Positions 1 through 64,000 of a DNA stretch of 64,000 nucleotides are shown here, piece after piece. Numbering within the stretch: position 1 is the stretch's first letter; the number at the start of each line of letters is the position of its first letter. Under the pieces are notes generated by a model. It did not search any database and was not told the origin of the DNA. It saw nothing but the letters and a program-made list of their open reading frames with translations. The position numbers and the translations under genes are program-made. The DNA is taken from assembly GCA_963663405.2 (NCBI GenBank), contig CAXXSM010000012.1, positions 1 through 64,000 of the forward strand, read 5' to 3'. The DNA is from a bacterium. GTDB taxonomy: Bacteria; Hinthialibacterota; Hinthialibacteria; Hinthialibacterales; Hinthialibacteraceae.

Positions 1-688
1 CGACCTCCCGGTTCTCTATATGGGCGTATCCTTTTTTCAACAGAGCGCTGGCGAGGATGGGGTGACTCGGAAATTCGCGTTCGAGTTGGGTATAGGTTTG
101 GATCGCCAGGTTCCAATCGCGGTTTCGGAAATGACATTCTCCCACCCAATATAGACAACGGGACTTGATCACCGGTTTTTCCGCGTATCGGTACGCCAAT
201 AAAAATCCCTCAGCCGCCGTAGTATATTCCCCATTGTTGTAATTCGCGTAGGCGTTGCGAAAGAGTTCATCCGCGTCAGAGGTTCCCCGCACAGGCTGCG
301 TTGATTCAGCTACTTCTTGTGCGGGGACAGCGCTGAAGTCAAGAGGTGTGGATTCAATATCACCCGGTGTGCCTGGATGGAGTTCCGCCGATTGTTTGAC
401 GATTCGTGTTCGATCTTCGCTGATCGGCGTTTCCATTTCTACAGTATTATAAATTTCGGAGAGTATTTTTTGCCGTTTGCCCCACTCGCTGCGATGTTCC
501 CGGTCAACGATTTCGATCTGTTCATTCATTTGCGCTACATCTTCATGCATTATTACAATAGGATTTGATGAATGAGAACAACAATACATAGATAAGATAA
601 GGGAAATGAACAACGCATTCCTGATAAATAATACAGATTTTTTTCTTATGCGAACCTTGCCGCTATTGAATAGTAAAAGGAGATTCAT
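1..688 (-). CDS. TPR-containing lipoprotein, CpoB/YbgF-like (3' end runs off window)
   Basis: Not in ORF track because it is truncated. Manual translation from ATG at 688 gives MNLLLLFNSGKVRIRKKSVLFIRNALFISLILSMYCC (lipoprotein-like signal), later ADELFRNAYANYNNGEYTTAAEGF...LYWVGECHFRNRDWNLAIQTYTQLEREFPSHPILASALLKKG, the CpoB-type TPR pattern. Open to position 1. Confidence 0.75.
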   Translation of the reverse strand, partial: MNLLLLFNSGKVRIRKKSVLFIRNALFISLILSMYCCSHSSNPIVIMHEDVAQMNEQIEIVDREHRSEWGKRQKILSEIYNTVEMETPISEDRTRIVKQSAELHPGTPGDIESTPLDFSAVPAQEVAESTQPVRGTSDADELFRNAYANYNNGEYTTAAEGFLLAYRYAEKPVIKSRCLYWVGECHFRNRDWNLAIQTYTQLEREFPSHPILASALLKKGYAHIENREV

Positions 689-689
689 A

Positions 690-1988
690 TCACAAACCCT
701 CACCTTGATTTTTCAGAAACGCCTCGTCCCGATTGACCGGTATGGCCTGTATGGGAGAGCCATCCGGGAGTCCTCCGACGTCTGAAAGGATAACTGAATC
801 CCCTTCCATAAGTCCGGATCGAACTTCCACCCGTTCCCCATACCGTTTTCCCGTCTGGATGTGAACTCGTTTTATTGCTCCATCTTGGGCGAGCGTAACG
901 ATTTCATCTTCTCCATAAATATAAATAGCATCCTTTGGGATAGCAAGCGAGGGGATGGGTTTAGGAAATAGAGTCACTTGGGCGAACATCCCCACCAGAA
1001 GCCGGTCCTCTGGATTTGGAACATTGATTTTAACCGGCAGAGAACGAGTTACTGGATCTAAAACCACACCAACCGCCTCAATCGATCCTTCGAATGTAAC
1101 ATCCGGATACGAAAGAGCGCGGATCTCCGCTCTGAGACCTTGTGTCACAGCGGCGACGTCCGCTTCGGCCACATACGCTTCCACCCAGATAGGATCAAGG
1201 CTCTGCAATTGAAACAGAGGGCGCCCGATAGGAATCCATTCTCCCCGTTCAATGTATTTTTTCCCGATTCGTCCCGTTAGCGGAGCTCGGATGAAGGCGT
1301 AATCATATTGTATATCAGCCAAATCAAAAGCAGCGCGCGCCGCGTCCACTTGAGCTTCGATTTGGGTGATCTCTTCGGCGCGGAATCCTTCCAGCGCGAG
1401 TTGATAGGCGGCGGACGCTCGATCAAGGTCCGCTTTCGCGATTTGGAGGCGTGTTTGAAAATCTAGGTAGTCAGATTTCCGGATCATATCCGCGCTGCGA
1501 AGCCGTTCTTGACGTTCGATATCCAATTGCAGCCTTTTATAAGCGGCGTTCGCTGATTCCAATTGAGACGCGGCTTGTTTGACTTCATCGTCCCGGAAAC
1601 CCGCTTTTAACTTCGCCAGTTGGGCGAGAATGGATTTATGATTGGCGCGGGCCTTGTCACGTTGCGCTTTCAATTCTCTTGTGTCGAATTGGGCGAGAAG
1701 AGTTCCCTCTTTGACCCAGTCTCCTTCGTTTACATAGATCCGTTCAATCGAGGCGGAAATCTTCGCGCTAAGAGTGGTTTCACGCCGCGCGGCGCAGACG
1801 CCCTGAATCTGGATAGGCCAAGTGATTGGTCTTTTATGAACGTTGAACACTTCAGCCTGTGTGACACGGATTTCCAGTTGAGAAAGCGGTGATTGAACCG
1901 CCCCGGCGTTTTCTTCCCCACAGCCTTTAATGAATAGGGAAAGAATAAGTATTCCGAAAGACGCAATCCAGATAGATTTCTGGTTCAT
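690..1988 (-). CDS. Efflux RND/ABC periplasmic adaptor (membrane fusion protein), lipoprotein
   Basis: Lipobox IKGC; lipoyl-like motifs IERIYVNEGDWVKEGTLLAQFD and IRAPLTGRI; long coiled-coil hairpin; beta-barrel LDPVTRSLPVK...LLVGMFAQV. Confidence 0.9.
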   Translation of the reverse strand: MNQKSIWIASFGILILSLFIKGCGEENAGAVQSPLSQLEIRVTQAEVFNVHKRPITWPIQIQGVCAARRETTLSAKISASIERIYVNEGDWVKEGTLLAQFDTRELKAQRDKARANHKSILAQLAKLKAGFRDDEVKQAASQLESANAAYKRLQLDIERQERLRSADMIRKSDYLDFQTRLQIAKADLDRASAAYQLALEGFRAEEITQIEAQVDAARAAFDLADIQYDYAFIRAPLTGRIGKKYIERGEWIPIGRPLFQLQSLDPIWVEAYVAEADVAAVTQGLRAEIRALSYPDVTFEGSIEAVGVVLDPVTRSLPVKINVPNPEDRLLVGMFAQVTLFPKPIPSLAIPKDAIYIYGEDEIVTLAQDGAIKRVHIQTGKRYGERVEVRSGLMEGDSVILSDVGGLPDGSPIQAIPVNRDEAFLKNQGEGL

Positions 1989-2276
1989 TCACCGTCCAAC
2001 CAAATATAAGAATAAAACGTTCCTAGCCTGCCCATGTAAAAAGAGGCTCTACTTAACATTAAGTAATAACGTTTTTTTTAACAAACAGATACGGATTGAT
2101 TTAATTAATTTCGGCCCTAGAAAAGGGGACAATTTGATTATTGAATTATAATAGATGGAAAATCAGATCGAAAGTCTTCTATCCATGAGTAAGAACGAGT
2201 GAGGAAATTGTTATAATGCGTGGCGTAATTTCCGATTTTCAAGTGTCTCAAGAATAAGGTTTGAATCCCGTTCAAC

Positions 2277-2306
2277 TTGACAGCAACCCTAAGCGCATTA
2301 TATATT
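2277..2306 (+). promoter_or_regulatory. Sigma70-type promoter upstream of giant secreted protein
   Basis: TTGACA (2277-2282) with TATATA/TATATT 16-18 bp downstream. Confidence 0.5.
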
Positions 2307-2581
2307 TACGTTGGGACGTATAAAGTCCGTTCCAAGGTATAAACGCAGTAACAACCTTATTTTTTTTATGTTATGGCTGAATGACGGCTTTGGTCCTCGT
2401 GATGGGGTATCTATATTTTTATGTTATTAGCATAAAAAAATGGCCGTTTAGAGATGTACGGAACTAAATTTAATGCTTGCTAAAAGAGAAAATGCGCGAA
2501 CAATGTTCGCCCTTTTATTCTGTATCAAATCGTTTACGAAACTCCCCTCGGGGCATCCCATTATTCTCAGTGAGGAATAGC

Positions 2582-5500
2582 ATGATACACACAAGACGAA
2601 GACGCTGGCTTGGATTATTAATTGGCATTTTATGCTCGATGACTTTATTCGCTGACACCCCACAGCGGGCATGGGGACAGGACGTTATTCCCACCGGTAT
2701 TTCGCCTCTCTCCAGCCGGGTTGCGGTGCTCAGCTTTCCTTTATCCGTCTATCCATTTAATGAACCGAATTCACTCCCCCATTTCCGGCGGCAGGAATTG
2801 GTCCAAGTTACTGTTAAATTTGAAGATCAGTCCCCAGAAGGGCAGAGTCTCAATATCTCCGAAGATTTCCTTCCTCTGGCCGCTTCCGCTCTCTCCAGTG
2901 GAATCGCCCTATTCGGTGAAAGCGGAGCTCAGCCGGATGGATTTAATTACGCGATCGGTGACAGCAATCAAGATACGCCAATCGATTTGTTGGAAAAACC
3001 GACAGTCCGGGCCGCCGATGATGGTTCCAGCAGTTTCTTCGTGACATTGAAAGCGAAAACGGGAACCGAGACCACGCAGTTGAAATATTTTAACGATCAC
3101 CTGCCGGACTTCTACATCGTTGTCCAAACAAGTTTGGATATACTTCAAGGCGACCGGTTTGAAGTCTCCATTCCCGCTAATGGTATACAGATTGAAGATA
3201 TGTACGAGCCGTTAGTGGATAACACACTTTATGATGACGTGTTTCCTGGCGGCGCATTTTACGATCTCAACCCAGTTTTCGCTGAACGGGCGGTGTTTGA
3301 AGGCGATATAGTTCAGATCGTCAGCGTGTATAAAGATGTCGATAACACAAACCGCATCGTCGCCAGTTCGGAACCCACAAGCGTTTTGGGCCTTGATCTC
3401 GTCGGCCGCGAAGATGTCGAATATTTCGTCGAAGAGATCCGGGTCAATTGGATCGGCCTGAATCTCGGAGCCGTTTCCCGCTTGATTGCGAATCTTTCAC
3501 AAGGGGATTACCTCGGTGGTCAGCTTGCGGGTATGGATGCCGCGGCTCCTGGACCAAGCCCACTAGAACAATCAAACTGGTACCCAACCTTCTTTTATAG
3601 CCCTTGGTTCTATAATTTCCCCACCAACGCTGAAACCGGTGAATGGTTGCTTGAAACGCGATTGACGGCTGATGGAGAAGAATATCAATTTCCAATGACC
3701 ATGCCTCTCGATTGGTATGGTTTCCCCCGATACAACTTCTATCTCGGCAGTGATAATGTCAGCACCAATATTATGAATTTTCACGGTTTCCCCGCACGGG
3801 AGGCGTTCGCCGAATCAAGAAATCCAAAAGTGATCGCCTGGGATATTTTTAAAGACTTTAATCCCAGTAAAGCAGGCGGTGTGTTCGCCTATCGGGAATT
3901 AGGTGGAACAAAGGGAAAATACGATCCTAATGTCGACCATTTGATCAAATTGGATCCCAAAAAATTCCGGATTGAACCGTATACAATCTCACCGGATGAA
4001 GTGCAATCCGCCACCTCTCCGTTGCGGCCTATTCTCCGGCGTTTGGTTCCGGGTGTTATCGGTGGTTCCGGCGCCAAGGAAATCGGTCTATTCCTTTTTG
4101 GAGACGATAACTTGGCCACATCATTGATGGGAGTGACAGCGTTGCCTGATCCCGTTCCTGAAGGCCGCCCCCCAATGGGATCGTTGGATTGTTACATGGA
4201 TCCAGACTGTCTCTTCTTTGATTTAATGATCAATGTGTTAAGGCCTTATCTCGGATTAACGGAAGGACAGATCCGGTATCTGTTTGAATATACAGAAGCT
4301 AACGGGCGCACAAACTCATATGAGCTTTTCAATGATGAAATGATTAAAGGATTCACATTTGTCATGCCCGTCGCCCGTGAAAATGCGTTGAGTGATTTGA
4401 AAGTGCCCGCCGCTCGTACCGGGGATGCCGCTGGTCCCGATATTTATATCAGCGTTCAGACCAGTGACAAATTACGGGCGCTTGACTCCTTCATCCCATT
4501 CATTCAGCCGAATGATATTAAAATTGGAACCAATGTTACAAACTTCACTAAGAACGATCCTACAGACGTGAATTCGTTGAAATCCGTATCCAGTATTGGC
4601 GTTGGACGAGCGAACACGGGAACGACCTATTCCCTTATTGGCCGTCCAAAACCCCGCTTCCAATTCCAGGATCTTACACAACCCGGCGAAGGAATCGACG
4701 CCAGCAATAACAACATTCTGTATGACGGCTCCATGAGTTCCCCACCCAAAGCGGTGATCGGTATTGATGTGACGGACTTTGGACAGAATGCGAACTTAGT
4801 GATTAATTATCAATCCATTGATGGTTATCTCTTTGATACATTCATGACCGAAAACACCGTGTTGGGAGATATGCACATTGATTTCCTTCCCGGCCCCAAT
4901 TCTCTCGTTCTGAATCCGGCGATTTTAGGTGTTTTACCTTATCAAGTGGGAGTCGATCTTCCATTCAGTTCCATTATCTCCGACCACAGCATCGCGATTT
5001 ACATGGACGATGACACTCCTCCCGGCGATGGACGCGACACGGACGGAGATGGATTGATCGATGAAGAACTCTACAACTTGATCGATGATGACAGTGATGG
5101 CTTGATCGATGAAGACCTGGGCGATAATACGCCGGCTGGAATCAACGGCGTTCATGATCCCGAAGACCGTTTCCTTCCACGCTATACGGATAATGGCGGT
5201 TTAACCCAGGATTTCAGCATGAGCTATGTATTCCCACCGAACGATCAAACAAAATTCCAAGATTTTATTGATGAAATTCAACCAGTAGACGATCCATTGA
5301 CAATCACGGATGAAGGTCTCATCCCTTACGATATCACCGAAGGAAGCTGGTTCGCGTCACTCGATTTCCGGGCGCTAAGTTATGACAACTATACCATGAG
5401 CCGGGGCTTGATCTTTTCCAGTGGCTCCATTCCTTTCGATCCTACGGCTGGCCCTCCTTATGCGGATCCCATCTACAATCAAGGGATTCCTTATAATATT

Positions 5501-8500
5501 GAAACCTTCACCGGTATGATAGAATTTCTCACAGCGATCCGCGCCCGTGGTTTTGATACCTTCCCGTATTATCCAGACGATCTTTTTGTCGAAGATCCAG
5601 AGACAGGCGACATCATATGGCTCTTAGATTTTGTAGCGAACGCCGATACGGATATTCCTCGAAGAGACGATCCTGATGGTGATCCTCCCCGCACCTGGGC
5701 GCTTTCTTTAGCTGCGGGATTGCGCATCCCCAATCCGGCTCGCGGTTTTGCCCGGATCGGTATGGTGCCCCTCGTCACGGGCGTTACAGGGGATAACGTG
5801 AATGCGCAAGATCCACAGGGCGACAATATTGTTGAGGGGGGCATCAATCAATTCGGTCTGATGATCTCCGTCGCGGAAGCGCAGCAGATCGGTGAGTATG
5901 TTAATACGGTCGTGGATACTTTAACGAACGCGTACGAAACAGCCTATACGACGAAAGAAGATTTCGAAACAGCCGTCGAAGAAGCCATCGCGGCGGCGGA
6001 TGAAGCGAACGCAGAATTGGAGCCAGGCGATGAAGAAGTAGAACCTGAATTCCCAGACCTGCCCGAACCGCAGGAAGTGTCGGTCACAAGACCGGCCAGC
6101 ACATTAGGAATTGAATCATTTCTTGAAACAAACAACGGATTGTACGACACCAATTATCAATATCAGATTCAGCTGCCGGATGAGAATCTCGGTCCCTTGC
6201 GTGGAAACGATTTCTTTGTCGTGCTTCGCGCCGCCGATGAAGCGCGCGTAGGAGAAAGTTTCCGTGTCCGCATCCGATCGGGTGAGCGGAACGCGTTCAT
6301 CACAACAATCGACGATCAAGACGGAACAGTAACGACAATCGACGCGCCGGAAGGTGGAATCGGTTATCAGTCCTTTATTGAGACCAGCTACCGGGAAGAA
6401 TTCCGCAATGTCAGCAAAGCGCAGATCACGACGGAAGAAATCGTTGTGCGCAGCCAAAACGTGGCGCCTTCCCTGCGGTTCACTTCGCCGGGTCCCGGTT
6501 TGAACTTGGCGTCGGATGAATTGGAATTCGTGATTACCTTCACCGCGTCTGATCCCGACAATGTGGCGCAGATTCAACTGTACGTCGACGACGACAGCCT
6601 TGGATTTAACGGCACATTTATTCCAGGAGCCCTATTACGGGAGGGATTTGACACTCAATTTACCTTGGACATGACCAGCATTCCCAACTTCGATCCTCTC
6701 AAAAAATATTACGTTTATGGGCGGATTGATGATAATGTGAATCCCGCGGGGTATTTTTACGCCGGTGGAGCAATCCAAACCCCCGCGTCTGTCAGCGAAG
6801 ATGAAGGTGGTGGTGATAGTATTGTTGTCGTAGATGATCTCGCGAATCCTCTTGATTACATGAAAATGACCCAGGATGGCCGGACATTCAGCCTGGGGAA
6901 CGCTCCTTCCTTCGCCCAAGTGTCATCCGTGACAAGAGTCGTGGATATGGAACTGACGCCAACCGTTTCGGGTGAGATTCTTCTTCTTGCGAATGGCAAC
7001 GTTGTTGGCAATGGAGATACAGGGATCTTCCTGAACTACATGCAGCCGAACGGTGAATTGAGCTTCTCCGATGCGGAAACCGTATTTTACAATTCAACGA
7101 CGGGTGATTTAATCACCGGTCCAACCGATCAGATCTCCATCGAAAGCGCGCGTGACGTCGAAGTTGATTTCGAAGCCGGCGCCATTTACGTACTCGACGG
7201 AGATGGAGATATGCTCTTCCTGGGGAAAGCCAATACTAACCTGCGTCCCGCTGGTCTTGGCATGGACCTCTACCGCGACATGGAGCTCTCACCAGATGGT
7301 AATCATATGTATTTCCTAAGTGGAAACGGGATTCTTTCTACTGCGGGACCCGCCCCAATTGGAGCGTGGAGTAATCTTATCGCTGAGGATAAATATCGCG
7401 ATATGAGCTTAATCGTGGATGGAGCTGCGGTTACCAACATTGTAATCACGGACGATGACGGCAATCTAACCATCCTTGGTTCGAACAACAGTGTTAAAAC
7501 CGCGCTTTCCCAATTGACGATCCCCGATGACATCGAAGCGGGAACTGTCCGGCAAGTCAAAACATTTCCAGATAATAAGTCAATTCTTCTGCTCGTTCAG
7601 GGAAGCGGTAAAGTGACCGTTCTCCATCCAGAATCAATGGAATTAGAAATTCCATCGGATGGATTCGTCTTCGCCGATTCACCCGGACTCGATGACGATC
7701 AGATCGTGGATGTTGAAACAACTTCGATTAATATTCAATCCGTCGTCAAGGCTGTAAATGATATCCTGAAAGGCTTTGAGAACGAGAATGTCGCCCAAAT
7801 TATGGCGTACGTCTCACCCAATTACAAAGATAAGACAGGAGCGGACGCAAAAGCCCTTCAGAAATCATTGGAAGCGTTCTTCGCCTTCTATGAAGTCGAA
7901 AGTTATAGTATATCCCGCTCGAATACAGACTCCTTCACAATAACAACGCAAGGTGATATTGCAACCGCGCAAGTATTGATTGACATCAGCGTCTTCTATC
8001 CACGAATGGAATATCTCATTCCAGACGTTGAATCGTCAGGTCAGACAATCGCTCTTGAAACGATGGGGCAGTTCCTCTTCCAGGGATCCTATGTGCCCTT
8101 TGATCAAACCATCCGGATCCGCGAAGTGTCGGATGGCCGCGCGTGGAGAATACAACTCTGGGAATTGCGCAATTTTGGACGTCAGACACAGGATTTGATT
8201 GATCAACAAGAGGTGACCGAATACGATGATCTTCACTTCCTGATGACACAATCAGAAGCGGATTTGATCTCATATTATCAACCGAAATCCGAATCCGCCG
8301 AAAGTCCAATCTACGTCAGTATTGATGTCAATGAAAACGATCCTTTACAGCCATATAACATCCTCGCCGTAATGGAAGAACTGTTTTACCGGCGTGATTA
8401 CGCGCCACCCGCGTTTGAATTTACGACTTATACAGGAGCCTTCATGGCGGCCGTCGGTTTCGATCAATCAACCTTTAAGCTCCAACGCATGGATGATGGC

Positions 8501-9064
8501 TCATACAAGTTGGTTAGCATGAACTTCCGGCAGCTCATCTCTCAGAACGACCAAGACTTTGGATTGGGAGACACGGGAGGGCAGCAGGAATCGCCACTCA
8601 GCACGTTGGATGGATTGGAAGTGGAAAATCCGTTTGGATTTAGTTTCACTAACCGTGGACCCGTTCTAACCGCTTTTACAGGTGACGCGGATCTCGTCTA
8701 TGCGGCGGATGGTTTGGAAGTCACGTCTTCGCGGGGAGCGATTATGATGCTTCCCGAAGGGACGGATATCAATTCGATCAATCCTTCTACATTCTTCGAT
8801 ACCATTTCACGGGCCGTTGTGAGAACCAATCCATACGATCCCGCGAATCAAGGAGGAGCCGCAGGTGGACAAACTGGATTTTCCGCGTCGATTCCTGACG
8901 GTGGAGGACGGGCTTACTTCATCATCGCCCGGGATGGAAAACATTATGGTTTCATTCAGATTCCCACTTTTAATGGCGCTAGCGATCCGACACAATTAGA
9001 TCCACCGATGATCTATTTCGATTTCCGGTTTGAAGATTCATTCATTCTTCCGTCTGGATTCTAA
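2582..9064 (+). CDS. Giant (about 2,160 aa) acidic secreted/surface protein with repeated modules, Ca-binding-like DxDGDG repeats, Ig-like and beta-propeller-like regions
   Basis: ORF 2477-9064; likely start ATG 2582 gives signal peptide MIHTRRRRWLGLLIGILCSMTLFA; DTDGDGLIDEE/DDDSDGLIDED; RDMEL-type propeller blades. Confidence 0.8.
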   Translation: MIHTRRRRWLGLLIGILCSMTLFADTPQRAWGQDVIPTGISPLSSRVAVLSFPLSVYPFNEPNSLPHFRRQELVQVTVKFEDQSPEGQSLNISEDFLPLAASALSSGIALFGESGAQPDGFNYAIGDSNQDTPIDLLEKPTVRAADDGSSSFFVTLKAKTGTETTQLKYFNDHLPDFYIVVQTSLDILQGDRFEVSIPANGIQIEDMYEPLVDNTLYDDVFPGGAFYDLNPVFAERAVFEGDIVQIVSVYKDVDNTNRIVASSEPTSVLGLDLVGREDVEYFVEEIRVNWIGLNLGAVSRLIANLSQGDYLGGQLAGMDAAAPGPSPLEQSNWYPTFFYSPWFYNFPTNAETGEWLLETRLTADGEEYQFPMTMPLDWYGFPRYNFYLGSDNVSTNIMNFHGFPAREAFAESRNPKVIAWDIFKDFNPSKAGGVFAYRELGGTKGKYDPNVDHLIKLDPKKFRIEPYTISPDEVQSATSPLRPILRRLVPGVIGGSGAKEIGLFLFGDDNLATSLMGVTALPDPVPEGRPPMGSLDCYMDPDCLFFDLMINVLRPYLGLTEGQIRYLFEYTEANGRTNSYELFNDEMIKGFTFVMPVARENALSDLKVPAARTGDAAGPDIYISVQTSDKLRALDSFIPFIQPNDIKIGTNVTNFTKNDPTDVNSLKSVSSIGVGRANTGTTYSLIGRPKPRFQFQDLTQPGEGIDASNNNILYDGSMSSPPKAVIGIDVTDFGQNANLVINYQSIDGYLFDTFMTENTVLGDMHIDFLPGPNSLVLNPAILGVLPYQVGVDLPFSSIISDHSIAIYMDDDTPPGDGRDTDGDGLIDEELYNLIDDDSDGLIDEDLGDNTPAGINGVHDPEDRFLPRYTDNGGLTQDFSMSYVFPPNDQTKFQDFIDEIQPVDDPLTITDEGLIPYDITEGSWFASLDFRALSYDNYTMSRGLIFSSGSIPFDPTAGPPYADPIYNQGIPYNIETFTGMIEFLTAIRARGFDTFPYYPDDLFVEDPETGDIIWLLDFVANADTDIPRRDDPDGDPPRTWALSLAAGLRIPNPARGFARIGMVPLVTGVTGDNVNAQDPQGDNIVEGGINQFGLMISVAEAQQIGEYVNTVVDTLTNAYETAYTTKEDFETAVEEAIAAADEANAELEPGDEEVEPEFPDLPEPQEVSVTRPASTLGIESFLETNNGLYDTNYQYQIQLPDENLGPLRGNDFFVVLRAADEARVGESFRVRIRSGERNAFITTIDDQDGTVTTIDAPEGGIGYQSFIETSYREEFRNVSKAQITTEEIVVRSQNVAPSLRFTSPGPGLNLASDELEFVITFTASDPDNVAQIQLYVDDDSLGFNGTFIPGALLREGFDTQFTLDMTSIPNFDPLKKYYVYGRIDDNVNPAGYFYAGGAIQTPASVSEDEGGGDSIVVVDDLANPLDYMKMTQDGRTFSLGNAPSFAQVSSVTRVVDMELTPTVSGEILLLANGNVVGNGDTGIFLNYMQPNGELSFSDAETVFYNSTTGDLITGPTDQISIESARDVEVDFEAGAIYVLDGDGDMLFLGKANTNLRPAGLGMDLYRDMELSPDGNHMYFLSGNGILSTAGPAPIGAWSNLIAEDKYRDMSLIVDGAAVTNIVITDDDGNLTILGSNNSVKTALSQLTIPDDIEAGTVRQVKTFPDNKSILLLVQGSGKVTVLHPESMELEIPSDGFVFADSPGLDDDQIVDVETTSINIQSVVKAVNDILKGFENENVAQIMAYVSPNYKDKTGADAKALQKSLEAFFAFYEVESYSISRSNTDSFTITTQGDIATAQVLIDISVFYPRMEYLIPDVESSGQTIALETMGQFLFQGSYVPFDQTIRIREVSDGRAWRIQLWELRNFGRQTQDLIDQQEVTEYDDLHFLMTQSEADLISYYQPKSESAESPIYVSIDVNENDPLQPYNILAVMEELFYRRDYAPPAFEFTTYTGAFMAAVGFDQSTFKLQRMDDGSYKLVSMNFRQLISQNDQDFGLGDTGGQQESPLSTLDGLEVENPFGFSFTNRGPVLTAFTGDADLVYAADGLEVTSSRGAIMMLPEGTDINSINPSTFFDTISRAVVRTNPYDPANQGGAAGGQTGFSASIPDGGGRAYFIIARDGKHYGFIQIPTFNGASDPTQLDPPMIYFDFRFEDSFILPSGF

Positions 9065-9090
9065 ACATTAACATATGGGTAAAACGAGAG

Positions 9091-9126
9091 ACGGCGCTTC
9101 CTCTGGGAAGCGCCGTTACTTTTTTT
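9091..9126 (+). terminator. Rho-independent terminator
   Basis: Stem ACGGCGCTTCC/GGAAGCGCCGT, 4-nt loop, followed by T-run. Confidence 0.85.
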
Positions 9127-9312
9127 ATTGCAATTCGTATGAATCTACATGCTTTGTATTGATTCCGGTTTCTAACACGCGCCCGCCACCGATAAAGGAT
9201 TGAATCAAGTGGAAAGTATCTTTGGGCTGTTCGGGAATCAAACCCCGTGATAAAATGACATAAAAACCGGATGATATCAACTCAACTGTTTCTGTTTGAA
9301 AGGAAATCCAGA

Positions 9313-10239
9313 ATGCGCGCCGTTTTGATCTTTGCTACGTGTCTCATTGTCGCAGCCGTGGTAGTAGGCGTGGTTCTTTTTGCGCCCGCTCCAACGGAAG
9401 AACAAATCGTTGTGAGCCGGATCGAATTAGAACGTCCCCCTCAACCGGTTTTACAAAGCGATCCTGGAGCCAGGCATATTCTTGACTTTTTCCCTGAACT
9501 CCCCGATCCTGCGCCACAAGCGGACTCTCCCAGCGTGGAAAGTCAATCCCCCCAGCCGCAAACTTCCTCCAGTGGAACCTCTCAATTTTCTAAAGAGATG
9601 GATCGGAACCGTCTGCTCTCTCTCATTGAGGATTGGGTTTATGTGAATTACACGCAGGTCGGTTCAACGAAATTAGGTCAAATCCACCGGACGCGTGAGA
9701 AAAAAATGTTCGATATCTTTGAAGGAACGAAGTTTGATAACGGCATCGTTGTGGCGGCTCTGAACAATGACGCAGTAACTCTGCAGCTCGGGGAAGCGAC
9801 GTATGATATGCGCCTGGCTATTGAGCCGTCTTTTTACGCGGATCTCAAAGATAAGACGCGCCCCATTACGCCGGAAGAACAAAAGGAAGCGTTTGAATAC
9901 TATATGAGACGGTTTGGCGATAAGTTCAAAGCCAATTCTAAAGGATACACCCCTCCGGCTGGCATGAAAAATCCTACGCGTTCGACCAAAGAATCACGGG
10001 AACAGGGATTAAAGGAATACATGGAACGGTATGGAGATCAATTTAGAAAAGAAACAAAACAGTACCCCGTTCAGTTCAATTACCCCGCCCAACAGAAAGA
10101 ACTGTACCAAAAATATTGGGAAAAATTTCATTCAGGACTTCCCATGCCGGATTTTGATCAAGTGTTGGGCGGTCAAAATCAACTCGGTCCCGGCGCTCGA
10201 ACGCAGTCATCAGCTCAGTCTTCCGGCGGTTCGCAATAA
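9313..10239 (+). CDS. Membrane-anchored hypothetical protein with GspC/PilP-like HR segment
   Basis: N-terminal TM helix, Pro/Ser linker, then GTKFDNGIVVAALNNDAVTLQLGEATYDMRL resembling the GspC HR beta-domain; start ATG 9313 (ORF track 9271). Confidence 0.55.
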   Translation: MRAVLIFATCLIVAAVVVGVVLFAPAPTEEQIVVSRIELERPPQPVLQSDPGARHILDFFPELPDPAPQADSPSVESQSPQPQTSSSGTSQFSKEMDRNRLLSLIEDWVYVNYTQVGSTKLGQIHRTREKKMFDIFEGTKFDNGIVVAALNNDAVTLQLGEATYDMRLAIEPSFYADLKDKTRPITPEEQKEAFEYYMRRFGDKFKANSKGYTPPAGMKNPTRSTKESREQGLKEYMERYGDQFRKETKQYPVQFNYPAQQKELYQKYWEKFHSGLPMPDFDQVLGGQNQLGPGARTQSSAQSSGGSQ

Positions 10240-10271
10240 ACCATCTATGATTTCAAAGGAGTATTTGCAGA

Positions 10272-11471
10272 GTGAAGCGATTCCTTCCTCTTAGCAGTAT
10301 TATTTTGTCCTTGTATATCTTCGGCGCATGCGGTGATTCCTCTCCAAACCCAGAAACAACGCTTGCAGAGAGTGAAACGCCTCAACAATTCCGCGCGAAT
10401 TTCCAGTTGGATTCCAAGCCCGATTCCATCGATGACAAATTAGTCGCGGAATGGAATGGAGGGAAACTCTACCTATCACAGATTAATAAGATCCTTGAAC
10501 CACGGAAAAGAAAACTGCGTGAGGTTACGCAAGATGAGAACACAATCGATCAGATGATCGCGAAAGAACGGCCTCAAATTGTAGAGACGCTGGTTGATAA
10601 TTACCTTCTTCTCATGGAAGCGCGCGATCAAGATGTTATATTATCCCCCCTCGACCAGGACCAAATCCGTAAAGAAATTCATTCCCGGTTCAATACACAA
10701 GAAGAATATGAGGCCTATCTCAAACAATCCGGGGACTCAGAAGAATCTCTATTTCAAGTTCTGGCGAACATCCGTATTGGGCAAAAATGCGTCCAGAACG
10801 AACAGAAAAAAGTCAAAAAAGAAATCACGACAGAATACATGAAGGCCTATTACGAAGAGAACAAAAAAATGTTCACCCCCCCCCATCGGTCCGCCGTCAA
10901 CCGGATTATCATCCGTGAGAATGAAACGCGAACCTTGGAAGAAGCGGAAAAACTGGCGAAACGTTTGTACAATGAAGTGCAAGAGAAAATTAATCATTTA
11001 GATACGTTTGACGAGAAACGAAAGGTCATGCAGGAATACGCGGAAAAATATTCCGACGCGGCGGAAGCAAAAATTAATTACGGTTTTATCTACATTTATC
11101 ATGATGATTCCGCCAAAGAAAGTTACACCAAAGAATTCTTAGATGAATTACTGCGGGTAAAGGTAGGAGAACTCTCTTCTTTAGTCCGTACGAAGAAGGG
11201 ATACGGTTTCTTCTTCCCGAAGGAACAGATTCCCTCCCGCGCCAATCCATTTGAATCCAAAGCGATCCAACGGATGCTGCCCAACATGATTCTCGTAGAA
11301 CGCATGAAAGAGTGGCGGGAATCTTTGAAAGATAAATTCAATCTGCATGTATATTATGAGAATCTCGACCTGCCTCCAAACATGGAAAAATATGCGCAAA
11401 ACATCTATCCTTCTACAAAAACCGTCCGATCTACTAGACCATCCAAATCACCACGCCCCGTTATGAAATAA
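10272..11471 (+). CDS. PrsA/SurA-like parvulin foldase lipoprotein
   Basis: Lipobox FGAC; SurA-N-like VAEWNG...LVDNYLLLMEA; YYEENK..F; AEKYSD; LKVGELS.LVRT..GY. Confidence 0.8.
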   Translation: MKRFLPLSSIILSLYIFGACGDSSPNPETTLAESETPQQFRANFQLDSKPDSIDDKLVAEWNGGKLYLSQINKILEPRKRKLREVTQDENTIDQMIAKERPQIVETLVDNYLLLMEARDQDVILSPLDQDQIRKEIHSRFNTQEEYEAYLKQSGDSEESLFQVLANIRIGQKCVQNEQKKVKKEITTEYMKAYYEENKKMFTPPHRSAVNRIIIRENETRTLEEAEKLAKRLYNEVQEKINHLDTFDEKRKVMQEYAEKYSDAAEAKINYGFIYIYHDDSAKESYTKEFLDELLRVKVGELSSLVRTKKGYGFFFPKEQIPSRANPFESKAIQRMLPNMILVERMKEWRESLKDKFNLHVYYENLDLPPNMEKYAQNIYPSTKTVRSTRPSKSPRPVMK

Positions 11472-11934
11472 TTCAGTTGAATTTACGCCATGAATCGATA
11501 AACCTGCGCGGAGTCCATAAAAACAAGAAAGCAACATGGAAAGCGATTCTTTTCTGACGATTTTGAATGAATTGAATATACTTACTATACCGTGTGCGCC
11601 TTCTTCGGATAGCTCATACGGTGGCGTTTTGTAATTCCCAACTCAACAATCTATTTTTGTATTCTGTGCTGTGACTCCGTCACAGCATGATATGTGGGAA
11701 CCGTCTTGTAAATGATTGAATGATACCGCGCCGTTCCTGGATAGATGCAATTCCGTTCCAAGGAAGCGCCGCGCGTATCGTTGATTTTCTCGATCGGTTA
11801 TAGAATGACAGTAAGTCTTTTCCAGGTAAATCTGGTCATTCATCGTTCTGAATCCTTTTTACGCCTGGGAAGGATTTACCGTAATCCTGCTATCATATTT
11901 TTTTTGTATTTTCAACTTAAAAGGAAAAGGCGAA

Positions 11935-13218
11935 ATGACGACGGAAAAAGAAATCAATTTATCGGCCGTTTTTGAAGTGATGTGGGAACGAGGGAAACGG
12001 ATTTTCATTTTTACGCTGGTCTGTATGGTCCTGGGAGCGCTGGCGTCGCTGCTGATTAAAAACCGCTACGCCTCAACCGCGCAATTGATAATGATTAAAT
12101 CGAAACTGGGTGAAAACACATTGAAAAATCCACCCGTTCAAATGGGAACGTTTTCGCATATGATTAAACGCCGCGGAGTTCTGCAGGAAGCGATTACTCA
12201 GTTTGAACTGGATAAAAAACCATATAAGATGAAATACATCGATGATTTAGCCGAGCGGGTGAACGTATATCTTTTTACCGACAGCGCGTTATTTGATATT
12301 TACGTCGAAATGGAAGACATGAATTTAGCGGCGAATATCGCCAACTTCCTTGCCCAAAAAGCGATCGAAGCAAGTTCACAGATGGCGGCGTATGAAAAAA
12401 TTACCAGCGCCAGCCATATTGAGATGGAAGTGGAAGCCTTGAATACGCAATTAAACGGTTTTCAGGATGTCTATCTCAATACACTGGTCACAAACATAAA
12501 ACCGGTGCTGCAGAAGGAATTGGATACCAATATGACCATTCTCGCCACGCTGCGGCAGGAAAAAGAGACGATCGATGGCGGGATTGTCCAAATAGAAAAT
12601 CAAATCGCGAATTACGATCGATTATTTTCCGCAACGGACACGGATTTTACAAAGTTTGTGATTACGCGCAAAAGCATTGTGAACGATCCTCTTGTATTTG
12701 AAGCCGTGCGGGAAAAAGCGAATATCAACCTGGAAGAGATCAGTGACCTCACTTTTCTCAGTGAAGACCTGGATGGAGGCTACGCGACTCTCCGGTTGGA
12801 ATACACGAAATTAAAAGTCGATCTGGAAGCGCAGAAAAAACTATCAGACTATAAAGACCAGCGAATCAAACAATTAGTAAAAACAGTCGCAGAACAACAA
12901 AAGGCCTTTTCGACAATGGATGTCAATGAAATGGTCGCCAAAGCCAATTTCGACCGGGAACTGGAAATCTTCGGTGGAGTGGATAAAGAGATGGGCTGGG
13001 TTGGAACTACAATCGCATCCGAGCGGCAGGATTTATGGTTGTTTGAAAAAGCGATCCCCGATCCAAAAAAAGTCTACCCCAGGCGGTCTCTGATCGTCGC
13101 GTTTATCGGTATCATGGCCTTTTTATTCTCTTTTTTATATTTCCTTCTCCGGGATCTTTACGGCCTCGTTGGATTTTCGATCTTTGAAGATGTCAAGAAT
13201 GAAGAATCAAAATCCTAG
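11935..13218 (+). CDS. Wzz/GumC-family polysaccharide co-polymerase-like protein (no kinase domain)
   Basis: EINL..VF..MW N-terminus, two TM helices flanking a coiled coil, AIPDPKKVYPRR motif before the C-terminal TM. Confidence 0.8.
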   Translation: MTTEKEINLSAVFEVMWERGKRIFIFTLVCMVLGALASLLIKNRYASTAQLIMIKSKLGENTLKNPPVQMGTFSHMIKRRGVLQEAITQFELDKKPYKMKYIDDLAERVNVYLFTDSALFDIYVEMEDMNLAANIANFLAQKAIEASSQMAAYEKITSASHIEMEVEALNTQLNGFQDVYLNTLVTNIKPVLQKELDTNMTILATLRQEKETIDGGIVQIENQIANYDRLFSATDTDFTKFVITRKSIVNDPLVFEAVREKANINLEEISDLTFLSEDLDGGYATLRLEYTKLKVDLEAQKKLSDYKDQRIKQLVKTVAEQQKAFSTMDVNEMVAKANFDRELEIFGGVDKEMGWVGTTIASERQDLWLFEKAIPDPKKVYPRRSLIVAFIGIMAFLFSFLYFLLRDLYGLVGFSIFEDVKNEESKS

Positions 13219-14363
13219 TCTATCCCAGCATTGAAACAATCGAGTATTTCCCGCGCGGCGTTCGCCGACGCTCTCTTTTCGCCTAACCGCAACCGGACCG
13301 TTTTGAGATCGTCTTTCATCTCTTGATAGCGGCTGGGTGATGAGAGAATGGTCTGCGTATGACGGGCCAGCGACTCAGGGTGACATTGTTCCTGTATAAA
13401 TTCCGCGCAAATTCCTTTCTGCGCGATCAAATTCACCATACCTATATACGGCGCCCGGACCAATCGGCGGCCGAGAAAGATATTAACCGGTCCGGTTCGG
13501 TAAACGACCGCCATAGGAATTCCAAGAAGGGCGTTTTCCAACGTCGCGGTTCCCGACGCGGTCCAAGCGAACGTGATTTCCTTCCGCAATCGATAATCCG
13601 GATCGCGGCGGATTTCGATCCAGGATGGAAGATCAAATCGCTTAAGCGCGTCCTCTGGCAAGGAACTCGCCAAGGGAAAAAGGAATCGCGCTCGTGGATT
13701 CCTCTCCCGGAGCCGCTTCGCCGCCTGTATCAGTGAAGGGAGGATATAACGCAACTCACTCCGCCGGCTTCCCGGCAACAATCCAATCAGGGGGGATTCG
13801 GGAACCGCGTTGGAATAAGAGTCCTGTGGGATTTCCTCCTCCATCACTCCAAACCGTTCCGCAAGTGGATGGCCGACATAGGTTGTATGAACGCCCCGCT
13901 CCGAGAAAAAAGCCTCTTCAAAGGGAAAGATCACCATTAACTTTTTGATGACCCTCCGCATCAATTCCACGCGCCCTTCACGCCATGCCCAGGCTTGCGG
14001 GGCGATATAGTACAACACAGGGATCCCTAATTCATGCGCCCGTTTGGCCAACCGCAGATGCAGCCCAGGAAAATCGACGAACAAGATCGCATCCGGTTTG
14101 CGTTCATTCCAAATTTCTTCAGCCAAGTGTTTAACGCGAGCCACCTGGGGCAGTTTCTTAATCACTTCCACAAATCCGATTAACGCCAGATCCGGCAGTG
14201 GATAAAGAATCTCAACACCAGCGTCTTTCATCCGGTTCCCGCCAAATCCAAATAATTCAATCCCCGGACATTGGTTTTTTAATTCTTCACAAAGCCGCGA
14301 AGCGTGTAATTCCGCTGATTCTTCCCCCACGGAGATAAACAGTTTGATTTTTTTTTGTTCCAT
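13215..14363 (-). CDS. lpxB: Lipid-A-disaccharide synthase
   Basis: SVGEESAELHA, VDFPGLHLRLAK, YYIAPQAWAWR, LLPGSRRSE, SGTATLE motifs; likely start ATG 14363. Confidence 0.95.
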   Translation of the reverse strand: MEQKKIKLFISVGEESAELHASRLCEELKNQCPGIELFGFGGNRMKDAGVEILYPLPDLALIGFVEVIKKLPQVARVKHLAEEIWNERKPDAILFVDFPGLHLRLAKRAHELGIPVLYYIAPQAWAWREGRVELMRRVIKKLMVIFPFEEAFFSERGVHTTYVGHPLAERFGVMEEEIPQDSYSNAVPESPLIGLLPGSRRSELRYILPSLIQAAKRLRERNPRARFLFPLASSLPEDALKRFDLPSWIEIRRDPDYRLRKEITFAWTASGTATLENALLGIPMAVVYRTGPVNIFLGRRLVRAPYIGMVNLIAQKGICAEFIQEQCHPESLARHTQTILSSPSRYQEMKDDLKTVRLRLGEKRASANAAREILDCFNAGID

Positions 14364-14370
14364 AGTCGAT

Positions 14371-16332
14371 TTATTCAAATTTGAAGGGCCGTTTGGCGCC
14401 GGATCTCCACTCTTTAAGGATCTCAAGATTGGCGGAAGGAAGTTTGTAATCTGGATTCACCGCCACAGACATTTTAAAATCATCTTCCGCCGCGTCCCAA
14501 TTGCCCCCGATCGCGCGAAGAACGCCTCTTTCATTAAAATAAATATGCGTAAACGGATCGTTGGTCAAAATCATATCCGTGAGCAGGTGATCGAACAATA
14601 CGATGAATTCAGGCGCGCGATGACCGTTAATCATCGCTTCAAACGCATAGTAATACCCTAAACGGTTCCATTCAAACTCATAGTATTTACCGGCAATATA
14701 CTTCCAGGGCTGGGGATGTCTGCCTTCGATAACCACAGCGGCGAGCAGAGCGTCCAAGGCTCTGTCCGGCTCGTGATTTTTTAGAAGATAAAATCCCTTT
14801 TCATAATATACTACCCAAGTAAATCGATCGTACGAACGGTACGTAGAGACATCGGATTGGCGTAAGGCTTCCTGACTTCGCACAACCGCAACCGCGCAGA
14901 TCAAATTGAGTAACAGCGCCACTGTCAATACCAGGCCGGAGATAGAAGGGATCAGCGCCGGTTTCCAACGCCGCCCAATCCAATAGATCAGCCCCAACAC
15001 CGTCATTACAGCGCCGGCGCCGAATAATCGTTCAAGACAATGCTCGCCCCATTCTGGCGAGGTGAAATGATTGATCACGCCAGGGAGAAAACCGGTGTGA
15101 ATCGCTTTGATGATTTCGGACCAGGTTTGGTAATGGTTCAGTTGGATGGTCCCGCCGACTTCAGCGATTAAGAGTGAGACAGTCCACAACGCGGCAAGAA
15201 CAGCGATACATTTCAACCATATCTTTGGAATCGCGTCAAAAAGAAAAGCCAATCCAATAATGAAAAGCGGCGTACAGCCGATCATCCGCCGGTTCCCGAA
15301 TGAACCGCCGGACCACCAGGCCAAGTTACAGGAGTAAATATAGAGCTGCAGCAGCGCAGGAATCGCAAACACAGCGCCCCGTTTCGAAAGAAACAATCCA
15401 AGCAGCCCGATTCCAAACAATGGGCTCCATGAAATCATCCCATGATAATCAGAAAACAGGGTGTTATAGATTTCCGGCTGGGTCCAGAGCACATCACCCG
15501 AACGGGGCAAAGCGAACCAGGATCCATACAATAACTTCCACACAAGCGTTTGGGGGGAAAAAGTCAGCCCCACTCCAAGAAACAACCCCGCCCAATCGGC
15601 TATACGCTTTTTCAAACAACAAGAGGTTTTTGATGACAAGGCTTCTTCAATAATTGGGATCAATATGAATAATAAATTGTGCGGACGCACAAGCGCGGCC
15701 ATACCGATCGCGCAGCCACAAAGGAATCCATGCCAGACGCGGCCCTCTTCTTGATACTGATGTCTCAAAAAAAGAAAAAGCGCAATGAAAAACGCGGAAG
15801 GAGGATGAGAATCCGCCGCATTCACATAGACATGATATGTGAACGAACTCCCTAGCCCAATTAAAGCCGCAGCCCAAATCGCGGAGGAATGAGAGATCCT
15901 TTCTATCCTACATAACCGGTAGGAAAGCCAGATCGTTCCACCACTATACACCATTGCCGCGCCAAACGTTACGATCCATTTCGATAACCAAGTCAGACCG
16001 GCGGCTTCTCCACCAGCGCCAAAGAATAGAGCGATCCACTCCACAAAACGCGCAAGTACCAGGAAGGGAATCCAACAGATCCCCGTTCCCATCGGCCAGT
16101 CATTGGCGGGATAGCCTTCCGCAGTTAAATACGTTTCATGAAACGCGAATGGAAACTGCGCATATTGATTGGCGAAACAAAAATCAAGATCGTATGTAAG
16201 CGAATGCGCGTACGAATAATAAAACGCCAAATCCGGTGGAGCGATGCGCACACGCCCAAAGAGCAAAAGAAAGAGTGAAAAGAAAAGAAAAAAAGAGAGG
16301 AAAACCGGCCGTTTCATTTCTGTTTTCAACAA
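14371..16332 (-). CDS. Multi-TM GT-C-type glycosyltransferase-like protein with C-terminal TPRs
   Basis: PDLAFYYSYAHSL..DLD; WWSGGSFGNRR; many TM helices; TPR-like tail. Confidence 0.65.
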   Translation of the reverse strand: MLKTEMKRPVFLSFFLFFSLFLLLFGRVRIAPPDLAFYYSYAHSLTYDLDFCFANQYAQFPFAFHETYLTAEGYPANDWPMGTGICWIPFLVLARFVEWIALFFGAGGEAAGLTWLSKWIVTFGAAMVYSGGTIWLSYRLCRIERISHSSAIWAAALIGLGSSFTYHVYVNAADSHPPSAFFIALFLFLRHQYQEEGRVWHGFLCGCAIGMAALVRPHNLLFILIPIIEEALSSKTSCCLKKRIADWAGLFLGVGLTFSPQTLVWKLLYGSWFALPRSGDVLWTQPEIYNTLFSDYHGMISWSPLFGIGLLGLFLSKRGAVFAIPALLQLYIYSCNLAWWSGGSFGNRRMIGCTPLFIIGLAFLFDAIPKIWLKCIAVLAALWTVSLLIAEVGGTIQLNHYQTWSEIIKAIHTGFLPGVINHFTSPEWGEHCLERLFGAGAVMTVLGLIYWIGRRWKPALIPSISGLVLTVALLLNLICAVAVVRSQEALRQSDVSTYRSYDRFTWVVYYEKGFYLLKNHEPDRALDALLAAVVIEGRHPQPWKYIAGKYYEFEWNRLGYYYAFEAMINGHRAPEFIVLFDHLLTDMILTNDPFTHIYFNERGVLRAIGGNWDAAEDDFKMSVAVNPDYKLPSANLEILKEWRSGAKRPFKFE

Positions 16333-16438
16333 AAGCGATTCATTCGTTATTAATTAATGCGTCTAGCGTACACGGACGAGACATACGCTCGTCATTACCC
16401 TACGATTCAAACGCGGTTTCCTATAAAATAGAAGACCT

Positions 16439-17056
16439 ATGAACGACTCGTGGAATCTCCTGAAAAACGCGCTCTGGCCCGCGGTCTTTTGGACGTGGGT
16501 GATTTGTGTTTCATTATGGGTGGAATTGACTTCGCTGAACTCATCGATGGGCAGCGGCGCCTCCCGATTTTCGGATATTGTATTTACCGGGATGCGTCTC
16601 GAACAGATTATGCAGGATGGGAGCTCGTTGATCATCAATTCCCCCAAAGCCTGGCTGGAAGGCGATGAGAACCGTCTCTATTTACAAACACCGGAATTGA
16701 CACGGAAAGACGCGAGAGATAACGTTTTCTCCGCCTCCTCGGCGATCGGTATCGTCACGGCGCGATTGTCTGAGAGCGCCCTTCCATTGGAGTTCAATTA
16801 TCTCGAATTGGCTGGAGGCGCAAACGCTGTAGGCAAAGGATCGTCGGTATCATCGGAACGGATGCTCTTGGATTGCAGAAAAAGAATTTTTTTTACATCA
16901 AATCCATGTCAATTCAAGAAAAACGAGATGAACGCCAACATGAATGTATCATTGCTCTACGACCCACTGAGTGACCGTGGCGAGCAAGTGAAAGACGAAT
17001 CAACAATACCCTGGATTCAGAAAAAAACCGGAGATGAGAAAAACGCCGGTCAATAA
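16439..17056 (+). CDS. LptC-like LPS export protein
   Basis: Single N-terminal TM followed by beta-jellyroll-like pattern (SPKAWL...LYLQTPEL...SSERMLLD); directly upstream of LptA-like gene. Confidence 0.5.
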   Translation: MNDSWNLLKNALWPAVFWTWVICVSLWVELTSLNSSMGSGASRFSDIVFTGMRLEQIMQDGSSLIINSPKAWLEGDENRLYLQTPELTRKDARDNVFSASSAIGIVTARLSESALPLEFNYLELAGGANAVGKGSSVSSERMLLDCRKRIFFTSNPCQFKKNEMNANMNVSLLYDPLSDRGEQVKDESTIPWIQKKTGDEKNAGQ

Positions 17057-17085
17057 TTGCATAATCCTTTTAATTTCTATACAAT
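17057..17085 (+). promoter_or_regulatory. Sigma70-type promoter for LptA-like gene
   Basis: TTGCAT-N17-TACAAT. Confidence 0.55.
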
Positions 17086-17141
17086 CATCGGAGTAGTAGC
17101 AAAGAATCATTGATATTCTATTATGAAAGGACCTTGGGACG

Positions 17142-18215
17142 ATGAGGGTTTCTTATAGCATAGCGCGGATGGGCATTTTTTCCTTTATAATTGGCGTATT
17201 TATGATGATTGATTGTCTCGCATGGGGACAGTCCTCTATTTCAACGAAGAGCGGGAAAGAGATACAAATCTTCGATGATTCCGAAATGGAGATGGACAAT
17301 CCCCTTTCCGATAATCCAACGTACTATTTGACTCCGAAAGAAGGCTCCGCTCTCGCGCATGTGCAAATTAAAGAGGGGACGGAAGTCAATGATCTCTTCG
17401 CGGAAAAAATCACCTACCTTCCCAAGACAGAGGAATTCAATCTCGAAGGGAACGCCCGGATTCAGCAGGGAAACAATGTTATGTCCGGGCCCGTGCGCAT
17501 CCAGTATGAGCCCGCCAAAAAAACCGTCATTCTGACTGGGTCCAAGGAGAAACCCGCCGAGATACTCTACACACGGGATGATGGTACCCCCGTTCAGATC
17601 AACGCCATTCAATTTACATTAACCTTGGATGACAGAGGAAGACTGAAAAATTTCAAAACAAAAGGGCATCTCTACTCGAAGATTCTTACCCAAGCCAGCC
17701 GGGGAAAGAGCGGTAAAGATATCCAGATCGGCGGCGAGACAGAATTAGAGATGGCCGATCCCTTGACCAAGGCCGCCAAGTATATCTTAACGCCCAAAAC
17801 CGGCGCCTCACGCGCGCATGTGCAAATTAAAGAAGGCGCGGAATTGAGTCATCTATTCGCAAAGACAATCACCTACTATCCCAGTACAGAACGATTCTAT
17901 CTCAACGGCCAAGGCCGGATCGAGCGGGGAGAGGATTTTATGTCGGGGCCCATCCGGATTGATTACAATCCATCAAGAAACCAGATGATTTTAGTGGGAT
18001 CGGAAAATAATCCCTCTGAAATTCAATTCTCCCGTGAGGATGGAACGCCCATTCATACAAAATCCGTTGGTTATACGCTTTTATTTGACACAACGGGAAA
18101 ATTACAGAATATAAAATCAAAAGGCCAAATTTCTTCCATCGTCCTTTTACCCGGCGAAAAAAAGGCGCCGGTTGCGAAAGAACCGTTAAGAAGAAAACTA
18201 AGCGGCCCGAAATAA
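17142..18215 (+). CDS. LptA/OstA-like periplasmic protein with internal tandem duplication
   Basis: Signal peptide; two 153-aa repeats each with LFA..ITY.P.TE.F.L.G..RI..G...MSG..RI.Y.P....IL.G OstA-like pattern. Confidence 0.65.
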   Translation: MRVSYSIARMGIFSFIIGVFMMIDCLAWGQSSISTKSGKEIQIFDDSEMEMDNPLSDNPTYYLTPKEGSALAHVQIKEGTEVNDLFAEKITYLPKTEEFNLEGNARIQQGNNVMSGPVRIQYEPAKKTVILTGSKEKPAEILYTRDDGTPVQINAIQFTLTLDDRGRLKNFKTKGHLYSKILTQASRGKSGKDIQIGGETELEMADPLTKAAKYILTPKTGASRAHVQIKEGAELSHLFAKTITYYPSTERFYLNGQGRIERGEDFMSGPIRIDYNPSRNQMILVGSENNPSEIQFSREDGTPIHTKSVGYTLLFDTTGKLQNIKSKGQISSIVLLPGEKKAPVAKEPLRRKLSGPK

Positions 18216-18376
18216 TCGATGAATAAGCGGCGAAGATAAAAATAGGAAGTTGCGAAGTCGTTTTCCTTTTCTTCATGCATCATTTAAAACCGAAAATAAA
18301 ACGCTTATTATTCAAATAAGCTGACATTTCAAAATCCTGAACGTAAAATATTAAACTTATATCGAATGAATAGGGG

Positions 18377-18405
18377 TTGCCTAAATGGCGCCGGACTTTT
18401 AGACT
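18377..18405 (+). promoter_or_regulatory. Sigma70-type promoter of efp
   Basis: TTGCCT-N17-TAGACT. Confidence 0.55.
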
Positions 18406-18483
18406 TCGATCCCAGATAAGAAAAAACGCAGAATGGAACTTCCTGCATACGACTAAATTCCTTACACAATTGGAGAGACTTGA

Positions 18484-19047
18484 ATGGGCATACCGATCAA
18501 AGCGACGGAAATCCGCAATAACACGAAACTGGAAATAGATGGTGAAGTGTATGTCTGCACGAAATTCGAACACCATACGCCGGGTAAAGGACAGGCGGTG
18601 GTCCGGATGAAAATCAAGAACATCAAAACGGGCCGCGTTCTAGACAGAACCGTCCGCTCGGGAGAATTCTTAGATCGAGTCGTGTTGGAACCCCGGAAAG
18701 TGCAGTATCTCTACCGGGATGAAAACTTGAATTTCATGAATGTAGAAGATTACGAGCAATTCGCATTGGCCCCCGAAGCGCTTTTAGGGAAAGACGTCTG
18801 GCTGAAAGAGAATACCGAATTGACACTGCTCTTTCACAACGGTGAACCGATCGATGTGGAAATGCCCGCGCATATGGAATATGAAGTAACCGAAACCGAT
18901 CCAGGCGTGCGGGGTGACACCGTTTCCGGTGGGACCAAACCGGCGACTCTCGAAACCGGCGCTGTGATCCAAGTTCCTCTTTTCATTAATATTGGAGACG
19001 TTCTCAAGGTTGATACCCGCGACGGAACCTACATCGAGCGTGTCTAA
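18484..19047 (+). CDS. efp: Translation elongation factor P
   Basis: HHTPGKGQAVVR loop; TDPGVRGDT; KPATLETGAVIQVPLFI; VDTRDGTYIERV. Confidence 0.98.
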   Translation: MGIPIKATEIRNNTKLEIDGEVYVCTKFEHHTPGKGQAVVRMKIKNIKTGRVLDRTVRSGEFLDRVVLEPRKVQYLYRDENLNFMNVEDYEQFALAPEALLGKDVWLKENTELTLLFHNGEPIDVEMPAHMEYEVTETDPGVRGDTVSGGTKPATLETGAVIQVPLFINIGDVLKVDTRDGTYIERV

Positions 19048-19090
19048 CGCGCTGTCTCTAACATCAACTCATTCGATTACACAATCAACC

Positions 19091-21196
19091 TCACGATCCA
19101 GGCCCCTTCAACAAACGGTAGAAACGCACTCTCTCCGTCTGGTAAGGAAGCTGGTACGACATTAGCAATTCGAAATAGTCTGGATTCGAGAGATAGAATC
19201 GATGGCCCAACGATTGTGTGATGGGATGCGTTTCTTCGTCAGGAATGTAAAGATAATACTGGATTCCACGCGCAAGCAGTTCTTGGTGCACTTTTGGATA
19301 TGGCTTGCCATAAAGATATAGAATCCCGCAGTCATCCAGATGGATGATCTGAAGATCGTCCCGGTAGACGTGATACCGGTTGTCGTGCGTCAAGATTTTG
19401 GCTCCTGGTTCAACCTTTTCATTAATAAACCGCCAAACCGGCGCGTCTCTGGGAAACGTATAGTGATAAAAATCCTCAGGCGCCAAACCAGGATGATGGA
19501 AAAAAGGCAAATCGGGGCTCTTCATCTTGGAACCCATGATTGAATACGTAATCCCCGGCGAAAATCCCGCGATGAGAATCATCACGCCGAACCAATGAAC
19601 GATCCGGCGGGAGCCGGTTTCCTGCAAAAAACGGCCCATGAAGACCGCCAGAATGGGAAACACGGCGATGATGTGATAGAGATACAATCCTGACAAGACA
19701 TATTGATAGAAAAGGTAGAGAAACACCAAAACACCCATGACGACAAAAAACGGCCGCTCCCGTTTCCATCCGAGGAGGAAAGAGGGAAATAGAATCCCCC
19801 CCGCGAGTGGAGCCACACGCCAGTTAGCGATAAAAAAACCGGGGCTGTTCAGCAGCCGTTCCCACAAATTCCTGCCCAGATAGGAAAAATCGCCATGCGC
19901 TCTCCATTCGTTATTGCATGAACGCAGTACATCTGGATCAATGTTTTTCCCCCCGAAAATCGACGGGAAAAAGGCGTAAACCGGATTGCCGGTTACTATC
20001 CAGTTTCGAACGGACCAGATAAGAGCCAGTCCAAACCAGAACGCAAACGATCCAATAACGCAGCGCCAGCCGCCTGATTCGTTGAATAATTCCGTACGGC
20101 GCATCCAAATCGCGAGCGCCAGACAAGGCCACACAATCCACCCTAGATAATTGATATGCGGCGCGATCGCGCAGCAGCAGAGAAGAGGCTGCAGGCTTTT
20201 ACAAGACGAATTATGAAGAAACCAGTACACAAAGAGCATAAAAAGCCCTGTAAAAACCATCACCAACGAATAATCAGAAGCCCAGATCGTATAAGATGTG
20301 ACATAGGGAAGCGTCCGGAAACTCAATGCGGAAAGCATCGCGATCAGACGGTTTTTCCACATCGCCAACACGAGGTAATAAACCACTATCACCGCCCCCA
20401 GCGCCGCGAATGGGCATATAAACTGTCCGTATAAATCCGACCAGGATCCAAACAGCGTCGCCGTCACCGCTTGATGAAGAGGATAGAGATGCGGATAATT
20501 GGCGCCCAGCCCCAATCCCACCTGCAGACAGACGAGGATGGGAAAACCACCATTTTTATACGTTCGTTCCGCATACTCGACGTAATAGATCAACGCGTCC
20601 CAATAATCGACGGGAAAGAAAACCGCATGATAGAAACTTAGGACGGTGATCACCGTCAGGCAGACAAAGGCGCCCCAGTAGAGAACGCGGCTTGTTAAAC
20701 TTTCGTCTTGATCCACGTCTGTTTGAAAACAAGCATCGCTCGTTCCCCACATTCGATGCAGCGCGCACAATCCCGCAATAAGAACGAGTAAAGTCAACCA
20801 AGCGGTCCATATGTTGAGCAGGAAGAATATCGCAAGTAATTCCAAAACAAACGTCGCCAATCCGATTCCCATGAAAATTCCGGCAATCCCTTCTAACACA
20901 CGGGGCAGCCGCACAAACAATCGTAAAAACAGTACGCCGATCGCGCCGTGCAAGATCAAAGAAATGCCCTCGAATACAATCGCGCTCCAAAATCCTTCTG
21001 GAAACCGGAAAAGCGAATCGAAAACAAGTTTGTTAAGCGCTCGGAAAAAAGAAGGAACCGTATACAATAAATCTCTCGTTTCCACCTGGAGAAAAAAAAG
21101 AATCAGGCAAATCCCCAACCAAGTCAGGATAAAATAGGAAACCAGCTGCCCAAAGAGAACAGAATTAGCATTGGAACGATCTTCACTAGGATTCAC
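19091..21196 (-). CDS. Multi-TM GT-C-type (ArnT/PMT-like) membrane protein
   Basis: PVDYWDALIYY, NYPHLYP, RNWIVTGNPVYAFF motifs; many TM helices; periplasmic C-terminal domain. Confidence 0.65.
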   Translation of the reverse strand: MNPSEDRSNANSVLFGQLVSYFILTWLGICLILFFLQVETRDLLYTVPSFFRALNKLVFDSLFRFPEGFWSAIVFEGISLILHGAIGVLFLRLFVRLPRVLEGIAGIFMGIGLATFVLELLAIFFLLNIWTAWLTLLVLIAGLCALHRMWGTSDACFQTDVDQDESLTSRVLYWGAFVCLTVITVLSFYHAVFFPVDYWDALIYYVEYAERTYKNGGFPILVCLQVGLGLGANYPHLYPLHQAVTATLFGSWSDLYGQFICPFAALGAVIVVYYLVLAMWKNRLIAMLSALSFRTLPYVTSYTIWASDYSLVMVFTGLFMLFVYWFLHNSSCKSLQPLLCCCAIAPHINYLGWIVWPCLALAIWMRRTELFNESGGWRCVIGSFAFWFGLALIWSVRNWIVTGNPVYAFFPSIFGGKNIDPDVLRSCNNEWRAHGDFSYLGRNLWERLLNSPGFFIANWRVAPLAGGILFPSFLLGWKRERPFFVVMGVLVFLYLFYQYVLSGLYLYHIIAVFPILAVFMGRFLQETGSRRIVHWFGVMILIAGFSPGITYSIMGSKMKSPDLPFFHHPGLAPEDFYHYTFPRDAPVWRFINEKVEPGAKILTHDNRYHVYRDDLQIIHLDDCGILYLYGKPYPKVHQELLARGIQYYLYIPDEETHPITQSLGHRFYLSNPDYFELLMSYQLPYQTERVRFYRLLKGPGS

Positions 21197-21411
21197 GAAT
21201 TGTTTTAACCCCCTTTTTCAAACTGAAAACCACAGCGGCGGTGGAAATAAATATTATTGCTGAACCATGCGCTGCACTGAACGATTGGAACCATTTCGCA
21301 TTATACTTGAAAAAGATAAGATTGTCTTTTGACGCGTTCCTCTCAACCGGATTCGGGGAAAGGATAGAGAAGCGATTCAATACAGCGTTATCTGCAGTGG
21401 AAGGAGATGTC

Positions 21412-21894
21412 ATGTCATCGGAAAGCGGTGAGAAGCAAAATCTTGAAACGATCTTAAGCCGATACTGTCAGGAGATGAGAGCATGGGCGAAAGGGTGGCT
21501 GGAAAGCAATTTTCATAAAGAATTGCCGGTGGACGAGAAGGGTGAACTGAATTTAGGTGTAAGTGATGACGCGCTGGATATATGGGCTCCCAACGAACAG
21601 GCGATTGAATTTTCCGAAGAGATCGCTCGTGACTATATCGCGCCCATTCTCACCGGCGGAGGGGGAGAACCAGACGAAGCGGATATCATCGCCGCAGAAG
21701 AGATCGCCTATAACAGCATCGTTCCCATTCTGCATGATTCATTTATCGAGGAAATTCTTCTACAAAAGTTGAAAATGGAAAAAATCTCTACGCTGGTCTG
21801 GAAAGAAGTGAAAGGCTCACGGTCTATGAAAGGAATCGTTCGAAATATCATAAAAGATATCTATGACGAACAAACGAACGAAGTGGAGAGTTAA
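21412..21894 (+). CDS. Hypothetical acidic cytoplasmic protein
   Basis: GGAG RBS before ATG 21412, in frame with ORF 21241-21894. Confidence 0.65.
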   Translation: MSSESGEKQNLETILSRYCQEMRAWAKGWLESNFHKELPVDEKGELNLGVSDDALDIWAPNEQAIEFSEEIARDYIAPILTGGGGEPDEADIIAAEEIAYNSIVPILHDSFIEEILLQKLKMEKISTLVWKEVKGSRSMKGIVRNIIKDIYDEQTNEVES

Positions 21895-22238
21895 TCATTT
21901 TTTACGATTTGGTGAATACATATCACAACTTCATTGGACAGGTTCGTCTGAAGCGTTTGCAGATCTTTACAAATTGAAACCAGTTTCTCGATCTCATCGG
22001 GAGCCGCGTTTCTATCCCTCGCCTCTTCAACAAGGGCTTCTGCTTTCCTCAATATGGATTGACAATCGGCGAGATTCTCGTGAATCCCCCGAATTAGATT
22101 CACATTGGCTTGAATGGTCTCATGATATTTCTTATCTTCCTCTTCAAATAATAGGGATACATTCTTCTCAAACTCATCAAAATAGGGAGCGCCATCTCTG
22201 AAAAAACGATGAACGCTGGCTTTTTTCTTTTCGCTCAT
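21891..22238 (-). CDS. Hypothetical coiled-coil protein
   Basis: 115-aa ORF with GAGG RBS, helical composition, downstream of purC. Confidence 0.65.
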   Translation of the reverse strand: MSEKKKASVHRFFRDGAPYFDEFEKNVSLLFEEEDKKYHETIQANVNLIRGIHENLADCQSILRKAEALVEEARDRNAAPDEIEKLVSICKDLQTLQTNLSNEVVICIHQIVKND

Positions 22239-22316
22239 TGGTTATCCTCTTTTTATTGTATTCTAGAAAGATATGAAAACGGACTTAATAGAATTAACAT
22301 AGATCCTACCGGTTTC

Positions 22317-23213
22317 TCATTCTGGATTCCACTTTTTCTGGGTGATTCTCTCATACGCTTCGATGTATCGCTTACGCGTGTTTTCAACAATATCATCCGT
22401 TAAATCGGGAGGGGGTGGATTCCGGTCCCAGTTGACGCTATTCAGATAATCACGAACGAATTGTTTATCCAACGCTTCCTGTGGTTGACCAGGGGTGTAG
22501 GTATCCTCCAGCCAGAAGCGGGAGGAATCGGGAGTCAGGATCTCATCAATCAAAATAATCTCATCGTCCAGAAAACCGAATTCGAACTTCGTGTCGGCGA
22601 TGATCACGCCTCGTTCTCGAGCGGCCTTAGCCGCGCTTTTATAAAGTTCCAAACTGCGATCCCTCAATTCATCCGCCTCCCAGCCCCCCACCTGCAGAAC
22701 GGCTTCTTCAAAGGATATATTGATATCATGACCATCATGACTTTTCGTGGCGGGTGTAAAGATCGGTTCCGGCAATTCATCCGACTCTTTCAAGCCGGAT
22801 GGCAGCAGGATCCCGCATACGGTTTGATCTTTCTGATACTCCACCCAAGCCGAACCGGATAGATATCCACGTACGACACACTCAATCAATACAGGTTCGG
22901 CCTTCTTAGTCAACATTGTACGATGGTAGAGCTGGTCCGGATGAGACCGGAACGGTTCGGGTAAATCCTCTACATCAGTTGAAATGAGATGGTTGGGCTT
23001 GGCTTCGGGAATCGTATCCATCCAATGCTTCGTCATTTGCGTGAGGATGGCGCCTTTATCGGGAATCCCTTGAGGAAGAATGCTGTCGTAAGCGCTGATA
23101 CGATCGGTCGCCACAAGAAGAAGACGGTCGCCAAGGTCAAAAATATCTCGCACTTTTCCTGTACGTATCGGGGAGACACCAGGTATCGTTATAGTGGTCA
23201 ATGCTGTGTTCAT
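22317..23213 (-). CDS. purC: Phosphoribosylaminoimidazole-succinocarboxamide synthase
   Basis: GKVRDIF, ATDRISAYD, ECVVRGYLSGS, IADTKFEFG, DEILTPDSSRFW, DKQFVRDYL. Confidence 0.97.
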   Translation of the reverse strand: MNTALTTITIPGVSPIRTGKVRDIFDLGDRLLLVATDRISAYDSILPQGIPDKGAILTQMTKHWMDTIPEAKPNHLISTDVEDLPEPFRSHPDQLYHRTMLTKKAEPVLIECVVRGYLSGSAWVEYQKDQTVCGILLPSGLKESDELPEPIFTPATKSHDGHDINISFEEAVLQVGGWEADELRDRSLELYKSAAKAARERGVIIADTKFEFGFLDDEIILIDEILTPDSSRFWLEDTYTPGQPQEALDKQFVRDYLNSVNWDRNPPPPDLTDDIVENTRKRYIEAYERITQKKWNPE

Positions 23214-23306
23214 GATTCATCCCTTTCTTTCCCGTCAGGAATCAAAGTAAACAATGATTTTATCGTAAACATCCACAGAACTGAAGCATTGTAACTGCAT
23301 TTCCAT

Positions 23307-24305
23307 TTATACTTTTCGAAGAGATTCCGCCGCTTTCTCCGGAGGCATGGTGTTGATATAAAACCCGGTTCCCCACTCGAATCCAGCGGCTTTCGTAATT
23401 TTAGGCGCGATTTCCAAACGCCAATGATAATACGGGAATTCATCGCCCGGCGCCCGGAGAGGGGACGTGTGCAGCATAAAATTATAGGCCGGATCGTTTA
23501 AATGCGTTTTAATCCGGAATAATACATCCTTCAGCAGAGACGCGAAAGAAACAATCTTGTGTTCTTCAATGGTCTCGAAATGACTCTGGTGCTGTTTGGG
23601 AAGAATCCATGTTTCGTAAGCGGCTCGTGACGCATAAGGCGCGATCGCGATAAAATCCTCATTTTCCACAATCACCCGGATTCCACTCTTCCGTTCCTGC
23701 TGGATAATCTCGCAAAAGACACAGCGGGAATTCTTGGTAAAAAACGCGCCCGCGCCCGCGAGTTCTTCTTTCAACCGTTTCGGGACAATCGGCAGGCCGA
23801 CAATTTGCGAATGAGGATGATTGAGCGACGCCCCCGCTTCCCTACCGTGGTTCTTGAAGATCAGAATATAATGCAGGCGGGTATCGTCACGAAGCGCCGC
23901 CATACGCTCCTTGTAGGCGTGAACGATCCGCTCGACTTGTGGCAGATCAAAATCCGCGATTGAAAGGTCATGTTCCGGCGACTCAATAACAACCTCATGC
24001 GCGCCGGTCCCATTCATTCGGACATAGATTCCATCCTCTTCCGGAGCCGGATCTTTCCCAGGCGCAAGCGCTGGGTATTTATTGGGCACAACGCGGATCA
24101 GCCATTGTTTATTTTGCCATCCCCCATTCGTTGATGGAAAGACCAGGATTGGTTCCAACGTTTTATCTTCCGCGCCGGGACAGAACGGACATAATCCCTG
24201 AATGGTCTTCTGCTCCTGTTGAATAAAATCCATCGGACGGTCCCCCCGCTCAGCGGCGATGATCACCCAACGGCCGATCACAGGATCTTTTCTCAATTCC
24301 GGCAT
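23307..24305 (-). CDS. galT: Galactose-1-phosphate uridylyltransferase
   Basis: MPELRKDP start, CPFCPG, RVVPNKYPAL, AGASLNHPHSQ active-site motif, AGFEWGTG. Confidence 0.93.
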   Translation of the reverse strand: MPELRKDPVIGRWVIIAAERGDRPMDFIQQEQKTIQGLCPFCPGAEDKTLEPILVFPSTNGGWQNKQWLIRVVPNKYPALAPGKDPAPEEDGIYVRMNGTGAHEVVIESPEHDLSIADFDLPQVERIVHAYKERMAALRDDTRLHYILIFKNHGREAGASLNHPHSQIVGLPIVPKRLKEELAGAGAFFTKNSRCVFCEIIQQERKSGIRVIVENEDFIAIAPYASRAAYETWILPKQHQSHFETIEEHKIVSFASLLKDVLFRIKTHLNDPAYNFMLHTSPLRAPGDEFPYYHWRLEIAPKITKAAGFEWGTGFYINTMPPEKAAESLRKV

Positions 24306-24415
24306 CCACGGCTCCTTCCAACACGCCAAGTAAAATAGGGATAGAATCTTTTAACAGTGTATTCAATTCTTGAGCGATTCCTAGGATTCCTTGGGCCGTT
24401 CGTTTGAAAATGAAT

Positions 24416-24445
24416 CTGCCAAGATAGAGAATTCAGAGGTATAAT
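24416..24445 (+). promoter_or_regulatory. rnpB promoter
   Basis: CTGCCA-N18-TATAAT about 10 nt upstream of the RNase P RNA 5' end. Confidence 0.6.
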
Positions 24446-24454
24446 GCTATCCAG

Positions 24455-24811
24455 CGGGGGGAGGAGGCGATCGCGGGACGGTCTACACCGTTTCGAGGAA
24501 AGTCCGGACTCCACAGAGCGGGACGCTGGGTAACACCCAGGGGGGGAAACCCCACGGAAAGCGCCACAGAAAAGATACCGCCCGCGTCAGCGGGTAAGGG
24601 TGAAATGGTGGGGTAAGAGCCCACCGCGGTTCCGGGTGACCGGACCGGCACGGCAAGCCCCGTCCGGAGCAACGTCAAATAGGGGAGGAGGAGTGGCTCG
24701 CTCCATTCCGCGTCAGCGGACAACTCCCGGGTAGGCGGCATGAGACCGCCGGTAACGGCGGCCCCAGATAAATGATCGCCCTCGACAGAATCCGGCTTAC
24801 ACCTCCCCCCG
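24455..24811 (+). ncRNA. rnpB: RNase P RNA (bacterial type A)
   Basis: GAGGAAAGTCCGGACT and ACAGAATCCGGCTTA universal motifs; GGAAAGCGCCACAGAAA; GGTAAGAGCCCACC; P1 pairing CGGGGGGAGG/CCTCCCCCCG. Confidence 0.98.
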
Positions 24812-24840
24812 GATTTTCAATTTTTTAATGGATCTAAGCA

Positions 24841-24868
24841 ATGGAGCGCAGGCGTCCCGCCCGCAAAA
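24841..24868 (+). repeat. REP-like palindrome, copy 1
   Basis: ATGGAGCGCAGGCGTCCCGCCCGCAAAA; matches copies at 37110, 41175(-) and 43423. Confidence 0.8.
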
Positions 24869-24901
24869 GAAATTCTAAATTCTCTCACAATTCCGGTCAA
24901 T

Positions 24902-25654
24902 CTACTTTTTCCTCGCCAACACCACTAGCGACAAACCAATCGGCAATCCTCTCCCAATCACAAATGGCAGTTCACTTGTAAAAAGCCGGATCAGAAGCCG
25001 GTTGATGCGTGGATGGTGATGCATATTGTCGGGACGCGCGCGGTGGTTCTTTTCTTTGATGAACCAGCGCCGGATACGGCGGTACCAACGCCAGATAAAA
25101 GCCGCGGGGAGTAATACAGCGTTCATGAACGAGTGGTGAACAAGTTCAAAGCCATTCGCTTCAATCATGATTAAAAGGCGTTTGGGCAGGTACCGGCGCT
25201 TATGCTCATTGATCTCGTCGTGTTCCCCCCAGAGAGATGGGTAGACCGGCACAGTAACGAGCAAACACCCTCCTGGTTTGCAGACACGGGCGATCTCCTG
25301 AAGCGCCTTCTCGTCGTCTTCGATATGCTCTAACACGTCCAACGCGGTCACAAGGTCAAATAACCCATCTTCGTATGGCAAGTCCAAGAGACTCGCCTCT
25401 TGGACGTTTCTCTCATTCCGCAGGTGACAGAATCGGATCGCTTCCGGAGAATTGTCAACACCGGTCACGGCGCCGAATTCAGCGAGCCAGGCGAGATTGA
25501 CGCCTGTGCCGCAGCCCGCGTCGAGTATCTTCCAGCCAGACGTGTCAGTAGGGAGAACCTTTTGAAGCAAAGCGAATAAAATTTTCCGCCGGCTGACAAA
25601 CCACCAGTTGCCGCTCTCGAATTCGTAATAATCTGAATAGTAATCTTCCCGCAC
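24902..25654 (-). CDS. Class I SAM-dependent methyltransferase (surface-glycan associated type)
   Basis: ILDAGCGTG, FDLVTALDVLEHIEDD, KPGG, LWGEHDEINEHKRRY. Confidence 0.9.
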   Translation of the reverse strand: MREDYYSDYYEFESGNWWFVSRRKILFALLQKVLPTDTSGWKILDAGCGTGVNLAWLAEFGAVTGVDNSPEAIRFCHLRNERNVQEASLLDLPYEDGLFDLVTALDVLEHIEDDEKALQEIARVCKPGGCLLVTVPVYPSLWGEHDEINEHKRRYLPKRLLIMIEANGFELVHHSFMNAVLLPAAFIWRWYRRIRRWFIKEKNHRARPDNMHHHPRINRLLIRLFTSELPFVIGRGLPIGLSLVVLARKK

Positions 25655-25853
25655 AGTCTAAAATAAATTCCTTCTCGATCCAAACAATTCGTTGGAAATT
25701 GTTCTGATGGGATTTTGTGATTGTATTGACTTTTTCACGTTCCACCAACCTGAATAGCGCAATTCTCCGATTCCGTCCAATAAAAAAAGAGGAAACCACT
25801 CTTAATGATTTCCTCTTGGTTTACTCGATTGATTGCGCGCAGAATCGCGCAGG

Positions 25854-26999
25854 TTATTTCATGATCGATAATCCCCGCAGGGGCGAGGTGGATTCGCGCA
25901 ATAAAAGCCGCTGTGGGACTTTGATGATTCGTTCTTCACTCGGTTCCGTGTCCTGTTTTTTCGCTTGAATTTCTTTCAGAAGAACGCGGAAGAGGGTATC
26001 GACGAGTTCAGCCGTAGCCGGCGCTACTGTCGTCAACCGCGGATGAGAATAATGACCCGCTAAATTGTCTCCATGACCGATTAGGGCCATATCTTCGGGA
26101 ATGCGGATTCCGATGGAACTCAGCCCTCTGGCCGCTTCCAGCGCCGTCGCGTCATCGAACGCCAATATCGCCGTCGGCGCTTCAGCACCGCTGAACGCTT
26201 GTTTGATACGATCGGTATGAACCGGCCAATCTTTGAATATAGAAGGCTTCATGACCCACTCATCCGGATTCCAGAGACCACGGTCTTTCATTTCATCTTT
26301 GTAAGCGTTCCAACGTTCGATCACGGGACCGAAATCGCATTCGCTTCCCTTGGGACCGATATAAGCGACGCGGTTGTGTCCGAGTTCAAACAAATAATCC
26401 AGCGCGCTTTTCGTTCCTTCGTAGTAATCGCTTTGGACACAAAGCAAAGGCGGATCGAAACGCTCGGTTACTTTTTCCGTAATGAGTACAGGGATTTTGT
26501 TCTTCCCGAAAACAGAGGCGACTCCGACATGCCGTTTCGGCGCGATCGGCGTCCAGACCAACGCGTCAATGCTTTTTTCAAACAAAAGGCGGGATTGATT
26601 CAGTTCAACTTCTTCATCATCCGGCGCGTACATCGCGATGACTTGGATATGGTGAGTGTGCGCTTCATTGATGAATTCAACCGCGAATTCTTGAGAATAT
26701 GCGTTTGACAGTGGAAGGAGCAGCCCGATAGTGATTTGTTCGTTGATGTTTTCAGTGATCGAGTCGGAACGTTTGACAACAAACGTACCACTCCCCTGGC
26801 GAGAGAGCAGCCAGCCTTGCCGTTCCAGTTCGGAAACAGCGCGGGTTACAGTGCTCAAACTTATATCGAACTCTCTCATCAATTGTTCGCGGGTGGGAAG
26901 AGGATCGCCAGGTTTTAATTTTCCTTCTTCAATCTGTTCCCTCAACTTAATCATGAGTTGGACGTATTTAGGAATACGCAATGATTCAAAATTGTTCAC
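25854..26999 (-). CDS. GntR-HTH/LacI-type effector-domain transcriptional regulator (AraR-like)
   Basis: PKYVQL...LKPGDPLPT...SLSTVTRAVSELERQGWLLSRQGSGTFV plus LGHNRVAYI, PTAILAFDD, IPEDMALIGHGD, LLLREST. Confidence 0.9.
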   Translation of the reverse strand: MNNFESLRIPKYVQLMIKLREQIEEGKLKPGDPLPTREQLMREFDISLSTVTRAVSELERQGWLLSRQGSGTFVVKRSDSITENINEQITIGLLLPLSNAYSQEFAVEFINEAHTHHIQVIAMYAPDDEEVELNQSRLLFEKSIDALVWTPIAPKRHVGVASVFGKNKIPVLITEKVTERFDPPLLCVQSDYYEGTKSALDYLFELGHNRVAYIGPKGSECDFGPVIERWNAYKDEMKDRGLWNPDEWVMKPSIFKDWPVHTDRIKQAFSGAEAPTAILAFDDATALEAARGLSSIGIRIPEDMALIGHGDNLAGHYSHPRLTTVAPATAELVDTLFRVLLKEIQAKKQDTEPSEERIIKVPQRLLLRESTSPLRGLSIMK

Positions 27000-27210
27000 A
27001 GTATCACCTCGATTATGCTATGTTGCGTTTTCAGTAATGTGTACGAGTGAATATAATAGCCATTAGAATGGAGACATGGAATAGCTATAATTCGATGTTT
27101 TTCATTTGTCGTTATAGAAATTCTTTTGGTTCCTTCCTTTACGTAATTTATCCATTTGTATTGCATTTAGTAAAGCAACAAATTGATTTCTTTACATGTT
27201 TTATTAGAAA

Positions 27211-27239
27211 ATCATAGCCATTTCCTCCGTGTTTGGCAA
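27211..27239 (-). promoter_or_regulatory. Sigma70-type promoter of the GntR/LacI regulator
   Basis: Minus strand TTGCCA-N17-TATGAT. Confidence 0.6.
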
Positions 27240-27567
27240 CCTTTAAAATAGTAATTCGCTTATTCTAACTATTTTCTACTAAAAAAACACTCTTGTTTTG
27301 TTCCACTATTCCAAAGGAAGTAATGAATCAATACGTTTTTCTGGAATTATCTTGTCAATGATACGGAAGGATTAAGTTACGTGATATGTAGTTTAAATCG
27401 CCTTGGACGTTTCTTCCTATATCCCATTGGGAATAAAAGACCATTAACCACATAACGCCGATTAAATATTATTATATATATCTCATTTTCCGTTTTTTGT
27501 CAGAAAACAGATTCATTTTTTTGAAGAAATGTGAAGAAATTCTAGTTCGTACTAACGCAGGAATGGA

Positions 27568-28104
27568 TTAAGCAGTGACAAATGTATAAATAATAAATCC
27601 AACGACGGCAAGAAAAGCAAAGAAAAGAAGCAAGGTCAACCATAGTGGAATTCCTGTCTCTTCAACAGTCATCTTGTCCGTTGGGAACGCTTGTTCCCAC
27701 TCATGGCCGGTAATGTTCAGTTTATCTCCTTTGGATTGACCTGATAGAGCGGACGAATCTATGGATACAGTGGAATCGGCGTCTTCCTGAGAGATCTCTT
27801 GTGAAAGGCGTTCTTTCGCTTCCGCTGACCGGAGTTGACTTCGATGAGGCGGTTTTTCGGGCGTCACCCCTTTTAATCCAGACGCCATAAGAAAAGTCTT
27901 CTCATGCTTGGGATCGAAGACCAATGCTAAATCGTAGTGGTATTTAGCATAGGAGAACTGCTGGAGCGAGCTATAACACAATCCGATAAAGAAATGAATA
28001 TCCGGATTTTCTTTATCGTTTTCCAACGCCAATAAGAGCGCGTCAAGAGCGTCCTCAAATTGTGCGCTTTTAGCGAGTTGTTTCCCTTTTTCTAATAGAT
28101 CCAT
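27568..28104 (-). CDS. TPR protein with C-terminal membrane anchor
   Basis: Two N-terminal TPRs, polar linker, C-terminal hydrophobic helix. Confidence 0.8.
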   Translation of the reverse strand: MDLLEKGKQLAKSAQFEDALDALLLALENDKENPDIHFFIGLCYSSLQQFSYAKYHYDLALVFDPKHEKTFLMASGLKGVTPEKPPHRSQLRSAEAKERLSQEISQEDADSTVSIDSSALSGQSKGDKLNITGHEWEQAFPTDKMTVEETGIPLWLTLLLFFAFLAVVGFIIYTFVTA

Positions 28105-28226
28105 CCTTGAATAACCTTATAAATTGATAGCAGGACCTTTTTTGGCTCTGTATCTTCTAAAGATATATAGCACAAAATAGTGGAATAGACAGGAACGCAT
28201 GACAACTTATGACACAAATGGAAGTT

Positions 28227-29216
28227 CTATGATCCCTGTTCCCATACCTCTGGATTCAGCAGATTGGGGGGACGTCTACCTTCAAAATATGCGATGATAT
28301 TGTCGGCGGCCATGAGTCCCATACGTGTGCGAGTAGAAGTCGTGGCGCTGCCGATATGCGGACAGAGAACGGCGTTTGGCAATGGAATCAATTCAGGATG
28401 GACTTTGGGTTCCTCTTCATACACGTCAAGTCCAGCGCCCCAAATCCATTGGTTCTTCAGCGCTTGAACGAGGGCCTCTTCATCAACAATCGGACCACGG
28501 GCGGTGTTGATCAAAATCGCATGGGGCTGCATCATCCGCAATTCCCGCTCTCCGATCATATGAATTGTATCGGGAGTCATCGGGACATGAATACTCACAT
28601 AATCGCTTTTTTGGAGAAGTTCCTCCAGAGAAACGTGTTCAGCGGTATGCGGATAGGATTCTTCAAATTCCGTATTCCGCCGGTTGGAATAGTAAAGAAT
28701 ATTCATCCCAAACGCGGCGCCACGCCGCGCGAAGGCCTGGCCGATTCGTCCCAGACCGATCACGCCAAGAGTCGTTCCCGTGATATCCTGTCCAAGAAAA
28801 TGAAGCGGACCCCAGCCCTCAAACTTACCTGCGCGGAGATAATTATCCGACTCGACGATCCGGCGGGCCGTAGCCATCAAAAGCGACCAGGCCAGATCGG
28901 CGGTCGCGTCTGTAAGAACGCCGGGAGTGTTGGTGATGGCAATGCGCCGCCGTGTCGCTTCTTCTAAATCAATGTTGTTGAAACCGACCGCGTAGTTGGC
29001 GATGATTTTCGCTTGATCCGCCCGTTCCAACACTTCCCGGTCAATAAAATCGGTCAGAATACAGAGAATTCCATCGCGCCCTCCGGCTTTATCAAGAAGA
29101 ACAGAGCGGGGAATCACTTGGTCTTCCGGGTATACTTCAACATCGAAGTTTGCGTCTGTTAATCGATCGATCACCGGTTGAGGCAGAGATCGGGTTACAT
29201 AGATTCGTTTAGCCAT
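28227..29216 (-). CDS. D-glycerate dehydrogenase / glyoxylate reductase (D-2-hydroxyacid dehydrogenase)
   Basis: AVGFNNID, TNTPGVLTDATAD, GLGRIG, INTARG, GLDVYEEEP, PHIGSAT. Confidence 0.93.
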   Translation of the reverse strand: MAKRIYVTRSLPQPVIDRLTDANFDVEVYPEDQVIPRSVLLDKAGGRDGILCILTDFIDREVLERADQAKIIANYAVGFNNIDLEEATRRRIAITNTPGVLTDATADLAWSLLMATARRIVESDNYLRAGKFEGWGPLHFLGQDITGTTLGVIGLGRIGQAFARRGAAFGMNILYYSNRRNTEFEESYPHTAEHVSLEELLQKSDYVSIHVPMTPDTIHMIGERELRMMQPHAILINTARGPIVDEEALVQALKNQWIWGAGLDVYEEEPKVHPELIPLPNAVLCPHIGSATTSTRTRMGLMAADNIIAYFEGRRPPNLLNPEVWEQGS

Positions 29217-29292
29217 AACTAAAACTCTCCACTTTTTTGTCTAACAAAGGTTTTGAATATAAGAGGTATGAAAGCCGTTCTTCGTAAGAGAA

Positions 29293-30285
29293 TCAACCTT
29301 TGAATTTTGAGCCGGCGCGTTGATCGACACGATACAGACTTTTCGGAGTGACGAAGGACTTCGTAAGAGATTTGGCGTATTCTTTCATTTCCGCGGCGAA
29401 TTCCGTCATAATCAAATAGCTGTCAATTTGTTGTTGGGCGGTTGTCACAATCCCAATGGAGACCGTCATGAGAGGAAAGCGTCTTTTTTCTCCTTGTCGA
29501 TTTTCTGAGACAATATAACCACGTTCCATATCTTCCACATCATATTGAAATGGAATCAACGCGTCGAAGCTGGATGTAACGTAGCTACAGACTTCATCAA
29601 TGTTTTTACCATCGATGATCATGACAAAATCATCCCCCCCGATATGACCGACAAAATCACCCGGCGTGCCGAACATCCCTACCCCTTCATTTAAAATGGT
29701 CGCTAAAATACGGATAACGTTATCCCCGCGATTGTATCCATATTTGTCATTAAACGCTTTGAAATTATCCAGATCGGCATAACACATGGCAATTGAAGCG
29801 CCGCGCTCCAACCGTTTCGTTGTCTGTTCTTCAATATAAACCGCGCCAGGAAGGCCAGTCAGAGGATTGGAGATTTGAAGGCGGATATTTCGCCGGATAC
29901 TCGTATAAATACGCGCGGCAAGAACTTCCGGTAGAAAGGGCTTCGCGACAAAATCTTCCGCGCCGGCTTCCAGCGCTTGGATCTCCTTTTCCGTATCCCG
30001 GTTTCCCACCACAATGATGATGGGCATGGTGTATGTTAGAGGATTATCTTTTAATTTGTGGGCGATTTGAATGGCGTGATTCCCAAGGGTATCCATATCA
30101 AGGAGTAAAACATTGGGAATTTGAGCGATAATTTGTTCGTATAATTTTTCCGGGTTGGATCGCTTTTCAAGAATATAACCAATCTCTCGAAGATAATCGA
30201 GATATGTCTCATCCGGATCGCTGATTCCTACGGCGATCAAAGTACGTGATTCTTCGAGATGCTGTTCATCCTTTAATTTCATCAT
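29293..30285 (-). CDS. Receiver-domain diguanylate cyclase (GGDDF variant)
   Basis: REC (LLLDMD, GAEDFVAKPF) plus NPLTGLPG, DLDNFKAFNDKYG, GHIGGDDF. Confidence 0.9.
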   Translation of the reverse strand: MMKLKDEQHLEESRTLIAVGISDPDETYLDYLREIGYILEKRSNPEKLYEQIIAQIPNVLLLDMDTLGNHAIQIAHKLKDNPLTYTMPIIIVVGNRDTEKEIQALEAGAEDFVAKPFLPEVLAARIYTSIRRNIRLQISNPLTGLPGAVYIEEQTTKRLERGASIAMCYADLDNFKAFNDKYGYNRGDNVIRILATILNEGVGMFGTPGDFVGHIGGDDFVMIIDGKNIDEVCSYVTSSFDALIPFQYDVEDMERGYIVSENRQGEKRRFPLMTVSIGIVTTAQQQIDSYLIMTEFAAEMKEYAKSLTKSFVTPKSLYRVDQRAGSKFKG

Positions 30286-30440
30286 ATCACATACAAAAAG
30301 TTAAGATCTCGTTCAAAGAAACTGATTGAACAGATTTATCGATGTATAGTTGTTGGTTTTCATTATCCTATTTTGTATCTTAAAATTTAAAATATTCAAT
30401 ACTTTACAACGAATTTCAATGGAAATCAATTCATAATTTT

Positions 30441-33400
30441 TTATCGCATTTGAGCTTTGACAATTCGGTGATTGCGGGAATCAGCGATATAGAGCGTTCC
30501 ATCCTGCGCAACGGCGATCCCTTTCGGGCCATTCAAATATCCCATTCCCGCTCCGGTTCCGCCACCCAGAGATACATTTTGACCTAGTGGATCGAAACGA
30601 TGAATCATTCCCGCGGTTGAATCTGTGACATAAACATTCCCCGCGCGATCCACCGCTACATAGGGTTCAATCTGTAGATATCCATACTCGCCTTCCCCTT
30701 TCCAGCCGAGGACTTTTCTCTCTTTTACCGCTTGTCCTTTTTTATTGAATGCGACAACATGCTGGTTCACAACACCGCAGACATAAATCAATCCATCAGG
30801 GGCGGCTGTGACACCGACAGGTTCTTGGATTTCGTTTTTCCCGATCGTTCCTCCAAAAGATCCATCCGGTTTATACCAGGCGATTTGGTGATGGCCGGTA
30901 TCCGCCACATACAGCGTTCCATCCATACCGACTCCTAACCCTCGTGGATTGTAAAACGGCTGCTTATCCGCGTTGACAATAGGAGTGAGGGGATTCCCGT
31001 CTTTATCAAACCGCAGAATCCGCCCCGTGCCGGCCCAGGTGTCTGTGACGAAGACCGTACCATCTGGACCTACGCCGATCCCTCCATTTGGGTTTCCATA
31101 TTGATTGATTGTCAACTGCCCCGGTCCGGAGCCTTTGGAACCGAATGATTTAATAAAATTCAGGTCCTTGTCAAACACCTGGATACGCGCGTTGCCCGAA
31201 TCCAGAACATAGACGGTACTCTCATCCGGCGACAACGCGACGCCTCGCGGATCGTTGAATTCTCCATTCCTGACGCCAAACCGGCCGATGGTTTTCAATT
31301 GGCGCAACGGGCTCGAGGTTTTTTCATAGCCTTTCGCGACGATCAGTTCGCCTTCCGTTTCTAAAAGCGGTTGACGCACATAGAAGTTAATGTCTTCTGA
31401 ACCGGGTGGATACCAGACATCCCGATACAAGAGGTATTTCCACAGCGCGAGCCAAGCTTGCTGCTGCTGTTTGCTTCTTCGAAAATCGTTAAATGGAAAG
31501 ACGCGTTGCGAAGCGAGTTCCTTATTCGGATTCTTCGTATCGCCGGGACGGGGCCACCAGACACGGTGCTTTACTCGCCGTTTCGTATACTTGCCCTGGC
31601 ACCAGACCTTCATCCGCGATTCAAATTCTGTATTGACTAACAAATATGGAATATTCGGTGGTGGAAGCGCGATCGTCTCCTCCCCTTGCGGGTGGGTTCT
31701 GTAATGCCGCAGGTACCACGAGTACGGCCAGTTAGCTTCTCCCCACAGAAAAGCGATCGTTTTTCGAGGCTTTTTTTGAGGATTTATGGGCATATAATCG
31801 AGCCCCAAAATTTGGGCGCCGCGTTCGATTTCTTTCACGATATCCGTCGCGGAATGATCGGTTTGGGTATATACAATGACTTCCCTTGGATTGTCATTGT
31901 TGTATACATTTAAAAAGATATTGGTGCGCGCTTCATAGAGAACGAAAAGACCCACGAAAACAGCGAACACGCTCCGGATCGCCCCCGGTTTCAGCTGCGC
32001 CCAAACATCACCAATAAACACTCCCGCCAGCAAGAGCAACGGCAGTACCTGATGTACGAGAAGCCAAGGCACTTTCTCTTCCAGCAGCGCATAGATCAAT
32101 AATGAGCATACGCTCCAATAAATAAGAAAAATCCGGAGACCATTCGGAAGCAGACGATTGGCTGTTTCTTCCTCGGGCGCCGCCTGTTTTTCCGTTTCCG
32201 GTGGGATAAATGAAAACGAGGCGATCAACTTCTTCCCGAACACGATCGCCATAGCGAAACAGAGACAGATCAACCAGATCAGAACCGTCTGGCTGCTTTG
32301 CGGGGAATGGAGAAGAATCACGTGAATGTATAAATACACAGTGCCCAAAAACGCCAGCATGAATCCAGCGAAATTGAACCCTTTTAATTTCTTGATCAAG
32401 TAAACGAAAAAAGCGATGACAGAGAAGACAACCCCGATGACTTCATAAATAATAATCCGGGGAATGTAATAATCCGACGGGCCGGGAATCCGTGGATCGC
32501 CCTGCTGGCCCATCCAGTAGAGCAGATAATTGATCACCCCATCCTTCATCCCCTCCGGATGGTGACCGAGGGCGGTGAAGAGAAGGGAATAGACCGCCAG
32601 CGCGAGAAGTATACACGTCAGAAAAATGATGTTTCCCTGACAGAAGCGTTTAAAAAATGAAACTTCTTTCTGCGGTGGAGAAAGCCAGGCGCGCAGAATT
32701 TCGATCCCAATAAAGATCACCAGAAAAACGCCAAATCCCGTGATGATCCACGCGGGGATAATCCACGAATGAGCGCTTACATATTGGTTCCAGCTGTTTT
32801 CCAGAACGCCCATGGAAAAAGAGCCTTGGCCGCTCTGTGTTTTAAGACGCAACGCGGTTTCCAGAAAGACGGGCCGGTGCGTAACGAAGGCGACGAGGGA
32901 AAAGGCGAAGAAAGAAAACACGGCGTACAACGCCGTCAGTTTCACGAATGGAGCCCGATCGACAAAGATATCACAAAGCGCTTTTCGTCGGTCTTCTTTC
33001 GGAAATTTAAAATAGTAATAGACGCCATATAACACGGCGAATGAACCAAAGAAAAAGCCCGTCATGTACGAATTTTCCTTGCACGTATACATCAGCGCAA
33101 GAAAGAATGTCATCCAGATTAAATCCCCGCTGCGCCTCGATCGCAGATATTCCAACGCGAAGACGAGGATCCCCATCGCCATGGCCGCCATATAAATATC
33201 GTTCCGGGCGAATCGGGAAAAATAGGTCAACACAGGCGAAGCGGCGACAAGAAGAAGCGCGGTAAACGCGCCTTCCTTTCCAATCCACGGTTTTAACCGC
33301 CAGACAAAATATAACAGCAGAATCCCAAACGAAACAAAGGGCAACCGGGCGGTAAAATCATTGTCTCCGAACAGAAGAAAGAAAAGAGCGCCGTAATGAT

Positions 33401-33611
33401 AGAGAAACGGACCGTGATAAGTAGGATCGTAAGCCTTAAACTCTTCTCCGGTGTACATTCTATAGGAATAATAAGCATGTATCGATTCATCATGATGGAT
33501 CGCCATCCGGTCCAATTCGTAGAGCCGCATGAATACGCCGAAAAAAACAACCGCGGCCACGCATAGACCAAATCGAGTTATTTGGATTTGATTCTGAGAT
33601 CGAGAGGGCAT
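30441..33611 (-). CDS. TIGR03663/Agl23-like GT-C membrane protein fused to NHL-repeat propeller
   Basis: HHDESIHAYYS, YDPTYHGPFLYH, YFSRFARND, KEN, EKVPWL, VYTQT, WPYSWYLR; C-terminal NHL repeats (FNDPRGVA, YVADTGHHQI, LNGPKGIAV..DG.LYIADSRNHRI). Confidence 0.85.
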   Translation of the reverse strand: MPSRSQNQIQITRFGLCVAAVVFFGVFMRLYELDRMAIHHDESIHAYYSYRMYTGEEFKAYDPTYHGPFLYHYGALFFLLFGDNDFTARLPFVSFGILLLYFVWRLKPWIGKEGAFTALLLVAASPVLTYFSRFARNDIYMAAMAMGILVFALEYLRSRRSGDLIWMTFFLALMYTCKENSYMTGFFFGSFAVLYGVYYYFKFPKEDRRKALCDIFVDRAPFVKLTALYAVFSFFAFSLVAFVTHRPVFLETALRLKTQSGQGSFSMGVLENSWNQYVSAHSWIIPAWIITGFGVFLVIFIGIEILRAWLSPPQKEVSFFKRFCQGNIIFLTCILLALAVYSLLFTALGHHPEGMKDGVINYLLYWMGQQGDPRIPGPSDYYIPRIIIYEVIGVVFSVIAFFVYLIKKLKGFNFAGFMLAFLGTVYLYIHVILLHSPQSSQTVLIWLICLCFAMAIVFGKKLIASFSFIPPETEKQAAPEEETANRLLPNGLRIFLIYWSVCSLLIYALLEEKVPWLLVHQVLPLLLLAGVFIGDVWAQLKPGAIRSVFAVFVGLFVLYEARTNIFLNVYNNDNPREVIVYTQTDHSATDIVKEIERGAQILGLDYMPINPQKKPRKTIAFLWGEANWPYSWYLRHYRTHPQGEETIALPPPNIPYLLVNTEFESRMKVWCQGKYTKRRVKHRVWWPRPGDTKNPNKELASQRVFPFNDFRRSKQQQQAWLALWKYLLYRDVWYPPGSEDINFYVRQPLLETEGELIVAKGYEKTSSPLRQLKTIGRFGVRNGEFNDPRGVALSPDESTVYVLDSGNARIQVFDKDLNFIKSFGSKGSGPGQLTINQYGNPNGGIGVGPDGTVFVTDTWAGTGRILRFDKDGNPLTPIVNADKQPFYNPRGLGVGMDGTLYVADTGHHQIAWYKPDGSFGGTIGKNEIQEPVGVTAAPDGLIYVCGVVNQHVVAFNKKGQAVKERKVLGWKGEGEYGYLQIEPYVAVDRAGNVYVTDSTAGMIHRFDPLGQNVSLGGGTGAGMGYLNGPKGIAVAQDGTLYIADSRNHRIVKAQMR

Positions 33612-33807
33612 TGGATAAAAAATGTCTCCTTATACAGGTTTTTAGACACAATAGCACAAACTAAGAGAATTGTTACGGAGTGGGGGCATTTTGTCTAGAG
33701 CGTAATCCCTTGTAAAGACAATCATTTTATGACTTTCTTTTTATTCATTTTCAATGTAAAATAAGGATATTCTATTATTTTGTCCGGTTTTTTTTTGGAG
33801 GTGTTTG

Positions 33808-34272
33808 ATGGTCCAAGAGCGTGTTTGTGTTGTTTGTGGGGGACCCATGAACAAAATTACTGGTGATATCTGCTGCAAGGAAGAAGATCAATATCTCCTA
33901 CTCGCCTGCAAAGGACACTTGCGTGACTTTGAAGACCGGCAATGTTCGATGGACGATGTCGTTGAATTGCTCTATGACGATCTCGCTGAATTCCTTGAAA
34001 AAAAGAATATGTCTATAGAGGATTACGATTACACCGGCGTTCTCAGTGAACTGGAACGGCGGATCTTTCGTTGGGTGAATAAAGAGATGATCAATTTCCG
34101 TCAAATCGGCGGCATCGGTTTTTGCTCGATCTGTGGCTGCGCGGTACTGGCGGGATGGACCAAATGCACAAGCTGCTCGGATTCAAGCGGAATGAGAGAT
34201 ATATTGCAGCAAAGCGCGGGAATGTCAGCCCCAAAACAAGCGCCGAGAAGAGGGATGCATTTCAAAAGATAA
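33808..34272 (+). CDS. Cys-rich (zinc-ribbon) hypothetical protein, YvyF-like architecture
   Basis: GGAGG RBS; N-terminal CVVCG..CC; C-terminal CSICG...CTSC; ends RGMHFKR. Confidence 0.6.
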   Translation: MVQERVCVVCGGPMNKITGDICCKEEDQYLLLACKGHLRDFEDRQCSMDDVVELLYDDLAEFLEKKNMSIEDYDYTGVLSELERRIFRWVNKEMINFRQIGGIGFCSICGCAVLAGWTKCTSCSDSSGMRDILQQSAGMSAPKQAPRRGMHFKR

Positions 34273-34526
34273 AAAATATTCGTCGAATAATACATTAGAT
34301 ATATAGAAATATAATTTTCCTACACTGACATATTAAATTTATCTCTCCTCTAAAAACCAAAAAACTCTATCCCTGTCTCAATAGCGTTCAAATAAAAAAT
34401 ATTATTTTTAGACAATTCAACGCTCTTCCATTTCACTTTTCAATCTCTCTATCTCCTCTTTTTTGCGGCCTTTCTCTGTATTGGTAGAAGAGAATCCCGG
34501 AAGATTCCACCCATTTGGAGGAGATC

Positions 34527-35837
34527 ATGTTTCACCGATTTCGGCAATGGCTGAAGAAAAAAAGCGCCGTCCCCACACCCCACGTTCGCTCATTCGCTTG
34601 GATCCCAGAGAAAAAAACGGATCTGCCCATTCACCCAAAATCCCATCCATTCTCTGAAAATCCCCTTTCGCTGTGGAATGACACGGATGATTATTTGGCG
34701 CCGGCGGGGATTGATTTCCGAATCTTGTTCCCCATTCTGCGCCGGTTGCGGGATTATATCCCTGATGTGTCCGCCGGTGTGTGGGCGTGGGTTCGGTTGT
34801 GCTCCACTCCCCAATCGTTCTCCCTCTCCGGCGCCAGCGAAGCGGACCAAGCCCATGCGCGGAGTCTCTTATCCAATCTGGATAATCGGATTTTCGAATT
34901 CCAACATGAACGCGACCGGGGTGTGGAGGCGCTTGTTCAATGTTTCTTTCTCTCCGTCTTTACCTACGGCAGTTTTTGTGGGGAAGTGGTTCTACACGAA
35001 TCGCGGAAGCGGATTGACCGGTTTATCGTCATCGATCCAGCGGTGATTCGTTTCAAATTGGATCCATCCACAAGAGAACTGCGCCCCTATCAAATTTTGA
35101 ATGACAGCTCACTCATTCCTCTGAATCCCGCTTCGTTTTATTATTTCGGATTGGATACGGATGGTTTGTCGCCGTATGGGCGATCTCCATTGCTGGCGTT
35201 GCCCTTTGTGGTGAAACTGCAGCAACAGATGTTGGCCGATATGGCGAAGGCGCAGCACAACGCCGGTTATCCAGCCGTTCATTTCCGCCTTCAAACGCCG
35301 GAACGAATGACCAGCGAAACGCCTAATGAGTATTACGAACGAGTATTGAACGAGATTCAAACCACACGCAATGAAATCGAACGGAAAAAATCTGACAGCA
35401 ATTTCGTCAGTTTTGACAACATGGATGTGCGCTACATTGGCCCATCCGGTAATACGCTGCAATGGTCTGAAAGCATGCAGGCCATTGGAGAGCAGGTGGT
35501 CTCCGCGCTTCACTTGGCGCCGTTTATGATCGGCCGCAATTGGGGAACGACCCAATCCTGGGGAACGGCGCAGTATCAGCTGTTGACCAACAACGCGAAA
35601 ACCGTTCAAGAAGGCGCGAAACGGCTGGCCGAATGGCTGCGGAATCTCGAACTGATTCTACAAGGCTCCCCCGTCAAGGTCACTCATCACTTCGCCCCCC
35701 ATCACCACCTGGACGCGGCCGATCGCGCGAGCGCCTTCAAAACTTCCGCCGAAACATTGGTGATGTTGAACGAGAAAGGTTTCATCGATTCCCAAGCGGT
35801 GAAACAGCGCATGGAAAATTTATTGCGATTTATGTAA
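34527..35837 (+). CDS. Phage portal-like protein (solitary)
   Basis: GGAG RBS, ATG 34527; LRRLRD..PDVSA..W...RL; YGSFCGEVV; IDPAVIRF; SPYGRSPLLA..FVVK; QVVSAL...PFMIG...GTT; length about 436 aa as expected for portals. Confidence 0.65.
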   Translation: MFHRFRQWLKKKSAVPTPHVRSFAWIPEKKTDLPIHPKSHPFSENPLSLWNDTDDYLAPAGIDFRILFPILRRLRDYIPDVSAGVWAWVRLCSTPQSFSLSGASEADQAHARSLLSNLDNRIFEFQHERDRGVEALVQCFFLSVFTYGSFCGEVVLHESRKRIDRFIVIDPAVIRFKLDPSTRELRPYQILNDSSLIPLNPASFYYFGLDTDGLSPYGRSPLLALPFVVKLQQQMLADMAKAQHNAGYPAVHFRLQTPERMTSETPNEYYERVLNEIQTTRNEIERKKSDSNFVSFDNMDVRYIGPSGNTLQWSESMQAIGEQVVSALHLAPFMIGRNWGTTQSWGTAQYQLLTNNAKTVQEGAKRLAEWLRNLELILQGSPVKVTHHFAPHHHLDAADRASAFKTSAETLVMLNEKGFIDSQAVKQRMENLLRFM

Positions 35838-35906
35838 AGCATGTATAAAATAAGGGCGCTTCCGTTCTACGCGCTGGTGGCTAGACTGATTGAAAATATC
35901 TAATAA

Positions 35907-36132
35907 CTGATGTTACGCAACTTCATTGATTGAGATTTTTTTGTCTGAATCCGGATGGACAGGACAACCAGGATATACAGGATAGGTATTATCAGAGTGA
36001 TATTGATCATCGAATAGTAAAATTTGTACTCAAAGTTTTTTATCCTGGTTATCCTTTTCATCTTGGGTATCCAGATTCAGACAAAAGCGGATTCAGAGAA
36101 GAACTTCAATCTATTGGTTTGCGTAACACCAG
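35907..36132. mobile_element. Miniature inverted-repeat element (MITE-like) with 14-bp TIR and 7-bp target-site duplication
   Basis: Left end CTGATGTTACGCAA (35907-35920); right end TTGCGTAACACCAG (36119-36132), 1 mismatch; flanked by direct repeat CTAATAA at 35900-35906 and 36133-36139. Confidence 0.75.
35939..36086. repeat. Inner inverted repeat with 9-bp periodic arms
   Basis: TTTTGTCTGAATC/GATTCAGACAAAA termini; arms of AGGAT-NNNN units versus ATCCT-NNNN units. Confidence 0.8.
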
Positions 36133-36155
36133 CTAATAATACGAATTGAAATCGA

Positions 36156-37067
36156 ATGAATGAAAAAATCCACAAATCCGGTTTCGCCGCTCTCATCGGC
36201 CGCCCCAACGCGGGGAAATCTACGCTGTTGAATCAGATTCTCGGCACAAAATTGATCGCCGTCACTCCCCGCCCGCAGACCACCCGCAACCGGATTTTTG
36301 GCATCTACGATCGCGAAGACACGCAGATCGTCTTCCAGGACACCCCCGGTTTGCTGGAACCAAAAGACGCGCTGCACCAGTTCATGACGCGGGAGGCGGA
36401 ACGGGCGTTGAAGGATGCGGATGTGGCCGTCTGGTTAATCGATTCGATTAAAGGCGTCACCGCCCGTGAACGCGGGATCGCAACCAATGTGCTATCCAAT
36501 TTGAGTATCCCCTTATTCGCCGCTTTCAATAAAATCGATAAAATCAATCCGGATCAAATCCCCGCATTAGAAAAAGAACTTGAAGGATTTCAATTCGATC
36601 CACCCCCTACGAAAATTTTCATCTCCGCCTTGCTGGGGCACGGCGTAGGGAATTTATTGCGGCAAGTCACCGAATGTCTGCAAGAAGGACCGAAATTCTA
36701 TCCCCCCGATCAATTAAGCGACCGCACGCAACGTTTCTTCGTGGAAGAGATTGTCCGCGAAAAAGCCTTCCTCCAACTCCGCCAGGAACTCCCCTATTCA
36801 CTCGCGGTCCGGGTGGAAGAGATGAAAGAGCGGGAAAACGGTCTCACCGCGATCCGCGCCGTCCTTTTTGTGGAACGAGAAACCCAAAAAAGAATCGTCT
36901 TAGGCAAAAAAGGCGCGGCGATCAAACATATCGGAATCGAGGCACGCAAAGAAATCGAAACGATGCTGGACGGCAAAGTGTTTCTCGAATTATGGGTGAA
37001 AGTGAGTGAACGCTGGCGGAAAAAAGAAGACCGCCTCCGTGAATTCGGCTATACCGAAACCACCTAA
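36156..37067 (+). CDS. era: GTPase Era
   Basis: GRPNAGKSTLLN, PQTTR, DTPG, NKID, EIVREK...QELPY, KH domain VFLELWVKV. Confidence 0.97.
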   Translation: MNEKIHKSGFAALIGRPNAGKSTLLNQILGTKLIAVTPRPQTTRNRIFGIYDREDTQIVFQDTPGLLEPKDALHQFMTREAERALKDADVAVWLIDSIKGVTARERGIATNVLSNLSIPLFAAFNKIDKINPDQIPALEKELEGFQFDPPPTKIFISALLGHGVGNLLRQVTECLQEGPKFYPPDQLSDRTQRFFVEEIVREKAFLQLRQELPYSLAVRVEEMKERENGLTAIRAVLFVERETQKRIVLGKKGAAIKHIGIEARKEIETMLDGKVFLELWVKVSERWRKKEDRLREFGYTETT

Positions 37068-37109
37068 AATCTCTCCCAAATTAAAATGGATTGTCCAGTA
37101 CACAGTTCA

Positions 37110-37137
37110 ATGGAGCGCGGGCATCCCGCCTGTAAAA
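37110..37137 (+). repeat. REP-like palindrome, copy 2
   Basis: ATGGAGCGCGGGCATCCCGCCTGTAAAA. Confidence 0.75.
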
Positions 37138-37243
37138 AAATACATTTTTCGATTGAACTTTAATCCCCCCATTACGTTTCATCAAAGAGGGTATCTACAC
37201 CCACAAGTGTTTCACTCCATGTGTCAAGAAAGGAAAAACAACC

Positions 37244-38239
37244 ATGCGTATTCTCACAAGTTCTCTTCTTGGGATTCTGATTGCGGCTGTGTCCCCCTTC
37301 CTAAACGCGAACAGCGCCAGAGCGGAAGAACAAATCGTTCTAAATCCATCACCGCAGGATACACTTCCTATCCTTGGATCAACTGGAATGATCGAGAAAG
37401 GCGTTGAAACTCTCACAGTCCGGTTGAAGAATGGTGAAACCACCATTGTGCCCGTCCCACTTGAAAATGATGTTCCTCTCGATATCAGCAAACGGCAATA
37501 TGGAAAAGGAAAACAATTAGAAAAAGACGCCAAGGATTTTCCCGAATTGGCGAAAACGGGCCTGCACAATGAAGACCAATTGAGAAAGACAAAGACGATT
37601 ACGGGAAAACCAGTTGATGAGATTACAAAAATCGGCCGCCCGAACCAAGCCTCCAGCGCAGGATTCATAGATGAGGATGAAGATATCCTTTCCGTGTTAA
37701 TCGGTGACAACCGGCTTGTGCGGAGTATGGGCCTGACACATCCCGAACTGGCCAAACCATTATTCCATATATTGAATCTAGTCCTGGACGAATATCAACG
37801 CAAAGGGCCCCAGCGCTTCATCCTCAGCGATGTCGAAGCGATTCTATACAATTATGAGGAGATTCACTTTAAGGGAGAGGGATCAAAAGGCTCTCAAGAA
37901 TCCATTTTCAACGATGAAATCCGTGGCAACGCGCAATTCAATATCACACGGGATCTGAAGGAAGAAGAACAGGCGTTTTTAAAGAAAAAATACGCCCGCT
38001 TGAATACACTGGAATTTGATAAAATGGTTAAAAAACTCACTCTCATCCATACCGGCGAAATGGAACCGTATTACATCATGCGTTATGGTTTCTACGAGGG
38101 GCACACATACTTTCGCGCGGATCCCATCGCGATCGCGTTTGTTTTTGGATTGCTAAGCATTGAAGAAATTGAGAATGCATTCCCAGGATGTCTATATGAA
38201 GCATTGACCGAACACTTCACGCCAAAAACAGTTCAATAA
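37244..38239 (+). CDS. Secreted hypothetical protein
   Basis: Signal peptide ending ARA; conserved-looking GLTHPELAKPLFH and RYGFYEGHTYFRADP segments. Confidence 0.75.
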   Translation: MRILTSSLLGILIAAVSPFLNANSARAEEQIVLNPSPQDTLPILGSTGMIEKGVETLTVRLKNGETTIVPVPLENDVPLDISKRQYGKGKQLEKDAKDFPELAKTGLHNEDQLRKTKTITGKPVDEITKIGRPNQASSAGFIDEDEDILSVLIGDNRLVRSMGLTHPELAKPLFHILNLVLDEYQRKGPQRFILSDVEAILYNYEEIHFKGEGSKGSQESIFNDEIRGNAQFNITRDLKEEEQAFLKKKYARLNTLEFDKMVKKLTLIHTGEMEPYYIMRYGFYEGHTYFRADPIAIAFVFGLLSIEEIENAFPGCLYEALTEHFTPKTVQ

Positions 38240-38290
38240 TTCCTTCATATGGGAAATTTTGACGCCTTACACTGCTATACAGGATTCTTT

Positions 38291-38374
38291 ATTGTCTGAA
38301 CCTTGATTCGCTTGATTTTCTTGATTTTTGAATCATGGTAATCCTATAATCCTTAGAATCAGGGTTCATACGAT
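38291..38374. repeat. Second member of the TTGTCTGAA 9-bp-periodic inverted-repeat family
   Basis: ATTGTCTGAACC-(TTGAT NNNN)x3 ... (AATCM NNN/N)x4-GGGTTCATACGAT. Confidence 0.7.
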
Positions 38375-38510
38375 TATGTTATACTGCAAGATGAGCATAA
38401 TGACTACAAGGATTCTTGGAACTGAATTATCGAAATAACATTTAATTCTAAATTCCGTAAATACATAAAAAAAATAGTATTCCATAGAAACCTTAACAAA
38501 GGATTATCGC

Positions 38511-39380
38511 GTGCACATAGTCATCTTTATTATCCTCTTTTTAATCTCACCAATTGCCACCGCAAAAGAACCGTTCGAACCAGAATTAATAGAAATCCCC
38601 GCTGGGCCGTTTTTGTTCGGTTCGTCCCCCAAAGAACGAAGCGAATTCCTCACCCCCTCTCACGAACCGCATCAATCCAAAGTATTCCTTAACACATACT
38701 ACATCGGAAAATTTGAAGTCACAAACGAAGAATACGCTTTCTTCATTGATGAAGGCGGGTATGAAAACAAAACATATTGGTCCGAAGACGGCTGGCGGTT
38801 TCGAAATCGTTTTTCATGGAAGGAACCCCGCTGTTGGAGGGATAAAGACTATCACCTTTTATGGAAAGAAGGACGCCCCGTCTGCGCCGTCAGCTGGTTC
38901 GAAGCGCAGGCGTACTGTCGCTGGCTCTCGCTAAAGACAAACAAACCCTACCGGCTTCCCACGGAGCAGGAATGGGAAAAAGCCGCGCGGGGCCCCAACG
39001 GCTCCATCTTCCCTTGGGGCGATGAATGGGATCAAACCGCCTGCAATTGGCTGGGCGACCCACTTGGTTACCGCGATCCCAATCTCGAAATCGATCGTAA
39101 TATACGCACGGGCCGCGTCGATTTCTATCCAAGTGGAGTCAGCTTTTACGGATGCCACAACATGGCCGGGAATGTGCTGGAATGGGTCGACGGCCCTTTT
39201 TATAAGAATGATGTGTCAAATACAACGATCCGGATCTTTCGTGGAGGTTCGTTCCTCTCCGGCTATCCCCGTTTTCTGCGCTGCGCCTGGCGAGGCGGAA
39301 CCCGCCCGGAAATCGGCTATGTCTATTGGGGAATCATCGGTTTTCGAGTGGCGATGGACGCTGGGGAAGAAGAAAGTTAA
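38511..39380 (+). CDS. FGE-sulfatase (SUMF1/EgtB-C-like) domain secreted protein
   Basis: IPAGPFLFGS, FEVTNEEY, PVCAVSWFEAQAYC, RLPTEQEWEKAARG, MAGNVLEW, RGGSF, GFRVA; lacks the catalytic Cys pair of true FGE. Confidence 0.9.
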   Translation: MHIVIFIILFLISPIATAKEPFEPELIEIPAGPFLFGSSPKERSEFLTPSHEPHQSKVFLNTYYIGKFEVTNEEYAFFIDEGGYENKTYWSEDGWRFRNRFSWKEPRCWRDKDYHLLWKEGRPVCAVSWFEAQAYCRWLSLKTNKPYRLPTEQEWEKAARGPNGSIFPWGDEWDQTACNWLGDPLGYRDPNLEIDRNIRTGRVDFYPSGVSFYGCHNMAGNVLEWVDGPFYKNDVSNTTIRIFRGGSFLSGYPRFLRCAWRGGTRPEIGYVYWGIIGFRVAMDAGEEES

Positions 39381-39388
39381 TCACAACC

Positions 39389-41116
39389 GTGGAGAAAAAT
39401 CCCTTCTACGAAAAAAACCTCTCATGCCTGCGCAAACGCGATCCACACTGCGCCGCCCGCTTGCCTTCCTCCGCTCCTATCAAAGAACTGTCAACGGAAT
39501 CCACACCATCACACAAATGGATTCAAGATAGTCTAAAAGAAAACTGCCAGCAAATTATTCTTTTAGGAACTGAATCGGGTCAAACGATCAACACGATTTT
39601 AGAGCAGTACAATCCATTAAATCTAATCGTCATTGAAAAGAGCATGAAGCGTTTCGCCGGCGCCCTTGCCGCGTCCGATCTCACGAACGCGCTAAGCGAT
39701 CCACATGTATTCTGGATCATCGGCGACTCGCTGAGTGATATTCTGCCGGGGATTGAATATGTAAAAACCTCACTCGCCGCGCATGGTTTTCAATGCGTTC
39801 ATTCTCCCAATTCTTCTCCACCCGATCGGCCCTTTTACCAAAAAGTCGCAGAAATCATCCATCGGGAAATAGAGCGTGAAGCAACCCACCTCAAAACACG
39901 GCTCGCTCGTGGAATGTTGTCTCAAAGAAATCTAATCGCAAATGTTCCTGTTAGTATACGATCCCTTTCACCCGATAACGTGGCGAATGCGTTTTTGCGC
40001 AAACCAGCGGTTGTAATCGCCGCAGGGCCATCACTCGATCAAAACATTGGCGCATTAGAGAAGGCGAATGATTCAACACTCTTAATCAGTGTCGACACAG
40101 CCACACGCGCGCTTCTGCAAGCGTGCGTTCAACCGCATGTGATCGTCACGTCGGACCCTTCCCCTGATAACGTAAAACATTTTGATGGAATCGATCTTCC
40201 ACCGGAGATTCTACTCGCCTATCTCCCCGACACCCATTACGAGATCCTACGCCGGTTCACGAACCTTCCCCGCTTGCTATGCCTATTCGACGATAGCGCC
40301 CGGTTGAACTATTGGCTGCGGGAAATTCTCGGTTTTCATCGATTACTCATCCGTCCAACCAATGTCGCGGAAGCGGCGATCCGGCTCGCTCTATTGATGG
40401 GCTGCGATCCAATCATTCTTGTTGGCTTAGACCTTGCGCTGGCGCCGGTTGGAGGAAAAACGCATACGCAGGCGGGCGCGCTTTCAAAAACGATTAAAAA
40501 TTATTCTCAAAATCAGGTCCAGATTGAAACCGAAACAGGCGCCATTATTTCGCAGAACCTTGTCCAGGTTCCCGGCTGGAACAGTGAACTATTGCCGTCA
40601 TATCCATCATTCAAACTCTATCTGGAACGCCTCGAAGAATTAATCGCGGATACCCCCATTACATGGATCGACGCGACGGAAGGCGGCGCTCGGAAACGGG
40701 GATGCGCGCAGATGACGTTAGCCGCCGCGCTGACCTCCATTCCCAATAAGAAACCGTCGATCAACGAACAGCTGCGGCGAATCCCTCCACCAGATGATTC
40801 GCATTCGAAAAAATACCTAAAAACATTCCAGCAGGCGTTGAACCGCCTTTGTAATTTACGCGATGATCTCCAATCCATCGCGCAAGGAACCATCACCGGA
40901 AACGCCGCGGAATCGATATGGAATGAGTTTCTACAAAATAAAGAAATAAGAGCCATGCTGGATCACGCTGTATTCCAGTTCCAGCTTCTTCCCCCACTTT
41001 CGAAAATTGTGGAGCAAGAACGGGCTGAGTTTCTGCGCAATCAATCCCAAAACGCCATCGAAATAATCAACCTTTTCATCCCCCTATGGGAAACCGCGCT
41101 CTCCGATTCCAAATAG
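39389..41116 (+). CDS. Maf/DUF115 family (motility-associated factor) glycosyltransferase-like protein
   Basis: FYEKNLSCL N-terminus; VVIAAGPSLDQNI, ISVDTA, PHVIVTSDP, MGCDPIILVGLDLA, IDATEGGA; likely GTG start 39389. Confidence 0.85.
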   Translation: MEKNPFYEKNLSCLRKRDPHCAARLPSSAPIKELSTESTPSHKWIQDSLKENCQQIILLGTESGQTINTILEQYNPLNLIVIEKSMKRFAGALAASDLTNALSDPHVFWIIGDSLSDILPGIEYVKTSLAAHGFQCVHSPNSSPPDRPFYQKVAEIIHREIEREATHLKTRLARGMLSQRNLIANVPVSIRSLSPDNVANAFLRKPAVVIAAGPSLDQNIGALEKANDSTLLISVDTATRALLQACVQPHVIVTSDPSPDNVKHFDGIDLPPEILLAYLPDTHYEILRRFTNLPRLLCLFDDSARLNYWLREILGFHRLLIRPTNVAEAAIRLALLMGCDPIILVGLDLALAPVGGKTHTQAGALSKTIKNYSQNQVQIETETGAIISQNLVQVPGWNSELLPSYPSFKLYLERLEELIADTPITWIDATEGGARKRGCAQMTLAAALTSIPNKKPSINEQLRRIPPPDDSHSKKYLKTFQQALNRLCNLRDDLQSIAQGTITGNAAESIWNEFLQNKEIRAMLDHAVFQFQLLPPLSKIVEQERAEFLRNQSQNAIEIINLFIPLWETALSDSK

Positions 41117-41174
41117 AAACAAGGTATAGTACTTAACTATTATTGCTAAACAAAATCGACAGATTATATTTCAT

Positions 41175-41203
41175 TTTTGCGGGCGGGACGCCCGCGCTCC
41201 ATT
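41175..41203 (-). repeat. REP-like palindrome, copy 3 (consensus)
   Basis: Reverse complement AATGGAGCGCGGGCGTCCCGCCCGCAAAA. Confidence 0.8.
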
Positions 41204-41304
41204 ATGATATTATATGAAAATGAGTATCTAAGGCTCTCTCGTTCGTATTCGCTCCCGCAACTCATTTTCATTTGCAGGTTGTGATCTCAATGATAAGGAT
41301 TAAT

Positions 41305-43467
41305 ATGAGTCACAAAATTTTTCGTGAATGGCGCGTTTGGTTTTGGTATTTGCCTCTTCTGTATGCTTTGTATTTGGAGATGAAAATCTTTAAATATGCG
41401 CAGGGATTCCCTATTGATGACGCCTATATTTATTCACGCTACATCCACAATCTCACGCAGGGATTCGGCCTCGGTTTCAATCCCGGTGAATTCAGCGCCG
41501 GGATTCCCGGTTTTCTCTACGTAATCCTCTGCGCGGGCGTTTCGATCGCGTTGCCATCATTGGATCTTTTCTTGATTCTCCAATTCATGGGGATTTTCTG
41601 GTATCTCGTTCTGATTTTCCTCACGCAGAAATTGATCCACGATCAAACGAACAATTTGATCCTGAGCTTACTCGGTGGAATTCTCCTCGCCTTATGCCGT
41701 CCTCTCTATTTCACAGCGCTCGCAGGATTGGAAACGCCCCTATTTCTCACGCTGATGGTTTTTACCTGCTGGCTGGCTCTGCGCGAACCACCAGTCAGCC
41801 CGGTCTGGTTGGGAGCCACATGCGCTCTGGTCTGTCTAACCCGTCTGGAAGGCGTTGCGATCGCCATGGGCTACTGCTTCTTCATCCTTCTAGGCGCGTT
41901 TGTTTTCAACAAACAAATGAAGGGCTCATTCGTTAAATCTTTATTTGAACTCATCTATTTTCTAAGTGGATTCATTCTCGTAACATTACCATTCGCTCTT
42001 TTTATCTATATAAAAACCGGTTTTTGGCTTCCTACCGATTATTATGGAGAACTCCTCAATCGGAATGGCTTTTCCACACTCCCCACCGCCGCTCATTTGG
42101 AAAAAGGATTCCTGGCAATCTTTAACGGATACTCGGAAATTCTTACCCTGGATTCAACATCGATCATCTATTGCGGTCTGTTCGCGTTAAGCGGTGTCTC
42201 ATTATTGATTTTTATCTATCGCTGCGGAGAAAAACCACCCAGCCTGCGTTTTTTCGCGGCCCGATCTACAATGTTTTCTCTTATACTATGGCCGTTTCTC
42301 TATGGTTTCTTTTTCAAATTCGATCCTCAATTCGGGCGCCAGTATATTCATTACTTGCAGATTGTGATCGTCATCATTCACATCGAAGCGATCGTGGGAG
42401 TCAACGGCATTCTCCGAAATGCTGTACAGTATATCCCTTACCGAAGCCTTCAATTCGTTATCGTCTGCCTCTGCGCTTATGCGCTAAGCTATTACACGTG
42501 CAAGGCGGTCATCTCCACAGCCCGGCAGTCACATAAAAAAGAATTAACTTCCATGATCGATCGATCACGGGAACACGAACAGATTTATAAACAAGCGGCA
42601 TTATGGATCCGCAGTCATACACCGCCTGGAGCCCGGATTTTAACAGGCTTGATGGGCCCCGGCGCGATTGGTTACTACTCCGGCCGGTATGTGATCGAGC
42701 AATGTGATTGGGCCGGCGCCGGAAGGTTTACCAGTAGACAATCCTTCTCCCTCGACGATCCTCAACAAAAGCGAAGTTATTGGAAACACGCGATGGAAAC
42801 CATGCGGCTCGAACGTGTCAACTACTTCGTCAGTTCCGCCTCTATGAATATCACACAGGACACCCGCTTCGCCAGAGAAATTCTGACACTTTCAGACTCG
42901 AAGCGCAAAAACGTGTATCCGGTCATCCATCAAAAAGCGTTTATCTATCATTTTGACGCGCCCGAAGAATATATTTTATGGGACGAACACCCCCAGTTCA
43001 TCGATCGCGCGAAATTTCCCATCACCGAAGGGCGGATGATCTCCACTTTCTGGCATGATATACCCATCGTGGCCGTGGATGTCCGGGAGGTGACCTCCGA
43101 ACTGCGCTATAATGTCATTCTTCCTGACCGCCCTCATCTCGTAGCAGGCGCCGCGTTGGATTTCCCTCCCCGTGACTATACAGAGGAAGAAACGGTCCAT
43201 TATACGATTCACATCGAGTTGGAAGAGAAGAAAGATATAATTTACACGAAGACTTTTCAAATGAACCAGGCGAAACCGAGAGATATCCTGACGGAATTTG
43301 ATATCGATCTAAAATCATACAGCGGCCGGCATGCGGCGCTCGTATTTTCTCTCTCCGTTCCGCCGAAAAAGTATCCCGGAAAAATCTGGGCGGGATGGGT
43401 TCATCCCCGAATCTTGAACAAAATGGAGGGCGGGCGTCCCGCCCGCCATAAATATAATAAAATATAA
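41305..43467 (+). CDS. Multi-TM GT-C-type glycosyltransferase-like protein with periplasmic C-terminal domains
   Basis: IDDAYIYSRYIHNL..G.G..FNPGE, GLETPL, LTRLEG, GAIGYYSG motifs; likely ATG 41305. Confidence 0.75.
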   Translation: MSHKIFREWRVWFWYLPLLYALYLEMKIFKYAQGFPIDDAYIYSRYIHNLTQGFGLGFNPGEFSAGIPGFLYVILCAGVSIALPSLDLFLILQFMGIFWYLVLIFLTQKLIHDQTNNLILSLLGGILLALCRPLYFTALAGLETPLFLTLMVFTCWLALREPPVSPVWLGATCALVCLTRLEGVAIAMGYCFFILLGAFVFNKQMKGSFVKSLFELIYFLSGFILVTLPFALFIYIKTGFWLPTDYYGELLNRNGFSTLPTAAHLEKGFLAIFNGYSEILTLDSTSIIYCGLFALSGVSLLIFIYRCGEKPPSLRFFAARSTMFSLILWPFLYGFFFKFDPQFGRQYIHYLQIVIVIIHIEAIVGVNGILRNAVQYIPYRSLQFVIVCLCAYALSYYTCKAVISTARQSHKKELTSMIDRSREHEQIYKQAALWIRSHTPPGARILTGLMGPGAIGYYSGRYVIEQCDWAGAGRFTSRQSFSLDDPQQKRSYWKHAMETMRLERVNYFVSSASMNITQDTRFAREILTLSDSKRKNVYPVIHQKAFIYHFDAPEEYILWDEHPQFIDRAKFPITEGRMISTFWHDIPIVAVDVREVTSELRYNVILPDRPHLVAGAALDFPPRDYTEEETVHYTIHIELEEKKDIIYTKTFQMNQAKPRDILTEFDIDLKSYSGRHAALVFSLSVPPKKYPGKIWAGWVHPRILNKMEGGRPARHKYNKI
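43422..43446 (+). repeat. REP-like palindrome, copy 4, inside CDS 3' end
   Basis: AATGGAGGGCGGGCGTCCCGCCCGC encoding MEGGRPAR. Confidence 0.75.
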
Positions 43468-43525
43468 GGTTTTTACAAATATCAATTCACAAACGAACGC
43501 GAAACATACATAACGGACAATATAT

Positions 43526-44572
43526 ATGCCGCAAGTCGAAGGAACCTTTATCGATCGTGTAAAAATCCGTCTCAAAGCGGGAGACGGCGGGGATGGTGTC
43601 ACATCCTTCCGCCACGAAAAATACGTGCCGTTTGGAGGGCCTGACGGTGGAAACGGCGGCGCGGGAGGGAATGTGATCTTCCGCGTGAATCCGGGGATGA
43701 ACACACTCGAAAAACTCCATTCCCAACCCTTCTATCGGGCGGAAAATGGAAAAAACGGCGGGAAAAACAACCGTACCGGCGCGACGGGAGACGATCTCAT
43801 TCTTGAAGTCCCGCCTGGAACCATCGTTACAAATGACGAGACCGGCGAACTCATCGCCGACATAGAAGAAACCGAAGGCGAAGCGGTCATCTGCCAGGGC
43901 GGCAAAGGCGGTAAAGGCAATACCACCTTTGCGACCTCAACGAACCAGGCGCCGCGTAAATGCACTCCCGGCGCGCCTGGTGAAGAGATCACCGCGTTTC
44001 TTGAATTGAAACTCGTCGCGGATATCGGCCTCGCGGGACTCCCCAACGCGGGAAAATCGACGCTGATCTCTTCCATCACCGGCGCCCGTCCGCGAATCGC
44101 TGACTATCCATTTACGACCCTGCAACCCATTTTAGGCACGATCAACTTAATGGACGGCTCCTCAATCGTCATCGCGGATGTGCCGGGTATCATTCAGGGC
44201 GCGCACGAAGGAATCGGGCTGGGCCTCGATTTTCTGCGGCATATCGAACGAACGAAAATGCTGGTCTTCGTCATCGAACTCTCGCCTCACGATCCCAATC
44301 TTCCCGCGCAGACCTTCAAAGACTTGCAACACGAAATCCGTCACTATGACGAATCGATCTTAAAACGGCCTTACCTTGTCGCGCTCAATAAATCCGACCT
44401 TCTCTCCGACAAGGAAGATCTTGAGCTGATCCTAAGCGCCTTCCACGAACAATGCCCCGAAGTCCCCCCGGACGTGATCCACGTCATTTCCTCCCTCCAA
44501 AAAACAGGAACGCAGACACTGCGGGAGACGATTATTTCGATGTACTCAGAAAGATTATCTGAACGGCGCTGA
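43526..44572 (+). CDS. obgE: GTPase ObgE/CgtA
   Basis: FIDRV...AGDGGDG..SFRHEKYVPFGGPDGGNGG; GLPNAGKSTL; ADYPFTTL; GLGLDFLRHIERT. Confidence 0.97.
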   Translation: MPQVEGTFIDRVKIRLKAGDGGDGVTSFRHEKYVPFGGPDGGNGGAGGNVIFRVNPGMNTLEKLHSQPFYRAENGKNGGKNNRTGATGDDLILEVPPGTIVTNDETGELIADIEETEGEAVICQGGKGGKGNTTFATSTNQAPRKCTPGAPGEEITAFLELKLVADIGLAGLPNAGKSTLISSITGARPRIADYPFTTLQPILGTINLMDGSSIVIADVPGIIQGAHEGIGLGLDFLRHIERTKMLVFVIELSPHDPNLPAQTFKDLQHEIRHYDESILKRPYLVALNKSDLLSDKEDLELILSAFHEQCPEVPPDVIHVISSLQKTGTQTLRETIISMYSERLSERR

Positions 44573-44713
44573 TTAGGAATCTGATAAACCAAGCGACGAC
44601 TCAAGTCATACCACTCCACAAATTAAAATCTCCAGTTAACATCCATAACTAGAGTACGCCCCGGAAACGGGAGATTTGATTCCCCTAACACAAAACACGC
44701 TCCAATTAAAGCC

Positions 44714-45865
44714 ATGACAAATGCGACACATTTACCTCCAATCGTTGATACGGTTTTGAAAGATTTAAAACGGGTTGTGATTAAAGTGGGCACGCGGGTA
44801 ATCGATGATGAGAAAACCCAGTTCAACCGGCCTATAATGAAATCGCTGACGCGGGAGATCGCGGAATTAAAAGCCCGTGGAGTTGAAGTCATTCTGGTCT
44901 CCTCCGGCGCTGTCGGGGCGGGTTTGCGGGGCTTGGGGATTCCGAAACGGCCCCGGTCGATCCACCTGCGTCAGGCCTGCGCGGCGGTGGGACAGGGACG
45001 GCTCATGCACGAATACCAGCGGCTCTTCCACGCGCATGGGATCACAACAGCGCAGGTTCTATTAACGCGGTCGGACCTTGACCGCCGCACATCGTATCTC
45101 AACGTCCGTGAGACTCTTCTCCACCTTTTGACCCTCGGTGTCCTACCCATTATCAATGAAAACGACACTGTCTCCGCCGATGAATTGAATTTCGGGGATA
45201 ATGATTTTCTGGCCGCCCTGGTCGCAGGTAAGATGGACGCCGGATTGCTCGTTCTCCTCACCCGCGTCGATGGCGTTCTGCGTTCGGTGGATGGAAATCA
45301 ATCCGAAGGGGAATTGATCGAAGTAATCGAGGATAACTACAAAGAAGCGCTGGGGGTGGTTCGAGATAAATCTGATCCACTTTCTATGGGGGGAATGCGT
45401 TCCAAGCTGGAAGCGGCGGGGAAAGCTCGTTCAAAGGGGATTCTTGTGGCGATCGCCAACGGTCTTCGGCCGGGTATCCTCGGCGCTATCCTATCAGGCC
45501 GCGCCAAAGCGACATGGATGCTCCCTACGCGCAAACGGCTGGACGCATGGAAATACTACCTGGCTTTTGCGAAACAACCCTCCAGCGCCAAAATCATCGT
45601 CGATGAAGGCGCGGTGGAGGCGGTCCGGGACCGGGGAAAAAGCCTTCTCGCTTCCGGAGTGAACGCAATCACTGGATCATTCAAAGTAAAAGATCTCGTG
45701 CAGGTATTCGATCCCGAAGGAAACGAAGTGGCGCGGGGATTGGTCAATTACACATCCAGGGAACTCAGAAAAATCCAAGGCCGATCAACCAAAGAAATCC
45801 GCGAAATCCTTAACCGGCAGGACGCGCAGGAAGTCATTCACCGCAATAATCTCGTCCTTTTCTAA
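44714..45865 (+). CDS. proB: Glutamate 5-kinase with PUA domain
   Basis: VVIKVGT, VSSGAV, AAVGQ, PIINENDTV, FGDNDFLAA, GGMRSKLEAA, SLLASGV, VIHRNNLV. Confidence 0.97.
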   Translation: MTNATHLPPIVDTVLKDLKRVVIKVGTRVIDDEKTQFNRPIMKSLTREIAELKARGVEVILVSSGAVGAGLRGLGIPKRPRSIHLRQACAAVGQGRLMHEYQRLFHAHGITTAQVLLTRSDLDRRTSYLNVRETLLHLLTLGVLPIINENDTVSADELNFGDNDFLAALVAGKMDAGLLVLLTRVDGVLRSVDGNQSEGELIEVIEDNYKEALGVVRDKSDPLSMGGMRSKLEAAGKARSKGILVAIANGLRPGILGAILSGRAKATWMLPTRKRLDAWKYYLAFAKQPSSAKIIVDEGAVEAVRDRGKSLLASGVNAITGSFKVKDLVQVFDPEGNEVARGLVNYTSRELRKIQGRSTKEIREILNRQDAQEVIHRNNLVLF

Positions 45866-45867
45866 AT

Positions 45868-45906
45868 TACAACATCAGGCGGCCGTTGTGACCGCCTGAT
45901 GTTGTA
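45868..45906. terminator. Hairpin between convergent proB and rpsA (probable bidirectional terminator)
   Basis: 15-bp perfect stem TACAACATCAGGCGG/CCGCCTGATGTTGTA. Confidence 0.75.
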
Positions 45907-45931
45907 TCAAATACTATTGCAACCAAACCGG

Positions 45932-48409
45932 TTAGGAATCAGAAGGTTTATTTTCCTCTTCATCCTCATGTAAAACTGACTCTGGCGCGCTTTCCGCGGA
46001 GGCTTCAGGCGCCGGTTCTGGTTCCACGCTAGCGGTCTCTTCCATCGCTTCCGTGGCCGTTTCCGGCGCTGGCTCCGGCTCGGAGATTTCTACAGTCTCT
46101 TCCACTGCTTCTGGAGCCGGTTCTACTTCCACACTGGCGGTTTCTTCAACTGGCTCAGCAACCGCTTCCGGCGCTGGTTCCGGCTCGGAGATTTCTACGG
46201 TCTCTTCCACCTCTTCTGGAGCCGCTTCCACTTCCACACTGGCGGTTTCTTCAACTGGCTCAGCAACCGCTTCCGGCGCTGGTTCCGGCTCGGGGGTTTC
46301 TACAGCCTCTTCCACCGCTTCTGGAGCCGGCTCCACTTCTACACTGGCGGTTTCTTCAACTGGCTCAGCAACCGCTTCTGGCGCTGGTTCCGGCTCGGAG
46401 ATTTCTACGGTCTCTTCCACCGCTTCTTGAGACGGTTCCACTTCCACACTGGCGGTCTCTTCCACCGGTTCAGCAGCCGCTTCCAGCGCTGGTTCCGGCT
46501 CGGGGATTTCTACAGCCTCTTCCACCGCTTCTGGAGCTGGTTCCATTTCCATACTGGCGGTCTCTTCCACCGGTTCAATTACCGCTTCCGGCGCTGGTTC
46601 CGGTTCGGGTTCGGAGGAGGCTTCTTCTTGCTGCTGCATCAGCCGATGCATTTGTTCGCCAAGCAATTCACCCAGCGTCGCGTTACCGCCGCTTTCATCA
46701 GCCATATAACGCTGCACTTCCTGATGTTCCTGTTCTTTCAAGAAATCTTTCAAGGAAAGGCTGATCTTCCGGTTCCCTCGATCGAATTTGATCACTTTCA
46801 TCGTGACCACATCACCGACTTTGACGACTTCCTCAGGTTTCTTGCCCTTTTGCGCGGTTAAGGTCGAAGCGTGCGCGAGTCCTTCAATGCCTTTTTCCAA
46901 CTCGACAAACGCGCCGAATTCCGTCATCCGGATGACTTTCACCTCGACGGGCATACCCACTTTGTATTTCTTTTGGGCGACATCCCACGGATCAGGCTCC
47001 AGCTGTTTGAGTCCGAGAGAGATCCGCTGTTGAGAGGGATCGATTTCAAGGACTTTGGCTTGGATTTTATCCCCTTTTTTAAGGATTTGTTTCGGGTGGT
47101 TTACTTTCTCCGCCCACGACATATCCGAAACGTGAATCATTCCATCCACGCCTTCTGGAAGCCGCACAAACGCGCCAAAGTCCGTCATTCCCGTGACATC
47201 GCCTTCAATCACTGTCCCTGGCGGATAATTGGTCTTCGCGAGAGTCCATGGATCGACTGTGGTCTGGCGCAGACTCAATGAGATCCGTTTCCGTTCTTCA
47301 TCGATGCTGAGCACTTTCACCCGGACTTCTTCTTTTTCTTTCAGAAGTTCGGAAGGATGATGGATGCGTTTCACCCAGGACATCTCCGAGATGTGGATCA
47401 ATCCTTCAACGCCTTCTTCCAATCCAACGAAAGCCCCATATTTTGTCAAACTGGTCACTTCTCCCCCCACAAGTGATCCAGGAGGATATTTTTCCTGCAC
47501 GTTCAACCAGGGATCGGGCGCCCGTTGTTTTAAACCGAGGGAAATGCGATCTCCATCCACGCTCAACACCATGACCGTGAATTCATCGCCGACATTAACT
47601 ACTTCCCTTGGATGCGCCACATGCCCCCAGGACATGTCATTCACGTGCAAAAGCCCATCGACCCCACCCAGGTCGACAAACGCGCCGAAATCGGTCAAGT
47701 TTTTAACAACGCCTTTGATCCAATTTCCGACCTTCAACGCGGCCATTGTCTCTTTGCGGAGGCGGGAGCGCTTTTCTTCAATCGCCTTCCGCTGAGAAAG
47801 AATCAGATCCCGTTTCCTTCTCATCTCAAGGATCTTCGCTTCGATCCTTTGCCCGATCAACGCTTTTTGGTCCTCTTCATTCCGCGCTCCGGGTCCCATT
47901 TGTGAAAAGGGAATGAAGCCACGCAGGCCATCCACATTCACTTCGAACCCGCCCCGCACGATCGCTTTCACGACACAGAAGACCGGGGTTCCATTTTCAT
48001 ACGATTCCCGTAACGTCTTTTTAGCGATCCGTTCTTTCGCTTTCCGGCGTGAAAGAACCGGCAGTCCATCATGACCCTCCCGGTTGATCACCATCACTTC
48101 CACGTCCATGCCTACAAACACATTGGGATCTTTTCCATCTTCAAGAAACTCACGAAGAGGAATCACTCCCTCCGACTTGGAACCGATATCCACAACGACG
48201 TCATCCGTCGTGACTTTCAAAACCTTGCCGGTAATAATCTGGTTGACAACGATCTCCGTAAACGTCTGATCGATCATTGACTCGAAATCTTCGCTGTCAT
48301 CCATAAAAACATCGGGGTTCTCGTCTTCTGTCACATTGATGTCTTCCCCTAAGGTCCTCTCATCTTGGGCGTCAATCGCCGCCGCTTGCTCTCGTTCATG
48401 ACCTATCAT
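45932..48409 (-). CDS. rpsA: 30S ribosomal protein S1 with long acidic repetitive C-terminal tail
   Basis: Six S1 domains (VDIGSKSEG, FGAFVDLGGVDGLLHV, GVEGLIHISEMSW, RISLGLKQ). Confidence 0.96.
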   Translation of the reverse strand: MIGHEREQAAAIDAQDERTLGEDINVTEDENPDVFMDDSEDFESMIDQTFTEIVVNQIITGKVLKVTTDDVVVDIGSKSEGVIPLREFLEDGKDPNVFVGMDVEVMVINREGHDGLPVLSRRKAKERIAKKTLRESYENGTPVFCVVKAIVRGGFEVNVDGLRGFIPFSQMGPGARNEEDQKALIGQRIEAKILEMRRKRDLILSQRKAIEEKRSRLRKETMAALKVGNWIKGVVKNLTDFGAFVDLGGVDGLLHVNDMSWGHVAHPREVVNVGDEFTVMVLSVDGDRISLGLKQRAPDPWLNVQEKYPPGSLVGGEVTSLTKYGAFVGLEEGVEGLIHISEMSWVKRIHHPSELLKEKEEVRVKVLSIDEERKRISLSLRQTTVDPWTLAKTNYPPGTVIEGDVTGMTDFGAFVRLPEGVDGMIHVSDMSWAEKVNHPKQILKKGDKIQAKVLEIDPSQQRISLGLKQLEPDPWDVAQKKYKVGMPVEVKVIRMTEFGAFVELEKGIEGLAHASTLTAQKGKKPEEVVKVGDVVTMKVIKFDRGNRKISLSLKDFLKEQEHQEVQRYMADESGGNATLGELLGEQMHRLMQQQEEASSEPEPEPAPEAVIEPVEETASMEMEPAPEAVEEAVEIPEPEPALEAAAEPVEETASVEVEPSQEAVEETVEISEPEPAPEAVAEPVEETASVEVEPAPEAVEEAVETPEPEPAPEAVAEPVEETASVEVEAAPEEVEETVEISEPEPAPEAVAEPVEETASVEVEPAPEAVEETVEISEPEPAPETATEAMEETASVEPEPAPEASAESAPESVLHEDEEENKPSDS
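46001..46606 (-). repeat. 105-bp (35-aa) coding tandem repeat, 5 full plus 1 partial copies
   Basis: Unit EPEPAPEAVAEPVEETASVEVEPAPEAVEETVEIS starting at 46606, 46501, 46396, 46291, 46186, 46081. Confidence 0.92.
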
Positions 48410-48560
48410 CTAAACCTAAGCCTCCAGTGTCAAAAATAACGGATAATAACTCTAATCAAAAATAATACTTACTAAATCCTCAATATAAATATGACCGAAA
48501 GGATTCTACAGGATTTTTAAAGCATGTTAAGGCTTTCAAAAGGGAACACACTCTTGGGGA

Positions 48561-49196
48561 TTATTTTGTCATCTTTTCATCCAAGACGGATTTCAAATGA
48601 AATACCGCGCGCTCCATTTCTTTCGTAAACTCTTTGATAAGTTCCGAATCCGCCTTGGCCCGCGTCTCACCTTTTGGAATTAACGGTTGTCCTATCAGTG
48701 TTCGTATTTTCTTGGGACGTGGGAACCATGCCTTTCTTGGGTACGCCTCATACGTCCCGGAGATGTAGACCGGCACAATCGGCGCTTGGCTCTTATGCGC
48801 CAGCCAAGCCGCGCCTGTCTCAAACGGCTGCATCTGACCGTTCTCACTTCGCGTGCCTTCCGGGAACAATAAGATCGCTTTCCCTTCCCGTAATGTCCGC
48901 AACGTAATCATCACGGACCTCATGTCACCTTGACCCCGCGCCACTGGAATGGAACCAATCCGTCTCAGCCACCACCCAAGTAATGGCGCCGCTCTCAATT
49001 CTCTTTTCAAAAGGAATGTCAATTGCCGCTTGATGCCAACAGTAATCAGGGGTGGATCTAGATAACTGCAATGATTGGCCGCCAAAATGACTGGACCGGA
49101 TGAAGGAATATTCTCTTCGCCTTCGGTCGAGAGACGAAAAAATATCTTTGCCAACACCCGGAAAAAATGCCAGTTTATCTTGTAGAAAAAATCCAT
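48561..49196 (-). CDS. plsC: 1-acyl-sn-glycerol-3-phosphate acyltransferase
   Basis: NHCSYLDP (HX4D), FPEGTRS, PIVPVYI. Confidence 0.9.
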   Translation of the reverse strand: MDFFYKINWHFFRVLAKIFFRLSTEGEENIPSSGPVILAANHCSYLDPPLITVGIKRQLTFLLKRELRAAPLLGWWLRRIGSIPVARGQGDMRSVMITLRTLREGKAILLFPEGTRSENGQMQPFETGAAWLAHKSQAPIVPVYISGTYEAYPRKAWFPRPKKIRTLIGQPLIPKGETRAKADSELIKEFTKEMERAVFHLKSVLDEKMTK

Positions 49197-49221
49197 ATCT
49201 ACACTTGAATCCTATCGATGT

Positions 49222-49250
49222 ACGATATCACCAGACATTCAGAATGGCAA
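49222..49250 (-). promoter_or_regulatory. Sigma70-type promoter of plsC-rpsA
   Basis: Minus strand TTGCCA-N17-TATCGT with TG upstream of -10. Confidence 0.45.
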
Positions 49251-49511
49251 GGTTACAACACGTTTCACTTAAAAAGAAATAAATCAAGGTTTTGCTGAAT
49301 TAACGCCAGTATGGCAGGGATTAATATACTTTATATGGTATACACACCTAAATTAAAACACAAGAAATACGAATACTCCAAAAAAGTGTGTTTTTCTGGG
49401 CGCAGAATAATATACACAAGAAGAGAATGTAAAACTTTTCAACGCTATGTGAATGGGAGCGATTTCCCCGCCGGATCAGATTCATCAGACATGTCATCAT
49501 GCCGTCAGAAC

Positions 49512-51293
49512 TCAATCCTGATCCGCCAGCCGATTGGCGGCTCTTGCTATCAGCAATTGTGTTAGATATAGGCAGACTCCACATTGAAGCGCGACAAAGA
49601 AATAAGGGCCAATCCCCTCTTGAAAGGGCAGCAGATTCCGGCCCAAAATATTGACCTGCTCGCTGGGGAAGAGCGATGTCACACCCGCCAATGGGCTGAT
49701 CAACGCCAATAAAAGGATTCCAAAACCCGGCGGTGAGTTCGTTGTTGAAAATAAAAACGGCGCGATGATCGTGACGAAGATCACAAGACTAGACACAATC
49801 AACGCCCGGTTGGTCTGCCGGAAACAGGCGGAACAGTACAGACCAAACGCGGTATAGACCAACAACGCGCACAGCAGAATAATAGGATAAAACAAGATTG
49901 CGAAGGTATCCCTTACATTCGAGACCAGATCGACTTCATATCCCAGCAAGCCGCACGTGAGTTGAAGAAGCATACCGGGTAGATACAACGCCAGCGCGAT
50001 GAAAAAATTATACTGCAAATTCGTCATGAACTTGGCCCGGACGATCTGATCGGACGAGAGAAGCGACGTTCGGATCAAATCGAGTAAACCTCGATCACGG
50101 TCCGCGCTGATACTCGTCGCCGCCAACGGCAGCGTAAACAGAGACGCGATCAAAAACGGAAGCGAGAAAAACAACCACGATCCTTCATACGAGGCTAAAG
50201 GCAATGTCAGAACCGATGTAATCAGCGCCGTATAAAACAGGCGCATGACCACCGGCAGCCGGGCGAACCATTGTACCCGCCGTTCGAGCACCAAGCCGGG
50301 ATTTCCTTCCTCACTCGTTTTATTAAATGAGATATCGTAATCCCGGTCATAAATCTGTGAGTCGTCCTCTTCCTCCAAACTGCGCCCCCATTCTTCGGTA
50401 ACGCCTAAAACAATACTCCGTACCCTGCGCGTCGTAGCCCACAATAATACAATACAAAGCGCGAAGGATAGCATTATGTAATGTTTTAACACCATCGGCA
50501 ATCCCATCGGCTTTAAGGTTCCCGACCGAATCAATTCGCTAGGATCATATAAAATCGATACGCCGTTCTTCAGCGCCGCGCTAGGATAAAACTCCTCCCG
50601 CAACGTGAAAAATGGACTGATATACTGAAATCCATGATCCTGCAATCCAAAATCAGTCCATTTCAACGTCGAAAAATAATGCCAGGCGGATCCATGATAC
50701 GGAATCAAGAAAGAACTAAAGAACGTCGCGATAACCGCGATCAGGTACACTTCATACACTCGCTTGCGCAAGGTGGAACAAAACAAGCCTAAACAGCCCA
50801 TCGTGAATGTGGCGGTAAATAGAATCAGGTACGTGCGTGACACTTCATAAAATGAAAGCCCACCCCCCAAAAAACAGAGGGAAAGAATCGGAATTCCAGA
50901 GATTAAGAGTATAAATAAATAAATTAACGGGGAGAGCAGTTTTGAAAAAACGAAATGAGAGACCGAAATCGGTGACGAAAGCAGCGTATCCAACGTCGAC
51001 CGTTCCCGCTCTTCCACAATGACGGGCGCCATCAACAACGGTGTCACAATCGTGATAAAAAAGAGATGCCCTTTCGCCAACGTATAAAACAACGCCCGCG
51101 CGCCTTGCGGGATATCACCATCGGGAGCCCAGGCGCTGGCGAACGCGCCCCAGTTTTGGCTGACAAGATAATTCACTCCTACTAAAAATAAAAAAAAGAA
51201 CACAAACGATTTTGTGCTCCGCAAAAAAGACCGCAATTCCCGCCATAAGATCGGTGAGATCCAGATTCGTAATAAACTTCGCGCCAACGCCAT
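49512..51293 (-). CDS. ABC-2 type permease with two membrane domains
   Basis: PILWRELRS; EERERSTLDTLLSSP..SK; second SISADRDRGLLDLIRTS..AKF; likely ATG 51293. Confidence 0.85.
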   Translation of the reverse strand: MALARSLLRIWISPILWRELRSFLRSTKSFVFFFLFLVGVNYLVSQNWGAFASAWAPDGDIPQGARALFYTLAKGHLFFITIVTPLLMAPVIVEERERSTLDTLLSSPISVSHFVFSKLLSPLIYLFILLISGIPILSLCFLGGGLSFYEVSRTYLILFTATFTMGCLGLFCSTLRKRVYEVYLIAVIATFFSSFLIPYHGSAWHYFSTLKWTDFGLQDHGFQYISPFFTLREEFYPSAALKNGVSILYDPSELIRSGTLKPMGLPMVLKHYIMLSFALCIVLLWATTRRVRSIVLGVTEEWGRSLEEEDDSQIYDRDYDISFNKTSEEGNPGLVLERRVQWFARLPVVMRLFYTALITSVLTLPLASYEGSWLFFSLPFLIASLFTLPLAATSISADRDRGLLDLIRTSLLSSDQIVRAKFMTNLQYNFFIALALYLPGMLLQLTCGLLGYEVDLVSNVRDTFAILFYPIILLCALLVYTAFGLYCSACFRQTNRALIVSSLVIFVTIIAPFLFSTTNSPPGFGILLLALISPLAGVTSLFPSEQVNILGRNLLPFQEGIGPYFFVALQCGVCLYLTQLLIARAANRLADQD

Positions 51294-51403
51294 GATTGTT
51301 ATCCTCTTCTCCGAATAATTGACAAGTGGATCGTTCCCATTTGCGAACAATCATCTACCCACTCTCTAATGTAACGATTAAAAGAGTTCTTACGCTTCAC
51401 AAA

Positions 51404-53350
51404 TTATTCACTCTGGACTAAATATCTCTCCGCCAGTTTCTTCAGGAAATCCGCGATGGATAAAAACACGACACACTGGATGAACAAATAGAGATACGCA
51501 TATAGCGCTTCATCCGATACGCCGGTCATTTGATAAATATACTGCTGTTCCACTCCCGGACCGGGTTCCAATTTCCCCGGAAGGATTCCATGCATTCCCA
51601 AAAGTGGACAAAAAAGAGCATATATCCTGCTCAAATAAAAAATCGGGAACCATATCAAATTAAAAATAATTCTGTAACTAGAGGGAGCATTAAGCCCGAG
51701 GAACTGGGGATCGTAAAACCATGAAGTCAATAATTGATACGACTGCTCCCCCCCAATGATCGTAGGAATCAACGTGGCAAAGATAATGATTCCCGTAACC
51801 AGCAACGCCTTATTGGTCTTTTGAAAAAAAGTAGAAAAAAACAGGCCCATCGAAGAGTAAAACCGCAACGCGCAGTAAAAAAAGAAAGGAGAGACGATCA
51901 GAGCCAGGATATCGAGAACCCATTTTGCTCCCGTCGCTTTAATCACTCCAAACCAAAGAAATAAAGACCGGATTACCATTCCCGGCAGAAACAGGGCCAG
52001 AGCGATAATAAAACTATACGTAAAACATGAGGTGAATTTCGTCTTGATAATCTCGCGCATGGGAATCAATGTCGTTAACAGTAGATCTAACGTCCCCCGC
52101 TCCCGTTCAGTACTAATCGAGGCCGCCGTCATCGGAACGGTGAGAAGGATCGAAACAACCAAAGGAAGGTAAAAAAAGTAGACCGCATTCTGATCGGAGA
52201 TGATTGGAATGATGATAATGGAGAAGATAATTCCACTGTAAAACAGGCGGATTAAAACTGTCGAGCGGGCGAACCATTGCATTCGTCTTTCCAAGATCGC
52301 TCCGGCTTTTTCTTCTTGATGGATAAACCTTTTGGAAAATTCTACAGTTAAATCACGGTAGAGCAGCTTGTTTCTGGATCGATCGACTGGAATCCGGGAC
52401 TTCCGGACTTTATAAAGCGAGGTCCGGCCTTGCGCCATCAACTGAACCCGGCGCCGGGCCCAGAACACCATAAGGACACTCACTAACAAGGACATAACCG
52501 GGTAAATGTATAATGGATCGAGTCCTAATCGAATTTTAACATAACGCCCGGCGCCAAGAAATATATACGAAAAGTAATCAAACATCTCAACGGTATTGAT
52601 TGCGGAGCCGCTCTGACTCGAGGGATAAAAATCCTCCCAGAGAATCACAAGAGGATTTAACAAATGGCATAAATGATTCGTTTCACTAATATGGCGGGCC
52701 GGCCGGGTTCCGATCAGATCGATTAACGTTCCATGAAAAGGAATCACGATCGCATAGAGCAGGATCATACCGCCGGTGATTAAATAAACCTCATGCAGTT
52801 TCGGACGCAGCGTAGAACAAAAAAGACCAATGCTGCCAAACGTAATAATCGTGAGCAGCATGTTTAAATACGCCTTGAAAATAACATACGGTGAAAGTCC
52901 GCCACCCATCAGACAAAGCGATAAAATGGGAATCGCGGCGGTCAAGAGAAAGACGATGAAAAGCAACGGCGCGAACAACTTCGCCGCCACGAGCTGGCGG
53001 GGCGTGATGGGAGAAGAAAGCAGCAATTCCAACGTGCCTTTCTCCCGTTCTTCCGCCACCTTCGACGCCGACATAAACGGGGTAATAATCATCAAAAAAA
53101 GAAGATGGATAAAGGCAAGAGAAAAAAACAATCCACGGGAAACCCTTGCCACATCACTAGATTGGTTCGCCCAGTAAGTGATAACTTGGCTCCATCCCTG
53201 CAGCATGAAAAACGTAAGAGCCGCGAGAAAGAGAAAGAGCATTACAAAGGTCTTTTTTTTTCGTAATATAGAACGGAGCTCCCGTGACAAGAGTGGAAAA
53301 GAAAAATGAATTTGATTCAACACCGGCAGGACACGCATATGACAAATCAT
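51404..53350 (-). CDS. ABC-2 type permease with two membrane domains (paralog of neighbour)
   Basis: PLLSRELRS; EEREKGTLELLLSSP..AK; SISTERERGTLDLLLTT..TKF; shares LERR.QWFAR..V..RLFY with neighbour. Confidence 0.85.
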   Translation of the reverse strand: MICHMRVLPVLNQIHFSFPLLSRELRSILRKKKTFVMLFLFLAALTFFMLQGWSQVITYWANQSSDVARVSRGLFFSLAFIHLLFLMIITPFMSASKVAEEREKGTLELLLSSPITPRQLVAAKLFAPLLFIVFLLTAAIPILSLCLMGGGLSPYVIFKAYLNMLLTIITFGSIGLFCSTLRPKLHEVYLITGGMILLYAIVIPFHGTLIDLIGTRPARHISETNHLCHLLNPLVILWEDFYPSSQSGSAINTVEMFDYFSYIFLGAGRYVKIRLGLDPLYIYPVMSLLVSVLMVFWARRRVQLMAQGRTSLYKVRKSRIPVDRSRNKLLYRDLTVEFSKRFIHQEEKAGAILERRMQWFARSTVLIRLFYSGIIFSIIIIPIISDQNAVYFFYLPLVVSILLTVPMTAASISTERERGTLDLLLTTLIPMREIIKTKFTSCFTYSFIIALALFLPGMVIRSLFLWFGVIKATGAKWVLDILALIVSPFFFYCALRFYSSMGLFFSTFFQKTNKALLVTGIIIFATLIPTIIGGEQSYQLLTSWFYDPQFLGLNAPSSYRIIFNLIWFPIFYLSRIYALFCPLLGMHGILPGKLEPGPGVEQQYIYQMTGVSDEALYAYLYLFIQCVVFLSIADFLKKLAERYLVQSE

Positions 53351-56062
53351 CCCTTTTTGTATATTTTCAATCGTATCGTGAATTCATTCATCCCGTCAGA
53401 CACTATGAAGAAGGGGGTCATTTCATTGTTCAAGCGAACCCAATTCCTCCAGCCACATCGATCCAAATGTTTCACGTTGAATATAACGGGCTATCATTTA
53501 CATTTGTTTATCCTTCCCGTGTTGGTATTTTACTCACTGACTGCTATAACCCCCACGGCGCATTCGGCGGAAGATCCTTTAAACGACGTTTTGGATCAAC
53601 CAGAGTACTTCGCCGGCGCCACGAATGAACCGTACACTTCCGTCGTCTATGCGGGCTTTGATCCTGAACTGCCCTACCGCCGCGACATGTCCTGGGCGCC
53701 GATTACGGTCGAACTGACCAGCAACCTAAAAAGCATGGAAGGCGAATTGATCGTCGAACTCAAAGACGGCAATGTCACCTATCGAACGCCAATAAACTTG
53801 CCCCTAAAGTCGAAAAAAGCGTACAGTTTTTTTGTCTACGTTCCCGAAATGCTTGATGAACTTAACTTTTTTATTCAGGAGGGCAGGACAAGAACGCCCA
53901 TCCAAACCGTAACCATCCCCAGTGTCGAATCGGAAAACAACCGCTTCGTCGCGGTTCTCAGTCAGGAACGGGGCACCCACAGCCACTTAGCGCACAATCC
54001 GGGTGACAGAGAAGCGGAGGTTATCCGCCGGGTTTTATATACCACGCCGGATATACTCCCCCGGTTCTGGGTCGGCTATCAAAACATTGATGTCATGATC
54101 TGGGACGGCGGTTCCAGCGCCCCTCTTTCCACCGAACGGGCGGCCGCGCTGGAACAATGGATTCAAACAGGCGGCGTTCTCGTCCTGGCCGCCGGGGCGC
54201 ACTGGCAGGAACTGAATAACTCCGCCTTCCGGTTGTATGTTCCACTTACGATGACAAATTCCCGCGTGTTAGAAGCCGGCGCGGAACTGATTTCTCCCAA
54301 AGAAGCGATCCATCCCGTCTTGGCCAATGGCATGGTGATCGCGACGGGTGAACTCTTGGACGATTCTTCAATCAAAGTCTGGCTGAACGCTGGAGAGGAT
54401 CCGTTTCTCGTTGAACGGAAATGGGGCGCTGGACGCATTGTGTTTGTCGCGTCCTCCATCGATCAACCGCTCTTCACGAGTTCTCTGCAAAACAAAGTCT
54501 TCGCGGAATACATCACGGAACGCTCGCATCCCATTCCCCCCCGTGTCGTAAACGACCTCGATCAAAACGTGACAGGATTCCTGCAATATATGGTGCAGGC
54601 GGAGCTTCCCAGCACTTGGTTCATCGCTGGATACCTTGCATTGTACATCATTATTGTCGTGCCTGTGAATTATCTCCTGTTCCGTTCGATCAAACGGCTT
54701 GAATGGGCCTGGTTCACAGTGCCCATCTGGGCGGTTATCTTTGCTTACGGCGCGTACTACATCGGCGCGCTGCGGCAAGAGAGCACGGTCTCCGTCAACG
54801 AAATCAGCGTCATTGAATCCAAACCCAACGCCACAGTAGCGGCGACAACGACGTATACTTCTATCTATTCCCCCGTCCGGCGGTGGTATACGCTCTCATT
54901 TGAAAATCCGCCCGCGTTCCCCCACATCCCAAACTCCCAATCGTCCTTTCAACGCGGCCGGGCCACTTCCAGTGACATTCTTGATATATCCTTCTCCGAT
55001 AAAGGAACCGTTGTGAAGGATTACTTGATTTACCATTGGTCCCAGCGGCAGATCAAAACTCAGCATATTCTCCCCATTGGGAAAGGGGTGGATGTCGATT
55101 TCGAATGGGAAGGCTCCCAGATCATCGGAACCCTGACGAATAACACTGGATTTACACTCATCAATCCAGTCCTTTGGGTGGGATCCTATGAAATCAACCT
55201 GCCGTCGCTGGAAATCGGGGGGAAGATACATATCGACCGGTATTGGAAATCCCGGACCGAGATCAACCTGAACGATCTCCGCAACCAACGGATGTGGGGA
55301 TCGCAGCGAGGCTATAATGTTCCCCGTGAACGAAGAGACGCCAGCGTCTATATCCAAAATGAGATTCAACAATTTTATCCGGAAATCCTCCTTGGCGAAC
55401 CGGGATCCCAAGGTATGGCGATTCTTACGGCGCGGGTGAATCAGCCATCCTTCGCTTTCGATCTCAACGGGGAGAGAGTCGATCCCAAAGGCCAGGCGCT
55501 GTTCTGTCTCATCTTCCCCCTGCGCCAGAATATCGAAGGCCGATTGGTCATCCGGCGAAATTCCTGGCGTTTTCCCACCTCTACGTTGATGAACCTTGGC
55601 CGGCAGGGAAATATGATGATGGGCACATCAGATACCGAATTTATTAACAATAATCAAGAATCGCTGCGCAACATCATTACTGACGTGCCTCTGCTGGGCG
55701 GAAAAATTGAGGAAATGTACATCAACATGAATTACCCAATGCTTGGTTATCCTCAACAAGTCAGCCAGATCGATCCCAGCCTGCAGCTGCAAATTCGCAA
55801 CCGCATCACGAAAAAATACGAGCCGTTATCAGAGATCACCGATAACAGCGGCAAAGTCAAATTCCCCGCGCGTTACTTGAATAAAGCTCTCGGAGGAATT
55901 TCCATTAAAATCAAAGCGCCGTCAAACCGCACAATCCAATTCCCGAATAGCGCCATTGATATCTCATTAACAATGAATTTCGGCGGAGACGATCAGTCTA
56001 CATTCCTTGGACGGCCTTTGGTTGATGAACCTATCGATGAGGAAAGTGACCTTGGGTTATAA
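53306..56062 (+). CDS. Large membrane-anchored ABC-associated protein with GATase-like periplasmic domain
   Basis: WAPITVEL; LEQWIQTGGVLVLAAG; WGAGRIVFVA; central TM pair YLALYIIIVVPVNY...EWAWFTVP; true start uncertain (53306-53477). Confidence 0.75.
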   Translation: MNLIQHRQDTHMTNHPFLYIFNRIVNSFIPSDTMKKGVISLFKRTQFLQPHRSKCFTLNITGYHLHLFILPVLVFYSLTAITPTAHSAEDPLNDVLDQPEYFAGATNEPYTSVVYAGFDPELPYRRDMSWAPITVELTSNLKSMEGELIVELKDGNVTYRTPINLPLKSKKAYSFFVYVPEMLDELNFFIQEGRTRTPIQTVTIPSVESENNRFVAVLSQERGTHSHLAHNPGDREAEVIRRVLYTTPDILPRFWVGYQNIDVMIWDGGSSAPLSTERAAALEQWIQTGGVLVLAAGAHWQELNNSAFRLYVPLTMTNSRVLEAGAELISPKEAIHPVLANGMVIATGELLDDSSIKVWLNAGEDPFLVERKWGAGRIVFVASSIDQPLFTSSLQNKVFAEYITERSHPIPPRVVNDLDQNVTGFLQYMVQAELPSTWFIAGYLALYIIIVVPVNYLLFRSIKRLEWAWFTVPIWAVIFAYGAYYIGALRQESTVSVNEISVIESKPNATVAATTTYTSIYSPVRRWYTLSFENPPAFPHIPNSQSSFQRGRATSSDILDISFSDKGTVVKDYLIYHWSQRQIKTQHILPIGKGVDVDFEWEGSQIIGTLTNNTGFTLINPVLWVGSYEINLPSLEIGGKIHIDRYWKSRTEINLNDLRNQRMWGSQRGYNVPRERRDASVYIQNEIQQFYPEILLGEPGSQGMAILTARVNQPSFAFDLNGERVDPKGQALFCLIFPLRQNIEGRLVIRRNSWRFPTSTLMNLGRQGNMMMGTSDTEFINNNQESLRNIITDVPLLGGKIEEMYINMNYPMLGYPQQVSQIDPSLQLQIRNRITKKYEPLSEITDNSGKVKFPARYLNKALGGISIKIKAPSNRTIQFPNSAIDISLTMNFGGDDQSTFLGRPLVDEPIDEESDLGL

Positions 56063-56185
56063 TACGGGTTGATTGTTCCTCGTTTGGATCCCAATCAAGA
56101 AAAGCGATAGAACAAAAATAATTGTGAAGAGTATCGTTCCATACAAGTCCGGCCTTCCACCGGCGCGGCAAGATAGGAGACACAT

Positions 56186-57112
56186 ATGATTCGAGTGGAA
56201 AATTTCACGAAAAAATACGGGGATAAAACAGCGGTCAAGGATTTTACCCTGCACGTCGAAAAGGGTGATATTTTTGGTTTCATCGGCCCCAACGGCGCAG
56301 GAAAAACCACCACGATCCGCTTCCTCGCGACGTTGCTGAAACCAACCGCCGGGGAAGCGACGATTAACGGCTTCAGCGTCACCCGCCAACCGATGGACGT
56401 GCGCCGCTCAATGGGCTACATGCCCGACTCGTTCGGTGTATATGAAGGAATGCGCGTATGGGAATATCTCGATTTCTTCGCCGCCGCCTACAATATAAAA
56501 AAAGATAAGCGTAAAAAAATCATTCGCGATGTCATCCAACTCCTCGATCTCGACAATAAAAAAGACGATTTTGTTGAAGGGCTCTCGCGGGGGATGAAAC
56601 AACGCCTCTGCTTGGCCAAAACATTGGTGCATGATCCGGAAGTCCTCATTCTCGACGAACCCGCTTCCGGACTGGATCCCCGCGCCCGCCACTACATCAA
56701 AGAACTTCTCAAAGAACTGAGGCGTATGGGCAAAACCATTCTCATCTCCTCTCACATCCTGGCCGAATTATCGGACTGCTGTAATAAAATCGGCATTATC
56801 GAACGAGGCGTTCTCCTCGCGTCCGGTGAGATCAAGCACATTATGAGTCAGGTCCGGGAAAGCATGGTCCTTGAAATCGAACTCCTTGAAGAAGATGACC
56901 GGCTGGAAAAGATCATCTGGGACTTCCCGGGCGTCAAAAACGTAGAAGTGATGGGACAGATTACCCGCGTGGAATACATCGGCGACCTTCGCGAAGTGCC
57001 GGTATTACACAAACAATTGATCGAAAAAGGCATTAATGTCTTATATTTCCGCGAACTGCCCGCGAACCTGGAAGAAGTCTTTATGACAGTCACAAAAGGC
57101 GAGGTCGCGTAA
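56186..57112 (+). CDS. ABC transporter ATP-binding protein
   Basis: GPNGAGKTT, LSRGMKQR, LILDEPASGLDP, ISSHILAEL, LEEVF. Confidence 0.95.
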   Translation: MIRVENFTKKYGDKTAVKDFTLHVEKGDIFGFIGPNGAGKTTTIRFLATLLKPTAGEATINGFSVTRQPMDVRRSMGYMPDSFGVYEGMRVWEYLDFFAAAYNIKKDKRKKIIRDVIQLLDLDNKKDDFVEGLSRGMKQRLCLAKTLVHDPEVLILDEPASGLDPRARHYIKELLKELRRMGKTILISSHILAELSDCCNKIGIIERGVLLASGEIKHIMSQVRESMVLEIELLEEDDRLEKIIWDFPGVKNVEVMGQITRVEYIGDLREVPVLHKQLIEKGINVLYFRELPANLEEVFMTVTKGEVA

Positions 57113-57360
57113 AGAGCCACTCCATTCAACCACCATCTTTCCCCAATCAACCGGCTCCACAAGGCTCACCCAGTCAGGGAGATCGAATTATACTATACTT
57201 ATTTAGTATCGAATTCATCTCCACAGTTTCCAATAGGACGAACCGGCAAAAAAGTGACATCCCTCAATCTCCCCTGGATGAAAAGAACCGGACTGATGTG
57301 GTATCATGACGGGAATGCGCCGCCGGAACGCCTTAACCACACTATTGAGAGGTCTTTATC

Positions 57361-58221
57361 GTGAAACGCTTATCGATTCTCTTCCTGGCCGTGTTCATCG
57401 TTTCTATACTGGCGCCGGAAACATTCGCGTTTAAATGGTACAAAAAAGCGTCTGAAGCCTTGGAAACCGCGAAAGAAAAGAAAATGCCGGCGTTTTTATA
57501 TTTCTTTCACTCCCTCGCATTACGGAAAGGGAGCCCTGAACGAAAATTGTGGGCGAGTCCTTTATTAAAGAGATATGAAAACTCTTTCGTCGCCACTTTA
57601 GCTGAGGTGGATTCCAACGTCGATCTTATCAAAAAATATGGTGTTTCCTCTTTCCCCGCCATTCTGTTTTTCGATACCAAAGGCCGGGAAATCCTGGCCC
57701 TGCGGATCGAAGATGAAACATTGAAACAAACAATGCTCGCAGTACGAATGAAACGCGTTCTCCGTGAAATCGAACAATTCGAGCTGATCGAAAGCCAAAT
57801 TCAGAAATACAAAGACAACGCCCGTATGGTGCACTCCTACGCCGATGGATTACGCGACCGGGGCCAATTCGAAGAAGCGGAAGAACAATACGTCCGCCTG
57901 TTCCAATGGGAAAACCTCGATCCCACGATCCTCAAAGAATCAGAAACGTCATACATTCATATGCTTTTTCTCCAAGCGACCCGCGATTTCTACGCAGGGC
58001 GATACAGCAGCTGTATCGATACCATGCGCCGGTTTAAAGCGAAATATCCAGGAGACGACGCCACCACCCAAGCTGATTTCCTGCTTGGCATGGCCTATTA
58101 TGAGGCGGGTGATCAAAAAAGCGGAGAACAATTGCTCAAAACAATCGCACGGGATAAGAAGGCGGGGATCTTCCAAGAGAAAGCGAAACAATATCTCGAT
58201 CGGAAGAAAAGTAAAAAATGA
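57361..58221 (+). CDS. Secreted thioredoxin-like plus TPR protein (no CxxC)
   Basis: Signal peptide; W....EALETAKEKKMPAFLYF; KYGVSSFPAILFFD..G.EI; C-terminal TPRs. Confidence 0.75.
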   Translation: MKRLSILFLAVFIVSILAPETFAFKWYKKASEALETAKEKKMPAFLYFFHSLALRKGSPERKLWASPLLKRYENSFVATLAEVDSNVDLIKKYGVSSFPAILFFDTKGREILALRIEDETLKQTMLAVRMKRVLREIEQFELIESQIQKYKDNARMVHSYADGLRDRGQFEEAEEQYVRLFQWENLDPTILKESETSYIHMLFLQATRDFYAGRYSSCIDTMRRFKAKYPGDDATTQADFLLGMAYYEAGDQKSGEQLLKTIARDKKAGIFQEKAKQYLDRKKSKK

Positions 58222-59345
58222 CATACAGAATCGTCCATACCCATTGCCGCCATTATCGCGGTGATCGTCCCTGCCAACCTCATAAAGATCACGGCGTTTT
58301 TTGCGATGGATGTCCCCATTTCGATCCCGTGAAATCCCGGATTCTTATTATAAAGTTGGGCGCGACCGGGGATGTTCTTCGTACGACCGCAATCCTGGGA
58401 TCGGTGAAGGAAGTCTATCCAGACGCGCACATCACCTGGGTCTGCGGCTGGCGAAGTGTCTCTTTAATCCGCCAGAATCCACTGATTGACCGTCCGCTCC
58501 CTCTCTCAGAAGAGTCTCTCGTGATTCTGGATAACGAACGGTTCGATCTCTGTGTGAACTTTGACCTGGCGCCGGAAGCGGCGTCTCTCGCGGGCCGAAT
58601 CAAAGCCGGTGTTCGGAAAGGATTTGCGCGAGACGAAAAGGGCCGCGTCTTCGCCTATGATCACGCCGGAGAAGAATGGCTCGAGATGAGCCTGTGGGAT
58701 GATAAAAAGAAAGCCAATCCACTCACATATCAAACTCACATGCGGAGAATCCTCGGCGCGCCCGAGACCAATCATCCCATCATCGCCCCGCTTCTCCCGG
58801 AAGCGTTGAAAAAAGCCGAGGCGTTCGCGGAACAACACGGTTTACGTGACTCCGGACCTGTAATCGGTTTCAACGTCGGCGCCGGGGAACGATGGCAGCA
58901 TAAAAAATGGACGATTGAAGGCTACGTCCAACTCGCGCGGCGAATTACTCAAGAAATCGATGGACGGATTGTTATTCTCTACGGTCCCGCCGACCGCCGC
59001 CGGGCTCAAGAGGCCCTTATCGCGCTGGATGTTCCCCACATCGACGCGGGATTGCGCGCATCCATGATGGAATTCATCGCCATAATGAACGTTTGCGATC
59101 TTATCGTCACCGGCGACACATTCGGCCTTCATGCGGCGTTGGGATTGGGCAAGCGGGTGGTCTGTCTGGTCGGCCCGACTTCCGCGCAGGAATTGGAACT
59201 CTACGGCCAAGGTGTTATCCTTTCGGGAGAGATCGACTGCCTGGGTTGCTATTTAACCCGCTGCGATAAAGATCCGTATTGCATGAAACTGCTCTCGGCT
59301 GACACCGTATTCGAGGCGGTTCAAAACCAACTAAAGAAACAATGA
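58218..59345 (+). CDS. Glycosyltransferase family 9 (heptosyltransferase-like)
   Basis: ILIIKLGATGDVLRTT, GAGERWQHKKW, VTGDTFGLHAALGL, GPT; Cys-rich termini. Confidence 0.9.
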   Translation: MTYRIVHTHCRHYRGDRPCQPHKDHGVFCDGCPHFDPVKSRILIIKLGATGDVLRTTAILGSVKEVYPDAHITWVCGWRSVSLIRQNPLIDRPLPLSEESLVILDNERFDLCVNFDLAPEAASLAGRIKAGVRKGFARDEKGRVFAYDHAGEEWLEMSLWDDKKKANPLTYQTHMRRILGAPETNHPIIAPLLPEALKKAEAFAEQHGLRDSGPVIGFNVGAGERWQHKKWTIEGYVQLARRITQEIDGRIVILYGPADRRRAQEALIALDVPHIDAGLRASMMEFIAIMNVCDLIVTGDTFGLHAALGLGKRVVCLVGPTSAQELELYGQGVILSGEIDCLGCYLTRCDKDPYCMKLLSADTVFEAVQNQLKKQ

Positions 59346-60109
59346 TGACAAAACGAATCCACAATACGAAACAAAGCTGGCGCAACCAGCAGCGTATCCA
59401 GTTTCTAAAAAATTTCTACGCGGCGCGTCAGATGATCGAGAAGTTCTATCAGCAATTTCTCGACAATCAATCGATTTCGTCCGATACCATCGATACACTG
59501 ATCGAACAATACCTCAGGAATTTGAAGAAACTCTCTCAATCGCTCTACCAGGTACAGGACGATGAAGCCGTCGAACGGAAGAAACAGCGCTTATTCGACA
59601 AATTAATCGGGGAACTGTTCCACGAACTCGGGAAAACCCGTGACAACATTCGCTTAGTCGACGCGCACGAAGAGGACGCCGAAGAGCATAACGATGAATT
59701 TTGGCGATCTCTCACCCGGTTCGGAGGCCAGGTGATTTCCACAGCTCGGAGAGAAATCCCCCTGCAAGTCGGCCGCTCCGTGCTTATTATGAACAAACTT
59801 GTCCCATTGTTTGAACAAATCCTGCCGATTTACCGTGATAACGAAATCGTATTGCGCACGATCTATTTATCCCGCAATTACTTCGATCCTCTCACGAAAC
59901 CTTCCACCATCGAATATTTCTTCCCCATTTTGTACGGCTCTGTCGATGAGGGGTATCGATCTCTCATTCATTCCTTTCTCCAAACCCGGCACATCGATAA
60001 CGCGCAAGTGGTTCTCCAAGAATTCCGTCACTGGGCAAAATCAAACGGTCACAAACCGAATCCCGCTCTTGAACAAGCCGAAGCTGAATTCAGCGGCTAT
60101 ATAACATAA
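59342..60109 (+). CDS. Hypothetical helical protein
   Basis: 255-aa ORF translationally coupled (ATGA overlap) to GT9. Confidence 0.75.
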   Translation: MMTKRIHNTKQSWRNQQRIQFLKNFYAARQMIEKFYQQFLDNQSISSDTIDTLIEQYLRNLKKLSQSLYQVQDDEAVERKKQRLFDKLIGELFHELGKTRDNIRLVDAHEEDAEEHNDEFWRSLTRFGGQVISTARREIPLQVGRSVLIMNKLVPLFEQILPIYRDNEIVLRTIYLSRNYFDPLTKPSTIEYFFPILYGSVDEGYRSLIHSFLQTRHIDNAQVVLQEFRHWAKSNGHKPNPALEQAEAEFSGYIT

Positions 60110-60233
60110 TTTGCGTTTTTCCTCCCGCATCCCAGATCCCCCTCCTATCAACCATTTCATTTTCATGACGATAATAACTAGAGAATTTTCATCCCTCGGC
60201 GAGAACGATCCATAGAGAAGGGCCGCGAACACC

Positions 60234-61400
60234 ATGAAAAAACGGACACGTCCGAAAAAAAAGCCCAAGAGTAAAGCCGAATCCATTCCCGTTTTCCGTC
60301 CCTCGATCACCCAAGAGGAAATTGACGCGGTCGCGGATGTCATGCGGTCCGGCTGGATGGGGCTTGGACCCGTTACGGAAGAATTCGAAAACGCCCTGGC
60401 GAAACATTTCGGCGTAGATTGCGTTATCGCTCTCAATTCCGGAACAGCGGCGTTGCATCTAGCCCTTCATCTTCTCGATCTTAAACCGGAGGATGAGGTG
60501 ATTGTCCCCACAATCACGTTTGTATCCACCGCTCATGTCGTTGAGTATTGCGGCGCGAAAGTTGTGTTCTGTGATGTCGAGGAAGACACGCTCTGCGTCA
60601 ATGTCGACGATGTGCGCCGGAAATTGACAAAGAACACCCGCGCGATACTTCCCGTGCACTATGGAGGCCACCCCTGCGACCTGGATGGCCTTCGCGAAGT
60701 TCTCGGTGACCGGAAAATCGTCATTATCGAAGACGCCGCGCACGCCTGCGGCGCGGAATATAAAGAGCAAAAAATCGGCGCTCTTTCCCCGCTGACCTGT
60801 TTTTCCTTCCATGCCGTTAAGAACCTAACCTGCGGGGAAGGCGGCGCCGTTTTCACGAATCATTCACCCTGGGCGAAAAAATTGCGGGAAATGCGCTGGC
60901 TGGGCATTTCGAAAGACACCTATACACGCTCCGCCCGCGAACGCGTCTACGCGTGGCAATACTGGGTCAACGAGATCGGATATAAGTATCACATGCACGA
61001 CATCGCCGCGGCCATCGGCCTCGTTCAACTCCGGCGGCTGGAAGAAAACAACCGGAAACGGCGGCGCATCATGGAACGCTATAACGAAGCCTTCGAAGGC
61101 CAATCCTGGATCGAAACGCCTCCGGAACATGATGATGTACGCTCCTCCTGGCATATCTACCACATTAAAGTACCCGAACGGGACCGTCTCGTCGCCCATC
61201 TGAAACGCAAACAGATTGCTCCCGGCGTGCATTATTACCCCATCCACATGCATCCATACTATGTGAGTTGCAACGCCCAATGTCCTATTGCGGAAGAAAT
61301 CTGGAAGCGTATCATCAGCCTTCCCATGTTTCCCGACATGACGGACGAGCAGATCGATCGCGTCATCGACACTGTTATCTCATTCGAAAACGATCTATAA
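60234..61400 (+). CDS. DegT/DnrJ/EryC1/StrS sugar aminotransferase
   Basis: NSGTAALHLA, PVHYGG, IEDAAHA, FSFHAVKNLTCGEGG, ISLPMFP. Confidence 0.95.
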   Translation: MKKRTRPKKKPKSKAESIPVFRPSITQEEIDAVADVMRSGWMGLGPVTEEFENALAKHFGVDCVIALNSGTAALHLALHLLDLKPEDEVIVPTITFVSTAHVVEYCGAKVVFCDVEEDTLCVNVDDVRRKLTKNTRAILPVHYGGHPCDLDGLREVLGDRKIVIIEDAAHACGAEYKEQKIGALSPLTCFSFHAVKNLTCGEGGAVFTNHSPWAKKLREMRWLGISKDTYTRSARERVYAWQYWVNEIGYKYHMHDIAAAIGLVQLRRLEENNRKRRRIMERYNEAFEGQSWIETPPEHDDVRSSWHIYHIKVPERDRLVAHLKRKQIAPGVHYYPIHMHPYYVSCNAQCPIAEEIWKRIISLPMFPDMTDEQIDRVIDTVISFENDL

Positions 61401-61418
61401 AATTGTTCTAAATAATGA

Positions 61419-61958
61419 TTGAATGCAAAGGAACGAATGATGATCTGTGGGGAACGTATTGTTTTACGCGCTTTGGAAGAGAGAGACGTGGAACAGCTGC
61501 GTCTATGGCGCAATCACCCAGAATTAATCGGTTATCACTGCTCCGATATCCCCGTCTCCCAAATCAGCCAAGCGCGCTGGTATGAGAACTGCGCCTCGAA
61601 TCCCAAACAGATCCTCTTCATCATCGAAGACGAAGAAAACAACCGTATCGGATACACCCTGATTAAAAATCTTGACCACAAAAACCGCAACGCCGAAATC
61701 GGCCTTCACCTCGACCCATCCGCCCAAGGAAAAGGTTATGGCAAAGAAGCCTTTCAAACGCTGATCCAGTACTGCTTCAACGAACTCAATCTCCATCGTC
61801 TCTATTTAGAGGTCTTCGATTTTAATGAACGCGCGATCAAACTCTACGAAACCCTAGGCTTCCAAACCGACGGCAGAATGCGCGAAGCCTATTTCACCCA
61901 AGGGGCGTACTGTGATATTCTTATTATGTCTTTGTTGGAGAATGAAAATCTCCAATAA
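61419..61958 (+). CDS. GNAT N-acetyltransferase (PseH/RimJ-like)
   Basis: WRNHPE, QGKGYGKEA, LNLHRLYLEV..FNERAIKLYETLGF. Confidence 0.9.
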   Translation: MNAKERMMICGERIVLRALEERDVEQLRLWRNHPELIGYHCSDIPVSQISQARWYENCASNPKQILFIIEDEENNRIGYTLIKNLDHKNRNAEIGLHLDPSAQGKGYGKEAFQTLIQYCFNELNLHRLYLEVFDFNERAIKLYETLGFQTDGRMREAYFTQGAYCDILIMSLLENENLQ

Positions 61959-62027
61959 TCCGTTTTCTCCATATTCTCTTCTCTAGCGATCCATCGGGAT
62001 AATCCTACTGATAAAATACTCTCCAAG

Positions 62028-62056
62028 TTGCCGAATCCGTTGCCGCTAGGTACAAT
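62028..62056 (+). promoter_or_regulatory. Sigma70-type promoter of hslVU
   Basis: TTGCCG-N17-TACAAT. Confidence 0.6.
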
Positions 62057-62117
62057 GGTCTGTTACAATATTGAATAGACTCGATAATTCAGATTCCCTT
62101 CTTGTAATAGAAGAGAG

Positions 62118-62711
62118 GTGGAGAAAAACTTGAATCAATCATCTAAAACACGCGCCCGCTGCCGGTCCACAACGATTTTATGCGTCCGTCGGGATGAGGA
62201 AGCGGTGATGGCGGGGGATGGCCAGGTCACAATGGGTGACACGGTCATGAAACGCTCCGCTCGGAAAGTCCGCACGATGTACGACGATGAAATCCTTGCG
62301 GGTTTCGCGGGCACATCGGCGGACGCGTTCACGCTCTTTGAAAAATTCGAAGCGAAACTAGACGAATACAACGGTAATCTGACTCGCTCAGCGGTTGAAT
62401 TGGCCAAAGAATGGCGCACGGATAAAATGCTCCGCCATCTGGAAGCCCTTCTGCTCGTCAGTGATCAACATCAAACTCTCGTCATTTCCGGCACGGGCGA
62501 TGTGATCGAACCGGATGACGGCGTCATCGCCATCGGTTCGGGAGGCCCCTACGCGCAGGCCGCCGCGAAAGCGCTTCTCAAATTCACAACGCTCCCCCTC
62601 AAAACCATCGCCGAAGAGGCCATGAAATTGGCCGCGGAGATTTGCGTATATACCAACGAGGAAATCGTGATGGAATACCTTCCCAACGAGAATGAGGAAT
62701 CCGGCTCCTAA
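62118..62711 (+). CDS. hslV: ATP-dependent protease peptidase subunit HslV
   Basis: [50 protein letters not shown]. Confidence 0.97.
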
Positions 62712-62776
62712 TCGCAGCCTCCGGGATGGAAAGCAGGATTTAATACTATCAAAAATGGAAAACCGGTACAAAACGT

Positions 62777-64000
62777 ATGTCTGAAATAACATCCACAACG
62801 AATCTCATCCCCACCGGAAAGTCAACGGTTCCTGGATTGACCCCCAAAGAAATCGTCACCGAATTGGATAAATACATCATCGGTCAGCAAGACGCGAAAA
62901 AAGCCGTCGCGATCGCTCTTCGCAATCGCGCCCGCCGCCGCATGCTCGATCCGGACATGCAGGAAGAGGTCTATCCAAAAAACATTATCATGATAGGACC
63001 GACGGGCGTCGGCAAAACCGAAATCGCCCGCCGCCTCGCCCGCTTGGAAGACGCGCCATTCATTAAAGTTGAAGCGTCGAAATTCACTGAAGTCGGGTAC
63101 GTCGGGCGGGATGTGGAATCGATCATCCGCGATCTGATTGAAATCGCGGTCACCCGCGAACGGATCAAAAAAACCGATGAATGCCGCGCGGCGGCGGAAC
63201 AGGCGGCGGAAGAACGCCTCCTGGATCTGCTGATTCCACACAACATCCCCCGCCGTTTCAACGAACAGGGAATGACAGTCGATCAACCGGACAACGAACG
63301 AGAAGACCGGATCGCGAACACACGGGAGAAATTCCGGGATATGCTGCGGGCGGGTAAACTCGACGACCGGCTCGTAGAACCGGAAATCAACGAGCGGGCC
63401 AGCAATGTAGTCGTCGGTGTGCCCCCCGGCGTTGGATTTGAAGAGATGGGCATCGACCTTAAAGACATGATCGAAAAAATGATGCCTAACAAAAAAAAGC
63501 GAAAGAAAATGAAGGTCTCTCAGGCCCGGCCCCTTCTCGAACAAGAAGAGGCCGACCGGATTCTCGATATGGATCAGGTCGTGCAGGACGCCTCGGAAAA
63601 AGTCGAACAATCCGGGATTGTCTTTCTCGATGAGATTGATAAAATCGTCGGCCGCGACGGCGGTTCGGGTCCGGATGTCTCCCGGTCCGGTGTGCAGCGC
63701 GATATCCTGCCCCTCGTCGAAGGCTCCACCGTCTTCACGAAATACGGCATGATCCAAACCGATCACATTCTCTTTATCGCCGCCGGCGCCTTTCATGGAA
63801 CCAGCCCATCCGACTTGATCCCGGAACTGCAGGGACGCTTCCCCATCCGCGTTGAATTAGACGATCTGGACGAAGAAGATTTTCAACGCATCCTCAAAGA
63901 ACCGAAAAATTCCCTCCTGCGCCAATACAGCGCCCTGATGGGAACCGAGGGTGTCACAATCGATTTTATAGATGACGGCGTAGAAGAGATGGCGCGGATG
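62777..64000 (+). CDS. hslU: ATP-dependent protease ATPase subunit HslU (3' truncated by window)
   Basis: Manual translation from ATG 62777: [83 protein letters not shown]. Confidence 0.97.

What the first reader, a model, noticed from the sequence alone, without database searches (positions are those of the whole stretch)
34527..35837. Intact solitary phage-portal-like gene in a housekeeping neighbourhood: candidate domesticated portal
Seen: a full-length uninterrupted ORF with strong RBS and composition like neighbouring host genes, lying between a zinc-ribbon gene and era. No terminase, capsid, protease, tail, integrase or att/tRNA was recognised anywhere in 64 kb. Known: portals are dodecameric DNA channels nearly always encoded next to terminase and head genes. 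Inference: either part of a split, host-maintained gene-transfer-agent-like particle system, or a portal ring repurposed by the host (for example as a dominant-negative anti-phage decoy). A last surviving prophage gene is the mundane alternative. Best candidate for a new system here.
Basis: partly seen in the sequence, partly recalled or inferred. Interest (0 to 1): 0.72.

Follow-up and report, generated by a model that had tools for sequence, protein, structure and literature searches.

The report
Scattered domesticated phage-particle genes: the portal
This lone gene is a genuine phage portal that a whole uncultured bacterial phylum has inherited like an ordinary gene, as one piece of a scattered, co-regulated phage-particle kit, although this genome seems to have lost or not assembled most other pieces.

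Summary
Window 34527-35837 (+) is an intact 436-codon gene with a strong ribosome-binding site, lying between a Cys-rich gene and era. It matches portal profiles (PHROG 3753, E 2.5e-39) and its model matches solved portals only.

It is not a prophage leftover. Single-copy orthologues occur in 31 of the 35 genomes held for its phylum. They diverge in step with Era (r 0.94), with dN/dS of 0.05-0.11.

In two sister families the portal heads a collinear head and tail-tip cluster. In this genome's order the kit is split into four places:
- a solitary portal;
- a capsid module;
- a solitary large terminase;
- a solitary tail-hub-like gene.

All four sit behind one rare promoter-like motif. In the 7.3 Mb relative G010, a strict pattern hits exactly three sites: upstream of the portal, the capsid module and the terminase.

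This assembly (82% complete) differs. It holds the portal with an intact motif, a frame-broken hub gene with the motif, and an orphan motif copy. No capsid module or terminase was found. Either they are unassembled, or the portal outlives its machine. No description of this system was found in three literature searches.

The parts
34455..34498 (+). Promoter-like motif of the scattered particle regulon (core TGCGG at 34464-34468, TAGAAGAG at 34485-34492), about 35 nt upstream of the start codon
   Evidence: A PWM was built from 41 upstream regions of portal, capsid-module and terminase genes. This site scores 21.9, the top of about 16.9 million positions in the genome; the next best is 16.3. 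The site itself was 1 of the 41 training rows. Its 13-mer TGCGGCCTTTCTC occurs only 3 times in the assembly, each time in a motif context.
34517..34523 (+). Ribosome-binding site GGAGGAG
   Evidence: Read directly. The same GGAGG-N-ATG arrangement occurs in relatives.
34527..35837 (+). Portal protein gene (436 aa plus stop), orthologue of a phylum-wide single-copy gene
   Evidence: Profile and fold evidence. Orthologues of 431-440 aa were extracted from 24 relatives. The gene is present in 31 of 35 genomes of the phylum. Selection: dN/dS 0.05-0.11.

Best explanation
The gene encodes a true portal protein, the ring at one capsid vertex through which DNA is packaged. It belongs to an old, vertically inherited, phage-derived particle system that is kept across an uncultured bacterial phylum.

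The likely ancestral layout survives in two sister families. There one cluster runs portal, scaffold-like gene, decoration protein, major capsid protein, Dit-like tail-tip protein, further genes, and a baseplate-hub-like protein.

In this genome's family and its sister family the kit has been scattered. The portal, the large terminase and the hub-like gene each stand alone, and the capsid module sits elsewhere. Each part lies behind its own copy of one rare promoter-like motif, so the parts can still be switched on together. This is the organisation of a gene-transfer-agent-like (GTA-like) device.

Shown here: homology, fold, vertical descent, purifying selection, scattering, and the shared motif.

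Inferred: that the portal forms a dodecamer in a capsid built from the conserved capsid protein; that the terminase fills that capsid with DNA; and that particles are released.

In this particular assembly only three pieces were found: the portal with its motif intact, a multiply broken hub gene, and an orphan motif copy. Either the capsid module and terminase lie in the unassembled ~18% (my odds about 45%), or this lineage is losing the machine while still keeping the portal (about 55%).
For: Portal identity. PHROG 3753 gives E 2.5e-39. The AF2 model has pLDDT 85.9 and pTM 0.77. Foldseek hits are portals of phage 812, HFTV1, T4, G20c, RcGTA (6tba, E 1.5e-9), lambda and HK97.

Vertical descent.
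- Single-copy matches occur in 31 of 41 genomes examined: f1 18/19, f2 4/4, f5 7/7, f6 1/1, f3 0/2, f4 0/1, other phyla 0/6. Within the phylum the count is 31 of 35.
- Pairwise portal identity tracks Era identity: r 0.94 over 190 pairs of 20 genomes, mean 53.8% against 55.9%.
- Families f1, f2 and f5 are each monophyletic at 99-100 SH-aLRT.
- The portal and Era trees share 10 of 17 splits.

Selection.
- NG86 dN/dS is 0.112, 0.113, 0.053 and 0.046 in four close pairs. Era gives 0.126, 0.064 and 0.044 in the three of those pairs where it was computed.
- The window's terminal branch is 0.33 against a median of 0.28. Its portal/Era end-branch ratio is 1.21, inside a range of 0.33-3.38.

The rest of the kit.
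- In f5 and f6 loci the portal heads a collinear cluster. Its capsid protein matches PHROG 3922 at E 3.7e-82 and Pfam Phage_capsid_4. A decoration protein matches PHROG 4588. A further protein carries an SPP1_Dit C-terminal domain.
- The capsid alignment finds one copy in f1 18/19, f2 4/4, f5 6/7, f6 1/1, f3 0/2, f4 0/1 and others 0/6.
- All 17 f1/f2/f6 capsid loci fetched keep the same gene order. The portal is not beside the module in the 16 f1/f2 loci; in G005 it lies 13 kb away on the same contig.
- A TerL orthologue with invariant GRGAGK, DE and HDD positions is present in f1 13/19 (plus fragments in G005) and f2 4/4. It has no conserved neighbours in 10 loci.
- The hub-like family occurs in f1 17/19, f2 4/4, f5 7/7 and f6 1/1, and in none of 9 other genomes.

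Shared motif.
- Motif sites lie at -53 to -87 in most of the 41 upstream regions.
- A strict pattern hits G010 (7.3 Mb) exactly 3 times: upstream of the portal, the capsid module and TerL. The reversed control pattern gives 0 hits.
Against: Parts missing or broken here.
- No capsid module, TerL or other cluster family was found in the window's genome by tblastn or custom HMMs, nor with the two alignments.
- The hub-like gene is split over three frames and carries an in-frame stop.
- So in this genome the portal has no demonstrated partners.

Weak points of the GTA-like reading.
- No TerL orthologue was found in f5 or f6 (0 of 8 at full length), nor in two near-complete f1 genomes (G013 at 95%, G015 at 99%).
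- No tail tube, tape measure or sheath was recognised in the modules.
- The strict motif pattern found nothing in G019 and G014. In G012 it gave one chance hit inside an epimerase gene. The motif is therefore degenerate between genera.
- No particle, packaging or expression data exist.
Confidence: 0.75

Rival explanations
1. Capsid-independent exaptation in this genome. The lineage has lost the capsid module and terminase, and the portal ring is kept by selection for another job of unknown nature.
For: - The capsid module and TerL were not found.
- The hub-like gene (about 370 codons) carries at least 3 frameshifts and an in-frame stop, while the 436-codon portal has none.
- If both genes had become neutral together, an intact portal would be improbable. 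My Poisson estimate is roughly 1%; this is an inference that rests on that assumption.
- The portal's motif is intact and is the top-scoring site in the genome.
- The terminal branch is not accelerated.
- galT and purC flank the capsid module in 5 relatives' loci. Here they sit in the window with no module remnant beside them.
Against: - The assembly is only 82% complete, and two absences can be assembly gaps.
- The capsid module is missing in only 1 of the other 23 f1/f2 genomes examined, and that genome is 86% complete. Loss is therefore rare.
- galT adjacency to the module is not universal among relatives.
- No alternative partner or function was identified.
Confidence: 0.2
2. The lineage's system is not a gene-transfer device. 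It would instead be a PBSX-like defective-phage killer particle, or another phage-derived machine.
For: - The hub-like protein's nearest structural clusters in the ESM Atlas are XkdQ/YqbQ-type and Mu gp44/gpP-type baseplate hub proteins (a lead only).
- There is a Dit-like protein and a weak holin-like match (E 0.0027).
- No terminase orthologue was found in f5/f6.
Against: - In f1/f2 a TerL with intact ATPase and nuclease motifs belongs to the same motif set. That points to DNA packaging.
- No sheath or tube was recognised.
- Nothing tested here distinguishes killing from transfer.
Confidence: 0.15
3. The portal is the last surviving gene of a dying element. It would now be neutral in this genome and intact only by chance.
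For: The partner genes are absent or broken in this assembly.
Against: - There is no lesion in 436 codons, and its length matches the orthologues at 431-440 aa.
- The terminal branch is 0.33 against a median of 0.28, and the portal/Era ratio is 1.21.
- The RBS and promoter motif are intact.
- The broken hub gene shows what decay looks like in this same genome.
Confidence: 0.07
4. The portal acts as a dominant-negative anti-phage decoy.
For: None beyond its solitary position.
Against: - No PADLOC family matches the portal or its neighbours.
- The nearest isolated-phage portal is only 27.9% identical, which makes it a poor mimic.
- Co-regulation with capsid and terminase genes in relatives explains the gene without invoking a decoy.
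Confidence: 0.03

Closest known systems
RcGTA of Rhodobacter capsulatus and other alphaproteobacterial GTAs
   Same: - A phage-derived particle gene set that is vertically inherited and under purifying selection.
- It is encoded at several chromosomal loci under common control (the multi-locus layout of RcGTA is recalled, not from a call).
- The portal fold matches the RcGTA portal (6tba, E 1.5e-9; 6toa).
   Different: - Only 14% sequence identity in the structural alignment, so this is an independent domestication.
- In RcGTA the portal lies inside the main head-tail cluster next to the terminase (recalled). Here the portal and the terminase are each single-gene loci.
- No tube or tape measure was recognised.
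- DNA transfer is untested.
Portals of tailed phages (PHROG 3753; Pfam Phage_portal / Portal_Mu); nearest isolate Bacillus phage vB_BcM_CUBc25
   Same: Profile match, fold and typical length.
   Different: - Only 27.9% identity to the nearest isolated-phage protein. Only 12 of 50,697 phage records match at all.
- The profile of the family finds no solved portal by sequence; the best is 9c39 at E 0.71.
- The gene is chromosomal, single-copy, fixed in a phylum, and not beside packaging genes.
FpGTA of Faecalibacterium prausnitzii (PMC12946183; only the search listing and the start of the abstract were seen) and earlier notes of this scan on scattered phage genes (e1-4890655, e1-2701054)
   Same: Domesticated phage-particle genes outside the Alphaproteobacteria. 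In the scan notes, the blocks are scattered behind copies of one promoter.
   Different: Different phyla and unrelated genes. I did not test those claims.

Membership tests
Phage portal protein family | Significant match to portal sequence profiles | tested here: met
   PHROG 3753 gives E 2.5e-39 over residues 52-426. Pfam Phage_portal gives E 3e-7, but 30.4 bits is under the 39.1-bit gathering score. Portal_Mu gives E 0.0047.
Phage portal protein family | Portal fold | tested here: met
   Model pLDDT 85.9. The 33 top Foldseek rows shown are all portal, neck or connector entries, probability 1.00, E down to 4.7e-13.
Phage portal protein family | Assembles as a 12-fold ring at a capsid vertex | not testable with these tools
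   Inferred from homology only.
Phage portal protein family | Encoded beside terminase and head genes | tested here: not met
   Not so in the window, nor in the f1/f2 loci. It is beside the head genes in f5/f6 loci.
Gene transfer agent (GTA-like domesticated particle system) | Phage structural genes inherited vertically with the host | tested here: met
Gene transfer agent (GTA-like domesticated particle system) | Purifying selection on the structural genes | tested here: met
   Portal dN/dS is 0.05-0.11. Capsid identity within f1 averages 71%, against 64% for Era.
Gene transfer agent (GTA-like domesticated particle system) | Common regulation of the dispersed loci | tested here: met
   A shared motif lies upstream of the portal, capsid module and TerL. 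The strict pattern gives exactly 3 genome-wide hits in G010. Motif-like sites lie before the hub gene in 4 of 6 relatives. Binding and transcription were not tested.
Gene transfer agent (GTA-like domesticated particle system) | Large terminase present | tested here: inconclusive
   Orthologue counts: f1 13/19, f2 4/4, f5/f6 0/8 at full length, window's genome 0.
Gene transfer agent (GTA-like domesticated particle system) | Complete particle gene set in this genome | tested here: not met
   The capsid module and TerL were not found and the hub gene is broken, in an assembly that is 82% complete.
Gene transfer agent (GTA-like domesticated particle system) | Particles carry random host DNA and transfer it | not testable with these tools
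   No particle or packaging data.
Integrated prophage | Contiguous phage genome with integrase and att site (often a tRNA), variable presence among relatives | tested here: not met
   No tRNA in the window. The neighbours are host genes, conserved next to the portal in 8 of 21 loci (PMT_2-NHL gene). The gene is fixed across the phylum. The integrase search was not exhaustive.
Known anti-phage defence systems (PADLOC) | Match to a defence-system protein model | tested here: not met
   0 families for the portal, its two unannotated neighbours, a relative's TerL and a relative's hub-like protein.

The most novel reading that the evidence does not exclude
In this genome the particle machine has been lost: no capsid module, no terminase, and a pseudogenised tail hub. 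Yet the portal and its dedicated promoter are still held by selection. A portal ring would then have acquired a capsid-independent cellular role. This would be a first example of a stand-alone domesticated portal, caught at the moment it outlives its virus-like machine.
Probability: 0.2. Interest if true: 0.85.

Novelty: new variant of a known kind. Interest (0 to 1): 0.64.

Why it matters
Domesticated phage particles such as GTAs are known from only a few lineages. Here a small, uncultured phylum has nearly all its members carrying one. The capsid protein is conserved more strongly than Era. The parts are scattered down to single-gene loci yet tied together by one rare promoter-like motif.

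That gives three things:
- a testable regulon;
- a way to find such systems from a solitary 'phage' gene;
- a natural series, from contiguous cluster to scattered kit to apparent partial loss, for asking how host genomes absorb a virus.

If this genome truly lacks the capsid and terminase, it also offers a test of whether a portal can have a life of its own.

Tried and rejected
- **Portal self-association.** A two-copy prediction (collected) returned no verdict. It counts neither for nor against ring formation.
- **Solved structures by sequence.** A profile search of the PDB found no significant portal (best 9c39, E 0.71). The fold search was needed.
- **NCBIfam and PADLOC.** Neither gave a match for the portal.
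- **Era linkage.** Era is adjacent in only 3 of 21 loci. The conserved neighbour is the PMT_2-NHL gene (8 of 21).
- **Cys-rich upstream gene as a partner.** It is adjacent in 7 of 22 loci (6 of 21, plus the G005 locus) but in both orientations. It travels with an ABC-transporter block, and the motif lies between it and the portal, so it was rejected as a partner. Its own phyletic pattern was not tested.
- **Capsids elsewhere in this genome (C100, C4).** They belong to unrelated prophage-like regions. The C100 region has its own PHROG 12 portal. Neither capsid matches the system's capsid HMM.
- **TerL_ATPase (PF03354).** It is found in 1 of 41 genomes and is not the system's terminase.
- **f5 Terminase_6N hits.** They are not one orthologous set: G029 and G031 are 68% identical, the others 26-33%. 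No f5 terminase is claimed.
- **Orphan motif on C149.** No remnant of TerL, the capsid module or the hub gene lies downstream of it, and flank synteny was uninformative.
- **Sigma-70 and terminator scan around the gene.** The counts were at chance level.
- **Scan notebook.** A look-up by the portal sequence found nothing.

Full report
**The object.** Window 34527-35837 (+) is an uninterrupted 436-codon ORF. GGAGGAG lies at 34517-34523, four bases before the ATG. An upstream TTG at 34515 sits inside that ribosome-binding site, and relatives show the same GGAGG-ATG spacing, so the ATG is the start. The neighbours are a 155-aa Cys-rich ORF with no Pfam hit and era. Further upstream lie a 1056-aa PMT_2-NHL protein, a response-regulator GGDEF protein and a 2-hydroxyacid dehydrogenase. 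GC is like that of the neighbours, and the window has no tRNA.

**Is it a portal?** Yes.
- PHROG 3753 'portal protein' matches at E 2.5e-39 over residues 52-426.
- Pfam Phage_portal matches at E 3e-7 but under its gathering score, and NCBIfam gives nothing.
- A profile of 67 homologues finds no solved portal by sequence.
- The AlphaFold2 model (pLDDT 85.9, pTM 0.77) matches only portal, neck or connector entries in all 33 PDB rows shown. These include phage 812, HFTV1, T4, G20c, the RcGTA particle, lambda and HK97. In all, 138 hits have E<=1e-3.
- The nearest protein in 50,697 phage records is 27.9% identical, and only 12 records match.

**Is it a stray prophage gene?** No.
- The window's genome (8.44 Mb, 170 contigs, 82% complete) has one copy.
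- Among 41 genomes examined, 31 have a match: f1 18/19, f2 4/4, f5 7/7, f6 1/1, f3 0/2, f4 0/1 and six genomes of other phyla 0/6. Matches are nearly always one full-length copy without stops.
- The phylum as held has 35 species genomes, and 31 carry the gene.
- Identity to the window's protein falls with kinship just as it does for Era. For example 66/66, 63/62, 58/60, 55/51, 46/44 and 43/43 per cent (portal/Era).
- Over 190 pairs of 20 genomes the two identities correlate at r 0.94.
- In the portal tree the three multi-member families are each one clade with 99-100 support. The portal and Era trees share 10 of 17 splits and have similar total length (12.0 against 11.3).
- NG86 dN/dS in the four close pairs is 0.046-0.113. 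Era, computed for three of them, gives 0.044-0.126. More distant pairs are saturated at synonymous sites.
- The window's own terminal branch is ordinary: 0.33 against a median of 0.28, and a portal/Era ratio of 1.21.

**What does it belong to?**
- *The cluster in f5 and f6.* In loci of families f5 and f6 the portal is the first gene of a collinear cluster. The order is a 220-270-aa gene without matches, a decoration or cement-like protein (PHROG 4588), a major capsid protein (PHROG 3922 at E 3.7e-82; Pfam Phage_capsid_4), a small gene, a protein with an SPP1 Dit C-terminal domain, a PHROG 16951 protein, further genes, and a 365-400-aa protein. The nearest ESM-Atlas clusters of that last protein are minor-tail and baseplate-hub proteins of the XkdQ/YqbQ and Mu gp44 type (a lead only). 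No terminase adjoins the cluster.
- *The capsid module.* A profile of the capsid protein finds one copy with almost the same phyletic pattern as the portal: f1 18/19, f2 4/4, f5 6/7, f6 1/1, f3 0/2, f4 0/1, others 0/6. All 17 loci fetched from f1, f2 and f6 keep the order decoration, capsid, small gene, Dit-like, PHROG 16951 protein, next gene. In the 16 f1/f2 loci the portal is not beside the module; in G005 it is 13 kb away on the same contig. Within f1 the capsid protein is more conserved than Era (mean 71% against 64%; portal 60%).
- *The terminase.* A Terminase_6N-type large terminase forms a second orthologous set, 45-72% identical among eight genomes. Its Walker A, Walker B and nuclease positions are invariant. 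It is present in f1 13/19 (plus fragments in G005) and f2 4/4, but not at full length in f5/f6. It stands alone, with no conserved neighbour in 10 loci.
- *The hub-like gene.* It is also solitary in f1/f2 and has the portal's phyletic pattern (f1 17/19, f2 4/4, f5 7/7, f6 1/1, others 0/9).
- *Joint absence.* Families f3 and f4 lack all four parts. One of these genomes is 95% complete in 9 contigs. This is what joint loss of one functional unit looks like.

**A shared switch.**
- The regions upstream of the portal, the capsid module and the terminase carry one motif. It is roughly a C-rich stretch, TTTTGCGG, 12-14 bases, then TAnT(A/G)GTAGAG. It lies 53-87 bases before the start codon in most of 41 regions.
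- The motif is not a general promoter. In the window's genome the portal site (34455-34498) scores 21.9, the next best of about 16.9 million positions scores 16.3, and only 4 sites reach 14. The portal site was 1 of the 41 training rows.
- In the nearly closed relative G010 (7.3 Mb, 8 contigs), a strict pattern hits exactly three times: in front of the portal, the capsid module and the terminase. The reversed control gives no hit.
- The same strict pattern found only the capsid-module site in G007. In G012 it found that site plus one chance hit. In G019 and G014 it found nothing. Their sites differ in detail.
- Motif-like sites also precede the hub-like gene in 4 of 6 relatives.
- No sigma-70 consensus promoter coincides with the motif.

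**This genome.**
- *What is missing.* Neither tblastn nor custom HMMs find the capsid module, the terminase or the other cluster families.
- *The hub gene.* It is present on contig C16 behind a motif copy. It is split over three reading frames with an in-frame stop, while it is intact in the relatives listed at full length.
- *Motif copies.* The 13-mer core of the portal's motif occurs three times in the assembly: before the portal, before the broken hub gene, and on C149, where no ORF or remnant follows.
- *galT and purC.* These genes flank the capsid module in five relatives' loci. Here they lie in the window (22317-24329) next to a methyltransferase and a GntR-type regulator, with no module remnant.
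The hub gene's in-frame stop, however, is not that kind of error.
- *The two readings.* Either the two missing loci lie in the unassembled ~18%, or the lineage is shedding the machine. In the second case the intact, normally evolving portal would be held by selection on its own. If the portal had become neutral together with the hub gene, I estimate about a 1% chance of it staying lesion-free. That is an inference resting on that assumption.

**Other phage genes in the genome.** The HK97-type capsids on C100 and C4 belong to unrelated prophage-like regions. The C100 region has its own PHROG 12 portal, a tape-measure fragment, a replication initiator and a reverse transcriptase.

**Comparison and novelty.**
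- The organisation is that of a gene transfer agent: domesticated, vertically inherited, multi-locus and commonly controlled.
- It stems from a different phage than RcGTA (14% identity in the structural alignment).
- It goes further in scattering, with the portal and the terminase as single-gene loci.
- Whether particles carry DNA between cells, kill like PBSX, or do something else is untested.
- Full-text searches found no description of this system. I searched for gene transfer agent with portal, domesticated and uncultured, for Hinthialibacter, and for gene transfer agent with Omnitrophota. I read only matched passages of PMC9324843 and of one preprint. For the other papers I saw listings and the starts of abstracts.
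- The phylum name is my guess. It rests on NCBI labels such as 'Candidatus Omnitrophica bacterium' and on a passage saying OLB16 was formerly placed in Omnitrophota.
- Earlier notes of this scan report scattered phage genes behind copies of one promoter in other phyla (e1-4890655, e1-2701054). The phenomenon has therefore been seen before in this scan on other DNA, though not this system.

Noticed in passing
own genome contig C16, about 11850-13012 (outside the window): Baseplate-hub-like gene of the same system. It is split over three frames with an in-frame stop, and a motif copy lies at 12969-13012 (-). It is probably a pseudogene.
   Followed up: yes
own genome contig C149:180882-180925 (-): Third copy of the system's motif, sharing the same 13-mer core as the portal's site. 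No ORF or recognisable gene remnant lies downstream. It may be a relic of a deleted locus or may drive a small transcript.
   Followed up: partly
window 22317-24329 (-): purC and galT. In five relatives' loci these genes directly follow the capsid module. Here they adjoin a methyltransferase (24902-25654) and a GntR/LacI-type regulator (25854-26999) instead.
   Followed up: partly
window 33805-34272 (+); paralogue at own genome C143:11478-11915: Cys-rich 155-aa protein with no family match. It is adjacent to the portal in 7 of 22 loci, in either orientation, and travels with an ABC-transporter block. It is probably only a syntenic neighbour.
   Followed up: partly
window 30441-33611 (-): A 1056-aa PMT_2 glycosyltransferase fused to NHL repeats. 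It is the most stable neighbour of the portal (8 of 21 loci across two families).
   Followed up: no
own genome C100:15001-35000 (L047) and C4:1-15000 (L048): Unrelated prophage-like regions. C100 has a short PHROG 12 portal, a major head protein, a tape-measure fragment, a replication initiator and a reverse transcriptase. C4 starts at the contig edge with an HK97-type capsid, followed by a run of small ORFs and 771-aa and 1274-aa ORFs that I did not annotate.
   Followed up: partly
relatives G007 (C12, C14) and G024 (C16, C74); G005 (C119, C36): The system's terminase is duplicated in two genomes and reduced to short fragments in one. It was not found in two near-complete genomes (G013, G015) that keep the portal and capsid module.
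   Followed up: partly
L098:14702-15319 and equivalents (M10 gene of the capsid module): Weak holin-like match (PHROG 689, E 0.0027) inside the conserved module. This is a possible lysis function.
   Followed up: no
window 2477-9064 (+): A 2195-aa ORF that was not examined.
   Followed up: no
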